A stretch of DNA of 64,000 nucleotides. Origin: Vampirovibrionales bacterium. Lineage in GTDB: Bacteria > Cyanobacteriota > Vampirovibrionia > Vampirovibrionales > JAGQHJ01. The DNA lies in contig JANWIO010000052.1 in assembly GCA_025449835.1 (NCBI GenBank), forward strand, positions 183-64,182. The letters are read 5' to 3'. The translations under genes and the position numbers were made by a program. Below, piece by piece: positions 1 to 64,000 of the stretch. Within the stretch, counting starts at the first letter, position 1, and the number at the start of each line of letters is the position of its first letter. Under the pieces are notes generated by a model. The model did no database searches. It saw only the letters and a program-made list of their open reading frames with translations, and was not told the origin of the DNA.

Positions 1-352
1 TGGTGTTGGCAGCCCTTTAGGTGCTTATAACCCCGGTATGTTTGGTGCTGGCCTTTCCGGTAATTATGGCAATATGTTGGGTTATGGCATGAACCCAATG
101 GGTGTTGGCGGATATCCAGCCTATAACAGCTTAAATTTTGGTGCGTACGGAAATGGCGCAGCAAATGGCTATCCTAGTCCCATTGGGAATGGCTTCCGAA
201 CAATTCGCCGAACCATCAGCAGACAGGTCACCAAATTGAAACTCTCTTTTTCAAGCAATAATCAAACTTTGTCACCCGGAAACCAACAAACATCGAACAC
301 GCAATTTAAGCTAAACTTCAACAACAGGGCATCTTCTGTCAATTATCAGTAA
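1..352 (+). CDS. C-terminal part of a Gly/Tyr/Asn-rich low-complexity protein (ORF open to the window edge; reading frame continues upstream of nt 38)
   Basis: The open frame runs from nt 1; translation GVGSPLGAYNPGMFGAGLSGNYGNMLGYGMNPMGVGGYPAYN... is strongly G/Y/N/M biased; stop at 352. Confidence 0.35.
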   Translation, partial: GVGSPLGAYNPGMFGAGLSGNYGNMLGYGMNPMGVGGYPAYNSLNFGAYGNGAANGYPSPIGNGFRTIRRTISRQVTKLKLSFSSNNQTLSPGNQQTSNTQFKLNFNNRASSVNYQ

Positions 353-378
353 CTTTGAGTAAGTCTGATAAACACGGG

Positions 379-822
379 TTAAACCAGCAAATCCAGAAGT
401 GTTGAACTGGGCTTGCTCGCTTTAAGCCAGTCACGGCGTAAGTGCCTAGCCAGATCTATACGAGCGGGTTCTGGGTCATCCTTAAAAGAATAAAATGGTG
501 TAACTTGATGCTTTTGGGCAAAATTCTTAAGCTCTTGAAGCGTATCTTTGGCAATAAACTGATCTGAAAACCCAACAGCAACAGGAAGACTCCTATGGAA
601 AATATTATATTCCCGCCATTCACCACCTGTTAACTGATGAACGTCTTTAAGCAGTTGAAGACGACTTGATAAATTCGGAAAACGGGATTCTGGAATAATT
701 AAAAATGCATGACCACCAAAGCGCATCTCTGAACCTCCTATAATGATCAGACTAAATCCTAACACAAATTTTATAGAGGATCCCGTACAAAACTTGTTCT
801 TATTGGCCAACATCTTCATCAA
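379..822 (-). CDS. hypothetical protein (147 aa), no recognised domain
   Basis: Intact ORF with plausible spacing to neighbours; no motif I can name. Confidence 0.35.
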   Translation of the reverse strand: MMKMLANKNKFCTGSSIKFVLGFSLIIIGGSEMRFGGHAFLIIPESRFPNLSSRLQLLKDVHQLTGGEWREYNIFHRSLPVAVGFSDQFIAKDTLQELKNFAQKHQVTPFYSFKDDPEPARIDLARHLRRDWLKASKPSSTLLDLLV

Positions 823-871
823 CCAATGGATGGTTATTGGTTCCGGGCAAGTGCCGTGATAAAATGAGGCT

Positions 872-1567
872 ATGCCTCAACTCGCATACACAACTCAGCC
901 TATCGTTGCCCCTTCGATTTTATCGGCGGATTTTGCACGTTTGGCCGATGCGTTGGCAACCTTAGAAACCGCAGGAGCGGATTGGGTCCATATTGATGTG
1001 ATGGATGGTCATTTTGTACCCAACTTAACCATTGGACCGCCGGTGATTGAGTGTTTACGAGAACATAGCCAGCTTCCCTTTGATGTTCACTTGATGATTG
1101 AGCATCCAGAACGTTCTCTGGCAAATTACAAGGCGGCTGGGGCTGATTTATTAACCGTTCATGTTGAAACCTGCCCACACCTTAACAGGGTAATTCATCA
1201 AATTAAAGAATTGGACGCACTGGCAGGTGTTTCCTTGAACCCGGCAACCCCTTTATCCAGCATTGAAGAGGTATTAGACATCGTCGATCTCGTTTTAATT
1301 ATGTCCGTGAACCCAGGGTTTGGCGGACAGCGTTTTATTCCACAAACCCTTGATAAACTCCAACGATTGAAAGCCATGATTGGAAGCCGCCCCATTTTTA
1401 TTGAGGTGGATGGGGGGATTTCTCCCCAAAATGCGCAGTCGGTGAGAAAGGCGGGGGCTCAGGTTTTGGTTTCAGGGTCTGCCATATTTCAAGCAAATCA
1501 AGAGATGAAAAGTGTGATTACACAACTTCGTATGCCCCATAAAGCGTCAACATCATGCAGTGGCTAA
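872..1567 (+). CDS. rpe: ribulose-phosphate 3-epimerase
   Basis: N-terminus IVAPSILSADFARLADALATLETAGADWVHIDVMDGHFVPNLTIGPPVI and VHLMIEHPE, GVSLNPATP, VNPGFGGQ match the Rpe family closely. Confidence 0.9.
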   Translation: MPQLAYTTQPIVAPSILSADFARLADALATLETAGADWVHIDVMDGHFVPNLTIGPPVIECLREHSQLPFDVHLMIEHPERSLANYKAAGADLLTVHVETCPHLNRVIHQIKELDALAGVSLNPATPLSSIEEVLDIVDLVLIMSVNPGFGGQRFIPQTLDKLQRLKAMIGSRPIFIEVDGGISPQNAQSVRKAGAQVLVSGSAIFQANQEMKSVITQLRMPHKASTSCSG

Positions 1568-2301
1568 ATAAACACCCTTTTATCGTTGCTTTCTTAGTAT
1601 TCTGGTTCATCAGTTCCAGCATCCGAGTGACCTTTGCCCAATATGAAAACGATACGCTTTATGATGCTCGAAGCAGTGAACATAAATCCGGTGCAAATAC
1701 CCCACGAGAATACTTTATTCCCCCAACACCCCCCTATAACAAAACGGATTTAAAAGAATATTTAGACTACCGCAATACTTATTATTCTCCCTACGCCCAA
1801 CTTCAACTCTTCCGAATGGTTCAAATTGGAAAAACCCGCTTAAATGTTGGCTATTACTTGGTCAAACTCAGCATGGTGTTACCCAAAAACGATCCAAATA
1901 CCGCCAATAGAGTTGGCCCAAGAAAAGTAGGAGAAAACACACCCCCCGATCCGTATGCGCCACAGCATTATAGTTTTTTTGAAAAACTGTCTCCTTCCTT
2001 TTGGCAAAATGGGCGGCCTCCAGATGTAAAACCTATTTATCCACCCATTAATAATGAGCAAGCTTCGGACCAAAGCCAGCAAGCCCATGCCAGTTTAATG
2101 ATTAAACAAAAAGGGTCAGTGGATTTAGCCATTCCCATCGTTTCCTCAGAGCCTGCAAAACATCGTATCAAGAATGGGCCAATCGCCGAGCTTCTCATTC
2201 AACCAGGGGACCCTTTAACCCCACAAGTCGTTTACTTAAAGTATTGTGTGGAACAAATTTGCTACAAAACAGCCGCATTAACACCAGGTTTGGTACAATA
2301 A
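1555..2301 (+). CDS. hypothetical Pro-rich secreted/membrane-anchored protein
   Basis: N-terminal hydrophobic segment FIVAFLVFWFISSSIRVTFA (signal peptide or anchor); Pro-rich; no known domain. Confidence 0.45.
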   Translation: MQWLNKHPFIVAFLVFWFISSSIRVTFAQYENDTLYDARSSEHKSGANTPREYFIPPTPPYNKTDLKEYLDYRNTYYSPYAQLQLFRMVQIGKTRLNVGYYLVKLSMVLPKNDPNTANRVGPRKVGENTPPDPYAPQHYSFFEKLSPSFWQNGRPPDVKPIYPPINNEQASDQSQQAHASLMIKQKGSVDLAIPIVSSEPAKHRIKNGPIAELLIQPGDPLTPQVVYLKYCVEQICYKTAALTPGLVQ

Positions 2302-2343
2302 ATTTTCAGTATTCGGTATAATTAAAAATGAAGTGCTGGGAAT

Positions 2344-2670
2344 TTGGGGCTAAGCATGATTCTAGAAGCATTCAGCCAGACTTTACGTCGTGAATGGGAA
2401 CAGGATGAGAATCCTGCGACTGAAATTCTGCATGGCTGGCTCTTTAATATCCTCACGGAGGCCAGTCCCATTGACAACGTGAGTAAAGTGATTCATGCCG
2501 AAGTTGCCTTAATTGATGTCTCAGGGAATCCTTCTTTTATTGGGAGATCCAAAACCGGCGAAACATTGCTAAAAAGTCTTTATTTGTATTGTGAAAGTTT
2601 TGAGCGCTGGCAATTTAGCCGCTGGCTTCATCATTTAAAACCCCATCACTTTGATCAAATTTCCACATAA
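2344..2670 (+). CDS. hypothetical protein (108 aa)
   Basis: ORF followed directly by a stem-loop. Confidence 0.35.
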   Translation: MGLSMILEAFSQTLRREWEQDENPATEILHGWLFNILTEASPIDNVSKVIHAEVALIDVSGNPSFIGRSKTGETLLKSLYLYCESFERWQFSRWLHHLKPHHFDQIST

Positions 2671-2672
2671 TA

Positions 2673-2702
2673 AAAGACGCCCAAGAATCCTTGAGCGTCT
2701 TT
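2673..2702. terminator. hairpin between convergent genes (possible bidirectional terminator)
   Basis: AAAGACGC (2673-2680) pairs with GCGTCTTT (2695-2702), 8-bp stem and 14-nt loop, between the + gene ending 2670 and the - gene ending 2723. Confidence 0.45.
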
Positions 2703-2722
2703 GAGATTATCTAGTCAGTATT

Positions 2723-3811
2723 TTAGCCTGTTGGCAATTTTATATTTATTCCGAGATTCGCTAAGAACTGCTGAAAATCTTGAAGGAATGTCTGTGGCGA
2801 ATTAGTACCGGTATTAACATTATCTGCTCCACCGGCCAATAAGTTGGCAAAAGGATTATCTCCAGACCAACTTTGGAATTCAAGAGGGCTAACGTTGCTA
2901 TTTACAGGCGAAGTGGGTGGATTGCTGGTAGGACTGGCTGAAGAGGAGACTGTTCCACTTGAATTACCATCATTATTGGCTACACTACTATCCAGTTTAA
3001 CAGGGGGTAGTGTGCCTAGTATGGGGGGAGGATCGTTGTCAGAAGATTTTACACCTAAGGGCCCCGGATCACTTCCGCCAGTCCAAACGACCTCAATAGG
3101 GGGTGTGAATCCGGTAGGAGGAATAGGATTGCTTCCTCCTACCTGTATAGGTGCACCTACGGGGTCACGATCCCCGTCTGAGTCTTCAGAATCAGATGGC
3201 TGAGACACTACGGTTGAACTTGTACTCGATGTCGTTGGGGCAGTGTCCGAACTTACATTTGGTGAAGGAGCCGGGACAGTAACCGATGTTGTTGACGTCG
3301 TTGAAGTATCTGTTGAGCTGCTGCTATCTGTTGATGGCGCTGTAGAGCTAGAGCTACTCGTTGTAGAACTGCTCTCTGTTGATGGGGCTGTAGAGCTAGA
3401 GCTACTCGTTGAAGAACTGCTATCTGTTGATGACGGTGTAGAGCTAGAGCTACTCGTTGAAGCACTGCTATCTGTTGATGACGGTGTAGAGCTAGAGCTA
3501 CTCGTTGAAGGCTGAACTGATTTATCATCATCGTCATTATCATTATCTTTACGGGAAATATTGGCTTGAATGGAGAGAAGGCCATTCTGATTGGCATGAT
3601 TTAAAGCGTTTTGTAAACCCCAATTTTGACGATCCCCATCTTTATCTGTTTTAGAATCCGGTTTTTTACTGGAAGAAGGTGGCGTTTGGGGTTGTATGGA
3701 AGACTTTGAACCACCATCATGTTTTTCGTGAGAATCTTTTTTCTTATGATTATCCCAGTTCGCATGTAAGTTTACGTGACTATCAAGTCCTCTTCCACCA
3801 ATTCGTGTCAT
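2723..3811 (-). CDS. Ser/Thr-rich mucin-like repeat protein (362 aa) with an internal 16-aa tandem repeat
   Basis: Long ORF with a strong RBS (AAGGAGAGATTCC before the ATG at 3811); repetitive block STPSSTDSSASTSSSS x about 4; acidic DNDDDDK stretch; no obvious signal peptide. Confidence 0.6.
   Translation of the reverse strand: MTRIGGRGLDSHVNLHANWDNHKKKDSHEKHDGGSKSSIQPQTPPSSSKKPDSKTDKDGDRQNWGLQNALNHANQNGLLSIQANISRKDNDNDDDDKSVQPSTSSSSSTPSSTDSSASTSSSSSTPSSTDSSSSTSSSSSTAPSTESSSTTSSSSSTAPSTDSSSSTDTSTTSTTSVTVPAPSPNVSSDTAPTTSSTSSTVVSQPSDSEDSDGDRDPVGAPIQVGGSNPIPPTGFTPPIEVVWTGGSDPGPLGVKSSDNDPPPILGTLPPVKLDSSVANNDGNSSGTVSSSASPTSNPPTSPVNSNVSPLEFQSWSGDNPFANLLAGGADNVNTGTNSPQTFLQDFQQFLANLGINIKLPTG
3321..3512. 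repeat. 48-nt tandem repeat, about 4 copies, coding (inside the 2723..3811 CDS)
   Basis: Unit ctgctatctgttgatgRcgStgtagagctagagctactcgttgWagMa recurs at 3321, 3369, 3417 and 3465. Confidence 0.8.
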
Positions 3812-4005
3812 GGAATCTCTCCTTTATTTTTTCGCTTTCAAAAATATCAATTATTTAAATAAAAACAATCAATCTTCTTGAATTGCGGCAATTTCTCGAT
3901 CTTTATTTTTTCCTAAGAGAGAGATATAAATTTTTTATATACGAGTCCCGTCTTATATAAAACGGATTTTTACGGGATATTCAACGCCCCATTTTTCGCA
4001 AAAAA

Positions 4006-4050
4006 AGTGGCCCCAGTAGGATTCGAACCTACAACCAAGCGATTATGAGT
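4006..4050. repeat. 45-bp direct repeat (attR-like): duplicate of the 3' part of tRNA-Met at 18961..19005
   Basis: agtggccccagtaggattcgaacctacaaccaagcgattatgagt is identical at 4006-4050 and 18961-19005; the copy at 4006 lacks the 5' half of the tRNA. Confidence 0.85.
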
Positions 4051-4511
4051 AACCCAGAGAATGAATCTGATTGATTCTATAAGGTTCTATGACATGCTCT
4101 ATTCTTAAATCATAGCGATGACGGTGCTTCTAGGAATTTCCATAAATCTCGGACAAATTCGATGTTTTTCCATGCTCGATTACACAAGAATTACACAAGG
4201 ATTTTAGTCCTAAGAGTGCTAAGTACATTAGGGTAAGTAGGATTCTTGAGAGTTTTTTCCTATACTCGTAATTTGATCATCTTGAGTTAATCCCAAGAAT
4301 GGCAGGTTAACATGACCTCTGAGGCTAGACTCTTGAATCCGTATAAGTTCAATTAGATTACTGGGGCTCAGTTTTTCGAGATTAAACATTAACAGCCTCT
4401 TCATTTATAGAAGTGGGTTTAACAAGTTCATTCGATTAGGTGAGTTCGGCTAATACAGACCTTGGGACATTAAATCTGTGGAAAGCCTTGAATCATGTCA
4501 TTTGTCGAAGG

Positions 4512-4554
4512 AATCGACATAAATGTTCTATATGTCGATTTTTTTTATTTTTTT
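4512..4554 (+). terminator. hairpin plus T-tract at the island edge (terminator-like on the + strand)
   Basis: aatcgacata (4512-4521) pairs with tatgtcgatt (4531-4540), followed by ttttttttattttttt; a third copy of tcgacata lies at 4553-4560. Confidence 0.35.
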
Positions 4555-4561
4555 CGACATA

Positions 4562-5662
4562 TCATCCCCGAAGAACCTCTACCAGGCCTTTGTTTATGTA
4601 GTATATTTCTCGACCGATCTTAAATGGCTCCAAGAGACCTATTTGACTAATCTTTTGGAGATATTCAGAGGCTGTCTGCCTTTTAGCAATACCGTCTTGG
4701 ACTAAAAAATTTATCTTACAGTATGGATGTTTGAAAAGTAGCTCTAATAGCTCTCTACTATAGATAGATGGAAGCTGGTCACGGATCAGCCGCTTAGTTT
4801 GCTCCATCAGGGCAACAATCTCTTGCACTTTAGCGAGTGTTTCCGCAGCAGTTTCTTCGACGGCCTTTAAGATATAAAGTGTCCATTCTTCCCAAGCATT
4901 TTCTTCCGTAATAGAACGTAAACCTTGATAGTATCGTGTCTTATTCTCAATAATGTAACGGCTTAAGTAGAGAATGGGCCAATCTAGAAGGTTTTGGTCA
5001 ACTAAATATAAGATGTTTAGGATTCTACCTGTTCGTCCGTTTCCATCGGGAAAAGGATGTATGGCTTCGAACTGATAGTGTCCAATAGCCATTTTGACCA
5101 AGGGATCCCAGTCCAGGTGGGGTTCATCATTAAAGAAACTTTCTAGATTGGCTAATTTGTCTCGTATAACGGCTTCTCCCTCTGGTGGGGTATAGATAAT
5201 ATTACCTGTAACAGGATTGGCAATTTTGGTACCTGGTAGTTTTCGAATATCAAAGTTAGGGCCTTTTATTTCTTGAGCAATTTCAACAAATAAACGAGTA
5301 CTGAAGGGTGTACCATTCTCAAGCTGTTTAAACCCATACCAAATAGCCTCTCGATAACTAATAACTTCTTTTGTCGCAGGATCCATTTGGATTGTCGGAT
5401 CAGAAGCGGCTTTAAATAAGTCATCTTGTGTTGTTACAATATTTTCAATCTCAGATGATAGCCGGGCCTCTTGTAAAATCAAGGCATCAATCATTAATCT
5501 TGGATTAGGGACTTGAGCTAAGCGCCCTTTTAACTCAGCCAACCGGCTCCTTGAGCGAATAATCTGTTTCAAAATAGCCACTGTTTCAAAATCCACAGAG
5601 GGGGGTAATAAGGGCAAATCATTATAAGGTAGGTTTGGGTCGTGATTATTCATAATTTCCAA
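4562..5662 (-). CDS. Fic/DOC family protein (probable auto-inhibited class II AMPylator) with a C-terminal winged-helix-like region
   Basis: Canonical Fic motif HPFPDGNGRTGR; N-terminal inhibitory-type motif SSEIEN ([ST]xxxE[GN]) at about residue 69-74; Fic_N-like start LPYNDLPLLPP. Confidence 0.85.
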   Translation of the reverse strand: MEIMNNHDPNLPYNDLPLLPPSVDFETVAILKQIIRSRSRLAELKGRLAQVPNPRLMIDALILQEARLSSEIENIVTTQDDLFKAASDPTIQMDPATKEVISYREAIWYGFKQLENGTPFSTRLFVEIAQEIKGPNFDIRKLPGTKIANPVTGNIIYTPPEGEAVIRDKLANLESFFNDEPHLDWDPLVKMAIGHYQFEAIHPFPDGNGRTGRILNILYLVDQNLLDWPILYLSRYIIENKTRYYQGLRSITEENAWEEWTLYILKAVEETAAETLAKVQEIVALMEQTKRLIRDQLPSIYSRELLELLFKHPYCKINFLVQDGIAKRQTASEYLQKISQIGLLEPFKIGREIYYINKGLVEVLRG

Positions 5663-5729
5663 CCTTATTTTTATTCTGCCAGCTTAGCAGATTTTTTCTT
5701 GAAGAATGTGATACTTCTCATCGTTATAC

Positions 5730-8700
5730 TTATTCCCCAAGCTCTGCGGCTGTTAGTGCGGCTGCCTGTTCGAGAACCGTCTGAGTCGCTGACTCCTGTT
5801 TGTCAGGAGGGTAGTTGTATTTTCGGAGTATCCGCCTGACCATAACCCGTAACTTTGCTTGAACGCTTTCTTTCTTGGTCCAGTCAATGGTGGCATTCCG
5901 TCGAACCGTATCCACCAAGTCTCTGGCAATTGCTTTAAGCGTTTCATCTCCAAGCTCCATGACGGCACTATCATTGACCTCAAGAGCCTCATAAAAAGCA
6001 GCTTCATCTTCCGCAAGCCCTAGCTCTTCCCCTCGTTCTTGTGCCTTTTTGAAATCCTTGGCCATATCCACCAGTTCTTGGATTACTTGGGCAGTTTCAA
6101 TCTGCTTGGCATAATATCGCTTGATGGCATCATCTAGCATTTCTGAGAACTTCTTGGCTTGAACCACATTCTTTTTGGAGCGAGTTTTTATGGCGTCTGT
6201 CAGAAGCTTTCGTAGGAGTTCGAAGGCAAGGTTCTTTTTCTCAATACCTTGCACTTCCGCAAGGAACTCATCCGACAGAATGGAAATATCCGGTGTTTTG
6301 AGCCCAGCCGCTGAAAAAATATCCACAATTTCGGTGGAAGAAACAGCCTTAGAAACAATCTGCTGAAGTGCTGTATCCAATTGCTCAAGCGTCTTACCTG
6401 ACCCAGTGGTACTTTTTGCGAAGGCAGCTCGGATCGTTTGGAAAAGTCCAACTTCGTCTCTAATCTCGATGGCTTCATCTGTAGTAGCAGCCAGAGCAAA
6501 AGCATGGGATAGTTCCAAGACAGCCTGCATGTATCTCTGCTTTCCGTCATCTAGGCCAAGAATATGCTCCATGGCCTCTGTAATGGTTGTTAAACGCTCT
6601 GTAGGTGAACCAGTTAAACCTTTACCATAATCATATCCACTGAGTAGGTTTCGGGTCAGTTCCACCTTCTCCAACATGACCGCTATGGCTTCTTCAATTG
6701 GGATACCAGCCTCTCGTCGATCACCTTCGGTATAATCCATCAAGGCTTTTTTGAGTAGATCGGCAATAGCGATATAATCCACCACTAAACCGCCTTGCTT
6801 ATCCTTGAAGACACGATTCACACGAGCAATGGCCTGCATCAGATTATGCCCCTTCATAGGTTTGTCAACATACATGGTATGCAGACACGGCGCATCAAAG
6901 CCGGTCAACCACATGTCCCTTACAATAACCAGTTTTAAAGGGTCACTTGGGTCTTTTAACCGCTTTGCTATAGGGTCCCGCTTATCCTTGCTTCTTCTAC
7001 CATGGAGCTGCCAGTTTTCTGGGTCTGATGAAGAACCTGTCATAATGACCTTGATTTTACCTTTGGTGTCATCCTCACTATGCCAATCGGGACGTAGGGC
7101 AGTGATGGCTTCATATAACGCAACGCAAATCCGGCGGCTCATTCCCACAATCATTCCCTTACCCGCCATGGCGGCTATACGTTCTTCAAAATGAGTCACA
7201 ATATCCTGAGCGACTAGCTTAATACGATTTTCTGCCCCCACCAGTGCTTCAATACGAGACCACTTGGATTTTTCTTTTTCAACGCGGCTCAGCTCCTCTC
7301 CTTCGGTAACCTCTTCAAAATCCTCATCCAGATATTTCTTTACTTCTTCATCAATACCAATTTTGACCAGACGGCTCTCATAAAAGATTCGAACAGTTGA
7401 GCCGTCTTCCACAGCCCTTTGAATATCGTAGATATCAATGTAATCTCCAAAAATAGCAGGGGTATTCTTGTCTATTGCCTCCACCGGAGTTCCGGTGAAA
7501 CCAATAAAGGAAGCGTTCGGCAGGGCCTGTCGAAGCATTGCAGCAAAACCTACCGATTTTTTGCCGGTTTTCTGATCAATCTTCGTTTTAAATCCGTACT
7601 GGCTCCGATGGGCTTCATCGGCAATGACCACAATATTTGAACGGTCTGAAAGCAGTGGAAATACTTCTTCTCCTTCAGAGAGGGCAAACTTCTGGATGGT
7701 GGTAAAAATTACCCCACCGGAGCCAGTTTGTAAAAGTTTTCGCAGATCATCACGATCACCAGCTTGGACAGGCTTTTGCCTCAAAAGATCACGACAGTGA
7801 CCAAAAGTACCAAACAATTGATCATCCAGATCATTCCGGTCAGTCAGAACCACCAACGTTGGGTTTTTCATGGCTGGGTGTTGGATAATCTTACCAGCAT
7901 AAAAAACCATGGTAAGACTCTTACCAGAGCCTTGTGTATGCCAAACAACCCCAGCTTTATGCTCTCCACGTGTGGCCTCGATGGAACTATCAACAGCCTT
8001 GTTAACTGCATGATATTGGTGGTACCCAGCGATTTTTTTGATGATTTGCTTACCGTCATCTTCAAACACCGTGAAATGTCGAAGCATATCCAGAAACACT
8101 CGCTGATTGAAGACGCCCTTGATAAGAGTTTCAAGCTCTGGAAGGCCTTTAGAGGTAATAGTACTGCCATCAATGGTTCGCCATGGCATAAACCTCTCAA
8201 AATCAGCCGAGAGCGTTCCCATCCGTGCCTCGATACCATCTGAAATAACCATCACCCCATTGGTGCTGAACAGCGAAGGAATGTCATTTTTGTAATTTTG
8301 AAGCTGGGTAAAGGCTTTATCTATAGTGGCGTTTTCATCCCCGACATTTTTGAGTTCAATGACAGCAACAGGTAGACCATTCAAGAAAATAACCACATCC
8401 GGGCGTCTGTTTTTACCACCTTGCTCCACCGTAAATTGGTTGACAGCTAGCCAATCGTTATTTTCAGGATGTTCAAAATCTACGGGATAAACCGGCACAT
8501 AATGCGTTGAGCCGTCTGTCCGTCGTTTCTCTACCGGAATTCCATTAACCAACAATTGATAGAATGCCCGGTTGGTTTCAAACAAACTAGGAAGGTCCAA
8601 CCGGTTGAGTTGGCGAATGGCTTCCTCGATCATATCTGACGAAACACCGGGATTGATGGTTCCCATGGAACGCCTTAAGCGAGTTGCTAAGAGCGTCTCT

Positions 8701-8825
8701 TGATAATCCCCTCGCTCGGCCCACATTTCCTCTGGGGCAATCGTTGGCCCAAAAACAACCTCATACCCTAGGGAATTTAACCACTCAAGACAGGCTTCTT
8801 CAACACAGCTTTCAGAGAAATTCAT
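5730..8825 (-). CDS. hsdR: type I restriction enzyme R subunit (HsdR)
   Basis: 1031 aa; Walker A GSGKSLTM; DEAH box [12 protein letters not shown]; HsdR N-terminal nuclease region; SF2 helicase motifs. Confidence 0.9.
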
Positions 8826-9773
8826 CTAATTTTGTACTGGTCGCTTGGCATCCACATCAAAAAGCTCTTGGTTAATAATAGACTCAACCCGTCCATTAGT
8901 GAAAAAGTGTAAAATGAGTTCAACTTTTTCTGCTGTCATAATTAATAGACCGTCATCATCATATTCTAATCCCAGGTTTCTCTCTTCATTAGCTTGCCGA
9001 AGGCTTATAAGAAACTCACTGTCTCTGTAATAACCCAACTCTTTAACTTTGGCAATCTTTCTCAACAAGCGCAAATTATTCCCAATGTGTAATTCTAATC
9101 CATCGGTACTTTGAAACACATTTAATTGTTCGAACTCGGCAATCACATCATGCTTATCTTGTATCATACCTTCTCGGAAATTGAGATCTAGTTCAAAATT
9201 ATTCTTATAAAAAATAAAAATCGTTCCTGCATAACTAAAGAAGTCGAAATAATCATCTATTTTGAATATAGCTTTATCTTCAAGAACGAGTTCCATATGA
9301 GAAGAGAAAATCAGGTTTATTGCACCCAAATTTTTCTTTGTTGCCCAACCTTTTGGTGCTCTCCTAACAGCAAATAAAGGTAATTGATTGGGCAAATAGA
9401 GTCGTGTGACGTAGAACCAGGCATCAAAGAGCTGATTTTGGGAGTTCGCAATTTCCGGGGGGTCAATACCAGTGATAGTATCCACAATGGATTGGAAATC
9501 TGTTTCGCTTGTTGTAATGGTTAGCAGATTGTCATCTTGATCAACGGTGTTGAAATCATATTCCATAACACCCTGTGCAGAGGAGAGGCGTCTCTGAAAT
9601 ACCGCTTGAAGATTTTGTTGGATATTCTCTCCAATATTTACAAGAAGAACCTCGTAATGTGCGGACTTCTTGACTAAGCGACGTTTAACAACATAGAAGG
9701 ATACTGATGAATTCAGCCAATTTAAAGCCTTAATATTAGCGAGTGTTGGTGATACTTGGGGCATCAACCCCAT
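8826..9773 (-). CDS. hypothetical soluble protein (315 aa) embedded in the R-M operon; candidate KwaB-like (DUF4868?) defence component
   Basis: Stop codon abuts the hsdR start (8825/8826); no catalytic motif recognised; the size and the partnership with the upstream multi-TM protein match the Kiwa architecture. Confidence 0.45.
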   Translation of the reverse strand: MGLMPQVSPTLANIKALNWLNSSVSFYVVKRRLVKKSAHYEVLLVNIGENIQQNLQAVFQRRLSSAQGVMEYDFNTVDQDDNLLTITTSETDFQSIVDTITGIDPPEIANSQNQLFDAWFYVTRLYLPNQLPLFAVRRAPKGWATKKNLGAINLIFSSHMELVLEDKAIFKIDDYFDFFSYAGTIFIFYKNNFELDLNFREGMIQDKHDVIAEFEQLNVFQSTDGLELHIGNNLRLLRKIAKVKELGYYRDSEFLISLRQANEERNLGLEYDDDGLLIMTAEKVELILHFFTNGRVESIINQELFDVDAKRPVQN

Positions 9774-10314
9774 TCCTTTCTGTTACGAGAAACAACCGTT
9801 CGGACAATTCCACAATTCGACAAGACTCATTTTTGCCCAGTCGAGTACCTTTTACAAGAAAAAAATCTTCAAAATCATGCCCATCGCGTTTGTAATGCAC
9901 GTCATAGATGTTGTATCCCATTATGGCCAGAATAGGATTGATAAAAATGTTATGAGTCTTCAGTGTCATCCAATACATGATGACCATAAAGAATGCAAAG
10001 CTCAGCAATAGCTTTATATCAGAGAGATTCAACACGAAAAAAGAAACCATATAGGGGATACTGTAATTAATCAGTTCCCCAGAGCGATTGGAGACTGAAA
10101 CAATTGTAATCGGAGGGGTAGATACTTTCATAAAGTGGACAGAAGCCCATATCACCAGACAACTGAGAGCTGCAAGTGCGAAGATGCTCAAAACCACCCA
10201 AGGGCTCGAGAACCAATGCGTTTTTGAGTCATAATCCTGTATCAGAAAGATGATTGAGAGCGGTGAATAGGCACTGATAAAGATAAGAATGGATGAGAGA
10301 AGTCGCAGCTTCAT
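9736..10314 (-). CDS. small multi-pass membrane protein (192 aa, 4-5 predicted TM helices); candidate KwaA-like defence component
   Basis: Hydrophobic segments LSSILIFISAYSPLSIIFLI, VVLSIFALAALSCLVIWA, SIPYMVSFFVLNL, LLLSFAFFMVIMYWMTL, INPILAIMGYNIY; ATGA overlap with the hsdS stop (10311-10314). Confidence 0.45.
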   Translation of the reverse strand: MKLRLLSSILIFISAYSPLSIIFLIQDYDSKTHWFSSPWVVLSIFALAALSCLVIWASVHFMKVSTPPITIVSVSNRSGELINYSIPYMVSFFVLNLSDIKLLLSFAFFMVIMYWMTLKTHNIFINPILAIMGYNIYDVHYKRDGHDFEDFFLVKGTRLGKNESCRIVELSERLFLVTERNGVDAPSITNTR

Positions 10315-11558
10315 ACAGCAGCCTCCACCAAGACTTCCGCTTCCCGAATTCTAATTTCGCCGCACATTAGCCTGGGGAGGAGCGTATCTCGAATTTTTGA
10401 GAGGTTTTGATTTTCTTCAAGTAAAGCTTCCATTTTTGCTCTAATCGGGCGTACAATCTTTTCGAATTCAATTAACGTAGCAGAGGGTGGTAAGATTGCC
10501 CTTAATTTGGGTATATTCTTCACATTAAGGGCTTCTAAAATTGTCCCCGTATCAATGTTTAAATACATTTCAGAATGATATGTATCCGAAAAGAAGTATT
10601 GGATCAAAAAAGTTGGATAAGGATAATCATTTTTAATTCGAATACCTGTCATATTTCTACCCAACGCAGCTTTTAAATTTGGTGGAATTTGAGCGACAGC
10701 ACCCACGCGACCTACGTTAGTAATGACACAATCACCTTGAGAAGCCTCTATTCTGGAAATCCACTTTTCATACTCCTCATTTGATATCCAAAATATTTTT
10801 GACATATCAAGTAGACCATTATCTTTTATATTGTTGAGCTGAAGTAAGGGTTTTCCTTCATTTTGATACTCGGGTTTTTTAGTATGAAGGCAGTCAATAA
10901 TGTCACAAAAACTACCTAGCTCCCAAACTTCCCAACCTTTTGGAATCTCTCCCAGTTCGCTCTCTTCAAATCCATCTGGAAACAAGGCAGCAATCTCTTG
11001 AGCCAAGCCCTGTGGTTGACGACCTTCGGCTTTGGCTCGCACGGGATCAAAATCGACAAACCAGCTTTTAAACAGCGCCCGGGCAATGCCCTCCAGCGTC
11101 TCATTCATCTTCCGGTTCAGTTCGATTTTATCGTCGAGGGCAGAGAGAACTTCAGCGATAGATTCTCTTTCACCTGACTCCGGAACTCTTACTTCAATAG
11201 AATTTAAAATACTTTGATTTAAAAGTGGCTGTCCAGACCCGGTTCTGTAATCATTTAGATTTAAGCTAGAAAGTAAGTAATACCAGTATTTAGATTGTTT
11301 TAAAGATGGAGTAATGCAAGCAATGGCATTATCAGTAACCCAGCACTTTTTAGCTGAATATTGAGTACTCCCACAATAAGAGCCAACACGACCTATAATT
11401 ATTGTACCTTCATCGGCATTTACGGAGTTAGCTTGGCCAATTACTCCATTAGAGCCAAAAACATTATAAATCCCATTTGAAGAACGATCTGGGGAGGTTT
11501 TACCATTCTTAAAATTGAGTTCTTTTTCTAATCTTATGGTTTTCCATTCACCATCCAT
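10311..11558 (-). CDS. hsdS: type I R-M specificity subunit (HsdS), two target-recognition domains
   Basis: 415 aa; bipartite architecture with the conserved central and C-terminal coiled spacer ([12 protein letters not shown]... / [16 protein letters not shown]); overlaps the hsdM end. Confidence 0.85.
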
Positions 11559-13230
11559 AGCCCACTCTCCCTAACTGGTGTTTCAGGTTTTGAGCCATGG
11601 TGTCACTTTCAGCCGTTTGTTTCTTCAAGGTTTGGGTAAGTCGGGTCATCTTCTCGGAGAAAGGCTCGTCGTCCTCTTGCGCCTCAGCAGTGCCTACATA
11701 TCGGCCCGGTGTTAGCACATAATCATGGTGGCGTATTTCATCCAAAGTGGCACTTTTGCAAAAGCCGGAAATGTCTCGATAACAACCGTCAGGGAATTCA
11801 GTTTTGCATGAGTTATTTTGTTCATCAAGGTGATAAGGATCTTTGAGGGGTTCACCTCGCCAGGAATGGTAAGCATCGGCAATTTTGTAAATGTCCGCTT
11901 TGCTGAGATTCCTATGAACACGGTCTTCCAGATAGCCCAGTTTCCGAGCATCAATGAATAGAATTTCTCCTCGACGATCCCGGAGCTTGGCTTCCCCATT
12001 ATATGGATACTTGATCAGCCCATTGCTACGGTCTTTAGCTAAAAACCACAAGCACACCGGAATTTGCGTTGTATAGAATAATTGTCCTGGGAGAGCCACC
12101 ATACAATCAACCAGATTCTCTTCAATCAAGTTCTTACGAATCTCGCCTTCTCCGCTGGTGTTTGAACTCATTGAGCCATTAGCCAGCACAAATCCGGCAT
12201 ATCCTCTTGGTCCGAGATGAGACACCATGTGCTGTACCCATGCCATGTTGGCATTGCCTACAGGAGGGATACCAAATTTCCAGCGAGCATCCTCCCGTAA
12301 ATGCTGACCACCCCAATCACTGATGTTAAATGGCGGATTAGCAAGAATGAAATCTGCAAAGATATCTTTGTGGAGGTCATTGTGGAAGCTATCGGCATTC
12401 TGTTTACCAAGATCGGCATCGATACCCCGAATGGCTAGATTCATCTTACACAAACGCCAGGTAGTGGGGTTGCTTTCCTGACCATAAATAGAAATATCTT
12501 TTGTGTAACCACCGTGGACTTGAATAAATTTCTCGGATTGCACAAACATACCGCCGGAACCGCAGCAAGGGTCATATACACGGCCTTTGTAAGGCTCTAG
12601 CATTTCAACCAAAACTTGAACTACTGAAGGTGGCGTGTAGAATTCTCCACCACCTTTACCCTCAGCACTGGCAAAACGTCCCAGAAAGTATTCATAAACC
12701 CGGCCCAAAATATCCTGTTTGGGTTTATTTTTCTTGTCTTTGTCTTCCAACTGGGGATCTTGCTCCTTTTGAGCAATTAATTCCAGATTACTGATGAGAT
12801 CAATAAGTTCACCTAAACGCTGTTTGTCGAGTGTAGGACGGTTATAGTCCTTGGGTAAAACGCCCTTTAAAGAAACATTCTCTCGCTCAATAGCCACCAT
12901 GGCATCATCTACAAGTTTCCCGATTTCCGGCAGCTTAGCTTTCTCTAATAAGGATTGCCATCGAGCCTCTTTTGGAACCCAAAAGACATTTTCTGCAAGA
13001 TATTCATCCCGATGTTCCGGGTCTGCACCTTCGGCTTCCTGTGCCTTTAGCTTTTGATATTGCTCATCAAATGCGTCGGAGATGTACTTCAGGAAGATCA
13101 AGCCCAAGGCCACATGCTTGTATTCGGCTGGATCCATGTGGCCACGCATCTTGTCTGCCGTCAGCCAAAGCTGCTGCTCGAACCCAAGCATAGCGGTTTT
13201 ATTCTGTTTGGATGTTTTACTAGGAGGCAT
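11548..13230 (-). CDS. hsdM: type I R-M N6-adenine DNA methyltransferase subunit (HsdM)
   Basis: HsdM N-terminal domain ([14 protein letters not shown]...); SAM-binding site [12 protein letters not shown]; catalytic NPPF ([13 protein letters not shown]). Confidence 0.9.
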
Positions 13231-13321
13231 AGTTCACTCTCTTCTTAACATTCATCGGTTTTGTGATTCAACGCTATTTTATGACAAAAAAACGATCCTA
13301 TCATTTTTATGTGCAAGAGCC

Positions 13322-14608
13322 TTATTGTTGCATAACAGAATTGTCTTTCAGGTGTTTCCGATGCAACCAAACCATCATTCTTGTTTGTCGAGTTAAGGAT
13401 AGATGCTGTGTTTGCTGCATGAACTGGTTTAAAGGTTTCACCATGGCCAGTGCTTTTATAGCCCCACGCTCCAACATGTTGACAGGAATGGGATAACCTA
13501 AAACCTCTTTTACCGAATCCTGGACTAATCGTTGACAGTAGTCTACTGATACTGGTAATCCTCTTTTGATTGCGTAAGTGGAGGTAAATAAAAAAGGGTA
13601 GTTTGTTTGCTTTTGACGTGTTTTCAAGAATCTTAGCCATAGGGAAGCAAGCCATTGTGACGAAAGATCAATACAAAACACCCGTTCAGACCTCCCTAAA
13701 CGAGTTGGTTTTTGCTCTTGATAGGATAAAATGGCCTTTTCTTTATCATTTAACTCGATTAAAGGCAATGCCTTTAAAGGTAGTCCATAACCCATGATGA
13801 GAATTAGCATCAATGAAACGGTTAAAGAGAGTTTGTTTTGTTCAATAGCTTGCCATAGTTGGTTAATTTCGTCCTGAGTTGCTGAATAACTTATTCCTAA
13901 AGACTGATGGGACCTAATCGTAAAGTTTGGAACAGAGAAAGAACCATCTAGGGATTTGTAGTAGTGAAATAAAGGCTTTAGATTGGAGAGGATACGCTTT
14001 TTTGAGATTGGTTTGGAGTGAGGATATACATTCATCAGGTAAGTTTGGAGTTCCAAATGGGTAACGGCTTTTAAAGATGTAACTCCGCTTTCTTTCATCC
14101 AAATTTGAAAATGTTTTAATCCCAAAATACAGTCATAAACGCTACGGGAGGAGAACATATTTTCAAGTAGCCAATCGATATAATTACTGACAAAGCCTTG
14201 CTCTAAAGCTGAGAACCCTTGGACAATCCGCCACGTTTTTACCCACTGTCTTTTTTCAATAGGGGTAGCTTCACCATGGCCATGGCGACAAAAGAGTAAA
14301 TATAACCAACTGAGATCATACTGGATCTGCTTGCCGGGTATCTGTGGGCAGGCATGTCTCAAATAGACCTCTGCCTCGGCTAAACTTTTTGGGTTTGGAA
14401 TTTTGGGAATTTGAGCAAGGTCACCCAGCGCAATTAAAGTCTTAGTATGCTTGATATCGTAAGTGGTCAACCCTGACTCATGAGAAATAAACTCATATAC
14501 TGTCAATAATAAGGTTTTGTTCTGAATCCTTTGTGATGGAAACAATACCTCAATTCCATACCTTAAGCGTTCGAAATAATCCACCAAGTAATCGGGTAGC
14601 CGTTCCAT
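13322..14608 (-). CDS. phage-integrase-family-like protein, divergent (core-binding-like N region; catalytic R/H/R/Y not all evident)
   Basis: 428 aa; the segment LELQTYLMNVYPHSKPISKKRILSNLKPLFHYY resembles tyrosine-recombinase core-binding domains; lies in a same-strand array with the bona fide recombinase upstream. Confidence 0.4.
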   Translation of the reverse strand: MERLPDYLVDYFERLRYGIEVLFPSQRIQNKTLLLTVYEFISHESGLTTYDIKHTKTLIALGDLAQIPKIPNPKSLAEAEVYLRHACPQIPGKQIQYDLSWLYLLFCRHGHGEATPIEKRQWVKTWRIVQGFSALEQGFVSNYIDWLLENMFSSRSVYDCILGLKHFQIWMKESGVTSLKAVTHLELQTYLMNVYPHSKPISKKRILSNLKPLFHYYKSLDGSFSVPNFTIRSHQSLGISYSATQDEINQLWQAIEQNKLSLTVSLMLILIMGYGLPLKALPLIELNDKEKAILSYQEQKPTRLGRSERVFCIDLSSQWLASLWLRFLKTRQKQTNYPFLFTSTYAIKRGLPVSVDYCQRLVQDSVKEVLGYPIPVNMLERGAIKALAMVKPLNQFMQQTQHLSLTRQTRMMVWLHRKHLKDNSVMQQ

Positions 14609-14928
14609 TACAAGTACCTCAGTGGGTCATCGAAGATGATAGCTGGATTATCAGGAACCTTACGAAACGGATGGATAATTTTACCACCTTGTCGGCCATG
14701 GTGACTCGGTGTCACCTGAAGATAGGTGCTTAAAGGTAATTGTAATAAATCACACAAGATTTGCGCCGTTTGTAATTTGAGCTCATGAGGTTGTTTGGAT
14801 AAGAGCTTTCTTAAAGCCTGTGGACTAATTGATATTCCCAATTCTGCCTTTAGGGCCTCATGCAGTTGATTGCCGTTGGCGATACCTTTGGCTTCCAGAC
14901 AATCTTTTAAGCGCCATATCAAGGGCAT
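14608..14928 (-). CDS. small protein (106 aa), possible HTH DNA-binding, between the two recombinase-family genes
   Basis: The segment GNQLHEALKAELGISISPQALRKLL is HTH-like; start and stop are tightly packed against the neighbours. Confidence 0.35.
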   Translation of the reverse strand: MPLIWRLKDCLEAKGIANGNQLHEALKAELGISISPQALRKLLSKQPHELKLQTAQILCDLLQLPLSTYLQVTPSHHGRQGGKIIHPFRKVPDNPAIIFDDPLRYL

Positions 14929-14931
14929 TAA

Positions 14932-16011
14932 TCAGCACCCCAATGGGTATAACGGCAATAGATTTGATGGGGTCTTATCCTTGGAATAACCCAAGTAATG
15001 AGAAGCCGTTGATACAAAACTCCATCCAGTTATAAGCATTAGGCTTTTGATATCTCCACCTTGTTCTAAGTAGAGTGTTGCAAATGTCCTACGAAGGGCA
15101 TGCCAACCAAACCCTGAAAAAATGCTAATATCAAAGTCTGATTCTTGAATCTCTCTCAGCAATTGCCTCATCCATTGCCCGGCGGTATGAGTGCTTAATC
15201 TTTCCCCTTTTACGCTTTGGAAAAGAGGAGCTTTCCGTTCCCGAGGAAACTGTCTCAAAAAATTTTGCAGGGTTGCTTTTGCCAATGGGGATATTGGAAC
15301 TTCTCGCTTACGATAACCTGAGCCACAATTCCCTTTACCTCGGACAACCAGGCAAACGTTATCTAAAAGATTCAAGTATTGTATTTCAAGTCCAAGGATT
15401 TCATTGAGTCTTAATCCCATCTCCCCACCAATAACGCACATTAAATGGATTTGGCAGGCCTTCAATAATTCATATCCTTTGAGATTAGAGTTAATACGAC
15501 TCCATGTGTAACGCAAAAAACGCTTGTATTCGGTGGCGGTTAAATAATTACTGTTGGATTTCTGTTCATGGCTTTTTTTAGGGATAGTATAGCGATTCAC
15601 AGGTGATTGAATCGGACCATAAATGGAAGGCAGGTAAAGCGATTTTTGGCCTGTAACATGGATTGTCAGATTTTCTTGTAAAAAAATGCAATAACGTTCA
15701 ATGGCTTTAAGACAGGCGGTTGCTCTTGTTTTTGGAGAAATATCCCGATAACAGGATTCGACGATTTTAGAAGCCAATAGCGGGTTTCCAATATCAAAGG
15801 TATCCACGGGACGTTGAATACTTGGAATTTTTTCATCATTGATTTGTACTTGCTGAAAAACATCATTCAATCGACGAAATTGTTGTTCTCGATATCGCTT
15901 GGTTAGGTTGCGATGATAGAAGCTCGCTTCGTATGCGCTTAAAGCCAGTTGATGGTGTAAAGGACGATCAACCTGATAAACATCTGGTGTGGTTTGAACA
16001 GAACTTATCAT
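14932..16011 (-). CDS. tyrosine site-specific recombinase (XerC/D-like)
   Basis: Catalytic signature GLRLNE (R), VRGKGN (K), GWHALRRTFAT (HxxR), GWSFVSTASHYL (Y). Confidence 0.8.
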   Translation of the reverse strand: MISSVQTTPDVYQVDRPLHHQLALSAYEASFYHRNLTKRYREQQFRRLNDVFQQVQINDEKIPSIQRPVDTFDIGNPLLASKIVESCYRDISPKTRATACLKAIERYCIFLQENLTIHVTGQKSLYLPSIYGPIQSPVNRYTIPKKSHEQKSNSNYLTATEYKRFLRYTWSRINSNLKGYELLKACQIHLMCVIGGEMGLRLNEILGLEIQYLNLLDNVCLVVRGKGNCGSGYRKREVPISPLAKATLQNFLRQFPRERKAPLFQSVKGERLSTHTAGQWMRQLLREIQESDFDISIFSGFGWHALRRTFATLYLEQGGDIKSLMLITGWSFVSTASHYLGYSKDKTPSNLLPLYPLGC

Positions 16012-16191
16012 TGCTTTATCTCATTATGGAAACTGAAGGTTTCTTTATCTATGGCAACCCATGGTTTCTCAAGGTTCAGAAACTAACAGAACAGAACTTC
16101 TTGCTTTTAGGCAACTGATGGATTTTGAGTAGAAGCCACAGAATTTTGTTGTAGTCTTTAATCTACTTGAGCAGGTAGCTTTTTGTTGTGG

Positions 16192-16563
16192 TTATTGGGA
16201 CCCCTTGATTTGTCGTCTTATTAGTGTGTTGGTTCTTAGGTTATTTTCAATCCAGAGATTTAAATCGCTCATCCGATAGCGAACATTCCTTCCTAGTTTG
16301 ACGAACTTTGGCCCATCACCCCGCATTCGACCTTGACGCAGCCAAGCGCACGAGCAACTTAAGACTATTGCAGCCTCTTTTTCGTTTAAAAGCTTCTCGT
16401 CAGTACCCGTATTAGGCGGTACTTCATCTGGTTTTACTGAGGGCTTCTCAACCTTTTCAGGTTTTGAGTAACTCTTTATCGCAGATTCCAGATCAGACAA
16501 TGCCATTTTCAGGTATTTTTCTAGGCTTTTGAGCAGAAAAAGCTTTTCTTCGTTTTCAAGCAT
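16192..16563 (-). CDS. AlpA/HTH_17-like DNA-binding protein (123 aa), excisionase/regulator candidate
   Basis: C-terminus AAIVLSCSCAWLRQGRMRGDGPKFVKLGRNVRYRMSDLNLWIE fits the AlpA-type winged HTH. Confidence 0.5.
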   Translation of the reverse strand: MLENEEKLFLLKSLEKYLKMALSDLESAIKSYSKPEKVEKPSVKPDEVPPNTGTDEKLLNEKEAAIVLSCSCAWLRQGRMRGDGPKFVKLGRNVRYRMSDLNLWIENNLRTNTLIRRQIKGSQ

Positions 16564-16789
16564 TGTTCAGCCCCCTGGATTGAGCTGTACTCGTGGCTTT
16601 ACCCTTAGCGTTAAGCCATTTATCTAGATCCTCTCGATAATAAAAAATCCTTCCTCGCTTAATAAATTCTGGCCCAGTACCCTGACATCTCATCATTGCT
16701 AGAGTCTTTTCAGATAATCCTAGGTAGGACGCAGCATTTTTAGTATCTAAACGGCCATCTGGAAATGTTGATATGCTTATGGAGTCCAT
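16556..16789 (-). CDS. AlpA-family excisionase/transcriptional regulator candidate (77 aa)
   Basis: AASYLGLSEKTLAMMRCQGTGPEFIKRGRIFYYREDLDKWL is the AlpA/Xis-like HTH; overlaps the downstream paralogue by 8 nt. Confidence 0.55.
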   Translation of the reverse strand: MDSISISTFPDGRLDTKNAASYLGLSEKTLAMMRCQGTGPEFIKRGRIFYYREDLDKWLNAKGKATSTAQSRGLNNA

Positions 16790-16911
16790 ATATACGCCTC
16801 TCTGCCAATTAATACATAAATATAGAGAATAAAGTAATTATTTAGAATACAATAAACTAGTTATTGACAGATTGCAATATTTAGGGAGAAAATAGAACTT
16901 GATAGAACTAG

Positions 16912-17709
16912 ATGGAGAAAGCAATGCCTCGAAAGCCATTGAAAGAGGGACAACCCAAGGTTGAAGCCCTGACGATGCGAATTAGCCCCAAAATGAAATT
17001 TGGGCTTGATCTCCTTTGTAGAAAGCAACACCGAAATCTTACCTCTGTGATGGAGTGGGCTCTAGAGAAAGCTTTAAAAGATATCAATGATGGATTGGCA
17101 ATGGAAATCGAGACATTAGATGGGCGTACAAAGCTTGTTCCAGCTCTGGATAGGCTTTGGCACACTGAAGAATGTGGAAGACTTGCCAATATAGCATTCT
17201 ATTGGCCAAGTTTGCTAACCTATGAAGAAGACTATATATGGCAAATTATCTCTAAAAATGCCTACTATTGGCGGGTTAGGGAATACGAATCTGAGATAAA
17301 TTCCCAAAAACGCAACAGTTTAACCTGGGCTCCAATTCCAGGATTGCTTCTGATTGATAAGGTTAGACAGGATTGGCCAATCCTAAAAAAAATTCGTGAT
17401 GAGCAAAGTGATCCGCTTATACTACCTTATTTTGTCCCTGGGGAACAACCAGAGCCACCAGAGTGGTTCTCAATCGAGAAAAATACAATTCCAAGCAATT
17501 TGCTAAACAAGCTGGATATCGTAAAAGTTAAGATTTTCCCCTCTCAGGATACTCAAGAAATGAAGTATAAACATGAACACAATAACCAAATCAAAACTCT
17601 TATAGAAACTTTGGAATTAAAACTTGGGAATACGACAGAAGCAGAGGAGCTTATTGAGGAAATTACTGAACGTCTTGAGCAATCTCCCCCATATTATTAT
17701 CGATACTAA
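16912..17709 (+). CDS. hypothetical island protein (265 aa), possible N-terminal ribbon-helix-helix
   Basis: ORF immediately upstream of the integrase on the same strand; no recognised domain. Confidence 0.45.
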   Translation: MEKAMPRKPLKEGQPKVEALTMRISPKMKFGLDLLCRKQHRNLTSVMEWALEKALKDINDGLAMEIETLDGRTKLVPALDRLWHTEECGRLANIAFYWPSLLTYEEDYIWQIISKNAYYWRVREYESEINSQKRNSLTWAPIPGLLLIDKVRQDWPILKKIRDEQSDPLILPYFVPGEQPEPPEWFSIEKNTIPSNLLNKLDIVKVKIFPSQDTQEMKYKHEHNNQIKTLIETLELKLGNTTEAEELIEEITERLEQSPPYYYRY

Positions 17710-17724
17710 AGAGACTTTATACTT

Positions 17725-19023
17725 ATGTCCCAAAAATTTACGAAACTGACCCGAATCAATCTCCGAAAGCTGCAACCCGGCCAGCGGTTAAATGAACATG
17801 GCATTATTTTTGAGCGCCTTGCAGATGGAGATGGTCGGTACAGCATTAACATAATGGTTGATGGGGTGCGGATCCACCGGTCTGTAGGCAAGGAGTCCGA
17901 GGGAGTAACACTGACACAGGCACAGGAATTGGTCGAAAAACTAAAAACGGATGCCAGAATGGGGCGGTTAAACCTACCCAAGAACAGAAAAACCTATTTA
18001 AGATTTGAGGAAGCTGCCAACAAGTATCTTGCAAAGCTTGGAGAAGAAGCGGGCAAAGATATCCCTCGGAAAAAGCAGCGTCTAGATCTTTATTTGATAC
18101 CCTTTTTCAAAGGTAAACCTCTGGATAAGATTACCAATTTTGACGTTGAACGGTATAAAAAGGTTCGCATTGATGCCAAGGCATCCAATGGAACCATTAA
18201 CAGGGAGTTGTCCACCTTATCACATCTTCTCAATAAGGCGATGGAATGGGGTTGGATTCATCATAGACCCTGTCAGATAAGGCGCCTAAAAGAGAACAGA
18301 GGTCGGATTGAATGGCTGACCAAAGAAGAGGTACAGAAGCTCCTGAAAGCAGCGAAAGTGGATGATTTCCCTTATGTTTACCCATTTATAGTCATTGCAC
18401 TTGAAACAGCGATGCGACGCATGGAGATTCTTTCTATTGAGATCGAGAATATCAATTTTGAGAAGCGGACGATCTATATCCCCAAAGCAAAAGCCGGAGC
18501 GAGAGAGGCATATATCAGTGAAAACCTTGAGAAATTCTTGAAAAATTACATTGAGCAAACAGTCAAACCTGGACAAAAATGGTTGTTCCCTACAGCAAAT
18601 CAAAAATTGTCTTCTACCGGACATCTGATGAATATCGAAAGACCATTTCGGCGTGTTGTTAAAACTGCCGGACTGGATGCTGCTAAAGTGGTACGTCATA
18701 CATTAAGGCATACCGCCATCAGTCACTTAGTACAAGCAGGGATTGATCTTCCAACGGTAAAGAGAATCTCCGGGCACAAAACGTTGCAAATGGTGGAGCG
18801 ATACAGCCACCAAAATCAGGAGCATATTCAGTTCGCATTAAAACGGCTGGACGATCGCTATCCGATCTTTGATGAAAGCAGCAGTCCAGATTACACCAAA
18901 ATTACACAAAACAAAAAAAATAAGCCTTCAAAGAAACAGCGAAAACCCTTATCTAAGAAGAGTGGCCCCAGTAGGATTCGAACCTACAACCAAGCGATTA
19001 TGAGTCGCCTGCTCCACCATTGA
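17725..19023 (+). CDS. int: P4-type tyrosine integrase (DUF4102/arm-binding N-terminus), 3' end overlapping tRNA-Met
   Basis: 432 aa; N-terminus LTRINLRKLQPGQRLNEHGI... arm-type; catalytic region RHTLRHTAISHLVQAGIDLPTVKRISGHKTLQMVERYSH (HxxR...Y). Confidence 0.9.
   Translation: MSQKFTKLTRINLRKLQPGQRLNEHGIIFERLADGDGRYSINIMVDGVRIHRSVGKESEGVTLTQAQELVEKLKTDARMGRLNLPKNRKTYLRFEEAANKYLAKLGEEAGKDIPRKKQRLDLYLIPFFKGKPLDKITNFDVERYKKVRIDAKASNGTINRELSTLSHLLNKAMEWGWIHHRPCQIRRLKENRGRIEWLTKEEVQKLLKAAKVDDFPYVYPFIVIALETAMRRMEILSIEIENINFEKRTIYIPKAKAGAREAYISENLEKFLKNYIEQTVKPGQKWLFPTANQKLSSTGHLMNIERPFRRVVKTAGLDAAKVVRHTLRHTAISHLVQAGIDLPTVKRISGHKTLQMVERYSHQNQEHIQFALKRLDDRYPIFDESSSPDYTKITQNKKNKPSKKQRKPLSKKSGPSRIRTYNQAIMSRLLHH
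18961..19005. repeat. 45-bp direct repeat (attL-like) within the intact tRNA-Met
   Basis: Identical to 4006-4050. Confidence 0.85.
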
Positions 19024-19034
19024 GCTATAGGGCC
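18963..19034 (-). tRNA. tRNA-Met (anticodon CAT; could also be initiator or the lysidine-modified Ile2 type)
   Basis: The reverse complement GGCCCTATAGCTCAATGGTGGAGCAGGCGACTCATAATCGCTTGGTTGTAGGTTCGAATCCTACTGGGGCCA folds as a cloverleaf with anticodon loop CTCATAA and T-loop GGTTCGAATCC. Confidence 0.85.
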
Positions 19035-19150
19035 ACCAAAACAATATGGCTATTGTACCGTGATTTTCACGGTTCACCAAGACACAACTTGAGGCTTTAC
19101 CGCTGACCTTGATTTGAAAGCATTGGCCCTCTTGGTGCTTTGCAGAATCT

Positions 19151-19996
19151 TTAACTGGTTTTAGAAAGGCTGTAGGCCAGAGCCCTTCGTAACACAATCA
19201 GTTCATCCTCACTAGCCAATGTCGCCGGAAACGTGAGGCTTGTATAGGTTTTATCTAGATACTGAGAAATAAATGTGTCTATTTTTTCTGTTTGGCAAGG
19301 CGCCTGAGATAATGGGTTTATCAAACACATCCGTAAAAGCCCCACCAAATCTTTTCGAGAGGGCACATTACATAAAGGGGTCTCAATTGTCTCAATCTCG
19401 ATAGGGAAAAGGTTTTCCGAAATCACCTCATAAAACTGTTTTGAATGGCACGCTTGATGAATTTCCTGGTTTACCAAGGCTTCATCCAAACGTCCTTCAG
19501 CAAATTGATAACTGATCCCAATCCGAGCCATTAAAGCTGAAGACTTATTCAGCACAATCACCAGTGACCCCTCAGGCTTTAATAGTGACACCGCAAGCTT
19601 AATTTTATTTTGAATATCTTCCAGACCCTTAAAATGGTAAAGCATATGGGACATCGTAATGAGGTGAAATCCCTCTGGAAAATCCTGCTGAATTTTTTTA
19701 CAGGCAAATGGCTCCCACCGATAAGGGTAAACCCTCTCAAATTGTTGTTTTAAAGCAGCAACACAGCGTGGGTTTGGTTCCAACACCACCAAGTTGTCCG
19801 TGTAATCCCGCATTAATGAGGGCAAATGCCCCTGTCCTGCCCCAATATCTAAAACCGAAAACCCTGGCCGTTTGGTTTCAGGTAAAAGCCCTTTGAGATG
19901 TAGCTTTGAAACGGTTTCATTATTTTGCAAGGAGTATTGATGAAAAAGCCCCAATGCTTCCTCAAAAACGTCTGTGTCTAAAGCCATCTTATCCAT
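19151..19996 (-). CDS. class I SAM-dependent methyltransferase
   Basis: Motif I VLDIGAGQGHL; overall Methyltransf_11/12-like architecture. Confidence 0.65.
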   Translation of the reverse strand: MDKMALDTDVFEEALGLFHQYSLQNNETVSKLHLKGLLPETKRPGFSVLDIGAGQGHLPSLMRDYTDNLVVLEPNPRCVAALKQQFERVYPYRWEPFACKKIQQDFPEGFHLITMSHMLYHFKGLEDIQNKIKLAVSLLKPEGSLVIVLNKSSALMARIGISYQFAEGRLDEALVNQEIHQACHSKQFYEVISENLFPIEIETIETPLCNVPSRKDLVGLLRMCLINPLSQAPCQTEKIDTFISQYLDKTYTSLTFPATLASEDELIVLRRALAYSLSKTS

Positions 19997-20241
19997 TCCT
20001 AACTGACGAAACCTGATCCATCTTGACCCATCTCACCCAAAAATAACTTCACTTAAATGGCCTAATTTATCTTTACTAAGAAAGTCAAAAAAATCTCAAT
20101 TTGATCTCAGCTCCGCAAAAGGCCTCTTACAGGCAAATGACTTTGGTCATAAACTTGGCTTTAGGATTTTTCAACAAAGATGATGCAGAATCATAGACTT
20201 GTACATGGATTTTTTTCTGCATTATAATAGGAAACCTACAC

Positions 20242-20313
20242 GCGGGAGTAATTCAGTGGTAGAATGCTTCCTTGCCAAGGAAGATGTCGCGAGTTCGAGC
20301 CTCGTCTCCCGCT
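20242..20313 (+). tRNA. tRNA-Gly (anticodon GCC)
   Basis: GCGGGAGTAATTCAGTGGTAGAATGCTTCCTTGCCAAGGAAG...GTTCGAGCCTCGTCTCCCGCT; acceptor GCGGGAG/CTCCCGC; anticodon loop CTTGCCAAG. Confidence 0.85.
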
Positions 20314-20381
20314 TTTGATTAAATTTTGTATTCCTGGTATACAATAGTTTGCGTCTTGTTTGAAATAGAGTACTCCGTTTA

Positions 20382-21773
20382 ATGAAAGTTGATGTCGAAA
20401 AAGCAGATCAGCACACAGCCCAAATCGTTCTTGAAATTGATGCCGAACATGCCGGTATGGAATACAACAAAGCCTGTAAGCGTTTAGGGCAACGTCTTAA
20501 TATTCCAGGTTTTCGTAGAGGAAAAGCACCCAAACAAGTGGTTGAAAAAGCCATTGGTGTAGAACGCATTAAGCAAGAGGTTTTGGACCGGATTTTACCC
20601 CATGCCTTTGCTGACGCCATTAGTGAACACCAGCTTGAAGTGGTTGCCCCCCCGCAAGTTGAAAAATACACGTTTGAGATGGGGCAATCTTTAACGGTGC
20701 AAGCCACTGTTGAACTGCGTCCTGTTGTTGAGTTAGCTGATCTAAGCCATATTAAGGCCGATGTTGCGCTATATGAAATTCCGGCTGATGCCTTAGACAA
20801 CGAACTTTTACAGATTCGGGAAAGAATGACCACCCTGGAAACCATCATTGATCGACCTGCTGAATTGACGGATATTGTCAATATCGACTTTACCGGGGCC
20901 GTTAATGGAGAACTCATTCGTGGCGGCGCTGCCAAAAATTATCAATTGGACATCAGCAACAATAATTTTATCGAAGGGTTTGCAGAACAAATTCCAGGCC
21001 ATAAAATTGGCGAAGAGTTTACCCTCCACGTCCAATTTCCATCGGAATATCATGATCAGACGCTCGCTGGAAAACCTGCTGATTTTACCGTGAAAATCAA
21101 CGAAATTAAGCACAAGGTTGTTCCTGAGCTGGATGATGACTTGGCCAGAAAATGTGGCCCCTACGAAAGCGTTGAAAAGCTGAAAGAAGAAGTTCAGAAA
21201 TTCCTGGAAAAATCAGCCGAAACAGAAAACACATTCCGAAAACAAAAAGCCCTGATTGACAGAGTGGTTGATGACTCCAAAATGGATGTTCCTGACGCCA
21301 TGATCAATCGGGAAGCTCGGATTTTACTAGAAGAAATTCAACAAGGGTTTAAAAGCCAAGGCATGAATTGGGAACAATTTGTAGATTCCCAAGGCCACGA
21401 GAAAATCTGGCAAAATCTTAGACAGGAAGCTTTGAGAAGAATCCAAACCAGTTTAACCTTTGGAGCCATTGCCAAACAGGAAGGTGTCGCTGTTACAGAA
21501 GCGGAATTTCAACAAGAAGTTGTCAATTTGGCAAAAGAGCGTAACATGGACGAAAAACAAGCCATGAAGCAATTGGCTAATACGCCTGAATCGGCCCAAG
21601 CCGTTGCAGATGATATTTTGAGCCGTAAAATTGTCGACTTCCTTTTAAGTCGGGCTGAATTCAACGTTGTTCAAGAATCACCCGAACAAAGCGAAAACAA
21701 ATCTTTACATGAGGCCGTGGCCGTTGCAAGCTCCTTAGAGAAAGAAGAATATGAGGTTCTGGCAGAAGATTAA
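20382..21773 (+). CDS. tig: trigger factor
   Basis: 463 aa; N-terminal ribosome-binding region with GFRRGKAPK; gene order tig-clpP-clpX. Confidence 0.85.
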   Translation: MKVDVEKADQHTAQIVLEIDAEHAGMEYNKACKRLGQRLNIPGFRRGKAPKQVVEKAIGVERIKQEVLDRILPHAFADAISEHQLEVVAPPQVEKYTFEMGQSLTVQATVELRPVVELADLSHIKADVALYEIPADALDNELLQIRERMTTLETIIDRPAELTDIVNIDFTGAVNGELIRGGAAKNYQLDISNNNFIEGFAEQIPGHKIGEEFTLHVQFPSEYHDQTLAGKPADFTVKINEIKHKVVPELDDDLARKCGPYESVEKLKEEVQKFLEKSAETENTFRKQKALIDRVVDDSKMDVPDAMINREARILLEEIQQGFKSQGMNWEQFVDSQGHEKIWQNLRQEALRRIQTSLTFGAIAKQEGVAVTEAEFQQEVVNLAKERNMDEKQAMKQLANTPESAQAVADDILSRKIVDFLLSRAEFNVVQESPEQSENKSLHEAVAVASSLEKEEYEVLAED

Positions 21774-21821
21774 TTCGAATTAACACCACGTTTTATTCAG
21801 CGATAGAAGAGGTTTTTTAAG

Positions 21822-22475
21822 ATGAGTCAGATTATTAGCACGAGTCAGAGTCAGTCTAACCCAATTATTAATCCGTACGCCTTTGTTCCAGTGGTTGTTG
21901 AGCAATCAAGCCGGGGCGAACGTTCTTTTGATATCTTTTCTCGTCTGTTACGGGAACGAATTGTTTTCTTAGGAACACCGGTAGATGACATGGTGGCAAA
22001 CACTATTGTGGCTCAGCTCTTATTACTCGACTCTGAAAACCCCGAAAAAGACATTATGCTGTACATTAACAGCCCTGGTGGGAGCGTTACAGCTGGATTT
22101 GCCATCTATGACACCATTCAACATATCCGAGCCGATGTGGCAACCATTTGTTTAGGCCAAGCCGCCAGCATGGGTGCATTTTTGTTGGCCTGTGGAACCG
22201 CTGGAAAGAGAATGGCTTTACCCCACTCAAGAGTCCTGATACACCAGCCTCTTGGTGGTGCACAAGGGCAGGCAACCGATATTGAGATCCAGGCTGCTGA
22301 AATTAACCGGATGAAAAAGTTGATTAATGAGCTATTGTCGCATCATACAGGTCAGTCACTCAAAAAGATTGAGAAAGACACGGATCGCGACTATATCATG
22401 TCTGCAGAAGAGTCTGTAGCTTACGGAATGGTGGATAAAGTAATTACAAGAGTTGAAGAGGCACAAGAAGCCTAG
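21822..22475 (+). CDS. clpP: ATP-dependent Clp protease proteolytic subunit
   Basis: [56 protein letters not shown] and the Ser-His-Asp context [11 protein letters not shown]...IHQP. Confidence 0.9.
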
Positions 22476-22596
22476 TATCATGTGATCAGGATCTAAAAGA
22501 TCAAAATCGGTTATTCAAGATCTTACGGAAACGGATCGAAGGTATATTGAAGGGCATCAACTTTATATTAATCCCTCAATTGTGGAGGACAGCACC

Positions 22597-23895
22597 ATGG
22601 CAAAACATGACGATAGCAGGCTAAAATGCTCCTTCTGCGGCAAAAGTCAGGATCAAGTTAAGAAACTGATTGCAGGCCCAGAGGTTTATATCTGTGATGA
22701 ATGCGTTGACCTCTGCAATGAGATTTTAGATGAAGAGTTTTTTGAAGCTGAAGAGGGAGAAAAAACAGCCTCTCCGGTTGAGATGACGAAGGTTCCCAAA
22801 CCAGCAGAGATTAAATCTTTCTTGGATGAGCACATTGTGGGACAGGATGATGCCAAAAAAGTGCTTTCCGTCGCTGTTTATAACCACTATAAACGCATTA
22901 GCCATAATACCAGTAACGAAACCAATAAAAACGGTGTTGAAATTCAAAAAAGCAATATTTTACTCGTTGGCCCGTCGGGTTGCGGTAAAACGCTGTTGGC
23001 TCAGACATTGGCCAAACTCCTTGAAGTTCCTTTTGCTGTGGCCGATGCAACCACCTTAACAGAAGCGGGTTATGTGGGAGATGATGTTGAAAATATCCTG
23101 TTACGCTTATACCAAGCGGCGGATTATGACGCTGCTAAGGCGGAACAAGGGATTATCTACATCGATGAAATTGATAAGATTGCCCGTAAATCCGAGAATC
23201 CTAGCATTACCCGAGATGTCAGTGGTGAAGGGGTTCAACAGGCCCTGTTAAAAATGATTGAGGGCACTATTGCCAACGTTCCTCCTCAAGGTGGTCGCAA
23301 GCACCCCCATCAAGAATTTATTCAAATTAACACTGGCAATATCCTTTTTATCTGTGGTGGAGCCTTTGTTGGACTCGAAAAAATTGTGGAAAGCCGCGTT
23401 GCTTCCGGAAAATCGGTTGGCTTTGGCGCATCTTCTCCAAAGCATTTATATGAACGAGAATTGGCAGCAGCCAGGACTTTAAAACAGCTTCAACCTGAAG
23501 ATCTTTTAAAATTCGGCTTGATTCCGGAGTTTATTGGCCGAATTCCCGTTACAGCCGTTCTAGATCCGTTGGATGAAGAAGCCCTGATGCAGATTTTGAG
23601 CGCACCGAAAAACGCTGTCTTTAAGCAATATCAAGAGTTGCTCTCAATGGATGGTGTTGAGCTGGAATTTGAACAAGAAGCCGCACAAGCCATTGCAAAA
23701 GAAGCACTTAAGCGCAGAACGGGTGCTCGTGCATTGAAATCAATTGTTGAAGAGCTGATGCTGGAATTGATGTACGAAGTCCCCTCCAGAACAGACATTA
23801 AAAAAGTTGTGATCACCCAAGATATGGTGGAAAAGCGCTCTGTTGCTGAAATTATCCGTCTGCCCGAAAAACAGCCCAAAAGCGAAATCGCTTAA
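22597..23895 (+). CDS. clpX: ATP-dependent Clp protease ATP-binding subunit ClpX
   Basis: Zn-finger CSFCGKS...CDEC; Walker [11 protein letters not shown]; Walker [11 protein letters not shown]; start chosen at the ATG at 22597 preceded by GGAGG (the track ORF begins at an upstream GTG, 22582). Confidence 0.9.
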
Positions 23896-23907
23896 AACTT
23901 CTTTTTT

Positions 23908-24573
23908 CTAGTGATTGCTGCCTGAAACAGGATGGGTGGCAAGCCATTTCAGCACATGCTGAAGTACTTCTTCAGATGTCAAGCTTCCTGCTGTGGGTGT
24001 GGTGGTTTGTAAATGGCTCAAGCCTTGATAAATTTCCTGAATATCATACCCCAATGAGAGTAAAACGGTTTCCGCTTCTTGAAAAGCAGGCGCTTCTATT
24101 AAAGTCGGTTGCGTATCACCTACCAACGGCACATGACTGATTCGCTCTGAACGCCATTTGGTCAATTTATCTTTCAGTTCAATAGTGATTTTTTGAGCCA
24201 GTTTCGGGCCAACCCCTTTGGCAGTAGTTAACCGTTTATGATCGGCACTCATAATGGCAGAAGCCAATTCCGAAACGCTGAGTTGAGACATTAAGGCCAA
24301 GGCCACCTTAAACCCGACACCAGAGGCCGTTCCAAGGATATCAAACAGCTCTCGTTCTTCTCGGGTTAAAAATCCCACCAATTGCATGGCATCTTCACGC
24401 ACAATCAGGGAAGTATACACCATAATAGGGTCTTGCACGGGTGGAGACTGAAGAAAAGAAAGTACACTGGTATACACTTGATAGCCAATCCCTTGAACAT
24501 CAACAACCCAATATGCTCCGCCCGAGGGAATTTCCCCTTTATGCGTAAGTGTGCCTTTAAGATGCGTAATCAT
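23908..24573 (-). CDS. ruvA: Holliday junction branch-migration protein RuvA
   Basis: N-terminus MITHLKGTL...VVDVQGIGYQVYTS (OB fold); HhH region LFDILGTASGVGFKVALALMS...LTTAKGVGPKLAQKI. Confidence 0.85.
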   Translation of the reverse strand: MITHLKGTLTHKGEIPSGGAYWVVDVQGIGYQVYTSVLSFLQSPPVQDPIMVYTSLIVREDAMQLVGFLTREERELFDILGTASGVGFKVALALMSQLSVSELASAIMSADHKRLTTAKGVGPKLAQKITIELKDKLTKWRSERISHVPLVGDTQPTLIEAPAFQEAETVLLSLGYDIQEIYQGLSHLQTTTPTAGSLTSEEVLQHVLKWLATHPVSGSNH

Positions 24574-24719
24574 ATTGGTATTGTACAGAACAGCCCCTCA
24601 AAAAGCCAGCCCAACCAGGGCTCGGTTGCCCTCAGATTCAATTCCCATTCTCCGGGATTTGCCTTGTCAAAGGCCATCTCTTTCGGCTACAATAGGAGCT
24701 CAGACTTCCAGATTGAGAT

Positions 24720-24795
24720 GGGCGGTTGGCGCAGTTGGTAGCGCACTTGATCGACATTCAAGTGGTCACTGGTTCGAGTCCAGTACCGCCCACCA
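24720..24795 (+). tRNA. tRNA-Val (anticodon GAC), CCA encoded
   Basis: GGGCGGTTGGCGCAGTTGGTAGCGCACTTGATCGACATTCAAGTGGTCACTGGTTCGAGTCCAGTACCGCCCACCA; anticodon loop TCGACAT. Confidence 0.85.
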
Positions 24796-24891
24796 CTTTT
24801 CTTTCTAAAAGGCAGAACTTGAACCAAAATGCAAATTAGACATCACACTTTTTGGGTGTCTATTTTAACATCTATCGTCAGTTCGTAAGGA

Positions 24892-25527
24892 TTACTTTTT
24901 GCGGGTCACACAACCCAATTTAATCATCTGAAGGAATAAATCATCAGCCTCTTTAATTTCACTTGGCAGTAGCCAAACACTATTAGATTTGAATATTTTG
25001 AAGCCCGAATCTTTAAGAGAATGAAGCCGAAAAACATGGGTATTAACAGCCTGTAGCAGCATATTTTTCGCTTCTCGCAGAAAAACCATCGGCGTTTTCT
25101 TTTTGCCCTCTGTCCCTTCAACTAACTCCCTCTTTAATAAATGTTGCCATTTAAAAGCGTGTGGGCTCTGATCAATCTGCTCAGGGTGTTCAATAATTTC
25201 TTTTATCGTTTTGCGTAATACATCCTCACTGGGAGCATTACCACTGCGAAGCGCCGTTGTTAATTGTCCAACCTTTTGATGCACTCCAAAAGGATGATGA
25301 TTTAGCAAGACAAAGCTATCTTTCCACCCTTCTTTACGTAAATCTTCATCATTTAGTTCAAATAAAACTTCCTCAGGACGATTTCCACGAACCGTAATTT
25401 CTAACTGCCCAAACCGAGGCATTTTGGTAGGTTTCACAATCATCTTAACGTATAACCTTCTTGCTTCTTTGCTTCGGCATGATAATACCAATATAGCCAG
25501 AAATACACTTATTGCACCCCACCCCAA
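24892..25527 (-). CDS. hypothetical protein with an N-terminal membrane anchor
   Basis: Hydrophobic N-terminus GWGAISVFLAILVLS; no known domain. Confidence 0.4.
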   Translation of the reverse strand: MGWGAISVFLAILVLSCRSKEARRLYVKMIVKPTKMPRFGQLEITVRGNRPEEVLFELNDEDLRKEGWKDSFVLLNHHPFGVHQKVGQLTTALRSGNAPSEDVLRKTIKEIIEHPEQIDQSPHAFKWQHLLKRELVEGTEGKKKTPMVFLREAKNMLLQAVNTHVFRLHSLKDSGFKIFKSNSVWLLPSEIKEADDLFLQMIKLGCVTRKK

Positions 25528-25691
25528 CAGAAATTATTTAAAAATCTTTGGGTCAGGTTGAACCACGGATTCATTAAAATTTGTAAAATAAAAGAACCCC
25601 CTTTGAAACTTTTTGAGAGGGGACAAAGTAACATCTGCAAAGGCAGGCTCTCCGGGTTTAACAGAAACCAACTTGGAAAGGACCATCCTCG

Positions 25692-26039
25692 ATGAAAAAC
25701 CAACTCTCTGGGTTGATGGCTTTATGCTTTATTGGGCTATTAAGCATGGGCTTATCCTCCAATGCCATTGCCACCTCAAAAACAGTTCAGCAGAGACACC
25801 TCAACCCTAATGAAGTTATAAAGCCAAAGTCAAACCTCTACCAAGAAGCCCAAAAAGACAATACAAAGCTGGATGGCGACTATAAAATGCTCATGAATGA
25901 AGATAAAGCCCTACCCAAAGAAGAACAAACGTTTGCCAAAGCCAACATCAACCAAATTAGCCCAGCCGAACAACAAAAAATTGATCAGGATGAAACAACC
26001 CTAAAAAAACAAATTGATCAGGATGATCACCGTCAATAA
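25692..26039 (+). CDS. small secreted protein (signal peptide; K/Q/D/E-rich)
   Basis: Signal-peptide-like MKNQLSGLMALCFIGLLSMGLSSNAIA; followed by a rho-independent terminator. Confidence 0.5.
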   Translation: MKNQLSGLMALCFIGLLSMGLSSNAIATSKTVQQRHLNPNEVIKPKSNLYQEAQKDNTKLDGDYKMLMNEDKALPKEEQTFAKANINQISPAEQQKIDQDETTLKKQIDQDDHRQ

Positions 26040-26068
26040 GTTCTCTTCATTCATGTGATGATTCATGT

Positions 26069-26105
26069 CCCACCGCTAAAGCACTTGGCGGTGGGTTCTT
26101 TTTTG
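26069..26105 (+). terminator. rho-independent terminator
   Basis: CCCACCGC (26069-76) pairs with GCGGTGGG (26088-95), followed by TTCTTTTTTG. Confidence 0.6.
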
Positions 26106-26255
26106 TTCCGCTAATTGGTATCCCCCATGGAGTACCAAAATCATGAAAATTGTCATATTTCTTTATAAATTAGCAATGAAATCCCTTGAGACGCGTTTTA
26201 CACATTACAACACATCACAAATCACAGAGATACAGTAATAGAGGAGAAATACCTA

Positions 26256-26461
26256 TGAAAGTTCATGCGCCCGTAACCATTGCAAGAAAATTGCACTCTC
26301 TTAAAGTAGCAGCCAGAAGACAAGGCCCAAGATCTGCCGCTGCCACTGGGTTACAGAATTATCAGGCAAAATTACAACAAGCCGGTCTGCGTCTCAGTAC
26401 GATTGCTTATGTCTTAAACATCTCAAACTGTTTTTGTCAAAGGTTCACATCATCTCGGTAA
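26256..26461 (+). CDS. small hypothetical basic protein (68 aa)
   Basis: ATG at 26256 preceded by AGAGGAGAAATACCT (good RBS); no domain. Confidence 0.3.
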
Positions 26462-26516
26462 TGTTGTGAACCTTTTGTGTGTGTCACAATACGCTTGTAA
26501 AATTACAGTTTGACAG

Positions 26517-27518
26517 ATGGACGCTCTATCTCCCATGCTTCTTGTCACTGGCGGTGCTGGCTACATTGGCAGCCATTTTATTAAAACCTACCTTACCCAA
26601 AACCCAGATGCCCAAGTGGTGGTTGTCGACAACTTGTCTGAAGGCCACCCCCAAGCCTTGGATTTTTCAGACCGGATTCTTTTTTTCCAGGAAAACATTG
26701 GGAATATCCATGAGATGGGTGAAATTTTCAAGCGCCACCCCATTGATGCCATAGTTCACTTTGCCGCCAGTTGCTGCGTTGGCGAATCACAAACCCAGCC
26801 CACCCGTTATTTTCAAAACAATGTGGTCAATACCCTCAACTTGCTAAAAGCCATGGATGAAGCCAACATCCGCAAGTTTCTATTCTCCTCCACGTGCGCC
26901 ACCTACGGCACGCCCCAACGACTACCCCTGGATGAATCCCATCCTCAAAACCCCATTAATGTGTACGGCCAAACCAAACTGATGATAGAGCAAGCTTTAC
27001 AAACATACAGCGCCACCTTGGGATGGTCTTATACTGCGCTGCGATATTTTAACGCAGCAGGGGGCGATAACAGTGGACTCATTGGCGAGGGACATAGCCC
27101 CGAAACCCACTTGATCCCGTTGGTGCTTAAAGCAGCTTTAGGTAAACGAGATGCCATTGAAATTTATGGGAACGATTATGACACCCCAGATGGCACCTGC
27201 ATCAGAGATTACGTCCATGTCAACGACCTGGCCATGGCACATTGCAAAGCCCTTGAACGCCTGAACACCCAACAAGGGGGCGATGCCTTTAATTTAGGAA
27301 CCACCCATGGCGCCTCTGTACAAGAGGTAATCACCCTTTGCCAAAAAGTGACGGGACGAGACATCCCTATTAACCATGCACCTCGTCGCCCAGGAGACCC
27401 ACCGGTATTGGTTGCCAATGCCGATAAAGCCTTCTCGTTACTAAACTGGGCTCCCCAATACACCCTGGAAAAAATTATTGAGACCGCTTGGGCTTGGGAA
27501 CAAACTCCCCGATATTAA
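26517..27518 (+). CDS. galE: UDP-glucose 4-epimerase
   Basis: NAD-binding LLVTGGAGYIGSH; catalytic YGQTK; C-terminal YGNDYDTPDGTCIRDYVHVNDLA, typical of GalE. Confidence 0.88.
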   Translation: MDALSPMLLVTGGAGYIGSHFIKTYLTQNPDAQVVVVDNLSEGHPQALDFSDRILFFQENIGNIHEMGEIFKRHPIDAIVHFAASCCVGESQTQPTRYFQNNVVNTLNLLKAMDEANIRKFLFSSTCATYGTPQRLPLDESHPQNPINVYGQTKLMIEQALQTYSATLGWSYTALRYFNAAGGDNSGLIGEGHSPETHLIPLVLKAALGKRDAIEIYGNDYDTPDGTCIRDYVHVNDLAMAHCKALERLNTQQGGDAFNLGTTHGASVQEVITLCQKVTGRDIPINHAPRRPGDPPVLVANADKAFSLLNWAPQYTLEKIIETAWAWEQTPRY

Positions 27519-28189
27519 ACCGCCCCAAAAGCAGATTCTTGGTCTGAAGGGATGAGGGAGCGGCCAAAGACCTCCGAAGTTTCCTGAATCACACAGTTTT
27601 GGACGATGGGCATTGCATAAACATCCGGTGAGGCCTCCTGTAAGAGTGCTGCAAAAGATGTCATCACAGCACTTGGCAACCCACAGGGGTTTATCAATCC
27701 AAAATAACTTAAATTTGTTGACACATTCAGGGCAAAACCATGGTAGGTTACCCATTTTCGAACCGCCACCCCAATGGAGGCAATTTTGTGATCGCCCACC
27801 CACACACCAGTCCAACCTGGATTACGTCGCCCCTCAATGTCAAAATGCTTTAAAACCCGAATAAGCACTTCTTCTAGGTTCCGCAAATAGCGATGTAAAT
27901 CACGTTCCCCTTCTTGTAGTTGAAAAATGGGGTATCCTACCAACTGTCCAGGACCATGATAGGTTACATCTCCCCCACGTTCAATTTCAACAACCGGCAC
28001 ATCAGTGTTTTTGCAGATATTTTCAAGATGACTCCCGCGTCCCAAGGTAATCACGTGAGAATGTTCCCCCAATAGCAAGGTGTCATGGATTTCCTGACGG
28101 ATTCGCTGTTCCACCAACTGCTTTTGATGCTGATAAACCGCTTCATAGGGCTCTTTCTCAAAAAGTCTCCATTGAAACGGTCCTGCCAT
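27515..28189 (-). CDS. lipB: octanoyltransferase (lipoyl(octanoyl) transferase) LipB
   Basis: RGGDVTYHGPGQLVGYPI and KIASIGV..., characteristic of LipB. Confidence 0.85.
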   Translation of the reverse strand: MAGPFQWRLFEKEPYEAVYQHQKQLVEQRIRQEIHDTLLLGEHSHVITLGRGSHLENICKNTDVPVVEIERGGDVTYHGPGQLVGYPIFQLQEGERDLHRYLRNLEEVLIRVLKHFDIEGRRNPGWTGVWVGDHKIASIGVAVRKWVTYHGFALNVSTNLSYFGLINPCGLPSAVMTSFAALLQEASPDVYAMPIVQNCVIQETSEVFGRSLIPSDQESAFGAV

Positions 28190-28203
28190 AAAATAACGCT
28201 TTC

Positions 28204-29652
28204 CTATACTTTGGCAGGAGCAGGTTTTGAAGCAGTGGTTGTACTGTTGGGCTGGTAAATATGAATGGCTCGATGGTGCACCGCTTCTGCGGCCTCCATA
28301 AACGATTCAGGCAGCGTGGGATGGGTGTGAACCGTTAAGGCAATATCTTCCGAAGTAGCCCCCATTTCGATCCCCAACGCCGCTTCTGCAATTAATTCCG
28401 ACACATCCGGACCAATCATATGAACTCCCAAGAGCAAATCGGTCTTGGCATCGGCAATCACTTTCACAAAACCGTCTGTTTCATCCATCGATAGCGCCCG
28501 GCCCGATGCCGCAAAAGGAAATTTGCCAATAGATATTTCATAGCCCTTGGCCTTCGCTTCTTCTTCGGTAAAACCGACTGTGGCAATTTCAGGATCCGTG
28601 AAGATCGCAGCTGGCATCGCTCGATAATCCAGCATTTCAGATTTCCCAATAATAACCTCGGCTGCAACAAGACCTTCTTTAGAGGCTTTATGAGCCAAAA
28701 GCGGTGCCCCAACCACATCTCCAATGGCAAAAATATGGGGAATCGAAGTTCGTAACTGCTCATTCACTTGAATAAACCCTTTGGCATCGGTTTTTACCCC
28801 AATGGTGTCAAGCCCCAGGCCTTTACTATTGGGGTGCCGTCCCACAGCCACTAGCACTTTATCCGCATCAAGTTTTTTCTCACCATCCGGGGTTTCAAGC
28901 AACAACTGAGCCTTTCCACCCTGTGATGTTACCGATTTGGCCTTGCTTTCCAGATAAATATCGAGTTTCCGTTTTTTCAAAGAACGGCGCAGCGTATCTG
29001 CAATTTCTTTATCCACCCCAGGCAAAAGCTGTGGCAAGAGTTCAACCACGGAGACCTTGGCACCCAACTTAGCATACATCACCCCTAACTCTAAGCCAAT
29101 AACGCCACCACCAATCAAAACCAAGTGTTCAGGCACTTGCTGTAAGTCCAAGGCATCGGTGGAATCAATGATAATTTGATGGTCATACGTCATTCCGGGG
29201 AGTTCAACAGGGGTTGAACCAGTGGCAATTAAAAAGTTTTTTGCTTTCAGAGATTGTTTTTGCCCATTGGCATCAACCACCTCTAAGGTGTTTCGGTCTA
29301 AAAAGCGTGCGGTACCATAAACCGTTTCAATTTGGTGGCTTTTAAAGAGCTGCCCAATACCTCCCGTCAGTTTTTTCACAATCTCATTTTTCCAAGTCAC
29401 CAATTTGGGCATCTCCACCCGAACATTCTCGGCCACAATCCCCATTTTGGAAGCATTTTTCATCTTCTCAAACAAAGAGGCCCCATAAATCATGGCTTTT
29501 GAAGGAATACACCCCCAATTGAGACAAACGCCACCCAGTATTTGCTTCTCAACCACCGTTACCTTTTGCCCAAGCTGTGCCAAGCGAATGGCAGCCACGT
29601 AACCGCCAGGACCTGCACCAATAACAATCACATCTCTTGTTTGTTCAGGCAT
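28204..29652 (-). CDS. lpdA: dihydrolipoyl dehydrogenase (E3)
   Basis: FAD-binding VIVIGAGPGGYVAAIRLAQLG; redox-active GGVCLNWGCIPSK; start set at the ATG at 29652 preceded by AAGGAAGGAA. Confidence 0.9.
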   Translation of the reverse strand: MPEQTRDVIVIGAGPGGYVAAIRLAQLGQKVTVVEKQILGGVCLNWGCIPSKAMIYGASLFEKMKNASKMGIVAENVRVEMPKLVTWKNEIVKKLTGGIGQLFKSHQIETVYGTARFLDRNTLEVVDANGQKQSLKAKNFLIATGSTPVELPGMTYDHQIIIDSTDALDLQQVPEHLVLIGGGVIGLELGVMYAKLGAKVSVVELLPQLLPGVDKEIADTLRRSLKKRKLDIYLESKAKSVTSQGGKAQLLLETPDGEKKLDADKVLVAVGRHPNSKGLGLDTIGVKTDAKGFIQVNEQLRTSIPHIFAIGDVVGAPLLAHKASKEGLVAAEVIIGKSEMLDYRAMPAAIFTDPEIATVGFTEEEAKAKGYEISIGKFPFAASGRALSMDETDGFVKVIADAKTDLLLGVHMIGPDVSELIAEAALGIEMGATSEDIALTVHTHPTLPESFMEAAEAVHHRAIHIYQPNSTTTASKPAPAKV

Positions 29653-29765
29653 TGCACCAATTCCTTCCTTTAAAACAAGCAATCAACGGGAAATCATCCT
29701 TATCTCCATCTGAGACATGTTCTATCTTATGACCAAAACAGCAGAACCGCTATTGGGAGCCTGCA

Positions 29766-31031
29766 TTATTTCGCAGACAATAAGAGTCTAGCAGGGTGTT
29801 CAAGCCAGGAAACCACCTCTTTCACAAAGAGAGCAGCCTCCATGCCGTCAACCACCCGATGATCGCAGGAAATAGACAAATACATCATTTCCCGAATCAC
29901 AATCTCATCATTGCGGACCACGGGGCGTTTTTCAATTTTTTGAATCCCCATAATGGCCACTTCAGGATAATTAATAATGGGTGCCGAAAAAATGCCCCCA
30001 ATCGAACCAATACTGGTTAACGTAAAGGTGCCGCCTTGTAAGTCTGAAAGACTCAGCTTCCCTTGACGGGCTTTTTCACTTAAATCTGTAATTTCTACGG
30101 CCAAATCCATCAACGATAGCTGGTCTGCATCTTTTACAACAGGGACAATCAAGCCATCTTCCGTGGCCACCGCAACACCCAGGTTGTAATATTGCTTTAA
30201 AACAATTTCCTGTTTCGCTTCGTCTAAACTGCTGTTGAGGACCGGGTATTTTTTAAGCCCTTCAATAACAGCCTTCATAATAAAAGGCAGATACGTCAGT
30301 TTGACACCTACAACCTCAGCATGAGGTTGCAAATCATTCCGAAACTTGACGATATCGGTCATGTCTACTTCTTCGACATAGGTAAAATGCGGCGCTGTAT
30401 GCTTGGACTTCACCAAATGCTCGGCAATTTTACGACGCATCCCCACAAACGGAATTCGCTCTGCGTGTCTTGCTCCAGCAACGTGAGGTCTTTGGGGCTT
30501 TAAAGAGGGTGTAGAGACACCTTTTTCTGGCGTAAAAGAAAGTACATCAGCTTTTTGGACACGTCCATGGGGCCCAGACCCTGAAATTAGGGTCAAATCA
30601 ACCCCCATGGAACGAGCCAGTTTACGCACCGCAGGTGCTGCTAAAACCTTGCTTGAAGGCCCTTGTGATTCATAACGCTGCATTGTTTTTCCGTCCCCCT
30701 GGGGCCGCTCAGCAACCGCAACGGGCTGTGAAGTCTTTCCACCATTTTCAGCATGAGCCTGGGTTTCTGCAGCGGATTTTGTCTCACCAGCCGCGGCTTT
30801 ATCAATGGTAATAATCACTTGGCCCACTTTAACAACATCGCCTTTTTTATAATGCAGGTCTTTTACAGCGCCAGCAACAGGAGAAGTAATTTCAACGGTT
30901 ACTTTATCGGTCATCACCTCAACCATGGGCTCATCTTCATAAACACTCTGTCCAGGTTGTACCAACCACTTGGAGATTTCACCTTCATGAACGCCTTCTC
31001 CAATGTCCGGTAGCTTAAATTCAAAAACCAT
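29766..31031 (-). CDS. pdhC: pyruvate dehydrogenase E2, dihydrolipoamide acetyltransferase
   Basis: Lipoyl domain EVMTDKVTVEITSP; catalytic C-terminus SCDHRVVDG; start set at the ATG at 31031 preceded by GGGGAGG. Confidence 0.9.
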   Translation of the reverse strand: MVFEFKLPDIGEGVHEGEISKWLVQPGQSVYEDEPMVEVMTDKVTVEITSPVAGAVKDLHYKKGDVVKVGQVIITIDKAAAGETKSAAETQAHAENGGKTSQPVAVAERPQGDGKTMQRYESQGPSSKVLAAPAVRKLARSMGVDLTLISGSGPHGRVQKADVLSFTPEKGVSTPSLKPQRPHVAGARHAERIPFVGMRRKIAEHLVKSKHTAPHFTYVEEVDMTDIVKFRNDLQPHAEVVGVKLTYLPFIMKAVIEGLKKYPVLNSSLDEAKQEIVLKQYYNLGVAVATEDGLIVPVVKDADQLSLMDLAVEITDLSEKARQGKLSLSDLQGGTFTLTSIGSIGGIFSAPIINYPEVAIMGIQKIEKRPVVRNDEIVIREMMYLSISCDHRVVDGMEAALFVKEVVSWLEHPARLLLSAK

Positions 31032-31096
31032 GGTTATAGACCTCCCCAGTAACAATACAAATCGCAGTGCCTCAGTGTTTAGACACCAGCTTTTCT

Positions 31097-32071
31097 TTAA
31101 AAATTAAGCACATCCTGGATGGCTCGGTACACTCGGGCTGGATGTGGCATATAAACATACTCTAACGTATATGGGAACGGCGTATCTAATCCCGCAACTC
31201 GGATAATGGGCGCTTCCAAATACTCAATAGCATTCTCTGCAATGGTTGCAGCAATTTCAGCACCATAGCCACAGGTTTTCGGCGCCTCATATACCACGAT
31301 GGCTCGCCCAGTCTTCTTCACAGAATTTAAAATGGTTTGAATGTCTAATGGATACAACGTTCTCAAATCAACAATTTCAACTTGATATCCATCCTCTGAG
31401 GCTTTGTTGGCTGCCTTCTCAGCAACTTGCACCATGGAGCCATAGCAGAAAACAGAGACATCGGTACCAGAGCGAACCACATTGGCTGGCCCAATGGGAA
31501 TCACATAATCTTCCTGAGGCACATCCTGCTTAAAGGCCCGGTAAATTTTCTTGGGCTCCATAAAGATAACGGGATCTTCACCCCGAATCGCCGATTTGAG
31601 AAGGCCTTTAGCGTCGTAAGGATTAGAAGGAATCACAACCTGAAGCCCTGGGGTATGGCAAAAATAGGCTTCAGGGCTTTGGGAATGATAATGCCCACCC
31701 CGAATACCTCCACCATAAGGGGTTCTCACCACGACAGGTGAGGTAAAGTCTCCGCCAGAACGATAACGCATCTTGGCTAGCTCTGAAACGATCTGGTCAA
31801 ATGCCGGATAGATAAAATCAGCAAATTGAATTTCGGGTACCGGTTTTAACCCATAAACAGCCATCCCAATGGCAGATCCAATAATCCCACTTTCAGAAAG
31901 CGGCGTATCCATCACCCGCTCGGCACCAAACTTTTGGTAGAGCCCTTCAGTTGCCCGAAAAACGCCCCCATTTACACCAACATCTTCACCCAAAACAACA
32001 ACATCTTCATCTCGGGCCATTTCTTCGTGAAGTGCCGTATTAATCGCTTGTAATAATGTCATTTCTGCCAT
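31097..32071 (-). CDS. pdhB: pyruvate dehydrogenase E1 beta subunit
   Basis: 324 aa; transketolase-like Pyr and C-terminal domains (EDVGVNGGVFRAT..., FMEPKKIY). Confidence 0.9.
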   Translation of the reverse strand: MAEMTLLQAINTALHEEMARDEDVVVLGEDVGVNGGVFRATEGLYQKFGAERVMDTPLSESGIIGSAIGMAVYGLKPVPEIQFADFIYPAFDQIVSELAKMRYRSGGDFTSPVVVRTPYGGGIRGGHYHSQSPEAYFCHTPGLQVVIPSNPYDAKGLLKSAIRGEDPVIFMEPKKIYRAFKQDVPQEDYVIPIGPANVVRSGTDVSVFCYGSMVQVAEKAANKASEDGYQVEIVDLRTLYPLDIQTILNSVKKTGRAIVVYEAPKTCGYGAEIAATIAENAIEYLEAPIIRVAGLDTPFPYTLEYVYMPHPARVYRAIQDVLNF

Positions 32072-32115
32072 TGGTTAAAACCCTCCTGAAAACATACCCT
32101 GACAATTCCCACACA

Positions 32116-33228
32116 TCATAATGGGAATTCCCCCTCATTGGTTAACTCTAGCCCACTTTCATGGGTTAAAATATCCTCTTTTTGCGCCATTAGAGCTTGG
32201 GGATCGTTTGAATAAACCCCTTCAAACAGACTTTCCCATGGTGGCTGGGGTAATGATTCTGCCACTTTGATAGCTTCACTAATTTTGTTCTGAATGGAAG
32301 CTTTCACGTCAGCCTCATAGGCTTCCGTCCAAATCCCTAAGGATTCAAGCTCTTTTTGAAACAAGAGAATCGGATCCCGCTTGAGCCATTTTTCAGTTTC
32401 CTCTTTTGAGCGATACCGCGTTGGATCATCTGATGAGGAGTGAGGCCCGGCACGATAGGTTTTCAACTCTAATAAGGTTGGGCCTTCACCAACTTTTGCC
32501 CGTTGCATAGCTTCTTTGGTTGCTCGATACACCGCAAGGACATCATTACCATCAACCTGAATACCGGTCATACCATAAGCCTTGGCTTTATCGGCCAAAC
32601 ATTCAACACTGGTTTGCTTGCTAACTGGGACAGAAATGGCGTATTGATTATTGACCAATGCAAAAATACAGGGGGCTTTAAACGTGGCTGCAAAATTCAT
32701 CCCCGAGTGAAAATCATTGGAGGACGTCCCACCATCGCCAAAATACGTCAAAACAACGGCTTCATCTTTTTTGATTTTAGCCGCCATGGCGCATCCCACA
32801 GCCTGAATAACCTGTGTCCCAATAACACTGGAGATAGACAGGAAATGGTGTTCACGAGAAGTGTAATGCACCGGCATTTGTTTCCCTTCAACAACATCTG
32901 CACTATTGCCAAAGAGATTATTCATCATCGACTGGAGCGGAACACCCCGCAGTAAGGCAACGCCCGGTTGCCGGTAGGAGGGAAAAATCCAGTCTTGCTC
33001 TCTTAAAGCAAAAGCAGTACCGATTTGGCAGGCTTCCTCTCCAAAAGATCCTGCATAAAAGCCAATACGGCCTTGACGTTGGAGTTTAAGGCAACGATCA
33101 TCATACTCTCGGGTTAAAAGCATCGCTTCATAAATGGCTTTAAGCTGTGATTCTGTCAAACCCTCTGGAAGTTTCTGGTGTTGTTTGGCTGTCGTCGACA
33201 TTTTGCCTTGATCCTGTGTTATTGACAT
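32116..33228 (-). CDS. pdhA: pyruvate dehydrogenase E1 alpha subunit (TPP-dependent)
   Basis: TPP motif GDGGTSSNDFHSGMNFAA...; phosphorylation-loop-like YRAGPHSSSDDPTRYRS. Confidence 0.9.
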   Translation of the reverse strand: MSITQDQGKMSTTAKQHQKLPEGLTESQLKAIYEAMLLTREYDDRCLKLQRQGRIGFYAGSFGEEACQIGTAFALREQDWIFPSYRQPGVALLRGVPLQSMMNNLFGNSADVVEGKQMPVHYTSREHHFLSISSVIGTQVIQAVGCAMAAKIKKDEAVVLTYFGDGGTSSNDFHSGMNFAATFKAPCIFALVNNQYAISVPVSKQTSVECLADKAKAYGMTGIQVDGNDVLAVYRATKEAMQRAKVGEGPTLLELKTYRAGPHSSSDDPTRYRSKEETEKWLKRDPILLFQKELESLGIWTEAYEADVKASIQNKISEAIKVAESLPQPPWESLFEGVYSNDPQALMAQKEDILTHESGLELTNEGEFPL

Positions 33229-33257
33229 TTATCCCTCCTTAAAACCCCATTACTATT

Positions 33258-34160
33258 TTAGGATATCTGTTGTGTTTTTCGACGCTTTTCGACAATACCT
33301 TGAATAAAAAATTCAGCAGCTTTATATGAGCTTCTCACCAAAGGCCCTGATGCGCAATACAGAAAGCCCATCTCCAATGCAACGGCTTCCCATGCCTGAA
33401 ACATTTCTGGGGTCACAAATCGGTCGACAGGCAAATGTTTGGATGTCGGTTGCAAATATTGACCTAACGTCAAAATATCCACATCGTGTTTTCTCAGGTC
33501 TAGCATGCATTCCTGGATTTCATCATCTGTTTCTCCCAACCCCAACATAATAGAAGACTTTGTATATATATCAGAACGATAACACTTGACTGTTTTGAGA
33601 AGATCCAAGGTTTGCTGATACCCCGCACGCCGATCTCGGGCATAATGGGTTAAACGCCGAACCGTTTCAATGTTTTGTGCAATCACATCGGGGTTAGATT
33701 GCATTAAGCGCTCTAAAGCTGGCTTTTGACCTTGAAAATCGGGGATCAAGGTTTCAACAATAATCCCTGGAACCGTCTCTTTTAATGCTTCCACCGTTTT
33801 TGCAAAATGATCGGCTCCACCATCGGGCAGATCGTCTCTATCAACAGAGGTTAAAACGACATATTTTAATCCAAATTGCTTCACCGTCTCTGCAATTTTA
33901 AAAGGCTCTTCCGAGTCAAGCCACCCTTTTGGGTTTCCCGTTTTTACAGCACAAAAACGACACCCACGGGTACAGGTATCTCCCATCAACATGTAAGTTG
34001 CCGTTCCACCTGCCCAACATTCTGCAATATTCGGACACTTTGCCTCTTCACAAACCGTCGCCAAATTGAGTTCCCGTGCGATGGACTTAATCTGGTTATA
34101 TACCGGCCCCCCTGGAGGCCGGATTTTAAGCCATTCAGGCTTGGCAACTCGATTGGTCAA
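33258..34160 (-). CDS. lipA: lipoyl synthase (radical SAM)
   Basis: N-terminal cluster [13 protein letters not shown] and radical-SAM [10 protein letters not shown]. Confidence 0.9.
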
Positions 34161-34823
34161 AATGGGCCTTGCCTCTCCTTAAGGAATGCTAACTGATGTG
34201 ATTATTCAATAAAAAACCACCCTAAACAAGAGAGCGCAATCGCCAACTGTATAAAACATCCCAGCCATTTTAATTTAGGCACAAAAGCATGGCTTGGCCC
34301 CAACCCAAATTTTAATCCGCCCCATCTTTCTTAAAAGCAGCGCAAAATGGGCGACATCCTCTTTCAGTCAGCACTCTAAAAAACACCCCTTTAGAGTATC
34401 GCCTAAGCGTCTATCTTTATTTGGACTTGGAGGGAATTAAAAAAGGCTTCTAAGCTCTTCCAGAGCTAAACCATTGCGAGAGAAATGCCATGATACCAAA
34501 ACGTTTTGGTGGGACATTCTGAATCAGCTGGAATGATTCAACTTGCTCTTCTACAGATGCTTGGAACAGGTAATCTAACATTGAATCCCGCACATGTTCC
34601 CTTGAGACTGTATTTTGCATCACCACTACCTCTTCCGTATGCCACTTTTTGTGGACAATTTTCATATTTTCATCCTGTTCTTAAAAGTTATACCCTTTTT
34701 CATCATTTTTCAACCATTTCCGCCTTTCCCCTCTCAATATAACTTTACCTCACCCGCGCCACACCAACCATCCAACTGACCTTTAATATATACTTTATTC
34801 ATCACGGGATACATTCTCTTAGA

Positions 34824-35285
34824 TTAATTTTGGCAGCTTTCACATAGCCCAATCACTTCAAAATTATGGTATTGAATCAAAAATGTCGAGCGTAAAGTAT
34901 CTAAGATTTGCTCAAACGGGCAAACATCCACCACTTGAACATGATTACACTGGGTACACACAAAATGATGATGGTGCATTTTTTGGGTGTTCAGCTCATA
35001 CCGCACTTGGCCATCATTAAAGTTAAGGGGTTTTACCTCTGCCTTCCCCACCAAATGGTTTAAAGCACGATAAACACTGGTTAAACTAATTTCATTATCA
35101 CGCTTAGAGACACTCAACCAGTCTGTAATTTCTTGGGCCGTGGCATGGTTTACCTGCTGCAAGGCTTCCAAAACAGCATGAACCGATTTAACCGTTTTAA
35201 CAGTGTGGGGTGATCGAGTTGTTTTCATCATTTGAAAATCATTATCACTTTTAAATACCATAGCAAGGGAGATGAAATAATGCAA
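34824..35285 (-). CDS. Fur-family metalloregulator (Fur/Zur/Nur-like)
   Basis: C-terminal metal site HHHFVCTQCNHV...GLCESCQ; Fur-type winged HTH in the N-terminal part. Confidence 0.8.
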   Translation of the reverse strand: MHYFISLAMVFKSDNDFQMMKTTRSPHTVKTVKSVHAVLEALQQVNHATAQEITDWLSVSKRDNEISLTSVYRALNHLVGKAEVKPLNFNDGQVRYELNTQKMHHHHFVCTQCNHVQVVDVCPFEQILDTLRSTFLIQYHNFEVIGLCESCQN

Positions 35286-35336
35286 TGGACTGGCTCAATT
35301 TTGGATTGACAAATAATGATGCTTCGGCAACCATGA

Positions 35337-35351
35337 AAATGATTTTCATTT
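35337..35351. promoter_or_regulatory. Fur-box-like palindrome in the divergent promoter region
   Basis: AAATGAtttTCATTT is a perfect 6-3-6 inverted repeat; an additional aaataatgat lies at 35311-35320. Confidence 0.4.
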
Positions 35352-35354
35352 ACA

Positions 35355-36320
35355 GTGGAATTTCTGATGTCGGTTTCTGCCCCCTCGTGGCCCTATGGAT
35401 ACTCTCCAACATGGATGGCTTATCCCCTTAATGGGCACTATTGGGGTGCTTTGCCTGGCTATTCAGCACCATTTTATCCCAACTATACAAACCAAAATCC
35501 CCCTCAATTGCCAAATAGGTCCCAGAGACCTTTTGCTCCGCCACAAGATTCCATGAATTATGGCAATATCATGTCTGCCTTGAATCACTTATTGGCGCCT
35601 CCTTCCTTGGAGGATATTCACGCCCATGAACATCCCCATTCAGAAGAAAGCCAAGAGAAAGGTATGCTTTCTCGTTTTGAACACCTGGCTGAGTTTGCGG
35701 GCCTGATTATGATGGCCCTCTTACTCCGAAAAATGCCTCGTCCTCACGTCTCCGAATTTCGTATGTTTTCATCCAACTGGCGAGATTGGGCTCGGATTAC
35801 CTTGGGAGTGATGGCTGTGGGGAAACTCAATAAAGTATTCGATTGGAAGCCAGCGCCATGGATGGGAGCCCTTGAAACGGCTCTTGTGATTACACCACTG
35901 GCTTTAGGACCTCAAGGAATCCGACAACTGGTTGTTGTGGCCCCATTGGTAATGGGAACCGTTGAAGCGACCAACCAACTCAATAAACGGTTAGGAGAAT
36001 CTCTCGAAAACCGTTATCATATCCCTAAAGCATTGACGCGCCTGGTCATTTCTCTCGCCATGGCCATTGGTGGAATCAAGCTTTACCCCACACTGTTTAA
36101 ACATGCCACCCAATGGGGACTTCTTGGAAAAAAAGCCCAAATAGCCTTGAAAAATGCGACACGTCATGGTTCAGAACAGTTAATGGCAGGGGCCAGCGTC
36201 ATTCTTTGCCCACGGGCCTGCTGCTCTAGCCTCGTTTGCATGACCGATATCGGTGAACTTATTGGGAGCTTGGGCTGGTTCCAATCTTACCAAAAACCAG
36301 GAGCAAAGAAAGCCTCATGA
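35355..36320 (+). CDS. hypothetical membrane protein (321 aa) with an acidic/His-containing N-terminal region
   Basis: Several hydrophobic segments (LAEFAGLIMMALLL, ITLGVMAVGKL, LVVVAPLVMG, LVISLAMAIGGI); HAHEHPHSEE; 4-nt overlap with the downstream His-rich gene. Confidence 0.45.
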   Translation: MEFLMSVSAPSWPYGYSPTWMAYPLNGHYWGALPGYSAPFYPNYTNQNPPQLPNRSQRPFAPPQDSMNYGNIMSALNHLLAPPSLEDIHAHEHPHSEESQEKGMLSRFEHLAEFAGLIMMALLLRKMPRPHVSEFRMFSSNWRDWARITLGVMAVGKLNKVFDWKPAPWMGALETALVITPLALGPQGIRQLVVVAPLVMGTVEATNQLNKRLGESLENRYHIPKALTRLVISLAMAIGGIKLYPTLFKHATQWGLLGKKAQIALKNATRHGSEQLMAGASVILCPRACCSSLVCMTDIGELIGSLGWFQSYQKPGAKKAS

Positions 36321-36637
36321 CAAGCATGTTAGCCATTCAAAACACCTACCGTTTTGGCCACACCCCCCAATGCTCGCATCATTCCCATGCTGAATCCTCC
36401 CATCATACCCATGGCCCCAACTGTTCTCATCATCATCCTCATTCGGACTCATCCAATCATACCAATGGTCCCAATTGTTCTCATGATCACCCTCACACCC
36501 ACACACATCACAAACCAAAAGCCAAAAATCAAAAGCGGAATATCCTTACAGAAACCCTTCACAATATCGTGATGTGGTTCAAAGAGTTTATTGGCGGCTT
36601 CATCGCCGATATGAAAGATCTCTTGGATTTTTCTTAA
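36317..36637 (+). CDS. histidine-rich metal-binding protein (106 aa)
   Basis: CSHHSHAESSHHTHGPNCSHHHPHSDSSNHTNGPNCSHDHPHTHTHH, with an internal repeat H-T-x-G-P-N-C-S-H. Confidence 0.6.
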   Translation: MTSMLAIQNTYRFGHTPQCSHHSHAESSHHTHGPNCSHHHPHSDSSNHTNGPNCSHDHPHTHTHHKPKAKNQKRNILTETLHNIVMWFKEFIGGFIADMKDLLDFS

Positions 36638-36652
36638 AAACGTTTGATGGGT

Positions 36653-37633
36653 TTATTGTTTGCGGGCAAAAATGGTTAAGGTTCGGCCCACCCCTTGACT
36701 TGCCAAAAAGGTATAAAAGGCTTCTCGAAACTGCCGGGCTTCGGGCGAAACATTTAATGCCTGCTCAAACTGCATTCGCTTTGAATGGCAGGCCCGGCCC
36801 ACGTCATTATCCTCAATATACCGATCACCCATGAGCAAGAAAAACTCCATGGGAAAAGAGGCTTCCTCATAAACAGACTGAAAGCCTGTTTTTTCAAGTA
36901 ACTTTCGAAGGGAGTCAAAACTAAAATAGTTCAGATGATGTGGAATTGACACCCAATATTCCGGGAAATCAAAATGCTCATGAAGCATTTTCTGGAAGAG
37001 ATTAAAATCGTTGGGCACTTCAATACAGAGAATTCCCCCGACTTCCAGTACGTCATAAGCTTTTTGGCAAAGTTCGAGGGGGTTGGGCAAGTGTTCCAGG
37101 ACTTGCCGCAAGTGAACTGCTTGAAATTTTCCTTTGAGCTGAGCAATATCAAGATTTTGAAAATAATCATGAATCACCTCAATGCCGGAGATATCTCTGG
37201 CATAGCTGGCAGCTTGCAGTGCAGGCTCAATCCCCAGTACATCCCAACCTCTATCCTCACCATAGCGCAAGAAAAACCCACCCGAGCATCCCACATCAAG
37301 GATTCGTCTAGGAGTTAAAACGTCTGGCAGCAATTCTTCCAGTTTGTCATAGCGATATTTATAAACCGACTCTCGCCAATAGGGCTGTTCTTTTGCATCT
37401 TTTTCAAGGTATTCAGGCTTATCCTCACTATAAAACTGTTCATCATACACTGTTTTTAAAAAATCAGATGAAGGTAAGGGGTCCACATGGGTATAGCCAC
37501 AGCTTTCACAGGCTATCAGCTGATAATCTTGATATTGACCAATGCAGTCTCCCTGATGCTCTTGAATTAAAGTTTCTTTCAAGATGGAATTCTCCCACGT
37601 TTCCATAAAACAATTAGTCTCTGCTGTTCTCAT
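36653..37633 (-). CDS. class I SAM-dependent methyltransferase with an N-terminal Cys-rich (zinc-ribbon-like) region
   Basis: Motif I ILDVGCSGGFFL; post-I acidic residue; CxxC...CESCGY at the N-terminus. Confidence 0.7.
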   Translation of the reverse strand: MRTAETNCFMETWENSILKETLIQEHQGDCIGQYQDYQLIACESCGYTHVDPLPSSDFLKTVYDEQFYSEDKPEYLEKDAKEQPYWRESVYKYRYDKLEELLPDVLTPRRILDVGCSGGFFLRYGEDRGWDVLGIEPALQAASYARDISGIEVIHDYFQNLDIAQLKGKFQAVHLRQVLEHLPNPLELCQKAYDVLEVGGILCIEVPNDFNLFQKMLHEHFDFPEYWVSIPHHLNYFSFDSLRKLLEKTGFQSVYEEASFPMEFFLLMGDRYIEDNDVGRACHSKRMQFEQALNVSPEARQFREAFYTFLASQGVGRTLTIFARKQ

Positions 37634-37720
37634 CGTAACAGGCCTTTGGTGACAAGACCTCCTATGAATGTTCTATCGACGCCTGACCCATCAGGACACA
37701 GCATAGGGAAAGAAAAACGC

Positions 37721-39505
37721 TTAGCTCTTAATTTCAAATCTTAAAATATGGTGGATGGCTTGAAGAACAGACTGAGCATCAATTTTCGTTTCAACAGATA
37801 ATTCTTCCTTACCCCCAAAGCGGACAAAACCATCGGGAATGGCAGCTCGGTGGAGAAAGGGCTGAAGGTGATAATCTGCCAGCATGGTTGCAATCCTGGA
37901 TCCAAGGCCCCCGGTTGAAATATTCTCTTCAAAACTCACCACCAGTTGGGCTATCTGGAATAAAGGGAGGAGATTTTTTTCTGGGAAAGGCTTAATCCAA
38001 CGGATATTAACAATACACACTTCATAGCCTTGGGAAACCAGATCTTCTCGAACCGATAAGGCCGTTCCCAAACAATTTCCAGCTGCAACCAAACAGATTT
38101 TGGCTGGATTTCCAATAATTTCAGGCTTTGTAATATCTTGGTTTTCCAATAATGGCGTATATTCATTCGATCGTACATTTTCATACGGGTGCAAAATGGC
38201 CATGGGACCCGTCGGATTTTGGCAACGCCACCGTAAAATAGCATCAACATCAAAGCGAGTTCCCGCATAGAAAATCTGTAGGTTGGGCAAAGCTTGTAAA
38301 TATGAAAGATCATAAATGCCATGATGGGTTGGTCCATCAAATCCAGCAAACCCAGAGCGGACCACTAAAAGTGTGGCTGGTAAATTCATAAAACAGAGGT
38401 CATGAATAATGGGATCCATGGCCCGTTGCATAAACGTTGCCTGAAAGCATACCACAGGATGTTTTCCTTGAATGGCCAAGCCTGCTGCCATACTTACCGC
38501 ATGTTGCTCTGCCATACCCACATCAATAGCCCGATCTGGAAACCGTTCTAATATCTGATCCAGGTTAGACGCATAAGGAGTGGCTGGCGTAATGGCAACA
38601 ATTGATTCATCCTGCTCCATTAACTGATACAAGGTTTTAGATGCCACCAGAGCATAGGTTTCCCCCACCAATGTTGGTGAAGCCCCTTCACCTGTTTCAG
38701 GATTAAAGGGCATCGAAAAATGCATCCGATACTTATGGCCGTCGGCATAAGGAAGTCCTTTGCCTTTCATGGTTTTCACATGAACCACGACTGGGCGATC
38801 CGTCACCAGGGTTTTGGCATTTTTAAAACCCTCTATTAAACTGGCCATGTCATGACCATCAGGCACAGCCAGATATTGATATCCCAGCCCTTCAAAAAAG
38901 CCTCTGGATTTCTCCTGCCAGTTTGAACCGGAAAATAAATGCTTAATCCCACCCACATTGGGTGCAATGGCCATGCCGTTATCATTGACAACAATAATAA
39001 AGGGTAACCCTTGTAACATCCCAAAATTGAGCCCTTCAAAAGACAAGCCTTCCACCAAAGACCCATCCCCCACGACGGCGACTGTCAGTTGGTTCTGATG
39101 ATTGAGTTTATGGGCCATGGCCATCCCAATAGCCGTGGAAAGAGCCGTTCCAGCGTGGGTGGCATCAATAATGTCGGCTTCATTTTCTTCTCGGGCCAAG
39201 AAACGAGACATCCCAAAAGGCTGATTTAAAGTTGCAAATTCTGCTTTCCGGCCGGTCAAAATTTTGTGTGTATAGCCCTGATGCCCTGTATCAAAAACGA
39301 GATGTTCAACAGCGGAATCAAATACCGCATGTAACGCAACGGTAAGTTCAATGGTGCCAAGATTCGCCCCAATATGCCCACCGGTTTTTGAAATAGAGTC
39401 AATTAAAAATTGCCGAATTTCCTCACAAAGCTTAGTGAGTTCTGGGATTGAAAGACTTTTAATATCAGAAGGTTGATGAATTGTATCAATCAATTGCGCC
39501 GACAT
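37721..39505 (-). CDS. dxs: 1-deoxy-D-xylulose-5-phosphate synthase
   Basis: GGHIGANLGTIELTVALHAVFD...DTGHQGYTHKILTGR; TPP motif GDGSLVEG...NDN. Confidence 0.85.
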   Translation of the reverse strand: MSAQLIDTIHQPSDIKSLSIPELTKLCEEIRQFLIDSISKTGGHIGANLGTIELTVALHAVFDSAVEHLVFDTGHQGYTHKILTGRKAEFATLNQPFGMSRFLAREENEADIIDATHAGTALSTAIGMAMAHKLNHQNQLTVAVVGDGSLVEGLSFEGLNFGMLQGLPFIIVVNDNGMAIAPNVGGIKHLFSGSNWQEKSRGFFEGLGYQYLAVPDGHDMASLIEGFKNAKTLVTDRPVVVHVKTMKGKGLPYADGHKYRMHFSMPFNPETGEGASPTLVGETYALVASKTLYQLMEQDESIVAITPATPYASNLDQILERFPDRAIDVGMAEQHAVSMAAGLAIQGKHPVVCFQATFMQRAMDPIIHDLCFMNLPATLLVVRSGFAGFDGPTHHGIYDLSYLQALPNLQIFYAGTRFDVDAILRWRCQNPTGPMAILHPYENVRSNEYTPLLENQDITKPEIIGNPAKICLVAAGNCLGTALSVREDLVSQGYEVCIVNIRWIKPFPEKNLLPLFQIAQLVVSFEENISTGGLGSRIATMLADYHLQPFLHRAAIPDGFVRFGGKEELSVETKIDAQSVLQAIHHILRFEIKS

Positions 39506-39633
39506 GTGATCGCTTCTGCCTCCGCCCTAAAAAACAATACCCTTACTGGAATCTGAACCCCTGAAGTTATGCAATAATAAAAGTAGAATACTCATTATTC
39601 TAACATAATCAAGTTTAAGAAGTTGTATTCGCC

Positions 39634-40434
39634 GTGCAAAACGCCAACCTATTAACCTCTAGCGAAGATTTAGCCCGAAAAATCAGGCGAGATGCTCTGA
39701 ATCAAATTTATACGGCTGGCTCAGGTCACCCAGGCGGAGCATTGTCTTGTGCCGATCTTCTTGCGGTCCTTTTTGGTGAAGTCTTAAATTATCAGAGCCC
39801 GCAGCAGGATCACTTTATCCTTTCCAAAGGACAATCCTCTGCGGCACTCTATGCTGCTTGGGCCCATACGGGTTTAATCCCCTTGGAAGACCTGAAAGGC
39901 TTTCGAAAACTCAACCACCACTTGCAAGGGCTTCCTCATGTGTTGCCAACCCCTTTGGCCGAAACAAGCACTGGCTCATTAGGACAAGGGTTTTCAGTAG
40001 CAGTTGGGATGGCTTTGGGCTATCGACATCAAAACAATCCATGCCGAATTGTTACAGTATTGGGAGACGGTGAGCTACAGGCCGGCATTGTTTGGGAAGC
40101 GGCAATGTGTGCTGCCCATTATCAACTTGGCCAACTTACAGCCATCATTGATTACAATAAGCTTCAAAGTGATTCATCCAACGATCAGGTGATTCAGCTT
40201 GAGCCCTTGGCTGATAAATGGCGTGCCTTTGGGTGGGAGGTTCGAGAAATTGATGGTCATAATCATGAGGCCATTCGTAACGCCTTAAACTATGCAGGAA
40301 GCAAACCGCTTGTGATTATTGCCCATACCATTAAGGGCAAAGGTGTGAGCTGGATGGAAAATATCCCGGCCTGGCATGGCAGCGTTACGTTAACCGATGA
40401 ACAAATTCAATCAGCATTGGAAGAACTCGCATGA
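39634..40434 (+). CDS. transketolase, N-terminal (TPP-binding) subunit; GTG start
   Basis: GHPGGALSCADLLAVLF, GSLGQGFSVAVGMAL, VLGDGELQAGIVWEA; 266 aa; split-transketolase architecture. Confidence 0.85.
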   Translation: MQNANLLTSSEDLARKIRRDALNQIYTAGSGHPGGALSCADLLAVLFGEVLNYQSPQQDHFILSKGQSSAALYAAWAHTGLIPLEDLKGFRKLNHHLQGLPHVLPTPLAETSTGSLGQGFSVAVGMALGYRHQNNPCRIVTVLGDGELQAGIVWEAAMCAAHYQLGQLTAIIDYNKLQSDSSNDQVIQLEPLADKWRAFGWEVREIDGHNHEAIRNALNYAGSKPLVIIAHTIKGKGVSWMENIPAWHGSVTLTDEQIQSALEELA

Positions 40435-41399
40435 GCATACAACCCCAACTCGTTGGATACAGCAGTAATACCCTCAGAGAAGCCTTTGGTGAAGCCTTGG
40501 CAGGCTTAATGGCAGAATTTCCCAATGTGGTTGTCCTCGACGGTGATGTTGCAGGTGGAACTGGAACCCATCATGTTCGAACAAAGTATCCACACCGGTT
40601 TTACCAAATCGGTATCGCAGAACAAAACATGATGTGTATTGCCGCAGGGATGTCGCAATCCGGCTTACTTCCGGTTGCTTCAACATTTGCCGTATTTAGC
40701 TTAAGAGGCTTGGAAATGATTCGGCTTTCCATTGCCTGTGATAATCGCAACGTGAAGATTGTTTGTAGTCATCCTGGCCTGGACACCGGGCCTGATGGTG
40801 CATCTGCTCAATGCTTGGAGGATTTAGGAACCTTTATAGCGCTGCCCAATATGACGGTGGTGTCACCGACTGATCATATTGAAACGGCCCTGGCCACCCG
40901 AGCCATTATAGAACATGTGGGGCCTGTTTATATGCGAACCGGCCGAAGCCCAGCGCCTCGAATATTTGATAACACCCACAGATTTGAACTTGGCAAAGGA
41001 CAAATTATTCGGCAAGGAGACAATTTAACCATGGTGGGCTGTGGTGTTCAGGTTGCACGATGTCTGGCTGCTGCGGAATTACTCTCCAATGATGGGATTT
41101 CCGCCCGGGTTGTCAACATGGCAACATTAAAGCCCATTGATAAAGACTTACTCATTCAATGCGCTGTGGACACGGGGGCTATTCTTACTTCAGAAGATCA
41201 CAATCGCCTAAACGGGTTGGGTGCTCAGGTTGCTCGTGTCCTTTCAGAACATTACCCAGTCCCGATATTCTGCCATGGTGTGAACGATACTTTTGGAGAA
41301 TCAGGCGAACCACAAGAATTGGCTGAAAAATATCAGCTTAACCCATCGTATATCGCCGAACATGCAAGGCAATTATTGCAGCGTAAAGCAGGCCGTTAA
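40431..41399 (+). CDS. transketolase, C-terminal (pyrimidine-binding) subunit
   Basis: 322 aa; FYQIGIAEQNMMCIAAGMS...; 4-nt overlap with the N-subunit gene. Confidence 0.85.
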   Translation: MSIQPQLVGYSSNTLREAFGEALAGLMAEFPNVVVLDGDVAGGTGTHHVRTKYPHRFYQIGIAEQNMMCIAAGMSQSGLLPVASTFAVFSLRGLEMIRLSIACDNRNVKIVCSHPGLDTGPDGASAQCLEDLGTFIALPNMTVVSPTDHIETALATRAIIEHVGPVYMRTGRSPAPRIFDNTHRFELGKGQIIRQGDNLTMVGCGVQVARCLAAAELLSNDGISARVVNMATLKPIDKDLLIQCAVDTGAILTSEDHNRLNGLGAQVARVLSEHYPVPIFCHGVNDTFGESGEPQELAEKYQLNPSYIAEHARQLLQRKAGR

Positions 41400-41429
41400 A
41401 GATTCGTTCAAAAGCGCTCACATCGTTTT

Positions 41430-43451
41430 TTAGCAATTTTGCAATTGAACCTTTAATTTTTTATCTTTTGTAGTTTGCGTTGGCTCTTCTTTTTTATGGG
41501 CTGGAAAATCTTTAAACACTGGGTCTAATGTATTAATAAGCCCTTTGGCACCTTTTTGAACGGCTTTGTATAATAGCTTGGTCCCTTCAAGATTCTCTTT
41601 TAATGCCTCAATATCACCTTCTAGAGATTCTGTATCTTCTAAAATCATTTTGCGACCATAATCTTTTGTAAACTTAAACATATCTCTGCGAATATAGCAG
41701 TTAATTAAAGCATTTTTTGCTGTAAGTGCCACGAGTTCCTGATCCAATTCTGACATTTTTTGTAAGCGCTCGCCAAGAGGTATGCTGAAAGCCTCGTCTT
41801 TCTTCAATTCTTTGAGCGCTTTTTTAACTTCTTTCAAGCCTTTCTCTGCAAGCACAAGGAGGGTATCTAAATCTTGACGATCTTGATTATATTGATCATA
41901 AACTTTTTGGTAAGTTTCAGAATAAGGCTTCTCAACCACGTAACGTTCATTTAGCAAAGCTTCCAACGCCGCCTTTGGATGAGATTCAGAAACAGCATAT
42001 TTTTCAACCGCTTCTGAGAAGGGAAGGTGTTCATACCCCTCAATATATGCCCCACCCTCAGAGCAATTCACCAAGTTAAACTCAGAGCGATTGCGTTTAA
42101 TCGTCTCAAACGCTTTTCGGAAAGCATCGTACGCAATATCCGTTTCCAGTTTTTCACCATGCCATCCCTTGATTTCAGTTAATCGACCCCAAAACTGCTT
42201 TTTCTTCCGTTCAAGCTCTTCATCATCTTTAAAAAAGACACCATAAAATTCGTCGAGATTTTCCCATTCCAATTGCTTATCACCGTTCTCATCCGTATAA
42301 AAGCGTTTTCCTGCATATACAGAATTTTGGGCGTACATTTTGCCTTCCGGATAGGCCAAATCTTGACCCAATAGAAATATGGGATTACATCCCATTTTCA
42401 TTAAATGGATCAAGGCTGTTATTGAAACCGTTCCATGATGGTTGTAACCAAAAAGGGACTTATCCCAAGCCGCAGATAACCAATGGGTAAGAGGATCTTG
42501 GCTCGCATACGAAATTAATATACGTTTTGCGGGATACTCAAAAACATCTTGATATGTTTGGGGAAGAACGACGAAATTCGTATCGGGAATAAAAGAAACA
42601 TTTTCGAGTTGATGCGTAATATTTTGAACTTCGATGAGATTCACAAAATCAGGCGTAATCTGAGCCTTATCTAAAGCTTTTGCGGCTTGCCCCACACAAG
42701 CAATAACCATGTTGTCTTGATATTTTTTAAGTGTCTCAAGGACACCGGGTCTATCCAAAGAAGGTCCCGCCGAAACCACAACACCTGGAACATTTTTACA
42801 ATGATCATGCAAAAACATCGCATCCGGATATTGGATAAAAACCGGCAAGTTCTCTAAAGAGCTTCGAGTAAAGGATTCCATCATGACTAACGCTGTGTTT
42901 TGAGAAATAATATTGGAATGAAGACCCGATTTAATCTCATCTAACACATTAAGGTACATTTCGGCTTCTTTTTCTTCATACGCAGGCAGCGCTGTTATGC
43001 GTAGGTTATCACCCATTAAATATTGTTGAGACAGAATTAAGGGAATTTGCTCTAAAGACGTCACAATGGAAATTCGTTTGGAGGCAAATTCTTGTGAAAA
43101 ATCAATCACCTCTAAGGTTTGCCGAATCACCTCTAAGTAAGGCTCATAAATAATCATTTGAACTTCAGAACTAACGTAGGCCCGGCGAAGCAAATACCCC
43201 ACTCCCAAGCCAAATATAAATATAATACTGTCCTGATCTCTGGAATCCTCGGGCATAGTTGCATCAAAAACTTCTTTGGCTTCTCCAATGGGATCCGCCA
43301 TACGGTGAAGCGCAATTTCCTCATAAGCCAAGTTAATATCCCCGTTTGGCCCCACAAATAATTGCGTCTTGCCCGAAAGTGTTATTTCTTCAACTTGCTT
43401 TGCAAGTGCTGGTTGAAGTTTTCTTAATGCCGCTAGATTCTTCTCTAACAT
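41430..43451 (-). CDS. Maf-like (motility accessory factor) / DUF115 MptE-like family protein
   Basis: 673 aa; N-terminus MLEKNLAALRKLQPALAKQ...GDINLAY..IALHRMADPIGEAKEVF reproduces the characteristic Maf/DUF115 N-terminal pattern; central alpha/beta region. Confidence 0.55.
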   Translation of the reverse strand: MLEKNLAALRKLQPALAKQVEEITLSGKTQLFVGPNGDINLAYEEIALHRMADPIGEAKEVFDATMPEDSRDQDSIIFIFGLGVGYLLRRAYVSSEVQMIIYEPYLEVIRQTLEVIDFSQEFASKRISIVTSLEQIPLILSQQYLMGDNLRITALPAYEEKEAEMYLNVLDEIKSGLHSNIISQNTALVMMESFTRSSLENLPVFIQYPDAMFLHDHCKNVPGVVVSAGPSLDRPGVLETLKKYQDNMVIACVGQAAKALDKAQITPDFVNLIEVQNITHQLENVSFIPDTNFVVLPQTYQDVFEYPAKRILISYASQDPLTHWLSAAWDKSLFGYNHHGTVSITALIHLMKMGCNPIFLLGQDLAYPEGKMYAQNSVYAGKRFYTDENGDKQLEWENLDEFYGVFFKDDEELERKKKQFWGRLTEIKGWHGEKLETDIAYDAFRKAFETIKRNRSEFNLVNCSEGGAYIEGYEHLPFSEAVEKYAVSESHPKAALEALLNERYVVEKPYSETYQKVYDQYNQDRQDLDTLLVLAEKGLKEVKKALKELKKDEAFSIPLGERLQKMSELDQELVALTAKNALINCYIRRDMFKFTKDYGRKMILEDTESLEGDIEALKENLEGTKLLYKAVQKGAKGLINTLDPVFKDFPAHKKEEPTQTTKDKKLKVQLQNC

Positions 43452-43611
43452 GAACGCTCAATTCCTCTCTCATCCATTGGAATATTAAACCATCGAAGAT
43501 CCCTCCCTAATTCAGGTTAAGGCTTTATGGATCAAATTGCCTCATCCACTAAATGGAGATTATAGGCTGTAAATCGTCTCTGGTGTTTTAGCCCCAAATC
43601 AATGCATATTC

Positions 43612-44850
43612 TCAAACCAGTGTTTTATCGGGTTGCACATTAATTTTCACACAGGCCAATGCATCTTGGACTCTAATTAAAGCTTCTTCCCGATTTTCAC
43701 CCCCCACCATCACATATCCAAACCTATCGGGATGAGACCGGATTTGAGGCTGTTGCTCTCCTTTTTGTCGAAAAAACCCATATCGAACCAAGCCAGGGGT
43801 TTGTTTTAAGGCATCCTCCCCACTAACAGATTCTACAATTCCAGGCTCAGGAAACCAGTACCGACTTGAAGCAGCACGATGGAATAAAGGCGTTAAGCTT
43901 TCGGGTAAAATTTTCTCTCCTAAGGCTGATGAAATGACCACATTCACCAAATCAACACCGGTTGCTGTGGGAATAAGGTGTGTTGCCAACCACCCACCCG
44001 ACAAACGGGCAGCAAGCTCAATAATCATGGGTTTTCCATCAGGATTAATCACTAAATCGCCTTTAATAATGCCGCTTTGAATCCCCATAGCAGCAGCGCC
44101 TTTCAGAAGCAATGTATCGATTTCCTGGCATTGATCACCCGAAATGGGAGCTGGAATCGTACCACCATCTTCAATCACGTAGGGTGCAAATTGTTTGAGC
44201 CTATCGTAATGACGTTCGGCAATACCTGGCGTGTAACAGCGACTATCTAAAATATAGGATTCCGTGGAGAGTTGAAGCCCCGGAATAAATTCCTCAATCA
44301 TGACAATTCCCGAATCACCCCAACGCTGCGACTCTTGAAATGCCCACGCTAAATCCACTTCTGGAGACAGCAGAAGAACCCCTCTGGCCCCGCGCCCATC
44401 GATGGGCTTTAACACAAAGCGCTTATGGGGAGATTGGTTCACGATCTCCATCAGTTGGGCTTCGTTTTTGACTTCCTGAAACCAAGGACAAGCAACCCCA
44501 TGAGATACAAAACTGGTTTTCATCAACAGCTTATTGCTGGCTAACCGGGCTGATTCGAGTGAAATTCCCGGTAATCCCAAAGCATTTGCAACAGACGCCA
44601 CCGTAAAAGGGACATCATTGGCAATGGTCATCACCCCATGAATTGGGTGTTGCTGATGATATTTTGCCACCACTGCAACGGTTTCGTCTGCATTTCGGGT
44701 CGAAGCAATGAGAATATCATCGGCATACTCAAAAGCAGGTGCTTGTGGATTCATATCAGACCCCACCACATGCAATCCCCTAGCTTTCGCTTTTTGATAA
44801 GCTGGAATTTGCTCTATTCCAGCCCCAATAATCAATAACGTCTTAGTCAA
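43612..44850 (-). CDS. ATP-grasp domain protein
   Basis: 412 aa; FVLKPIDGRGARGVLLL, IVMIEEFIPG, IIELAARLSGGW are ATP-grasp hallmarks. Confidence 0.7.
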   Translation of the reverse strand: MTKTLLIIGAGIEQIPAYQKAKARGLHVVGSDMNPQAPAFEYADDILIASTRNADETVAVVAKYHQQHPIHGVMTIANDVPFTVASVANALGLPGISLESARLASNKLLMKTSFVSHGVACPWFQEVKNEAQLMEIVNQSPHKRFVLKPIDGRGARGVLLLSPEVDLAWAFQESQRWGDSGIVMIEEFIPGLQLSTESYILDSRCYTPGIAERHYDRLKQFAPYVIEDGGTIPAPISGDQCQEIDTLLLKGAAAMGIQSGIIKGDLVINPDGKPMIIELAARLSGGWLATHLIPTATGVDLVNVVISSALGEKILPESLTPLFHRAASSRYWFPEPGIVESVSGEDALKQTPGLVRYGFFRQKGEQQPQIRSHPDRFGYVMVGGENREEALIRVQDALACVKINVQPDKTLV

Positions 44851-45583
44851 AATACATCCCCCCGTTCAAATTAAGGGTTTGTCCTGTGACATAAGCCGCT
44901 TCAGGAGAAGCCAGGTAAAGAACCCCTGCACCAACTTCGGTGGGGTACCCGAGACGCCCCATCGGAATAGTTTTCACTTTTTCTTGCCCAGCCGAACTGG
45001 CCAATTCAGCAGTAACCATATCGGTTTCCACCAGCCCTGGCGAAATAGCGTTAGTTGTAACACCTTGACTGGAGTAGAGCTTGGCCATAGACCGGGTTAA
45101 ATTAATTAATGCGGCTTTAGACGCTGCATAATGAACCTGATTCATCCCGCCCCATTGCCCTCCAATGGAACTCATATTAATAATTCTGCCAAACCCATCC
45201 TGAATCATTTCTGGCAGGGCTTCTCGAATACAACGAACAGCTCCTAACAAATTCACCGAGAGCATTTTTTCCCAGTCAGCATCTGTAATTTCAAGAAAGG
45301 GCTTTTCCTGAGCCATAGCGGCATTATTCACCAGGATAGAAACCGGCCCCCAATGATTTTTAATGGTTTCAAAAGCGGCTTGCACGGAACGACTATCGGA
45401 AATATCCACTTGAACCGTCATGGCATTTTCATGGCCTTCGGCGATTTTTTGAGCCCGTTCTTCTTCGACTCGATATCCAATCGCTACAAAATACCCTGCC
45501 TGAAGCAGTACCTGGCAAATCCCAACGCCTATTCCCCGGCTTCCCCCGGTGACAAAAGCAACGCGTCTCTTTTGTTCCATCAT
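44843..45583 (-). CDS. SDR-family oxidoreductase (FabG-like)
   Basis: VAFVTGGSRGIGVGI (TGxxxGxG), NNAA, YAASKAAL (YxxxK). Confidence 0.85.
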   Translation of the reverse strand: MMEQKRRVAFVTGGSRGIGVGICQVLLQAGYFVAIGYRVEEERAQKIAEGHENAMTVQVDISDSRSVQAAFETIKNHWGPVSILVNNAAMAQEKPFLEITDADWEKMLSVNLLGAVRCIREALPEMIQDGFGRIINMSSIGGQWGGMNQVHYAASKAALINLTRSMAKLYSSQGVTTNAISPGLVETDMVTAELASSAGQEKVKTIPMGRLGYPTEVGAGVLYLASPEAAYVTGQTLNLNGGMYFD

Positions 45584-45682
45584 AAGCCCATCATAACTTA
45601 ATACTTGTGGTTAGTAGCATAATGGATGAACCCAAAAGGGACAACCTGAAAATAAAGGATTTTACAGGAGAATAAATGAGGA

Positions 45683-45892
45683 TTATGACCTACCAGAGGT
45701 GGCGTAATAGCTGCCTTCAATCCACAGTTTACCGTCTTCCAGCTCGGTTTTTACAATTGCCCACTGCAAAACACGGGCATTTTGGGGTAAAAACTGCTGA
45801 ATTTGAGACGTAACAGTTTCCAAAGATGGTGGCATGGTCTCTGTTGTGATGTTACAGTGAAATGTCCTAATCGCAGAATCTTCTAAAGACAT
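45683..45892 (-). CDS. small hypothetical protein (69 aa) in the glmS-SDR-ATP-grasp-Maf operon
   Basis: Tightly packed (3-nt gap to glmS); no domain recognised. Confidence 0.4.
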   Translation of the reverse strand: MSLEDSAIRTFHCNITTETMPPSLETVTSQIQQFLPQNARVLQWAIVKTELEDGKLWIEGSYYATSGRS

Positions 45893-45894
45893 GT

Positions 45895-47745
45895 TTATTC
45901 AACCGTGACACTTTTGGCCAAGTTTCTGGGCTGATCAACATCTTTGCCAAGGTATTCTGCAATGTGATAGGCCAACAACTGCAGCGGGATCACGGTTAAA
46001 ATGGGTGACAACATTTCTTCCAGCTGTGGAATAAACACAGCATCCTCAAATGTATCCCGTACATCCTCAGGCATGGGGCCACTATTGACTGCAATGACTT
46101 GGGCATCCCGAGCCTTGGCTTCCTGGCAGTTGGAAATCATTTTATCGTAGACAATCCCATCGGTTAAAATGGCAATAACCGGAATAGAAGGATCCAACAT
46201 GGCAATGGGGCCGTGTTTGAGTTCACTGGCCGAATACCCTTCCGCATGGATATAACTGATTTCTTTTAATTTTAGAGCCCCTTCTAGGGCAACAGGATAG
46301 TTAATGCCACGGGCAATAAAGATCAAATCACGGACGTTCCCGTATTTTTTGGCCAAAGTTTGAATTTCTTCGGAGGTGTGCAGAACGTTTTCCACAAGAA
46401 CCGGTAGGCGTTGCAATCCTACTTTTAAGGATTTCAGAAGCTCCGGTGAAGATTGTTGGCGACGTTCGGCCAAATAAATTCCCAAAAGATACAACACCGT
46501 TACCTGGGCTGCAAAACTTTTGGTTGCGCAAACACTCACTTCAATTCCAGCCCGAACGGGAAGTACAAAATGAGATTCTCTGGCAATGGTTGAATCTTCT
46601 CGGTTGGTAATGGCCAACACTTTGGCACCTTTGTTCACGCATTGCCGAAGGGCCGTAATGGTATCCGCGGTTTCACCCGACTGCGAGATCCCAATAACCA
46701 GGGTTTTTTCATCCACCAGCGGATTTCGATACCGAAACTCCCCAGCAGCTTCCACTTCTACAGGAATTCGGACCAACTCTTCAATAAAATATCGTCCGAC
46801 CAAGCCAGCATTATAAGATGTGCCGCAAGCTACCACATAAACCCGTTCAATTTCGTTTATTTTGGCGTCAGCCGCCTCATCAAAGAGCTGAATGGGTTCT
46901 TCAGGACTCAAAAGGCGCATGCTTAAGGAATTTCTCAGCACATCGGGCTGCTCATAAATTTCCTTCAGCATAAAGTGTTTAAATCCTTTTTTATCAACCG
47001 CCAAGTTACCGGTGCTAATCTTCTCAACAAGGGGTTCAACCGGTTGACCATTAAAATTAATAACTTTAACGCCTTCGGGTGACAACTCAACGATTTCTTC
47101 ATTTTGTAGATAGGAAACCTGGTTGGTATGCTCTACCAAAGCAACCACATCGCTTCCTAAAAACAGCTCATCATCACCAATTCCCACAACAAGAGGTGCA
47201 TGATTACGAACACCATAGAGTTTATCAGGATGTCGTTTATCAATAATCACCAAGGCATAGGCTCCCACGAGACGTCGGGTGACTTGCTGTAGAACTTTTA
47301 AGAAATCCGTTTCGGTTTTGGCCAAGTCTTCAATTAAGTGCACGACACATTCCGTATCGGTCTTCGAATGAAAAATATGGCCTTTGCGAGTAAGCTCTTC
47401 TCGAAGCTCCCCAAAGTTTTCAACAATTCCATTATGTATTAATGCGATATTGCCATCACAGCTTACATGCGGATGGGGGGTCTCATCATTGGGTGCGCCA
47501 TGGGTTGCCCACCGAGTGTGGCCAATCCCCAAATGGCGGCTATGGCCATTTTTTTGAAACAACTCCACAGGAAGTCGACTTCGTAAATTATTGAGCTTCC
47601 CGGAAGCTTTATAAACATTGAGACAATCTTGTTCTAAAAAGGCAACGCCTGCAGAGTCATAACCTCGATATTCTAATGTTTGAAGACTTTCTAAAATAAC
47701 AGGAACAACGGATTTTTTGCCGAGATAGCCCACAATACCGCACAT
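45895..47745 (-). CDS. glmS: glutamine--fructose-6-phosphate aminotransferase (isomerising)
   Basis: N-terminal MCGIVGY (Ntn Cys); two SIS domains; 616 aa. Confidence 0.9.
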   Translation of the reverse strand: MCGIVGYLGKKSVVPVILESLQTLEYRGYDSAGVAFLEQDCLNVYKASGKLNNLRSRLPVELFQKNGHSRHLGIGHTRWATHGAPNDETPHPHVSCDGNIALIHNGIVENFGELREELTRKGHIFHSKTDTECVVHLIEDLAKTETDFLKVLQQVTRRLVGAYALVIIDKRHPDKLYGVRNHAPLVVGIGDDELFLGSDVVALVEHTNQVSYLQNEEIVELSPEGVKVINFNGQPVEPLVEKISTGNLAVDKKGFKHFMLKEIYEQPDVLRNSLSMRLLSPEEPIQLFDEAADAKINEIERVYVVACGTSYNAGLVGRYFIEELVRIPVEVEAAGEFRYRNPLVDEKTLVIGISQSGETADTITALRQCVNKGAKVLAITNREDSTIARESHFVLPVRAGIEVSVCATKSFAAQVTVLYLLGIYLAERRQQSSPELLKSLKVGLQRLPVLVENVLHTSEEIQTLAKKYGNVRDLIFIARGINYPVALEGALKLKEISYIHAEGYSASELKHGPIAMLDPSIPVIAILTDGIVYDKMISNCQEAKARDAQVIAVNSGPMPEDVRDTFEDAVFIPQLEEMLSPILTVIPLQLLAYHIAEYLGKDVDQPRNLAKSVTVE

Positions 47746-47898
47746 AACACACCTTTATTTTCTTTATAGCTGAGGGAACGGTTATATACTATTATCGTGA
47801 AAGTGACTATCCTTTGCAATCCCAAACTTACTAAAGTATTTGTTAAGACAAAATGGGGCAATTCGCCAATTTGGTAATCCTTTAATAGTGTAACTTTT

Positions 47899-49284
47899 TT
47901 AAGTATAAGCAAAGGTTGCATCAATGCGGATTTGGCTCAAAAGCTGCGTCAATTGGATAATTTCTATCTCTTCAAGATGATTAACCACATCGAGCAAGCG
48001 ATCTTGCAGGTTCAGTGGGATATACTGACGGGTTAATTTTTTAAATTTCTGAACAACGGCCTCTTGCGACATCGGATTTTTGTAAAACCCTTCATAATCC
48101 ATCTTCTGCAAGAATAAAGATTTCCCGTCCTGCAACTGAATATTTAAACTACACGGCATCGTCTCCGGAAATTGGGCACTCATTTTTTCCGAGGGGCGAA
48201 TCGTCACCTTTTGCAGCAACTCCTGAACATCGGGGCGTAAAATACGACTGATCATAAATTGCTCCGGCATCACTTCACCATCGAGTAACGCCACTGCAAT
48301 TAAATACGGTAAGCTGTGATCCGCTTCTTCTTTGGTCTGAACGTTATTTTTAGCCCCTTCTTCACCGCCGCCAATGATGTTATATGCCACATCAAAGATA
48401 TCCACCTCAATGCTCACAATATCATGGGGTTGAATCTCATACTGTTCCCTCAGTTCGAGGATTCCTTCCAAGGCTGATTGAGAATGAATTTCGGCATTAT
48501 ATTTTTTCAGGCTGGTTTGAGGTATCTTATCGAGCTTTTCATGGGCCCAATCAATTTCAAACGGCTTAGCAATACTTTCCATAAAGCCTTTACTGCCTTC
48601 AAAAACTTCCAGTGGCCCTGTAATACCGTAACTTGCCAAAAGCGTTGCATGGGTTGCACCAAAAGCTGTATTGGGATAAGCCAGTCCCTTCCAGTTAGAC
48701 AAAGCCCCTGTCCGCGTCACACGTAATGCATTATACGCCGTACCACTAATGGCAAGGGCATTTGCTATTTGCTCCGGCCTTAAACCCAATGCTTTTGAAA
48801 CACCCGCAGCAACTGCATAGGAACCTTGAGTCGTATGGTCAAATCCTTTATCTCTCACCGGGGCTTCATCACTTAACCGACACTGTACCTGATAGGCAAC
48901 CGCCAGGGCTACACAAAAATCGCGCCCACTTCGATTTGCAAACTCTGAAGCCGCTAGAACAGCACCAATGTTATCACTGGGATGGCAGGTTTCCTGTTTG
49001 GCTAGATAACTATCATTAAAATCTAAATACCGAACAAGGGCGCTATTGTAAAAAGCAGCCCTATCAATGGCAGCTTTTCCATTTCCCATTAAAGTACAGG
49101 CGTCAGAATGTCCCAAATTATCAATCATTTTATGAACAATCCGCATGGGAGGAGCGCTTAAAGCGCCAATGGCACACCCTAAGGCGTCAATAACCCGTAA
49201 TTTTATCTGTTCAACAACCTCGGGCGATAAATCTTCAAAAGAGGCCCTGTCTACAAAATCAGCAAGCTGCTCTACAATCTTCAT
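47899..49284 (-). CDS. MmgE/PrpD-family protein (2-methylcitrate dehydratase-like)
   Basis: 462 aa from the ATG at 49284 (RBS GAGGTG); PrpD-family conserved blocks (YLDFNDSY, HPSDNIGA); the track ORF extends further upstream but lacks an RBS there. Confidence 0.75.
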   Translation of the reverse strand: MKIVEQLADFVDRASFEDLSPEVVEQIKLRVIDALGCAIGALSAPPMRIVHKMIDNLGHSDACTLMGNGKAAIDRAAFYNSALVRYLDFNDSYLAKQETCHPSDNIGAVLAASEFANRSGRDFCVALAVAYQVQCRLSDEAPVRDKGFDHTTQGSYAVAAGVSKALGLRPEQIANALAISGTAYNALRVTRTGALSNWKGLAYPNTAFGATHATLLASYGITGPLEVFEGSKGFMESIAKPFEIDWAHEKLDKIPQTSLKKYNAEIHSQSALEGILELREQYEIQPHDIVSIEVDIFDVAYNIIGGGEEGAKNNVQTKEEADHSLPYLIAVALLDGEVMPEQFMISRILRPDVQELLQKVTIRPSEKMSAQFPETMPCSLNIQLQDGKSLFLQKMDYEGFYKNPMSQEAVVQKFKKLTRQYIPLNLQDRLLDVVNHLEEIEIIQLTQLLSQIRIDATFAYT

Positions 49285-49514
49285 CCGGAAACACCTCATT
49301 GAGACAGTGATAGATCTTCTATTATGACCCTTGCATCGAGAGAAAAAGCTATTACCGGCCCGGATACTTTTTGTTCCGATGGCTTCACCACCCACTCTCC
49401 CGTTTTTACAACCTTGTTGCCTTAGCAACATGTGAAGCCCCATGATTCATGGTTTCTTTGTGCTACAATTCCAACAGATTTCGCCTCGAATCGCCAATCG
49501 AAGGATGTGTCCCC

Positions 49515-50585
49515 ATGTCTCATTCCAATTCTTCCCCCCGGCTTGTTCAAGCTTGTCATAAAATCCCCTTGGATCGTCCTCCTATCTGGATGATGCGCCA
49601 AGCTGGACGCTATTTACCAGAATACCAAGCTATTCGAGACAAAGTAGCCTTTCTTGGTCTCTGTAAAAATCCGGAGCTCGCCGCAGAAGTCTCCCTTCAA
49701 CCCTTACGTCGGTTTGGCATGGATGGGGTAATTATGTTCTCTGATATTTTAATCCCCGTTGAAGCCATGGGCGTACCCCTTGAATTTACAGAAAAAGGCC
49801 CCCATTTGCCCCAAACAATCCAGAGCCAACACGATATTGAAAGATTGATTATCCCCGATCCGATTGAAAAAACAGGATTTGTGATGGAGACCCTAAGGCT
49901 TCTACAGCATGAACTCTCCACCTCACCGGAGGTTGCCTTGATTGGTTTTGCCGGCGCGCCCTGGACACTCGCCTCTTACATGCTGGAAGGGGGTGTCTCT
50001 CGTAACTTCACAGAAACAAAAGCCTTTTTATATAACGAACCTGCTTTAATGCACCAACTTTTGGAAAAAATTGCACAAACTGTGACGATCTATCTCCAAG
50101 CCCAAATGGAAGCCGGTGCCCAGGTGGTTCAACTATTCGACAGTTGGGCTGGAACCGTTAGTGAAGAAACTTACCAGGAATTTATTTTGCCCTATCAACA
50201 ACAGGTTATTTCTGGCTTAAAATCAACAACAGAGGTGCCTGTCATTCTGTATGTCAATGGTTCTAGAGGCTTATTACCCCTTCTGAAACAGTCTGGTGCA
50301 GATGTTATCAGTGTTGATTGGCAAACCTCCTTATCTCAAGCTCGGCAGATTTTAGGCTCTGACGTTGCGCTTCAAGGAAATCTAGATCCCAATGCCTTAT
50401 TTACACGCCCTGATGTTTTAAAACCCATAGTGGAAGCCATGCTGGTAGAAGGGGGCTCGCAAGGGTATATTTTCAACTTAGGACATGGGGTTTTACCCAA
50501 AACCCCCATTGAAAACGTTAAGCTTGTGGTGGATACCGTTCTGAATTCTGCCAAAGCTCAACGTCCCCTCACCCCACTTACCTAA
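49515..50585 (+). CDS. hemE: uroporphyrinogen decarboxylase
   Basis: PPIWMMRQAGRYLPEYQAIR is the URO-D signature; ATG at 49515 preceded by AAGGA. Confidence 0.9.
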   Translation: MSHSNSSPRLVQACHKIPLDRPPIWMMRQAGRYLPEYQAIRDKVAFLGLCKNPELAAEVSLQPLRRFGMDGVIMFSDILIPVEAMGVPLEFTEKGPHLPQTIQSQHDIERLIIPDPIEKTGFVMETLRLLQHELSTSPEVALIGFAGAPWTLASYMLEGGVSRNFTETKAFLYNEPALMHQLLEKIAQTVTIYLQAQMEAGAQVVQLFDSWAGTVSEETYQEFILPYQQQVISGLKSTTEVPVILYVNGSRGLLPLLKQSGADVISVDWQTSLSQARQILGSDVALQGNLDPNALFTRPDVLKPIVEAMLVEGGSQGYIFNLGHGVLPKTPIENVKLVVDTVLNSAKAQRPLTPLT

Positions 50586-50596
50586 AGGTTATTCTG

Positions 50597-64000: not shown

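Follow-up and report, generated by a model that had tools for sequence, protein, structure and literature searches.

[quoted passage not shown] Defence genes are also known from inside type I restriction-modification (R-M) operons, examples being TgvAB on VPI-2 of V. cholerae (PMC11411939), and PrrC and others (bioRxiv 10.1101/2024.01.29.577857). The stretch of DNA analysed here, 64 kb in length and referred to as the window, comes from a Vampirovibrionales-like host, and its positions 4006-19005 very probably constitute a 15-kb integrative genomic island that was inserted into a tRNA-Ile2(CAU) gene by its own tyrosine integrase. The island is ordinary in kind, a cleanly bounded mobile element with genes for defence against phage aboard.

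Borders and tRNA target of the island

The borders are given by a 45-bp sequence, AGTGGCCCCAGTAGGATTCGAACCTACAACCAAGCGATTATGAGT, of which the 64-kb window contains exactly two copies, enclosing 14.9 kb between them:

4006-4050, no strand: distal att core (named attL), exact 45-bp repeat, incomplete tRNA, no tRNA called
18961-19005, no strand: int-proximal att core (named attR), exact 45-bp repeat, inside the regenerated tRNA
18962-19034, minus strand: complete tRNA-Ile2 by sequence likeness (anticodon CAU, ileX-like), the integration target, found by ARAGORN and Rfam

No chance match to this repeat is expected in the window, even with three mismatches allowed, and around the 45-bp core the repeat stretches to 51 nt at 96%. 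Read on the tRNA strand, it begins at the last base pair of the anticodon stem, takes in the whole anticodon loop and ends one base past the 3' end assigned by ARAGORN. ARAGORN and Rfam agree on one complete tRNA; its anticodon is CAT and it occupies 18962/3-19034 of the minus strand, whereas neither calls a tRNA at the left copy. Islands of this class are recognized by a complete target tRNA at one end, its displaced fragment as a direct repeat at the other, and an integrase gene within the element adjoining one att site, all of which are seen here. Composition also sets the region apart, with a GC content of 41.7% against 43.9-45.6% in same-size windows outside the island, and a tetranucleotide distance of 0.0132 against an outside maximum of 0.0071. 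An earlier note on this DNA had reported the exact duplicate and a full tRNA at its right copy only, both of which were confirmed; its view of the region as a defence island integrated into a tRNA gene and flanked by att sites, with the integrase beside the regenerated tRNA, is supported, and gains weight from the conserved arm-type sites and the similarly built homologous elements treated below.

The same note had named the target tRNA-Met, a label that proved wrong. The closest E. coli tRNA is the one annotated by PGAP as 'tRNA-Ile' adjoining mug (85-87% identity), whose anticodon arm, GGCGACTCATAATCGCT, is identical to that of the island target; the acceptor stem of the latter opens with GGCCC. 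Judged by this likeness to a bona fide tRNA-Ile(CAU), the target is an ileX-like tRNA-Ile2(CAU), which would depend on lysidine modification by TilS and decode AUA, and the identity as tRNA-Met was rejected. A single tRNA-Ile2(CAU) gene was seen in the window. With two relatives, L002 and L003, the window has no more than the right flank in common; their tRNA, identical to the target in L003 and with one substitution at the 3' end in L002, adjoins tRNA-Gly and tig. Because the order tRNA(CAT)-tRNA-Gly-tig is kept in these relatives, the right flank is chromosomal.

The integrase module and its sites

The integrase, its accessory genes and the candidate arm-type sites occupy both ends of the island:

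4179-4198, plus strand: candidate arm-type doublet ATTACACAA-GA-ATTACACAA, 11-nt spacing, 129 nt inside the attL core
4228-4404, minus strand: 58-aa ORF, a doubtful gene, no family match
16192-16563, minus strand: second HTH_17 protein, 123 aa (HTH_17 E 1.1e-4, below cut-off; PHROG 'excisionase and transcriptional regulator')
16556-16789, minus strand: HTH_17 protein (excisionase/AlpA-like), 77 aa (HTH_17 E 4.6e-9)
16912-17709, plus strand: 265-aa protein encoded ahead of int, unmatched in Pfam, PHROG and PADLOC
17725-19023, plus strand: tyrosine integrase, 432 aa (Phage_integrase E 1.1e-30)
18890-18909, plus strand: candidate arm-type doublet ATTACACCA-AA-ATTACACAA, 52 nt before the attR core

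The integrase does read into the tRNA, as had been claimed: its ORF is intact and overlaps the tRNA gene by 62 nt on the opposite strand. Its homologues, 60-65% identical and 378-382 aa long, form a widespread family of about 380 aa with records from Nitrospina, Gammaproteobacteria and Ignavibacteria. The conserved part stops near residue 385; an unusual tail of about 47 aa follows, whose coding sequence crosses the arm sites and the att core before it reaches the tRNA. The family alignment shows MRRME, KAKAG, HTLRHTA and GHK...RYSH as invariant motifs, all of them present in the window integrase, and the protein thereby holds the R, K, HxxR, H and Y blocks that, at the level of sequence, characterize an active tyrosine recombinase of this family. 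About 90 extra N-terminal residues precede the core-binding and catalytic domains, and no Pfam model matched this putative arm-binding domain. By sequence, its closest relatives of solved structure are XerA and Xer-like proteins. Assignment to the P4 type was not borne out: P4 Int matches Arm-DNA-bind_3 (PF13356) and Phage_int_M at E 3e-26 and 2e-29, whereas the window integrase matches neither above cut-off, and BLASTP against P4 Int gave a best E of 1.7.

The designation arm-type is supported by the candidate sites. At each island end the att core is accompanied by a tandem doublet of ATTACAC(M)A (sites 4179/4190 and 18890/18901); the two doublets account for four of the six matches to the motif in the window, where 1.18 would be expected. 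L018, an independent 11.1-kb island with an integrase 62% identical and a 63-nt repeat over the same part of a tRNA-Ile2-like gene, has this doublet too, likewise 129 nt from its left core. In three further elements the doublet stands some 45-55 nt from a tRNA-derived core: in L013, next to a complete tRNA-Arg TCT; on the phage-like contig of L015/L016, with a partial tRNA-Leu-TAA-like core; and on the viral contig of L109, with a partial tRNA-Asn-GTT-like core. The homologous elements with doublets at matching distances target tRNA-Ile2, tRNA-Arg, tRNA-Leu and tRNA-Asn; a distal-arm doublet was looked for in L015 and not found. L015 also encodes a tape measure protein and a terminase small subunit, and L106-L109 derive from IMG/VR. 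Such candidate repeats on both sides of the core in attP would be those of a heterobivalent integrase.

The accessory genes are conserved together with the integrase. The 77-aa HTH_17 protein is 56-75% identical to HTH_17 proteins encoded beside the integrase homologues in L013, L015 and L018 and, on this sequence evidence, is a conserved partner of the integrase family; the 265-aa protein, whose N-terminus looks by eye like a ribbon-helix-helix, is homologous to the product of the same-position gene in these three loci (E 2e-25 to 3e-7), the whole HTH_17 / X / int module being conserved across them. The 123-aa protein is a paralogue of the 77-aa one (38% identical), and their genes overlap by 8 nt. 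The earlier note counted two AlpA-like genes in its cargo list, which is right in outline; the longer one matches HTH_17 below the cut-off. The genes for the 77-aa and 265-aa proteins are divergent and share one intergenic region.

In the mechanism proposed here, a circular element would carry attP, its core flanked by the ATTACAC(M)A doublets at about 52 nt on the int side and 129 nt on the other. These arm sites would be contacted by the integrase, probably by way of the conserved region at its N-terminus, and strand exchange by the core-binding and catalytic domains would take place within or close to the anticodon loop, the presumed position of crossover. Integration would then rebuild a complete tRNA beside int from the island's own 3' part, and the original chromosomal 3' part would remain as a fragment 14.9 kb away. 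The 77-aa and 265-aa proteins are likely directionality and regulatory factors that would control excision.

Defence cargo and recombinase trio

The cargo consists of a five-gene operon, hsdM-hsdS-kwaA-kwaB-hsdR, a SoFic gene and a rare three-gene recombinase module. Its defence genes are as follows:

4562-5662, minus strand: SoFic-like class II Fic adenylyltransferase, candidate single-gene defence system (Pfam Fic_N, Fic, SoFic-like_C)
5730-8825, minus strand: hsdR, type I restriction subunit, 1031 aa (HSDR_N, SWI2_SNF2, T1R_D3-like, T1RH-like_C)
8826-9773, minus strand: kwaB (Kiwa, DUF4868; PADLOC KwaB E 1.7e-84, Pfam KwaB E 8.8e-21)
9736-10314, minus strand: kwaA (Kiwa membrane protein, 192 aa; PADLOC KwaA E 2.5e-46, several hydrophobic segments)
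10311-11558, minus strand: hsdS, type I specificity subunit (Methylase_S E 1.6e-22)
11548-13230, minus strand: hsdM, type I methyltransferase subunit (N6_Mtase E 2e-108, HsdM_N)

HsdR, HsdM and HsdS are all present at full length, and their domains confirm the type I R-M system listed by the earlier note. What that note called a candidate accessory defence pair was a pair indeed, imprecisely labelled: it is a recognizable Kiwa system (KwaA/KwaB) inside the R-M operon, in which kwaA shares 4 nt with hsdS and 38 nt with kwaB, and the end of kwaB abuts the start codon of hsdR. Its scores lie far under the NCBIfam equivalog cut-offs (68 against 100 and 25 against 200) and therefore indicate a divergent Kiwa subtype. 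A phase-variable hsdS inverton was considered and rejected, since hsdS is present in one copy, and neither 13000-17000 nor L100-L102 contains convincing inverted repeats. The class II Fic had been rightly named. SoFic and class II Fic proteins are recognized by HPFx[D/E]GNGRxxR together with an N-terminal inhibitory (S/T)xxxE(G/N), and the island protein carries both, as the Fic motif HPFPDGNGRTGR and the SxxxEN motif SSEIEN; it matched PADLOC SoFic at E 1.2e-116 and scored 473.9 with the NCBIfam model, under its cut-off of 550. The island presumably has defence activity.

Upstream of hsdM lies the recombinase trio:

13322-14608, minus strand: trio gene 3, 428-aa protein with a predicted tyrosine-recombinase fold (AF2 model pLDDT 82.5; weak Xer matches; rare family)
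14608-14928, minus strand: trio gene 2, 106-aa Cro/C1-type HTH protein (HTH_26 weak, E 0.011)
14932-16011, minus strand: trio gene 1, 359-aa tyrosine recombinase (Phage_integrase E 6e-16; R, HxxR, W and Y motifs present)
16025-16068, minus strand: two 19-nt sites GAAACC-N4-GTTKCCATA, spaced at 25 nt, immediately before the start codon of the trio

Orthologues of the first protein are 55-57% identical and those of the second 42-44%, with HTH_26 clear in the L100 orthologue of the latter (E 1.5e-7). The third has no Pfam match; the top Foldseek matches of its AF2 model were XerA, XerH, IntI and lambda Int, which suggests a tyrosine-recombinase fold, and the family alignment places neither the canonical Arg-I nor the C-terminal Tyr in it. 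Of the two recombinase-family genes reported earlier, both are indeed tyrosine-recombinase-like, but one of them, the 428-aa protein, is without these canonical catalytic residues. The two 19-nt sites overlap a promoter-like -35/-10 and look like putative operators; L100, L101, L102 and L105 show the same site geometry upstream of the trio with different sequences. In all six loci read, the trio is immediately followed by an R-M or methyltransferase gene, which differs from locus to locus.

Tn554 (TnpA/TnpB/TnpC) and RIT elements also consist of three co-oriented, overlapping genes, including genes for tyrosine-recombinase-fold proteins, with cargo downstream. Their trios encode two or three catalytically complete tyrosine recombinases, and RIT elements have terminal inverted repeats as well. 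Identity with either was rejected on account of the HTH protein in the middle and the missing canonical Arg-I and Tyr of the third protein; terminal repeats of the trio were searched for and none was found.

Origin, mobility and comparison with known systems

Because no empty site, second strain or close relative was found, insertion is deduced from structure only, and the strain variability proposed by the earlier note stays a prediction. That structure leaves little to a local partial duplication of the tRNA with no mobile element involved, which the repeat itself and nothing further would favour; an integrase adjoining the tRNA, arm doublets at both ends, the same architecture in five other elements and a composition unlike the rest of the window effectively refute it. 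A degraded prophage or phage satellite, keeping only its integration module and defence cargo, is distinctly improbable: the integrase family does occur in phage-like contigs (L015; L106-L109), but the island gave no match to a capsid, tail, terminase, primase or replication family, and L013 and L018 are likewise non-phage islands. Rather doubtful, though deserving more weight, is a composite origin, in which the block from the 123-aa HTH_17 gene through the trio to the R-M genes, perhaps with SoFic, would be a module of its own, driven by a recombinase and possibly a nested mobile element, that the tRNA-integrating element has captured. The trio and a downstream R-M system are found again in L100, L102 and L105, on another backbone (HTH_31 / HTH_17-small ORF-trio), and occur also in a JGI contig; the L100 backbone has a serine recombinase, L101 shows an HTH_17 C-terminus and small ORFs upstream, and the L100-L105 homology stops just past the trio, at a shared promoter-like sequence. 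Within the window, however, the block is not flanked by repeats and the sites upstream of the trio have no second copy; the 123-aa HTH_17 gene overlaps that for the 77-aa protein and is its paralogue, not the orthologue of the L100 HTH_17, and no site was seen that held the block and nothing else.

A tRNA-integrated island may also have become fixed as an immobile remnant, its excision ended by the extension of the integrase tail or the loss of helper functions, and we regard this as somewhat unlikely. In its favour, the integrase ORF reads past the point, about 47 codons before its end, where the homologues have their stop codon, the public viral contigs searched yielded neither an excised circle nor an attP junction, and no transfer, replication, virion or packaging genes were recognized among the island genes with family matches, so that movement between cells would need a helper. 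The 45-bp repeats are nevertheless still identical, all catalytic blocks of the integrase are intact, as are the two arm doublets and the two accessory genes, and P0041 shows that a tail running into the tRNA recurs within the integrase family. The integrative island as proposed may still be mobile.

Like the Islander-mapped islands (PMC4383910), it has a tyrosine integrase beside a regenerated tRNA, a displaced 3' tRNA fragment as the distal direct repeat and a cargo of accessory genes; it differs in its host, an uncultured Vampirovibrionales lineage, and in its target, tRNA-Ile2(CAU). With lambda Int and P4 Int, both heterobivalent, it has in common short direct repeats on both arms of the reconstructed attP core, extra N-terminal residues on the integrase and a nearby Xis/AlpA-like HTH gene, and P4 too has arm repeats inside and adjoining int; unlike P4 Int, its integrase has no PF13356 and no detectable similarity to that protein. 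The trio at 13322-16011 resembles those of Tn554 and RIT in its three co-oriented, overlapping genes, its tyrosine-recombinase-fold proteins and its downstream cargo, and is distinguished by its order (active-type recombinase, Cro/C1-type HTH protein, recombinase-fold protein without Arg-I and Tyr) and by a neighbour that was always an R-M or methyltransferase gene in the loci read. As with TgvAB (PMC11411939) and the operons with PrrC and others (bioRxiv 10.1101/2024.01.29.577857), a two-gene defence system lies between hsdM/hsdS and hsdR in one tight operon, but the embedded system here is Kiwa (KwaA/KwaB). In the described Kiwa (PMC11785009), too, the gene for a small multi-pass membrane protein precedes that for a DUF4868 protein, and PADLOC matches to both are strong here, whereas the present pair is a divergent subtype embedded in an R-M operon.

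Boundaries of the island and its target tRNA

The integrative defence island at 4006-19005 is real, has precise boundaries and belongs to a well-known kind. An earlier note had read this region as an att-flanked integrative island, and this main interpretation stands, with three labels corrected. The 45-bp sequence AGTGGCCCCAGTAGGATTCGAACCTACAACCAAGCGATTATGAGT, which that note described as the bounding repeat, has just two exact copies in the window, at 4006-4050 (left core) and 18961-19005 (right core); none is expected by chance, even with up to three mismatches, and a repeat search lengthened it to 51 nt at 96% identity. ARAGORN and Rfam both place a single complete minus-strand tRNA (anticodon CAT) at 18962/3-19034; at the left copy they called none, confirming that only the right copy lies in a full gene. 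Along the strand of the tRNA, the duplicated sequence opens with the final base pair of the anticodon stem, includes the whole anticodon loop (CTCATAA) and ends one base beyond the ARAGORN 3' end. The DNA enclosed by the repeats differs in composition, with a GC content of 41.7% versus 43.9-45.6% in same-size windows elsewhere and a tetranucleotide distance to the remaining window of 0.0132 versus at most 0.0071 for native windows.

The target had been labelled tRNA-Met, an identity now ruled out: searched against 5,426 E. coli genomes, it best matches the gene adjoining mug, a tRNA-Ile in the PGAP annotation (85-87% identity across 96% of the length). The anticodon arm GGCGACTCATAATCGCT is the same in the E. 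coli tRNA-Ile and the window tRNA, and the acceptor stem starts with GGCCC; together with the E. coli match, these features identify the target, by sequence, as tRNA-Ile2 (CAU), of the ileX type. Since tRNA-Ile2 is usually single-copy and essential, the element has to restore the gene that it splits. A regenerated target accompanied by a displaced fragment is the logic used by Islander (PMC4383910).

Two Vampirovibrionales/cyanobacterial MAGs carry a near-identical tRNA, with a single 3'-end substitution in L002 and no difference in L003; its neighbours there are tRNA-Gly(GCC), tig, clpP and clpX, a setting that assigns the host to this lineage and establishes the right flank as chromosomal. 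The gap between tRNA-Ile2 and tRNA-Gly is only 175 nt in L002 and 402 nt in L003; in the window it holds a gene for a 281-aa SAM-dependent methyltransferase (19151-19996), outside the direct repeats, which thus represents either an insertion in the window or a loss in the two MAGs. Just left of the island, a 362-aa ORF without a Pfam match (2723-3811) contains a tandem array at 3264-3503, its period 48 nt (16 codons); the array was scored as four overlapping units of 96 nt with 60-88% identity to the reference copy. The ORF may encode a repeat-rich protein that is secreted or surface-exposed.

Look-ups and scans of genomes, metagenomes and viral contigs turned up neither an empty site nor a second strain or an excised form. 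Exact-protein look-up returned no record for the flanking methyltransferase, rpe or the integrase, and a genome scan with trigger factor yielded species-level relatives only, at most 83% identical. One of the comparison contigs, L001, stops at tRNA-Gly, L002 is not syntenic with the window left of the tRNA, and alignment to L002 and L003 of the stretch that follows the tRNA was informative for a few bases only. Metagenomes gave no match to the exact attB pattern and a top identity of 62% to rpe, and viral contigs no match to the attP junction. Strain variability and present-day mobility are suggested by structure: identical repeats, and an integrase, arm sites and accessory genes that are all intact.

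The integrase family and its attachment arms

The ORF at 17725-19023 encodes a 432-aa tyrosine recombinase (Phage_integrase E 1.1e-30), convergent with the tRNA and overlapping it by 62 nt, so that the earlier description of an integrase reading into the tRNA was correct. Its assignment to the P4 type was not: the protein has no above-cut-off match to Arm-DNA-bind_3 or Phage_int_M, whereas P4 Int matches both (E 3e-26 and 2e-29), and BLASTP between the two gives E = 1.7. The nearest solved structures by sequence are XerA and Xer-like proteins. The family is large: of the candidates tested, 1,926 proteins reached E<=1e-10. Members share 60-65% identity with the window integrase, almost all have 378-382 aa, and the catalytic blocks are invariant across the alignment. 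Few records carry an organism name; those that do come from Nitrospina, Gammaproteobacteria and Ignavibacteriaceae.

The window integrase lacks a stop at the position used by its relatives, shortly past '...RY', and its extra ~47 codons cross non-coding attP DNA and the core to a stop inside the tRNA, the tail (window 18880-19023) ending in ...SGPSRIRTYNQAIMSRLLHH. Read from the sequence, the stop in the excised form is predicted seven codons past the core. The homologue P0041 (425 aa) has a similar tail, ending in ...GGPCRNRTYDQRIKSPLLYRLS, which we read as a translation of the strand complementary to a tRNA-Lys-like 3' half. In this family, the usual stop is occasionally missing, and the integrase ORF then continues through the arm sites and the att core into the complement of the target tRNA. 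The similar tail of P0041 indicates that the overlap of int and tRNA is a by-product that recurs, not a special device.

Two conserved genes lie beside int in every context read: a divergent HTH_17 gene (56-75% identity between elements) and, just upstream of int, a 185-297-aa gene without a family match, the conserved N-terminus of which looks ribbon-helix-helix-like. A 122-nt divergent intergenic region (16790-16911) separates the 77-aa HTH_17 gene of the window from the 265-aa/int operon and contains a promoter-like TTGACA-18-GAAAAT at 16864-16893; it is likely the integration/excision switch region.

The att arms gave the most informative finding: the window contains six ATTACAC(M)A sites (1.18 expected), four of which form two tandem doublets with 11-nt spacing in the same orientation. 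Doublets also accompany integrase relatives elsewhere; an alignment-based scan for the integrase found such relatives in viral contigs.

ATTACAC(M)A doublets in the window and in comparison elements
Window, 4179/4190: left doublet, 129 nt inside the left core
Window, 18890/18901: right doublet, 52 nt ahead of the right core
L018, 11.1-kb island, integrase 62% identical: tRNA-Ile2-like target, 63-nt repeat spanning the same tRNA portion; one doublet 129 nt from the left core, the second, on the int side, parted from the tRNA by an IS66 insertion
L013, Nitrospina watsonii chromosome: doublet 46 nt from the 3' end of the target tRNA-Arg(TCT)
L015/L016, phage-like contig: doublet 26 nt past int, then ~55 nt to the core, a partial tRNA-Leu(TAA)-like sequence from anticodon loop to CCA
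L109, IMG/VR viral contig: doublet ~50 nt ahead of the core, a partial tRNA-Asn(GTT)-like 3' half

Arm motif and geometry are constant between elements and the core varies with the target tRNA, which is the behaviour expected of a heterobivalent integrase. We infer both the binding of the doublets by the integrase and the position of the crossover. This widespread family, with records from several phyla, is definable by a simple attP signature that can be searched for: an ATTACAC doublet lies ~50 nt from the 3' half of a tRNA, and this half begins at the anticodon loop. The signature could aid the mapping of islands and prophages in metagenomes.

In L018 (11190-14190), the int-side doublet (12116/12127) and tRNA-Ile2 flank an IS66-family transposase gene (12307-13971), so that arm and core stand ~2 kb apart; this separation probably disables excision in L018. 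In L013 (OX336137.1, 1-9300), the integrase module lies beside a PLD-SNF2 helicase, a 1361-aa Type ISP-like enzyme and GmrSD, and an 817-aa SMC/AAA_15-like gene sits between int and tRNA-Arg. This defence cargo differs from that of the window, and the integrase family thus repeatedly carries defence genes.

Kiwa within the restriction-modification operon

Defence cargo of the island
4562-5662: SoFic-like class II Fic protein
5730-8825: hsdR
8826-9773: kwaB (PADLOC KwaB 1.7e-84)
9736-10314: kwaA, multi-pass membrane protein (PADLOC KwaA 2.5e-46)
10311-11558: hsdS
11548-13230: hsdM

The genes hsdM, hsdS, kwaA, kwaB and hsdR overlap or abut and therefore form one operon. The class II Fic listed earlier is present, as is the accessory defence pair, which had been left without a name: by its PADLOC matches, the middle pair of the type I restriction-modification (R-M) operon is identified as Kiwa. 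Both KwaA and KwaB score far under the NCBIfam equivalog cut-offs. Defence genes inside type I R-M operons are documented for TgvAB in VPI-2 (PMC11411939) and for PrrC and many others (bioRxiv 10.1101/2024.01.29.577857). Given these precedents, the arrangement is another case of a known kind, and Kiwa is an addition to the systems embedded in such operons. Among the island genes with family matches, none for conjugation, replication or virions was recognised. For the little-studied Vampirovibrionia, the island provides a clean and precisely delimited case of a defence island, of mainly practical use.

A recombinase trio linked to restriction-modification genes

Directly upstream of hsdM, a three-gene block (the trio) occupies 13322-16011 on the minus strand.

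Gene 1: 359-aa tyrosine recombinase with R, HxxR, W and Y present
Gene 2: 106-aa Cro/C1-type HTH protein
Gene 3: 428-aa recombinase-fold protein without a Pfam match

Two recombinase-family genes had been noted here; the 359-aa protein has the catalytic residues, and the 428-aa protein lacks two of them, its family alignment showing GYGLPLKAL at the Arg-I position and no C-terminal tyrosine. The structure model of the latter is confident (pLDDT 82.5), with XerA, XerH, IntI4 and lambda Int as top structural matches, and hhalign comparison of the family with individual recombinase sequences returned a low probability; the recombinase fold is settled by structure prediction. This family is rare: a word-indexed search gave 10 proteins, and of 1.84 billion representatives 24 reach E<=1e-30 and about 29 reach E<=1e-10. 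It had no match in the plasmids or viral contigs searched. The trio is conserved as a set, with identities of 55-57%, 42-44% and 40-44% for genes 1 to 3, and in all six loci read R-M or methyltransferase genes of several types lie directly downstream.

Trio loci (window coordinates include the paired upstream sites, 16025-16068) and genes downstream
Window, 13322-16068: type I R-M
L100, 3115-5828: Eco57I-like type IIG with S subunit
L102, 1742-4468: Eco57I-like type IIG with S subunit
L101, 434-3153: N6_N4 methyltransferases
L105, 1709-4354: N6_N4 methyltransferases
JGI contig: MmeI-family enzyme

The loci L100, L102 and L105 have a common backbone unlike that of the window (HTH_31 divergent from HTH_17, a small ORF, then the trio), and L100 has an additional serine recombinase; the trio is found on at least two unrelated mobile backbones. 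Just upstream of the trio start, in the window and in L100, L101, L102 and L105, lie paired 15-19-nt sites exactly 25 nt apart, the sequences of which vary by locus and the geometry of which is constant; in the window they overlap a promoter-like -35/-10. The L100-L105 homology stops at a promoter-like sequence directly past the trio.

An hsdS inverton or invertible promoter is ruled out by the single hsdS and the absence of flanking inverted repeats. The upstream sites are likewise excluded as paired recombination sites around the cargo, there being one doublet per locus, and no flanking repeats or invertible segment were found around the trio in the window or in L100-L102. As a guess, we favour a regulated recombinase/regulator module moving along with R-M cargo. 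That the trio is an undescribed module dedicated to restriction-modification, one that might govern how R-M cargo is established or exchanged, is a tentative proposal, rather doubtful at present. It might be new, and is the sole lead here with real discovery potential; in the features tested, it differs from Tn554, RIT and hsdS invertons.

Follow-up and report, generated by a model that had tools for sequence, protein, structure and literature searches.

The Kiwa defence system (KwaA/KwaB) of E. coli was reportedly described by Doron et al. in 2018. Its working has since been studied in E. coli O55:H7 and ECOR strains (Zhang, Todeschini et al. 2025, PMC11785009), with structures under PDB accessions 9mrg, 9mrr, 9mrx, 9mtn and 9nyu. 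In E. coli, KwaA tetramers in the inner membrane sense the disturbance produced by phage attachment or conjugation, and KwaB dimers dock on the cytoplasmic beta-barrel of KwaA and bind incoming DNA without cutting it, a binding that stalls replication and late transcription (PMC11785009).

A pair of ORFs of 192 aa and 315 aa in the window, that is, the whole 64,000-nucleotide stretch of DNA analysed here, was compared with these systems. Like E. coli Kiwa, it consists of two genes, kwaA then kwaB, on one strand. The KwaA proteins share a length of approximately 190 aa, four TM helices and a cytoplasmic beta-barrel, and the predicted fold superposes with a TM score of 0.73; the KwaB proteins, of approximately 312 aa, both have an N-terminal half of Rossmann-like fold and a C-terminal DUF4868 domain, with a flexible DE loop (TM 0.51-0.57). 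In contrast, the structure-based identity is only 11-17%, and PADLOC places the pair in another subtype (PDLC00215/PDLC00235). The systems studied so far were cloned with their native promoters and work alone (PMC11785009), whereas the pair in the window is built into a type I R-M operon and lacks both an intergenic region and a promoter of its own. Its host, judged from relatives of the trigger factor, is probably an uncultured Vampirovibrionia bacterium. Our main reading, to which we assign a probability of roughly 85%, is that a Kiwa system sits inside an intact type I R-M operon, between hsdS and hsdR, that it lies together with SoFic on an island of approximately 15 kb at a tRNA-Met gene, and that both defences are made together.

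PrrC is a single anticodon nuclease that is kept latent by the R-M complex and is activated by a phage anti-restriction peptide. It is almost exclusively found embedded (10.1101/2024.01.29.577857), and EcoprrI (hsdM-hsdS-prrC-hsdR) resembles the locus described here in that a co-oriented defence gene lies between hsdS and hsdR and its lineage is nearly restricted to that position. The two differ in their cargo, KwaAB being a membrane-sensor/DNA-binder pair without a nuclease and PrrC an R-M-dependent anticodon nuclease. DarTG2, carried within a type I R-M system on the RRDM island of EPEC (PMC12255303), and TgvAB, found in VPI-2 of V. cholerae (10.1101/2024.04.04.588119), are, like kwaAB, co-oriented two-gene systems between hsdS and hsdR, and their protection is complementary to that of R-M (PMC12255303; 10.1101/2024.04.04.588119). 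Unlike kwaAB, they belong to other cargo families, and an RptR repressor lies upstream in the RRDM island, whereas none was identified at this locus. Hma, BREX, DISARM and type I R-M systems can all house further defence genes, which have been grouped under "guilt-by-embedding" (Payne et al. 2024, 10.1101/2024.01.29.577857), a class in which one defence system is nested on the same strand within another, exactly as kwaAB is here. The general premise of the sequence-only reading, that defence systems nest inside R-M loci, was already described for the hsdS-hsdR position. Kiwa is not mentioned in the text or the accessible supplements of Payne et al. 2024, linkage to R-M is not discussed in the Kiwa preprint (PMC11785009), and the sole earlier trace of a Kiwa/type I link found in the literature was an uncommented table row for Vibrio (PMC12409351).

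Gene order, junctions and the mobile island

Read base by base, the gene order on the minus strand was hsdM-hsdS-kwaA-kwaB-hsdR, and all junctions overlap or abut (Table 1). The five minus-strand ORFs are those of the sequence-only reading, which had taken the 315-aa ORF in its longest form, 8826-9773. The overlap between hsdM and hsdS is 11 nt. The TGA stop of hsdS overlaps the kwaA ATG as ATGA at 10311-10314, and the kwaB stop TAG (8826-8828) abuts the hsdR ATG at 8825, both as had been described. The kwaA stop TAA (9736-9738) falls within the kwaB ORF. A kwaA/kwaB overlap of 38 nt (9736-9773), as reported earlier, holds for the longest-ORF start at 9773, but it shortens to 29 nt when kwaB begins at ATG 9764. 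The latter start, giving 312 aa, is the likely one on sequence grounds, because it is preceded at 9 nt by AAAGGA, the protein derived from NCBI (P0001) has 312 aa, and homologues of 312-314 aa have an invariant M1 there.

Judged from its motifs, the type I R-M system is intact. HsdM retains the AdoMet motif DPCCGSG at residue 220 and the catalytic NPPF at 298, and HsdR retains the nuclease residues D143...E157-x-K159, the Walker A motif GSGKS at 299 and DEAH at 403. A promoter scan returned 19 promoter-like matches compared to 19.9 expected from shuffled sequence, with one weak candidate, 13304-13276, upstream of hsdM. From gene spacing alone we infer a single-promoter operon: since intergenic space is absent, one promoter upstream of hsdM most likely serves the five genes. 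Translation of kwaA is probably coupled to that of hsdS, and that of hsdR to kwaB, so that both defences would be produced together. Transcription probably must cross kwaAB, since hsdR has no separate upstream region.

The operon, SoFic and two tyrosine recombinases lie on an island of approximately 15 kb in tRNA-Met. A mobile island beside a Fic protein had been proposed from the sequence, and this was borne out: 51-nt direct repeats bound the island, the proximal copy overlapping the tRNA-Met 3' end, the integrases lie inside the bounds, and the Fic protein is a full-length SoFic. After the second recombinase come a 106-aa ORF and then a 428-aa ORF, without a Pfam family.

Table 1. Features of the locus and its island, in positions of the window.
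Feature	Position	Strand	Basis
hsdM, type I R-M methyltransferase, 560 aa	11548..13230	-	Pfam N6_Mtase 2e-108, HsdM_N 3e-26; PADLOC MTase_I 2.8e-223
hsdS, specificity subunit, 415 aa, two target-recognition regions	10311..11558	-	Pfam Methylase_S 1.6e-22 (two stretches); PADLOC Specificity_I 1e-83
kwaA, Kiwa membrane sensor subunit, 192 aa, 4 predicted TM helices + cytoplasmic beta-barrel	9736..10314	-	PADLOC, phmmer, AF2, Foldseek
Putative Shine-Dalgarno-like AAAGGA in kwaA 3' end, 9 nt upstream of kwaB ATG 9764	9774..9779	-	Direct reading
kwaB, Kiwa DNA-binding effector subunit, 312 aa from ATG 9764 (longest ORF: start 9773, 315 aa)	8826..9764	-	PADLOC, Pfam, AF2, Foldseek
hsdR, type I restriction/translocase subunit, 1031 aa	5730..8825	-	Pfam HSDR_N, SWI2_SNF2, T1R_D3-like, T1RH-like_C; PADLOC REase_I E 0
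SoFic, Fic-domain defence protein, 67 nt downstream of hsdR, same strand	4562..5662	-	PADLOC SoFic E 1.2e-116 full length; Pfam Fic_N, Fic, SoFic-like_C
Distal island border, 51-nt direct-repeat copy of tRNA-Met 3' end (att-like)	4000..4050	.	Repeat search, 96% identical to 18955-19005
Second tyrosine recombinase inside island, upstream of hsdM	14932..16011	-	Pfam Phage_integrase 6e-16
Island integrase, tyrosine recombinase adjoining tRNA	17725..19023	+	Pfam Phage_integrase 1.1e-30
Integration site: tRNA-Met (18962-19034) + proximal repeat copy (18955-19005)	18955..19034	-	ARAGORN, repeat search

Profile and fold matches of KwaA and KwaB

By their HMM and predicted-fold matches, the 192-aa and 315-aa proteins are a genuine Kiwa system, KwaA plus KwaB. 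The E-values of the kwaA/kwaB HMMs ranged from 1e-46 to 1e-84, far beyond what chance would give. KwaA matched PADLOC model PDLC00215 (E 2.5e-46) over residues 1-179 of 192, 12 other KwaA models also matched, and the solved KwaA 9mrg_A was found by phmmer at E 6.8e-5. The Pfam search returned no family for the 192-aa protein, because the Pfam version used lacks the newer PF28043 KwaA model; PF28043 is annotated on homologues of this protein. In a tblastn search of PLSDB plasmids with KwaA, distant relatives only were found (29-33% identity), so that the search supplied no close relative with an annotation to serve as a model.

The AF2 model of KwaA (pLDDT 82) contained helices at residues 5-27, 38-61, 78-94 and 100-120, and a beta strand at 69-75 (ICL1) which, with strands in 134-181, makes up the predicted cytoplasmic beta-barrel. 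Kyte-Doolittle peaks were found at 4-27, 34-65 and 89-120. A membrane protein with four to five TM helices had been proposed, and the model has four, not five. When the model was searched with Foldseek, the top seven matches were all KwaA, the best being 9mrx_A (E 2.7e-9, with the full-length superposition at TM 0.73), and significant E-values were obtained for solved KwaA only.

KwaB matched PADLOC model PDLC00235 (E 1.7e-84) over residues 8-314. Against Pfam PF16162 (KwaB/DUF4868), it scored 75.2 bits (E 8.8e-21) where the gathering threshold is 26.3. A phmmer search of PDB sequences with KwaB itself gave no match, so a profile and a fold search were needed to reach the KwaB structures; a profile of 17 homologues matched the solved KwaB 9mrx_K at 2.5e-4. 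The AF2 model of KwaB, of moderate confidence (pLDDT 77), has a two-domain fold, Rossmann-like in the N-terminal half and helical in the C-terminal half, with a flexible DE loop; its disordered loop 143-169 is the counterpart of the E. coli DE loop 134-174 (PMC11785009). The top six Foldseek matches of this model were KwaB chains (E 1e-9 to 1e-7), and the next match had an E-value of 0.35. Of the six residues with which E. coli KwaB contacts DNA (N134, R142, R167, D169, K187 and R233), only two lie in the part that could be aligned to 9mrx_K by profile: the clade-invariant R235 aligns with R233, the clade-invariant K187 sits one column off E. coli K187, and N134, R142, R167 and D169 are inside the unalignable DE loop. 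The HMM and fold matches clearly support the Kiwa identity that the sequence-only reading had suggested from size and topology, and searches that it had named, of the 315-aa protein against DUF4868, of the TM protein against KwaA models and of the predicted structures against known folds, came out in its favour.

Type I R-M linkage in related Kiwa loci

Relatives were assigned to the same clade when their KwaA was at least 45% identical to this KwaA, and were dereplicated at 97% kwaA nucleotide identity; 45 informative loci were classified. A distant clade, with KwaA 31-38% identical, comprised 17 loci. In the own clade, whose hosts include Betaproteobacteria, Bacteroidota, Desulfobacterota, Verrucomicrobiota, Cloacimonadota and Nitrospirota, kwaAB was joined on the same strand to a type I R-M operon in 39 of the 45 loci. 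The order hsdM-hsdS-kwaA-kwaB-(cargo)-hsdR was found in 30 loci, 17 of them seen on both sides, and kwaAB was appended after a complete hsdMSR operon in nine; of the remainder, two loci were rearranged and four unlinked. In the distant clade, by comparison, one of the 17 loci was embedded (Fisher p = 4e-9). The modest new point suggested by these sequences is that this Kiwa lineage is nearly always joined to a type I R-M operon.

The ATGA junction, a gap of -4 nt between hsdS and kwaA, was found in the window and in eight other loci, and the gap was at most 31 nt wherever kwaA directly follows hsdS; in L003 an AAA_13 gene lies between them. In relatives, the known defence cargo found between kwaB and hsdR comprises DarTG, HEC-01, Schlafen/AlbA ATPases, SoFic and DUF3800, and in L012 the hsdS-hsdR gap contains both kwaAB and darTG. 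SoFic-like genes were found again in the related Kiwa/R-M loci L015, L056, L014 and L031. This cargo agrees with published accounts in which the hsdS-hsdR gap is a hotspot for defence genes (PMC12255303; 10.1101/2024.04.04.588119; 10.1101/2024.01.29.577857). Pairwise identities were correlated between KwaA and HsdR (Mantel r = 0.65, p = 2e-4) and between KwaA and HsdM (r = 0.63, p = 4e-4). In a neighbour-joining tree, the unlinked loci formed scattered single branches within the embedded clade, which suggests that embedding is ancestral.

Functional coupling of Kiwa with R-M is possible in view of these sequences, and cooperation is at least plausible, because both systems act on entering DNA and both are targeted by DNA-mimic inhibitors. 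DNA mimics, Ocr and ArdA among them, classically target type I enzymes, and PrrC is the precedent for a gene embedded between hsdS and hsdR that can depend physically on its host R-M system. In E. coli, the DNA mimic Gam binds KwaB, and sharing of Gam with RecBCD rescues defence (PMC11785009). In its fullest form, the argument would make Kiwa and type I R-M a functionally integrated five-gene module, beyond co-regulated neighbours: KwaB would retain incoming DNA at the membrane on behalf of the R-M complex, or Kiwa would guard R-M in the manner of PrrC, firing or soaking up DNA-mimic anti-restriction proteins upon an R-M block. Besides the inhibitors and the PrrC precedent, the lineage-wide linkage across phyla, the recurrent 4-nt overlap of kwaA with the adjoining hsdS, the entry of other cargo after kwaB, the co-divergence of Kiwa with HsdM/HsdR and the apparently ancestral embedding all speak for such a module. 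However, same-clade members occur with no R-M within 10 kb (L013), separated from it by an IS (L001) or beside a degraded hsdM remnant (L010), and the clade occurs with at least three HsdR families, hsdR having been exchanged while hsdMS-kwaAB was kept in L011 and L056. Moreover, KwaA and KwaB show no extra domain or length change compared to the stand-alone proteins, simple co-transfer of a tightly packed operon would also produce co-divergence, and E. coli and other Kiwa systems function alone once cloned (PMC11785009). We regard an integrated module as unlikely, with about one chance in five. Equally doubtful is the evolutionary form of the same idea, in which a distinct, ancient Kiwa lineage has been built into type I R-M operons and the two systems are mutually dependent. 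Here KwaAB would capture DNA at the site of entry and pass it to the R-M motor, or would counter DNA-mimic anti-restriction proteins as a decoy or guard, analogous to the guarding of EcoprrI by PrrC but via a membrane sensor.

Integrity of the pair and proposed working of the locus

It is very improbable that kwaA and kwaB are decaying or unexpressed passengers in a dead insertion that merely separates hsdS from hsdR. The observation in its favour is a possible small lesion at the kwaA stop: related loci have a 184-aa KwaA and kwaA/kwaB gaps of 0-5 nt, so that the 29-38 nt overlap and the 8-residue KwaA extension are near-unique to this locus, a 192-aa KwaA being found elsewhere in L071 only, with a 14-nt overlap. 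In the AF2 model, however, the extension is confined to a low-confidence C-terminal tail beyond the beta-barrel. Both ORFs are full length compared to the HMMs, with frameshifts and internal stops absent, and a pseudogene reading was rejected on these grounds; the residues invariant among homologues are present, and transcription probably traverses kwaAB on its way to hsdR. In addition, KwaA is 58-76% identical across at least 120 homologues from different phyla, which indicates purifying selection. Still less probable, to the point of being negligible, is that the pair is an undescribed sensor/effector pair, as the sequence-only reading had allowed, or a housekeeping membrane-protein pair, Kiwa-like merely in size and topology: low identity to the characterised E. 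coli proteins (11-17%) and the missing Pfam family of the 192-aa protein (in a Pfam version without a KwaA model) would agree with it, but it was rejected because the HMM and fold tests clearly favour Kiwa, with full-length and highly significant matches to curated KwaA and KwaB HMMs, a Pfam KwaB score far over the gathering threshold, PF28043 KwaA on homologues, significant fold matches to KwaA/KwaB structures only and no match to any housekeeping family.

Under the main reading, a Kiwa system nested in an intact type I R-M operon, one promoter upstream of hsdM would drive all five genes. By analogy with E. coli Kiwa (PMC11785009), KwaA would sense phage attachment or conjugation at the inner membrane, and KwaB on KwaA would bind the entering DNA uncut, stalling replication and late transcription. 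This mechanism is transferred across a long distance, since identity to E. coli Kiwa is low and phmmer matches were weak or null. The type I enzyme would destroy unmodified DNA bearing its sites, and Kiwa would cover phages and plasmids that escape restriction by being modified, free of sites or equipped with anti-restriction proteins. The whole defence package would travel as a single unit.

The main outcome is that a previously unexplained pair is accounted for as Kiwa, whose structure and mechanism were published in 2025; its family is characterised, and the hsdS-hsdR position in which it lies was known before to attract defence genes. A useful by-product is a Kiwa lineage that is almost always found in a type I R-M operon, co-diverges with R-M across phyla and repeatedly shares the hsdS-kwaA overlap. 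This lineage provides a natural test case for whether embedded defences merely share regulation and transfer or cooperate mechanistically, and the locus extends the range of Kiwa to the non-photosynthetic Cyanobacteriota (Vampirovibrionia).

Identity of the KwaA and KwaB proteins

The two proteins encoded between hsdS and hsdR in the window are KwaA (192 aa) and KwaB (315 aa in its longest form), the membrane sensor and the DNA-binding subunit of the anti-phage system Kiwa. KwaA was matched by PADLOC model PDLC00215 (E 2.5e-46), by twelve other KwaA models, and to the solved chain 9mrg_A at E 6.8e-5, and its homologues are annotated with the newer Pfam family PF28043 (KwaA). The predicted structure (pLDDT 82) contained four transmembrane helices (residues 5-27, 38-61, 78-94 and 100-120), together with a strand in ICL1 and beta structure at the C-terminus; the four to five helices proposed from sequence were found as four, with no fifth in the model. 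All seven significant Foldseek matches were KwaA chains (best 9mrx_A, E 2.7e-9, TM 0.73).

KwaB was matched over its whole length by PADLOC model PDLC00235 (E 1.7e-84), by five further KwaB models, and by Pfam PF16162 (KwaB/DUF4868) with 75 bits compared to a cut-off of 26.3. A phmmer search of KwaB against PDB sequences gave no match; a profile of 17 homologues matched the solved KwaB 9mrx_K at E 2.5e-4. In the predicted structure (pLDDT 77), the low-confidence segment 143-169 coincides with the flexible DE loop of E. coli KwaB (residues 134-174; PMC11785009). Foldseek of this model against the PDB returned six KwaB chains (E 1e-9 to 1e-7, TM 0.51-0.57), and the best match after these reached only E 0.35. 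Of the six DNA-contact residues that were mutated in E. coli KwaB, two are within the alignable region, where the clade-invariant R235 aligns with E. coli R233; K187, also clade-invariant, is one column off E. coli K187.

These findings show that the pair belongs to the Kiwa family. The resemblance to KwaA/KwaB suggested by the sequence-only reading was confirmed by PADLOC, Pfam and the predicted folds, and its alternative, a novel membrane-sensor and effector pair, is rejected by the curated models and the same folds.

This KwaB subtype is sparsely represented in a word-indexed protein search, which found 17 proteins in all with the window KwaB, the best relative beyond the window's own copy being 58% identical. 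KwaA is better conserved and more populated, with 158 matches. Across phyla, identity to the window KwaA (58-76% among the 120 matches listed) was far above that to KwaB (36-58%). The lower conservation of KwaB could reflect faster evolution of an effector targeted by phage inhibitors.

Operon junctions and the surrounding island

Five consecutive minus-strand ORFs, hsdM, hsdS, kwaA, kwaB and hsdR, are present in the window, and base-by-base reading of the junctions upheld the description of a two-gene cassette inside a type I restriction-modification (R-M) operon. There is an 11-nt overlap between hsdM and hsdS. The ATGA at 10311-10314 consists of the hsdS TGA stop and the kwaA ATG, and the hsdR ATG at 8825 immediately follows the kwaB TAG (8826-8828), both as originally described. 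The kwaA TAA stop (9736-9738) falls within the kwaB ORF. The reported 38-nt overlap at 9736-9773 holds for the longest ORF but not for the most likely kwaB start, predicted at the ATG at 9764 (312 aa, 29-nt overlap) because AAAGGA is found 9 nt before it, the database copy has 312 aa, and homologues are 312-314 aa long with an invariant first Met. The overlap at 9736-9764 exists because KwaA is extended at its C-terminus by 8 residues (192 aa vs 184 aa in nearly all relatives), which are modeled with low confidence (pLDDT <50). Among the other loci, L071 alone encodes a 192-aa KwaA, with a kwaA/kwaB overlap of 14 nt.

The type I R-M system looks functional, judging from the DPCCGSG and NPPF motifs of HsdM, the D...ExK nuclease, GSGKS and DEAH motifs of HsdR, and the two target-recognition regions of HsdS.

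Coordinates of features in the window and of SoFic-like genes in related Kiwa loci (numbered within each locus)
Source	Feature	Coordinates	Strand	Remark
Window	hsdM	11548-13230	-	ORF list
Window	hsdS	10311-11558	-	ORF list
Window	kwaA (192 aa)	9736-10314	-	ORF list
Window	kwaB (315 aa, longest form)	8826-9773	-	ORF list
Window	hsdR	5730-8825	-	ORF list
Window	SoFic	4562-5662		full-length; PADLOC E 1.2e-116; 67 nt after hsdR
Window	tyrosine recombinase	14932-16011	-	upstream of hsdM
Window	106-aa ORF	14608-14928	-	upstream of hsdM
Window	428-aa ORF	13322-14608	-	upstream of hsdM; no Pfam family
L015	SoFic-like	11340-12413		between kwaB and hsdR
L056	SoFic-like	11949-12434		between kwaB and hsdR
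L014	SoFic-like	1254-1532		downstream of kwaB
L031	SoFic-like	6970-7929		upstream of kwaA

Two directly repeated copies of a 51-nt sequence (4000-4050 and 18955-19005, 96% identical) flank an approximately 15-kb segment that holds SoFic, hsdR-kwaBA-hsdSM and two tyrosine recombinases; the repeat includes the 3' terminus of the tRNA-Met gene (18962-19034). On the strand opposite to this tRNA gene, the integrase ORF at 17725-19023 overlaps it by approximately 60 nt. The segment is therefore a classical tRNA-integrated island, and the claim of a mobile island stands, as does that of a neighboring Fic protein. Outside it, rpe and trigger factor are chromosomal genes, the latter with closest named relatives in Vampirovibrionales and Melainabacteria MAGs (≤65% identity), which makes an uncultured Vampirovibrionia bacterium the probable host. 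Just outside the island lies a Ser/Thr/Pro-rich low-complexity ORF of 362 aa (2723-3811, minus strand) with 48-nt tandem repeats (3264-3503) and no Pfam family. The three genes at 13322-16011 are packed tightly, with junctions of a 1-nt overlap or a 3-nt gap, and may represent either a recombinase module that belongs to the island or a regulator of the R-M locus of the inverting, shufflon type.

Linkage of Kiwa to type I R-M systems

Thirty-one loci from GTDB species genomes were found with a KwaB profile and 53 more from JGI metagenomes with a KwaA profile. HsdM, HsdS, HsdR, KwaA, KwaB and SoFic were placed in each by tblastn with several divergent type I queries, and loci were dereplicated at 97% kwaA nucleotide identity. 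The close clade (KwaA ≥45% identical to that of the window) gave 45 informative groups, tallied by hand. The order hsdM-hsdS-kwaA-kwaB-(0 to 4.4 kb cargo)-hsdR was seen on both sides in 17 groups and on one side only in 13. In nine groups a complete hsdM-hsdS-hsdR operon had kwaAB appended at a distance of 77-78 nt; two were rearranged (L001 and L010), and four had no R-M gene within the available flank, L013 alone among these four being informative for 10 kb on each side. R-M linkage was found in 39/45 groups of the close clade compared to 1/17 loci of the distant clade (KwaA 31-38% identical), namely the embedded L020 (Fisher p = 4e-9).

Hosts of embedded loci were Betaproteobacteria, Bacteroidota, Desulfobacterota, Verrucomicrobiota, Cloacimonadota and Nitrospirota. 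The loci with appended kwaAB amount to essentially one lineage, HsdR of five fragmentary loci being 96-98% identical to that of L007. In a neighbor-joining tree of KwaA and KwaB they formed one tight subclade among embedded loci, and the unlinked loci were scattered single branches; the ancestor of the close clade was therefore probably embedded. In L001, kwaAB is IS-flanked beside an opposite-strand R-M system. In L010 (8848-14679; Verrucomicrobiota MAG), kwaAB stands behind what is left of an hsdM gene, truncated to HsdM_N, and is followed by a Gabija-like pair (OLD-type ATPase and UvrD helicase) and then by another type I system that is complete, as if an embedded cassette had decayed and been re-used inside a defense island.

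The window shares its hsdS-kwaA gap of -4 nt (ATGA) with eight other loci, and this gap was at most 31 nt wherever kwaA directly follows hsdS; the kwaA-kwaB gap was 0-5 nt in almost all loci. The arrangement is at its most compact in the window, L003, L006, L038 and L066, where kwaB abuts hsdR. Extra cargo, where present, sits after kwaB: DarTG (L012), HEC-01AB with a Schlafen/AlbA ATPase (L011), another Schlafen/AlbA protein (L008), DUF3800 (L005) or SoFic-like proteins (L015, L056). SoFic or SoFic-like Fic proteins recur beside or inside Kiwa/type I R-M loci. L003 (4980-9335), from Sulfuricella sp. T08, has a 783-aa AAA_13 ATPase gene between hsdS and kwaA; its type I operon also carries a HEPN/MNT-like pair, the nucleotidyltransferase being fused to HsdS, and lies among hydrogenase maturation genes.

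Pairwise identities of KwaA correlated with those of HsdR (Mantel r = 0.65, p = 2e-4) and HsdM (r = 0.63, p = 4e-4) across embedded loci. The close clade occurs with at least three HsdR families, and in L011 and L056 hsdR differs while hsdM remains of the window type, indicating that kwaAB is tied more to hsdMS than to hsdR.

PrrC and RloF are well-documented cases of defense genes nested between hsdS and hsdR. The same position is described for DarTG2 (PMC12255303) and TgvAB (10.1101/2024.04.04.588119), and nested defense genes were surveyed systematically by 'guilt-by-embedding' (10.1101/2024.01.29.577857). The window cassette therefore belongs to a known family, and its arrangement is of a known type. 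Kiwa goes unmentioned in that survey's text and accessible supplements, the Kiwa preprint treats mobile-element contexts without R-M embedding (PMC11785009), and a table in a Vibrio pangenome paper places KwaA and KwaB, uncommented, in one co-occurring cluster with the S, R and M genes of a type I system (PMC12409351). In the literature examined, the lineage-wide nature of the linkage seems not to have been noted before.

Proposed function of the combined locus

In E. coli, membrane KwaA tetramers sense when attaching phages or conjugation cause a disturbance, and KwaB dimers docked at the beta-barrel of KwaA bind the DNA as it enters but do not cleave it, which stalls replication and late transcription; KwaB is inhibited by the DNA mimic Gam (PMC11785009). 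By analogy, the window Kiwa most likely works in the same way. The five genes leave no gap between one another and are therefore probably transcribed as one unit, in which translation of kwaA would be coupled to that of hsdS and translation of hsdR to that of kwaB; a promoter scan of the locus was uninformative. A functional dependence between the close-clade Kiwa lineage and its host type I system is considered unlikely. With the five genes expressed as one unit, restriction guided by sequence and methylation would act alongside a barrier that does not depend on sequence and is set off when DNA enters the cell, and the island would transfer both R-M and Kiwa at once.

Follow-up and report, generated by a model that had tools for sequence, protein, structure and literature searches.

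The window analyzed here is a 64-kb stretch of Vampirovibrionales DNA, within which six co-directional minus-strand genes occupy positions 41430-49284. The earlier note had read these genes as one tightly spaced operon that couples GlmS to the synthesis and ligation of a modified sugar. All six ORFs are present, and the gene caller of the source record returns the identical six products, the 69-aa ORF among them. The family to which each was assigned is also right (Maf/DUF115, LAL-type ATP-grasp, FabG-like SDR, 69-aa ORF, GlmS, and MmgE/PrpD). A methyltransferase (MT), a DXS-like gene, and a split transketolase lie on the far side of Maf, in the opposite direction from the six-gene reading. 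The features are as follows.

36653-37633, minus strand: SAM-dependent methyltransferase (Methyltransf_23; Pfam), the cassette-type MT
37721-39505, minus strand: divergent DXS-family thiamine-diphosphate (TPP) enzyme (TIGR00204)
39634-40434, plus strand: split transketolase N-terminal, TPP-binding subunit, tktN (Pfam/NCBIfam)
40431-41399, plus strand: split transketolase C-terminal subunit, tktC (Pfam/NCBIfam)
41430-43451, minus strand: Maf-family glycosyltransferase ORF, 673 aa
43612-44850, minus strand: ATP-grasp ORF, 412 aa, TTG start
44843-45583, minus strand: SDR ORF, 246 aa
45683-45892, minus strand: small ORF, 69 aa
45895-47745, minus strand: glmS ORF, 616 aa
47791-47819, minus strand: predicted sigma-70-like glmS promoter, TTGCAA-17-GATAAT (consensus scan)
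47899-49284, minus strand: MmgE/PrpD-family ORF, 461 aa, extendable to 49443

Tight spacing holds for glmS and the small ORF (2-bp gap) and for the SDR and ATP-grasp genes (8-bp overlap), but not for PrpD-glmS (153 bp), small ORF-SDR (99 bp), or ATP-grasp-Maf (160 bp). On the plus strand, tktN and tktC overlap by 4 bp, and tktC is convergent with Maf.

The glmS unit and the PrpD-like gene

GlmS scores 781 bits against TIGR01135 (cut-off 418), and its orthologues, with 76-81% identity, are located in unrelated contexts. The three closest relatives each have a homologue of the 69-aa ORF next after glmS, with unrelated genes beyond it and never PrpD, SDR, ATP-grasp, or Maf. The homologous ORF, of 62-69 aa, lies 9-15 bp 3' of glmS in loci L088 and L089 and in a JGI contig; it encodes a conserved protein with the motif LQWAIVK that travels with glmS, and about 10 small homologues of it occur among 1.8 billion representatives. 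Both hexamers of the predicted glmS promoter, together with their spacing, are kept upstream of glmS in L088 and L089. Judged from this conservation, glmS and the small ORF form a conserved unit apart from the other genes, with a putative promoter of its own, and the window glmS is a housekeeping gene outside the decoration module.

The PrpD-like protein contains the MmgE/PrpD N- and C-terminal domains (Pfam) and scores far under every PrpD equivalog cut-off; among solved structures, it comes closest to cis-aconitate decarboxylase and 2-methylcitrate dehydratase, at ~90 bits. Its gene is divergent from hemE and appears in none of the fetched Maf, ATP-grasp, or glmS loci. It is a lone MmgE/PrpD-family gene and, like the small ORF, a mere neighbour of the decoration module.

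It is very improbable that the six genes form one operon in which GlmS feeds a dedicated amino-sugar pool. The genes are adjacent and co-directional, and the 99 bp that separate the small ORF from the SDR gene show neither a terminator nor a clear promoter; since the gaps contain no terminator-like structure, read-through from glmS into SDR-ATP-grasp is possible. The Campylobacter legionaminic-acid pathway also includes a GlmS-like protein, PtmF, and an SDR, PtmA, although PtmF is a specialised paralogue and the window glmS encodes the housekeeping enzyme. PtmA also shows weak similarity to the Shewanella oneidensis reductase SfmC (PMC3765264). However, glmS, the small ORF, and PrpD are found in 0 of the 80 fetched ATP-grasp loci, and among 80 genome-scan Maf loci the sole exception is a Gastranaerophilales locus (L023) in which a distant, 34%-identical GlmS-like gene adjoins Maf. 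Moreover, GlmS is a full equivalog whose orthologues keep the same small ORF elsewhere, without PrpD, and the conserved promoter sits between PrpD and glmS. Separate transcription of a housekeeping glmS, which the earlier note had named as evidence against its own proposal, is therefore essentially what the data indicate, by comparative evidence rather than RNA-seq. The proposed modified-sugar or protein-glycosylation pathway survives for the SDR, ATP-grasp, and Maf genes, by family and cassette context, but not for glmS, the small ORF, and PrpD.

The Maf protein and its lineage

A profile search of the 673-aa protein confirmed the suspected DUF115 similarity, with 99.5 bits to PF01973 (MptE-like) and 38.9 bits to the Maf N-terminal domain PF20157. 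The NCBIfam model for the PseD domain also matches, but its 115 bits fall far short of the 670-bit cut-off, and the protein does not qualify as a PseD equivalog. It is ~670 aa long, lacks a TPR domain, and has a C-terminal four-helix region. The profile of its orthologues matches PDB 5MU5, the Maf of Magnetospirillum magneticum AMB-1, with an E-value of 4e-12, and 5MU5 is likewise the best fold match of the AlphaFold model (pLDDT 89.5), aligning over the full length with an E-value of 3e-19 and a TM-score of 0.54-0.57; the two have the three-part architecture in common. GPSLD (D233) and GQDL (D364), which are invariant across the orthologue alignment, align with GPSID and GVDL of 5MU5, although sequence identity is only ~15%. 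The protein is a genuine Maf-family glycosyltransferase with a predicted GT-A-type fold. Orthologues with 50-55% identity have either NeuB, a long CMP-sugar synthetase, and GH57 after them or a PseB/LegB-like dehydratase and DegT before them.

For GlmS, Maf, and ATP-grasp alike, the best relatives come from Vampirovibrionaceae/Melainabacteria MAGs, of which the closest carries fliMN-fliOPQR. The relative NZW_1234 contains three Maf paralogues, and several per genome are also found in Campylobacter. The source is therefore a flagellated member of the Vampirovibrionaceae (Melainabacteria), not of the Chlamydiae. A cultured member of Vampirovibrionia swims by a polar flagellum (PMC4451040), and the argument that a Maf gene is especially notable in a non-flagellated Chlamydiae-like lineage consequently fails.

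The ATP-grasp cassette and its TPP enzymes

The window ATP-grasp protein contains LAL_C2, ATPgrasp_N, and ATP-grasp_3 domains and is 55-65% identical to a family spanning many phyla. Its nearest solved relatives are the L-amino-acid ligase BL00235 (3VOT) and the uncharacterised ATP-grasp protein 4DIM, with profile matches at E-values of 2e-35 and 1e-32; like the ligase BacD, they combine the ATP-grasp fold with LAL_C2. The fold, the LAL_C2 domain, and these profile matches together imply ligation of a carboxylate to an amine by way of an acyl phosphate. The context of this chemistry is NulO (nonulosonic-acid) biosynthesis here, whereas that of L-amino-acid ligases is dipeptide antibiotics.

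The surroundings of ATP-grasp homologues were surveyed in 80 fetched loci, with smaller denominators where given. An SDR gene lies immediately upstream in 58/70 loci, a TPP enzyme within 3.3 kb upstream in 44/54 (ALS-type in 27, split transketolase in 16, and DXS-like in 1), and NeuB downstream in 44/55, while GH57 is present in 39/80. Identity of the window proteins to their cassette counterparts is ~42-60% for ATP-grasp, 45-59% for the SDR, and 47-60% for tktC, and the window tktN is 45-56% identical to tktN genes located directly before tktC-SDR-ATP-grasp-NeuB in many metagenome loci. The window MT has 41% full-length identity to an MT between Maf and the TPP enzyme in locus L085, where the order is two flagellin genes, FlaF, a TPR protein, Maf, MT, TPP enzyme, SDR, ATP-grasp, NeuB, CMP-synthetase, and GH57. 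It is 38% identical to an MT beside the DXS-like gene of a planctomycete locus (L078), ordered MT, DXS-like, SDR, ATP-grasp, and then Maf. These loci define a widespread four-part cassette of TPP-dependent carboligase, FabG-like ketoreductase, ATP-grasp ligase, and SAM methyltransferase, which is normally located inside biosynthesis loci for NulO of the pseudaminic or legionaminic type.

The TPP enzymes of the window belong to the same families as DXS and the split transketolases (e.g., 6YAJ), and the DXS-like protein can be aligned with solved DXS structures over its entire length. It might be argued that they serve the pentose-phosphate and MEP pathways and lie near by chance, so that only the SDR, ATP-grasp, Maf, and perhaps MT genes concern a glycan. 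The DXS-like protein exceeds the TIGR00204 cut-off (514 versus 466 bits), the combined score of the two transketolase halves is ~545 bits against a 488-bit transketolase model, rpe is also within the window, and the genes for the TPP enzymes lie on the strand opposite to SDR-ATP-grasp or apart from it. We nevertheless consider this explanation unlikely. Unlike known split transketolases, the clade of the window enzyme is found directly upstream of SDR-ATP-grasp-NeuB, with 45-60% identity, in 16/54 loci from unrelated metagenomes. The DXS-like protein is 52-53% identical to that of L078, whose gene lies between MT and SDR-ATP-grasp next to Maf, and MT adjoins the DXS-like gene in both genomes. 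Both proteins also lack the long DXS loop and share substitutions in two motifs, with GPMAILHPYE and VRSGFAGFD in place of GPTALRFPKG and DRAGITGSDG of the aligned solved DXS; the Arg lost from GPTALRFPKG is presumably the substrate-phosphate-binding Arg of DXS. The split transketolase most likely supplies the TPP enzyme of the window cassette, and the DXS-like gene is probably an accessory carboligase of the module, with a housekeeping dxs role possible.

The cassette alone does not imply a flagellar target, since it mostly occurs without Maf or flagellin (Maf is present within 10 kb in 2/80 loci and flagellin in 1/80); in a Chlorobiaceae MAG (L086) it is located beside glycosyltransferases and an ABC transporter. 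A decorated NulO could be destined for LPS, capsule, or another surface protein such as a pilin or S-layer protein rather than for flagellin, a prospect with which the type IV pili of V. chlorellavorus (PMC4451040) and the lack of flagellar genes in the window would agree. We regard such an acceptor as decidedly unlikely, since flagellin is the target of every characterised Maf, the nearest structural match is the flagellar Maf 5MU5, flagellar export genes occur in the closest MAG together with three Maf paralogues, and the same cassette adjoins flagellin genes in L085 and L169.

A probable rearranged flagellin glycosylation cluster

The actual cluster extends over 36653-45583 and comprises SDR, ATP-grasp, and Maf on the minus strand, the converging tktN/tktC, and the DXS-like and methyltransferase genes; it is best explained as a rearranged copy of the four-part cassette. 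With a probability of roughly 0.7, three unrelated units lie side by side in this stretch, namely the PrpD-like gene, the glmS unit, and this flagellin-glycan decoration cluster.

The closest known system, as judged by architecture, is also the only genetically studied example of the cassette, namely sfmABCDE (SO_3261-SO_3265) of S. oneidensis MR-1, which encodes a NeuB-like protein, a TPP enzyme, a FabG-like reductase, a methyltransferase, and a 412-aa ATP-grasp protein, adjoins the Maf gene SO_3259 (Maf-2), and is needed for the flagellin O-glycan, as shown by genetics; this glycan consists of a 274-Da NulO and a 236-264-Da methylated moiety (PMC3765264). The two systems place the same families beside Maf (TPP enzyme, FabG-like 3-oxoacyl reductase, SAM methyltransferase, and ATP-grasp), the ATP-grasp protein has 412 aa in both, and Maf is outside the sfm transcript, as it is in the window arrangement. 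By architecture and protein lengths only, the window ATP-grasp may be termed SfmE-like and the SDR SfmC-like. However, the TPP enzyme of sfm is of the ALS/IlvB type rather than a split transketolase plus a DXS-like enzyme, and the window genes are fragmented on two strands around Maf, which separates the split transketolase (plus) from SDR-ATP-grasp (minus). Furthermore, GlfM accompanies the S. oneidensis Maf, whereas the window Maf has a four-helix C-terminus and no small GlfM-like gene after it. The flagellin glycosylation island of Campylobacter jejuni/coli (pse/ptm/leg, PseD/PseE/Maf) likewise places Maf genes beside NulO biosynthesis and decoration genes, although its decoration enzymes differ from those of the window.

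Neither NeuB, for which sfm has SfmA, nor a CMP-sugar synthetase, PseB/DegT, or flagellar genes are present within the 64-kb window, and we therefore assume that other parts of the genome specify the sugar donor and the flagellin target. We propose that NulO core enzymes from other loci of the genome would make a CMP-activated diamino-nonulosonate, while, as their enzyme families suggest, the TPP enzyme(s) would make an alpha-hydroxyketone unit, which the SDR would reduce and the methyltransferase would methylate. The ATP-grasp ligase may then couple a carboxylate to an amine, attaching or completing the appendage on the sugar, and Maf, by analogy with characterised family members, would glycosylate flagellin at Ser/Thr with the decorated sugar before the protein is exported. 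The cluster is likely to be a rearranged member of a known flagellin NulO glycosylation system.

Six minus-strand genes and how they divide

The ORF check and the gene calls of the source record coincide on six minus-strand ORFs, the 69-aa ORF and the start at 49284 included, and profile searches confirmed every family that the earlier note had named, i.e., Maf/DUF115, ATP-grasp, SDR, GlmS, and MmgE/PrpD. The 412-aa protein is an ATP-grasp enzyme with an L-amino-acid-ligase C-terminal domain, and that of 246 aa a FabG-like SDR.

41430-43451, minus strand: Maf, 673 aa
43612-44850, minus strand: ATP-grasp, 412 aa, TTG start
44843-45583, minus strand: SDR, 246 aa
45683-45892, minus strand: small ORF, 69 aa
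45895-47745, minus strand: GlmS, 616 aa
47819-47791, minus strand: sigma-70-like glmS promoter, TTGCAA-17-GATAAT (consensus scan)
47899-49284, minus strand: MmgE/PrpD, 461 aa, ORF open to 49443

The same note had drawn these genes as a single operon, an arrangement contradicted by the breaks in synteny that flank glmS and the small ORF and by a conserved promoter 5′ of glmS. From PrpD to Maf, the intergenic distances differ in length (153, 2, and 99 bp, an overlap of SDR and ATP-grasp by 8 bp, and 160 bp). Terminator- and promoter-like sites in three gaps are not commoner than in shuffled sequence, the RNA folds of the gaps are ordinary (z 0.1-0.4), no Rfam family, the glmS ribozyme included, was found in the window or, at E up to 1, in the gaps, and the sigma-28-type promoter pattern has no match in the gaps or 5′ of any gene of the region. 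Among the promoter candidates in the gaps, only that of glmS has comparative support: both hexamers and their spacing are kept in two related loci (L088 and L089), where they stand some 60-90 bp 5′ of glmS, within a stretch shared by three genomes, GGATTGCA..AGG...CTT..C.ATAAT. In the relatives a leader of about 500 bp without genes precedes glmS, and it gave no Rfam match.

In the three closest glmS orthologue loci (76, 80, and 81% identity), an ORF of 62-69 aa lies 9-15 bp 3′ of glmS in every case, followed by the unrelated genes tex, uvrC, or tyrS; a HEAT-repeat gene occupies the other strand 5′ of glmS in each, and PrpD is absent upstream of glmS in all three. Synteny is therefore broken on either side of the pair, and the gene order expected of a six-gene operon is not conserved. 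Because the same pair recurs amid unrelated genes with its promoter conserved, glmS and the small ORF constitute a separate unit and are, as judged from sequence comparison, a housekeeping pair conserved in the relatives and served by a promoter of its own. Since no terminator lies between the small ORF and SDR, passive read-through from glmS is possible; any such transcript would not represent a conserved coupling.

GlmS itself reaches the full-length equivalog level (TIGR01135, 781 bits against a cut-off of 418; NF001484, 796 bits), shares 76% identity with the protein of Vampirovibrionaceae bacterium NZW_1234, and has its named matches in Melainabacteria, Vampirovibrio sp., Vampirovibrionales, and Gastranaerophilales; it is a vertically inherited housekeeping protein. 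The proposal that it acts as a dedicated, PtmF-like entry enzyme is contradicted by the unrelated contexts of its orthologues and by its linkage: glmS, PrpD, and the small ORF occur in none of 80 metagenome loci fetched around ATP-grasp homologues, a result that likewise removes the glycan-pathway role assigned to glmS and PrpD. PrpD and the small ORF are also absent from all 80 Maf loci of a genome scan, in which a glmS-like gene was found once (34% identity). This gene (L023, 7517-8539, beside Maf in a Gastranaerophilales MAG) aligns over 359 aa, probably as the SIS isomerase part, and recalls Campylobacter PtmF, distinct from the housekeeping glmS of the window.

The small ORFs of L088 (9869-10057) and L089 (9864-10073) are homologous to that of the window, with an invariant LQWAIVK motif; homology was checked for these two of the three relatives. 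The family spans 58-77 aa, follows glmS by 2-15 bp in three Vampirovibrionaceae-like relatives as in the window, and has about ten further homologues among 1.8 billion representatives. A role as a carrier protein or a GlfM-like Maf adaptor was rejected because the homologues trail glmS without Maf, SDR, or ATP-grasp nearby; the protein might be a new GlmS-associated factor.

The 461-aa protein matches both the N- and C-terminal MmgE/PrpD domains at the superfamily level only. Its scores against the PrpD equivalogs (151, 132, and 104 bits) all miss the cut-offs of 950, 575, and 458, so that an assignment as the 2-methylcitrate dehydratase PrpD was rejected, and cis-aconitate decarboxylases and 2-methylcitrate dehydratases are equally distant from it (about 85-92 bits). 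The gene, a lineage-specific neighbor, is transcribed away from the operon hemE-hemN-hemH-hemY.

The ATP-grasp cassette and the cluster at 36653-45583

The ATP-grasp family is strongly conserved, with 55-65% identity among MAGs that bear the labels Gammaproteobacteria, Methylobacter, Bacteroidota, Verrucomicrobiota, and Chlorobiaceae, and its neighbors recur as a cassette of a thiamine-diphosphate (TPP) enzyme, a FabG-like SDR, the ATP-grasp, and a SAM methyltransferase (MT). In the comparison locus L085, two flagellin genes, FlaF, a TPR protein, and Maf precede MT, an acetolactate synthase (ALS)-type TPP enzyme, SDR, and ATP-grasp, after which NeuB, a long CMP-sugar synthetase, and GH57 follow, with DegT and a PseB/LegB-like dehydratase alongside. 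A Chlorobiaceae locus (L086) carries the same core within a nonulosonic-acid (NulO) locus without Maf, and in Ca. Anammoxibacter (L078) the order is MT, DXS-like gene, SDR, ATP-grasp, and a Maf-TPR gene.

Genes around ATP-grasp homologues in 80 metagenome loci
SDR directly upstream of ATP-grasp: 58/70 (loci with enough flank)
ALS-type TPP enzyme, at most 3.3 kb upstream: 27/54
Split transketolase, at most 3.3 kb upstream: 16/54
DXS-like gene, at most 3.3 kb upstream: 1/54
Second NeuB-like gene in place of the TPP enzyme: 6/54
TPP enzyme absent: 4/54
NeuB downstream of ATP-grasp: 44/55
GH57 anywhere in the locus: 39/80
Maf in the locus: 2/80
Flagellin in the locus: 1/80

The six loci with a second NeuB-like gene lack both the TPP enzyme and SDR, and a DXS-like gene occupies the TPP position only in L166, its single instance in the tally, and in L078. 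Frequent partners among the tallied loci are a protein of the GH57 family and a CMP-sugar synthetase of unusual length (about 590 aa). As the cassette mostly occurs without Maf, the acceptor is set by the transferase and not by the cassette.

In the window, SDR lies directly upstream of ATP-grasp with the 8-bp overlap, which is the cassette arrangement, and further cassette-type genes lie beyond Maf:

36653-37633, minus strand: MT, 41% full-length identity to the cassette MT of L085
37721-39505, minus strand: DXS-like gene, 53% identity to the DXS-like gene of L078 (3205-4965)
39634-40434, plus strand: tktN, N-terminal half of a split transketolase, 45-60% identity to cassette split transketolases together with tktC
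40431-41399, plus strand: tktC, the C-terminal half, just beyond Maf

The TPP genes thus stand 2-6 kb from SDR, beyond Maf and not upstream of SDR, and tktN and tktC run on the opposite strand. Since cassette-type MT, DXS-like, tktN, tktC, SDR, and ATP-grasp genes surround Maf, the functional cluster is probably 36653-45583, and the boundaries first drawn for an operon were wrong; the seven genes (MT, DXS-like, tktN, tktC, Maf, ATP-grasp, and SDR) would constitute a rearranged copy of the cassette. NeuB, CMP-synthetase, and GH57 are absent locally around the cluster, and no SfmA-like NeuB was detected in the window by tblastn at E 1e-2.

The transketolase and DXS-like genes could instead be housekeeping genes. 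The DXS-like protein matches the equivalog model TIGR00204 at 514 bits, just above the NCBIfam cut-off of 466, so that automated annotation would call it DXS. Nevertheless, its substrate motifs differ from those of the aligned solved DXS (LHPYE versus LRFPKG, and VRSG versus DRAG): the proteins of the window and L078, which represent a divergent DXS subfamily, read GPMAILHPYE and VRSGFAGFD where the solved enzyme reads GPTALRFPKG and DRAGITGSDG, and both lack the long DXS loop. We take the LRFPKG stretch to be the canonical RYPRG motif, whose lost arginine presumably binds the substrate phosphate in canonical DXS.

Elsewhere in the window, a mobile/defence island (4562-19034) contains a Fic protein, two tyrosine integrases, and a type I R-M system (hsdR, hsdS, hsdM) in which a KwaB-like gene is embedded; a tRNA gene (18963-19034) is overlapped by the second integrase.

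Maf, its lineage, and flagella

The DUF115 similarity of the 673-aa protein is clear (PF01973, 99.5 bits, cut-off 34.6) and is accompanied by the Maf N-terminal domain (PF20157, 38.9 bits, cut-off 23.5) and by a match of 115 bits to the PseD domain model. A single-sequence PDB search gave no match, and a profile was needed: that of 16 Maf orthologues matches 5MU5, the Maf of Magnetospirillum magneticum and the only one solved, at E 4e-12. In a Foldseek search with the AlphaFold model (pLDDT 89.5), 5MU5 ranks first and matches along the whole protein (E 3e-19, TM 0.54-0.57), and the three-domain fold of 5MU5 is accordingly present in the modelled protein. GPSLD (D233) and GQDL (D364) do not vary among the 16 orthologues, and their counterparts in 5MU5 are GPSID and GVDL; either aspartate may correspond to the conserved acidic residue needed for activity, which in the S. 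oneidensis Mafs is D247/D261.

In Shewanella Mafs, flagellin binding is attributed to a TPR domain or to GlfM (bioRxiv 10.1101/2023.12.03.569772). The Maf of the window lacks a TPR domain and is not followed by a small GlfM-like gene, and its modelled C-terminus forms four long helices (residues 512-647) that may, by analogy, take this role. Upstream of the Maf orthologues the shared stretch is weak, with partial conservation about 90 nt 5′ of the start, TCTCCATT.A...GAGG..ATTTG, among the window (43452-43611, minus strand), L087, L007, and L005; the TCTCCATT stretch could be a leader, a regulatory element, or a tiny upstream ORF. Orthologues at 50-55% identity have NeuB, CMP-synthetase, and GH57 directly after them, or a dehydratase and DegT before them, which ties this Maf clade to NulO donors.

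Among genomes, the Maf gene has its nearest relatives in NZW_1234, in Cyanobacteria bacterium HKST-UBA04, and in a MAG labelled "uncultured cyanobacterium"; Gastranaerophilales and Melainabacteria come next. The ATP-grasp is 62% identical to a protein of NZW_1234, encoded on a contig with fliM/N-fliO-fliP-fliQ-fliR, and that MAG contains three Maf paralogues. The relatives of Maf, GlmS, and ATP-grasp thus point to Vampirovibrionaceae, in place of the non-flagellated Chlamydiae-like lineage assumed earlier. Vampirovibrio chlorellavorus swims by means of one polar flagellum, and the Vampirovibrionales and Gastranaerophilales are inferred to have had flagella ancestrally (PMC4451040). With a flagellated family, the special interest claimed for Maf on the premise of a lineage without flagella falls away. 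No flagellar or NulO core genes lie within the 64-kb window; a tblastn search of the Maf loci with an alphaproteobacterial-type flagellin query gave two matches, and the query was too insensitive for its misses to count as absence. A tandem pair of CxxCxxCC (PF03692) genes occurs at 58401-59695, and the relative MAG has a homologue of them close to a Maf paralogue (L003).

Predicted chemistry and what the locus means

We found a single studied example of the cassette, sfmABCDE of S. oneidensis, which adjoins the Maf SO_3259 and whose products are a NeuB-like protein, a TPP enzyme resembling IlvB, an SDR resembling 3-oxoacyl-ACP reductase, a SAM MT, and a 412-aa ATP-grasp (PMC3765264). Motility was lost on deletion of sfmA-D and the filament with sfmA, sfmB, or sfmD, whereas the sfmC mutant kept one and deletion of the ATP-grasp gene only reduced spreading (PMC3765264). 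The flagellin glycan combines a 274-Da NulO and a moiety of 236 Da (C9H16O7) that bears at most two methyls (PMC3765264). The likeness of the window to this system is one of domain families, gene order, and protein lengths, not of direct alignment, and the NeuB-like SfmA present in Shewanella has no counterpart in the window. In the literature searched, the biochemistry of the cassette is treated in the 2013 Shewanella paper and in nothing later.

By analogy with these families, the TPP enzyme would generate an alpha-hydroxyketone, which SDR would reduce and MT would methylate; the ATP-grasp, whose closest solved relatives are 4DIM and 3VOT, would form an amide or related bond by L-amino-acid-ligase-type chemistry; and Maf would move the decorated CMP-NulO onto flagellin, with the NulO core genes assumed to lie elsewhere in the genome. 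These substrates and this order of steps are what we infer, as is flagellin as the acceptor, of which Maf is predicted to glycosylate Ser/Thr. The observation of the earlier note is largely correct and its interpretation partly right: a protein-glycan modification pathway centered on Maf is present, whereas the limits drawn for the operon, the part given to glmS and PrpD, and the assumed lineage are wrong. The locus is a new, rearranged form of a known kind of Maf-linked glycosylation system; family and fold identities, linkage statistics, and lineage are what the analysis shows directly. It appears to be a flagellin-type glycosylation cluster of a flagellated Vampirovibrio-like bacterium and neither a GlmS-fed operon nor part of a non-flagellated chlamydia.

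We tentatively propose, at roughly one chance in three, that the cassette builds an undescribed polyhydroxylated, methylated NulO appendage whose identity is set by the type of TPP enzyme (ALS, split transketolase, or DXS-like), and that the window holds a two-TPP-enzyme version making an unseen flagellin glycan in non-photosynthetic, often predatory relatives of cyanobacteria. In 2013 the sfm cluster was reported from one other Shewanella species only and regarded as nearly species-specific (PMC3765264); contrary to that picture, the sfm-type cassette is widespread across phyla. Transketolase and DXS calls in cassette loci should not automatically be read as central metabolism. The cassette exists in at least two common forms, with an ALS-type enzyme or a split transketolase, the DXS-like form having been seen only in L078 and L166, and these natural TPP variants offer a handle on what the enzymes make.
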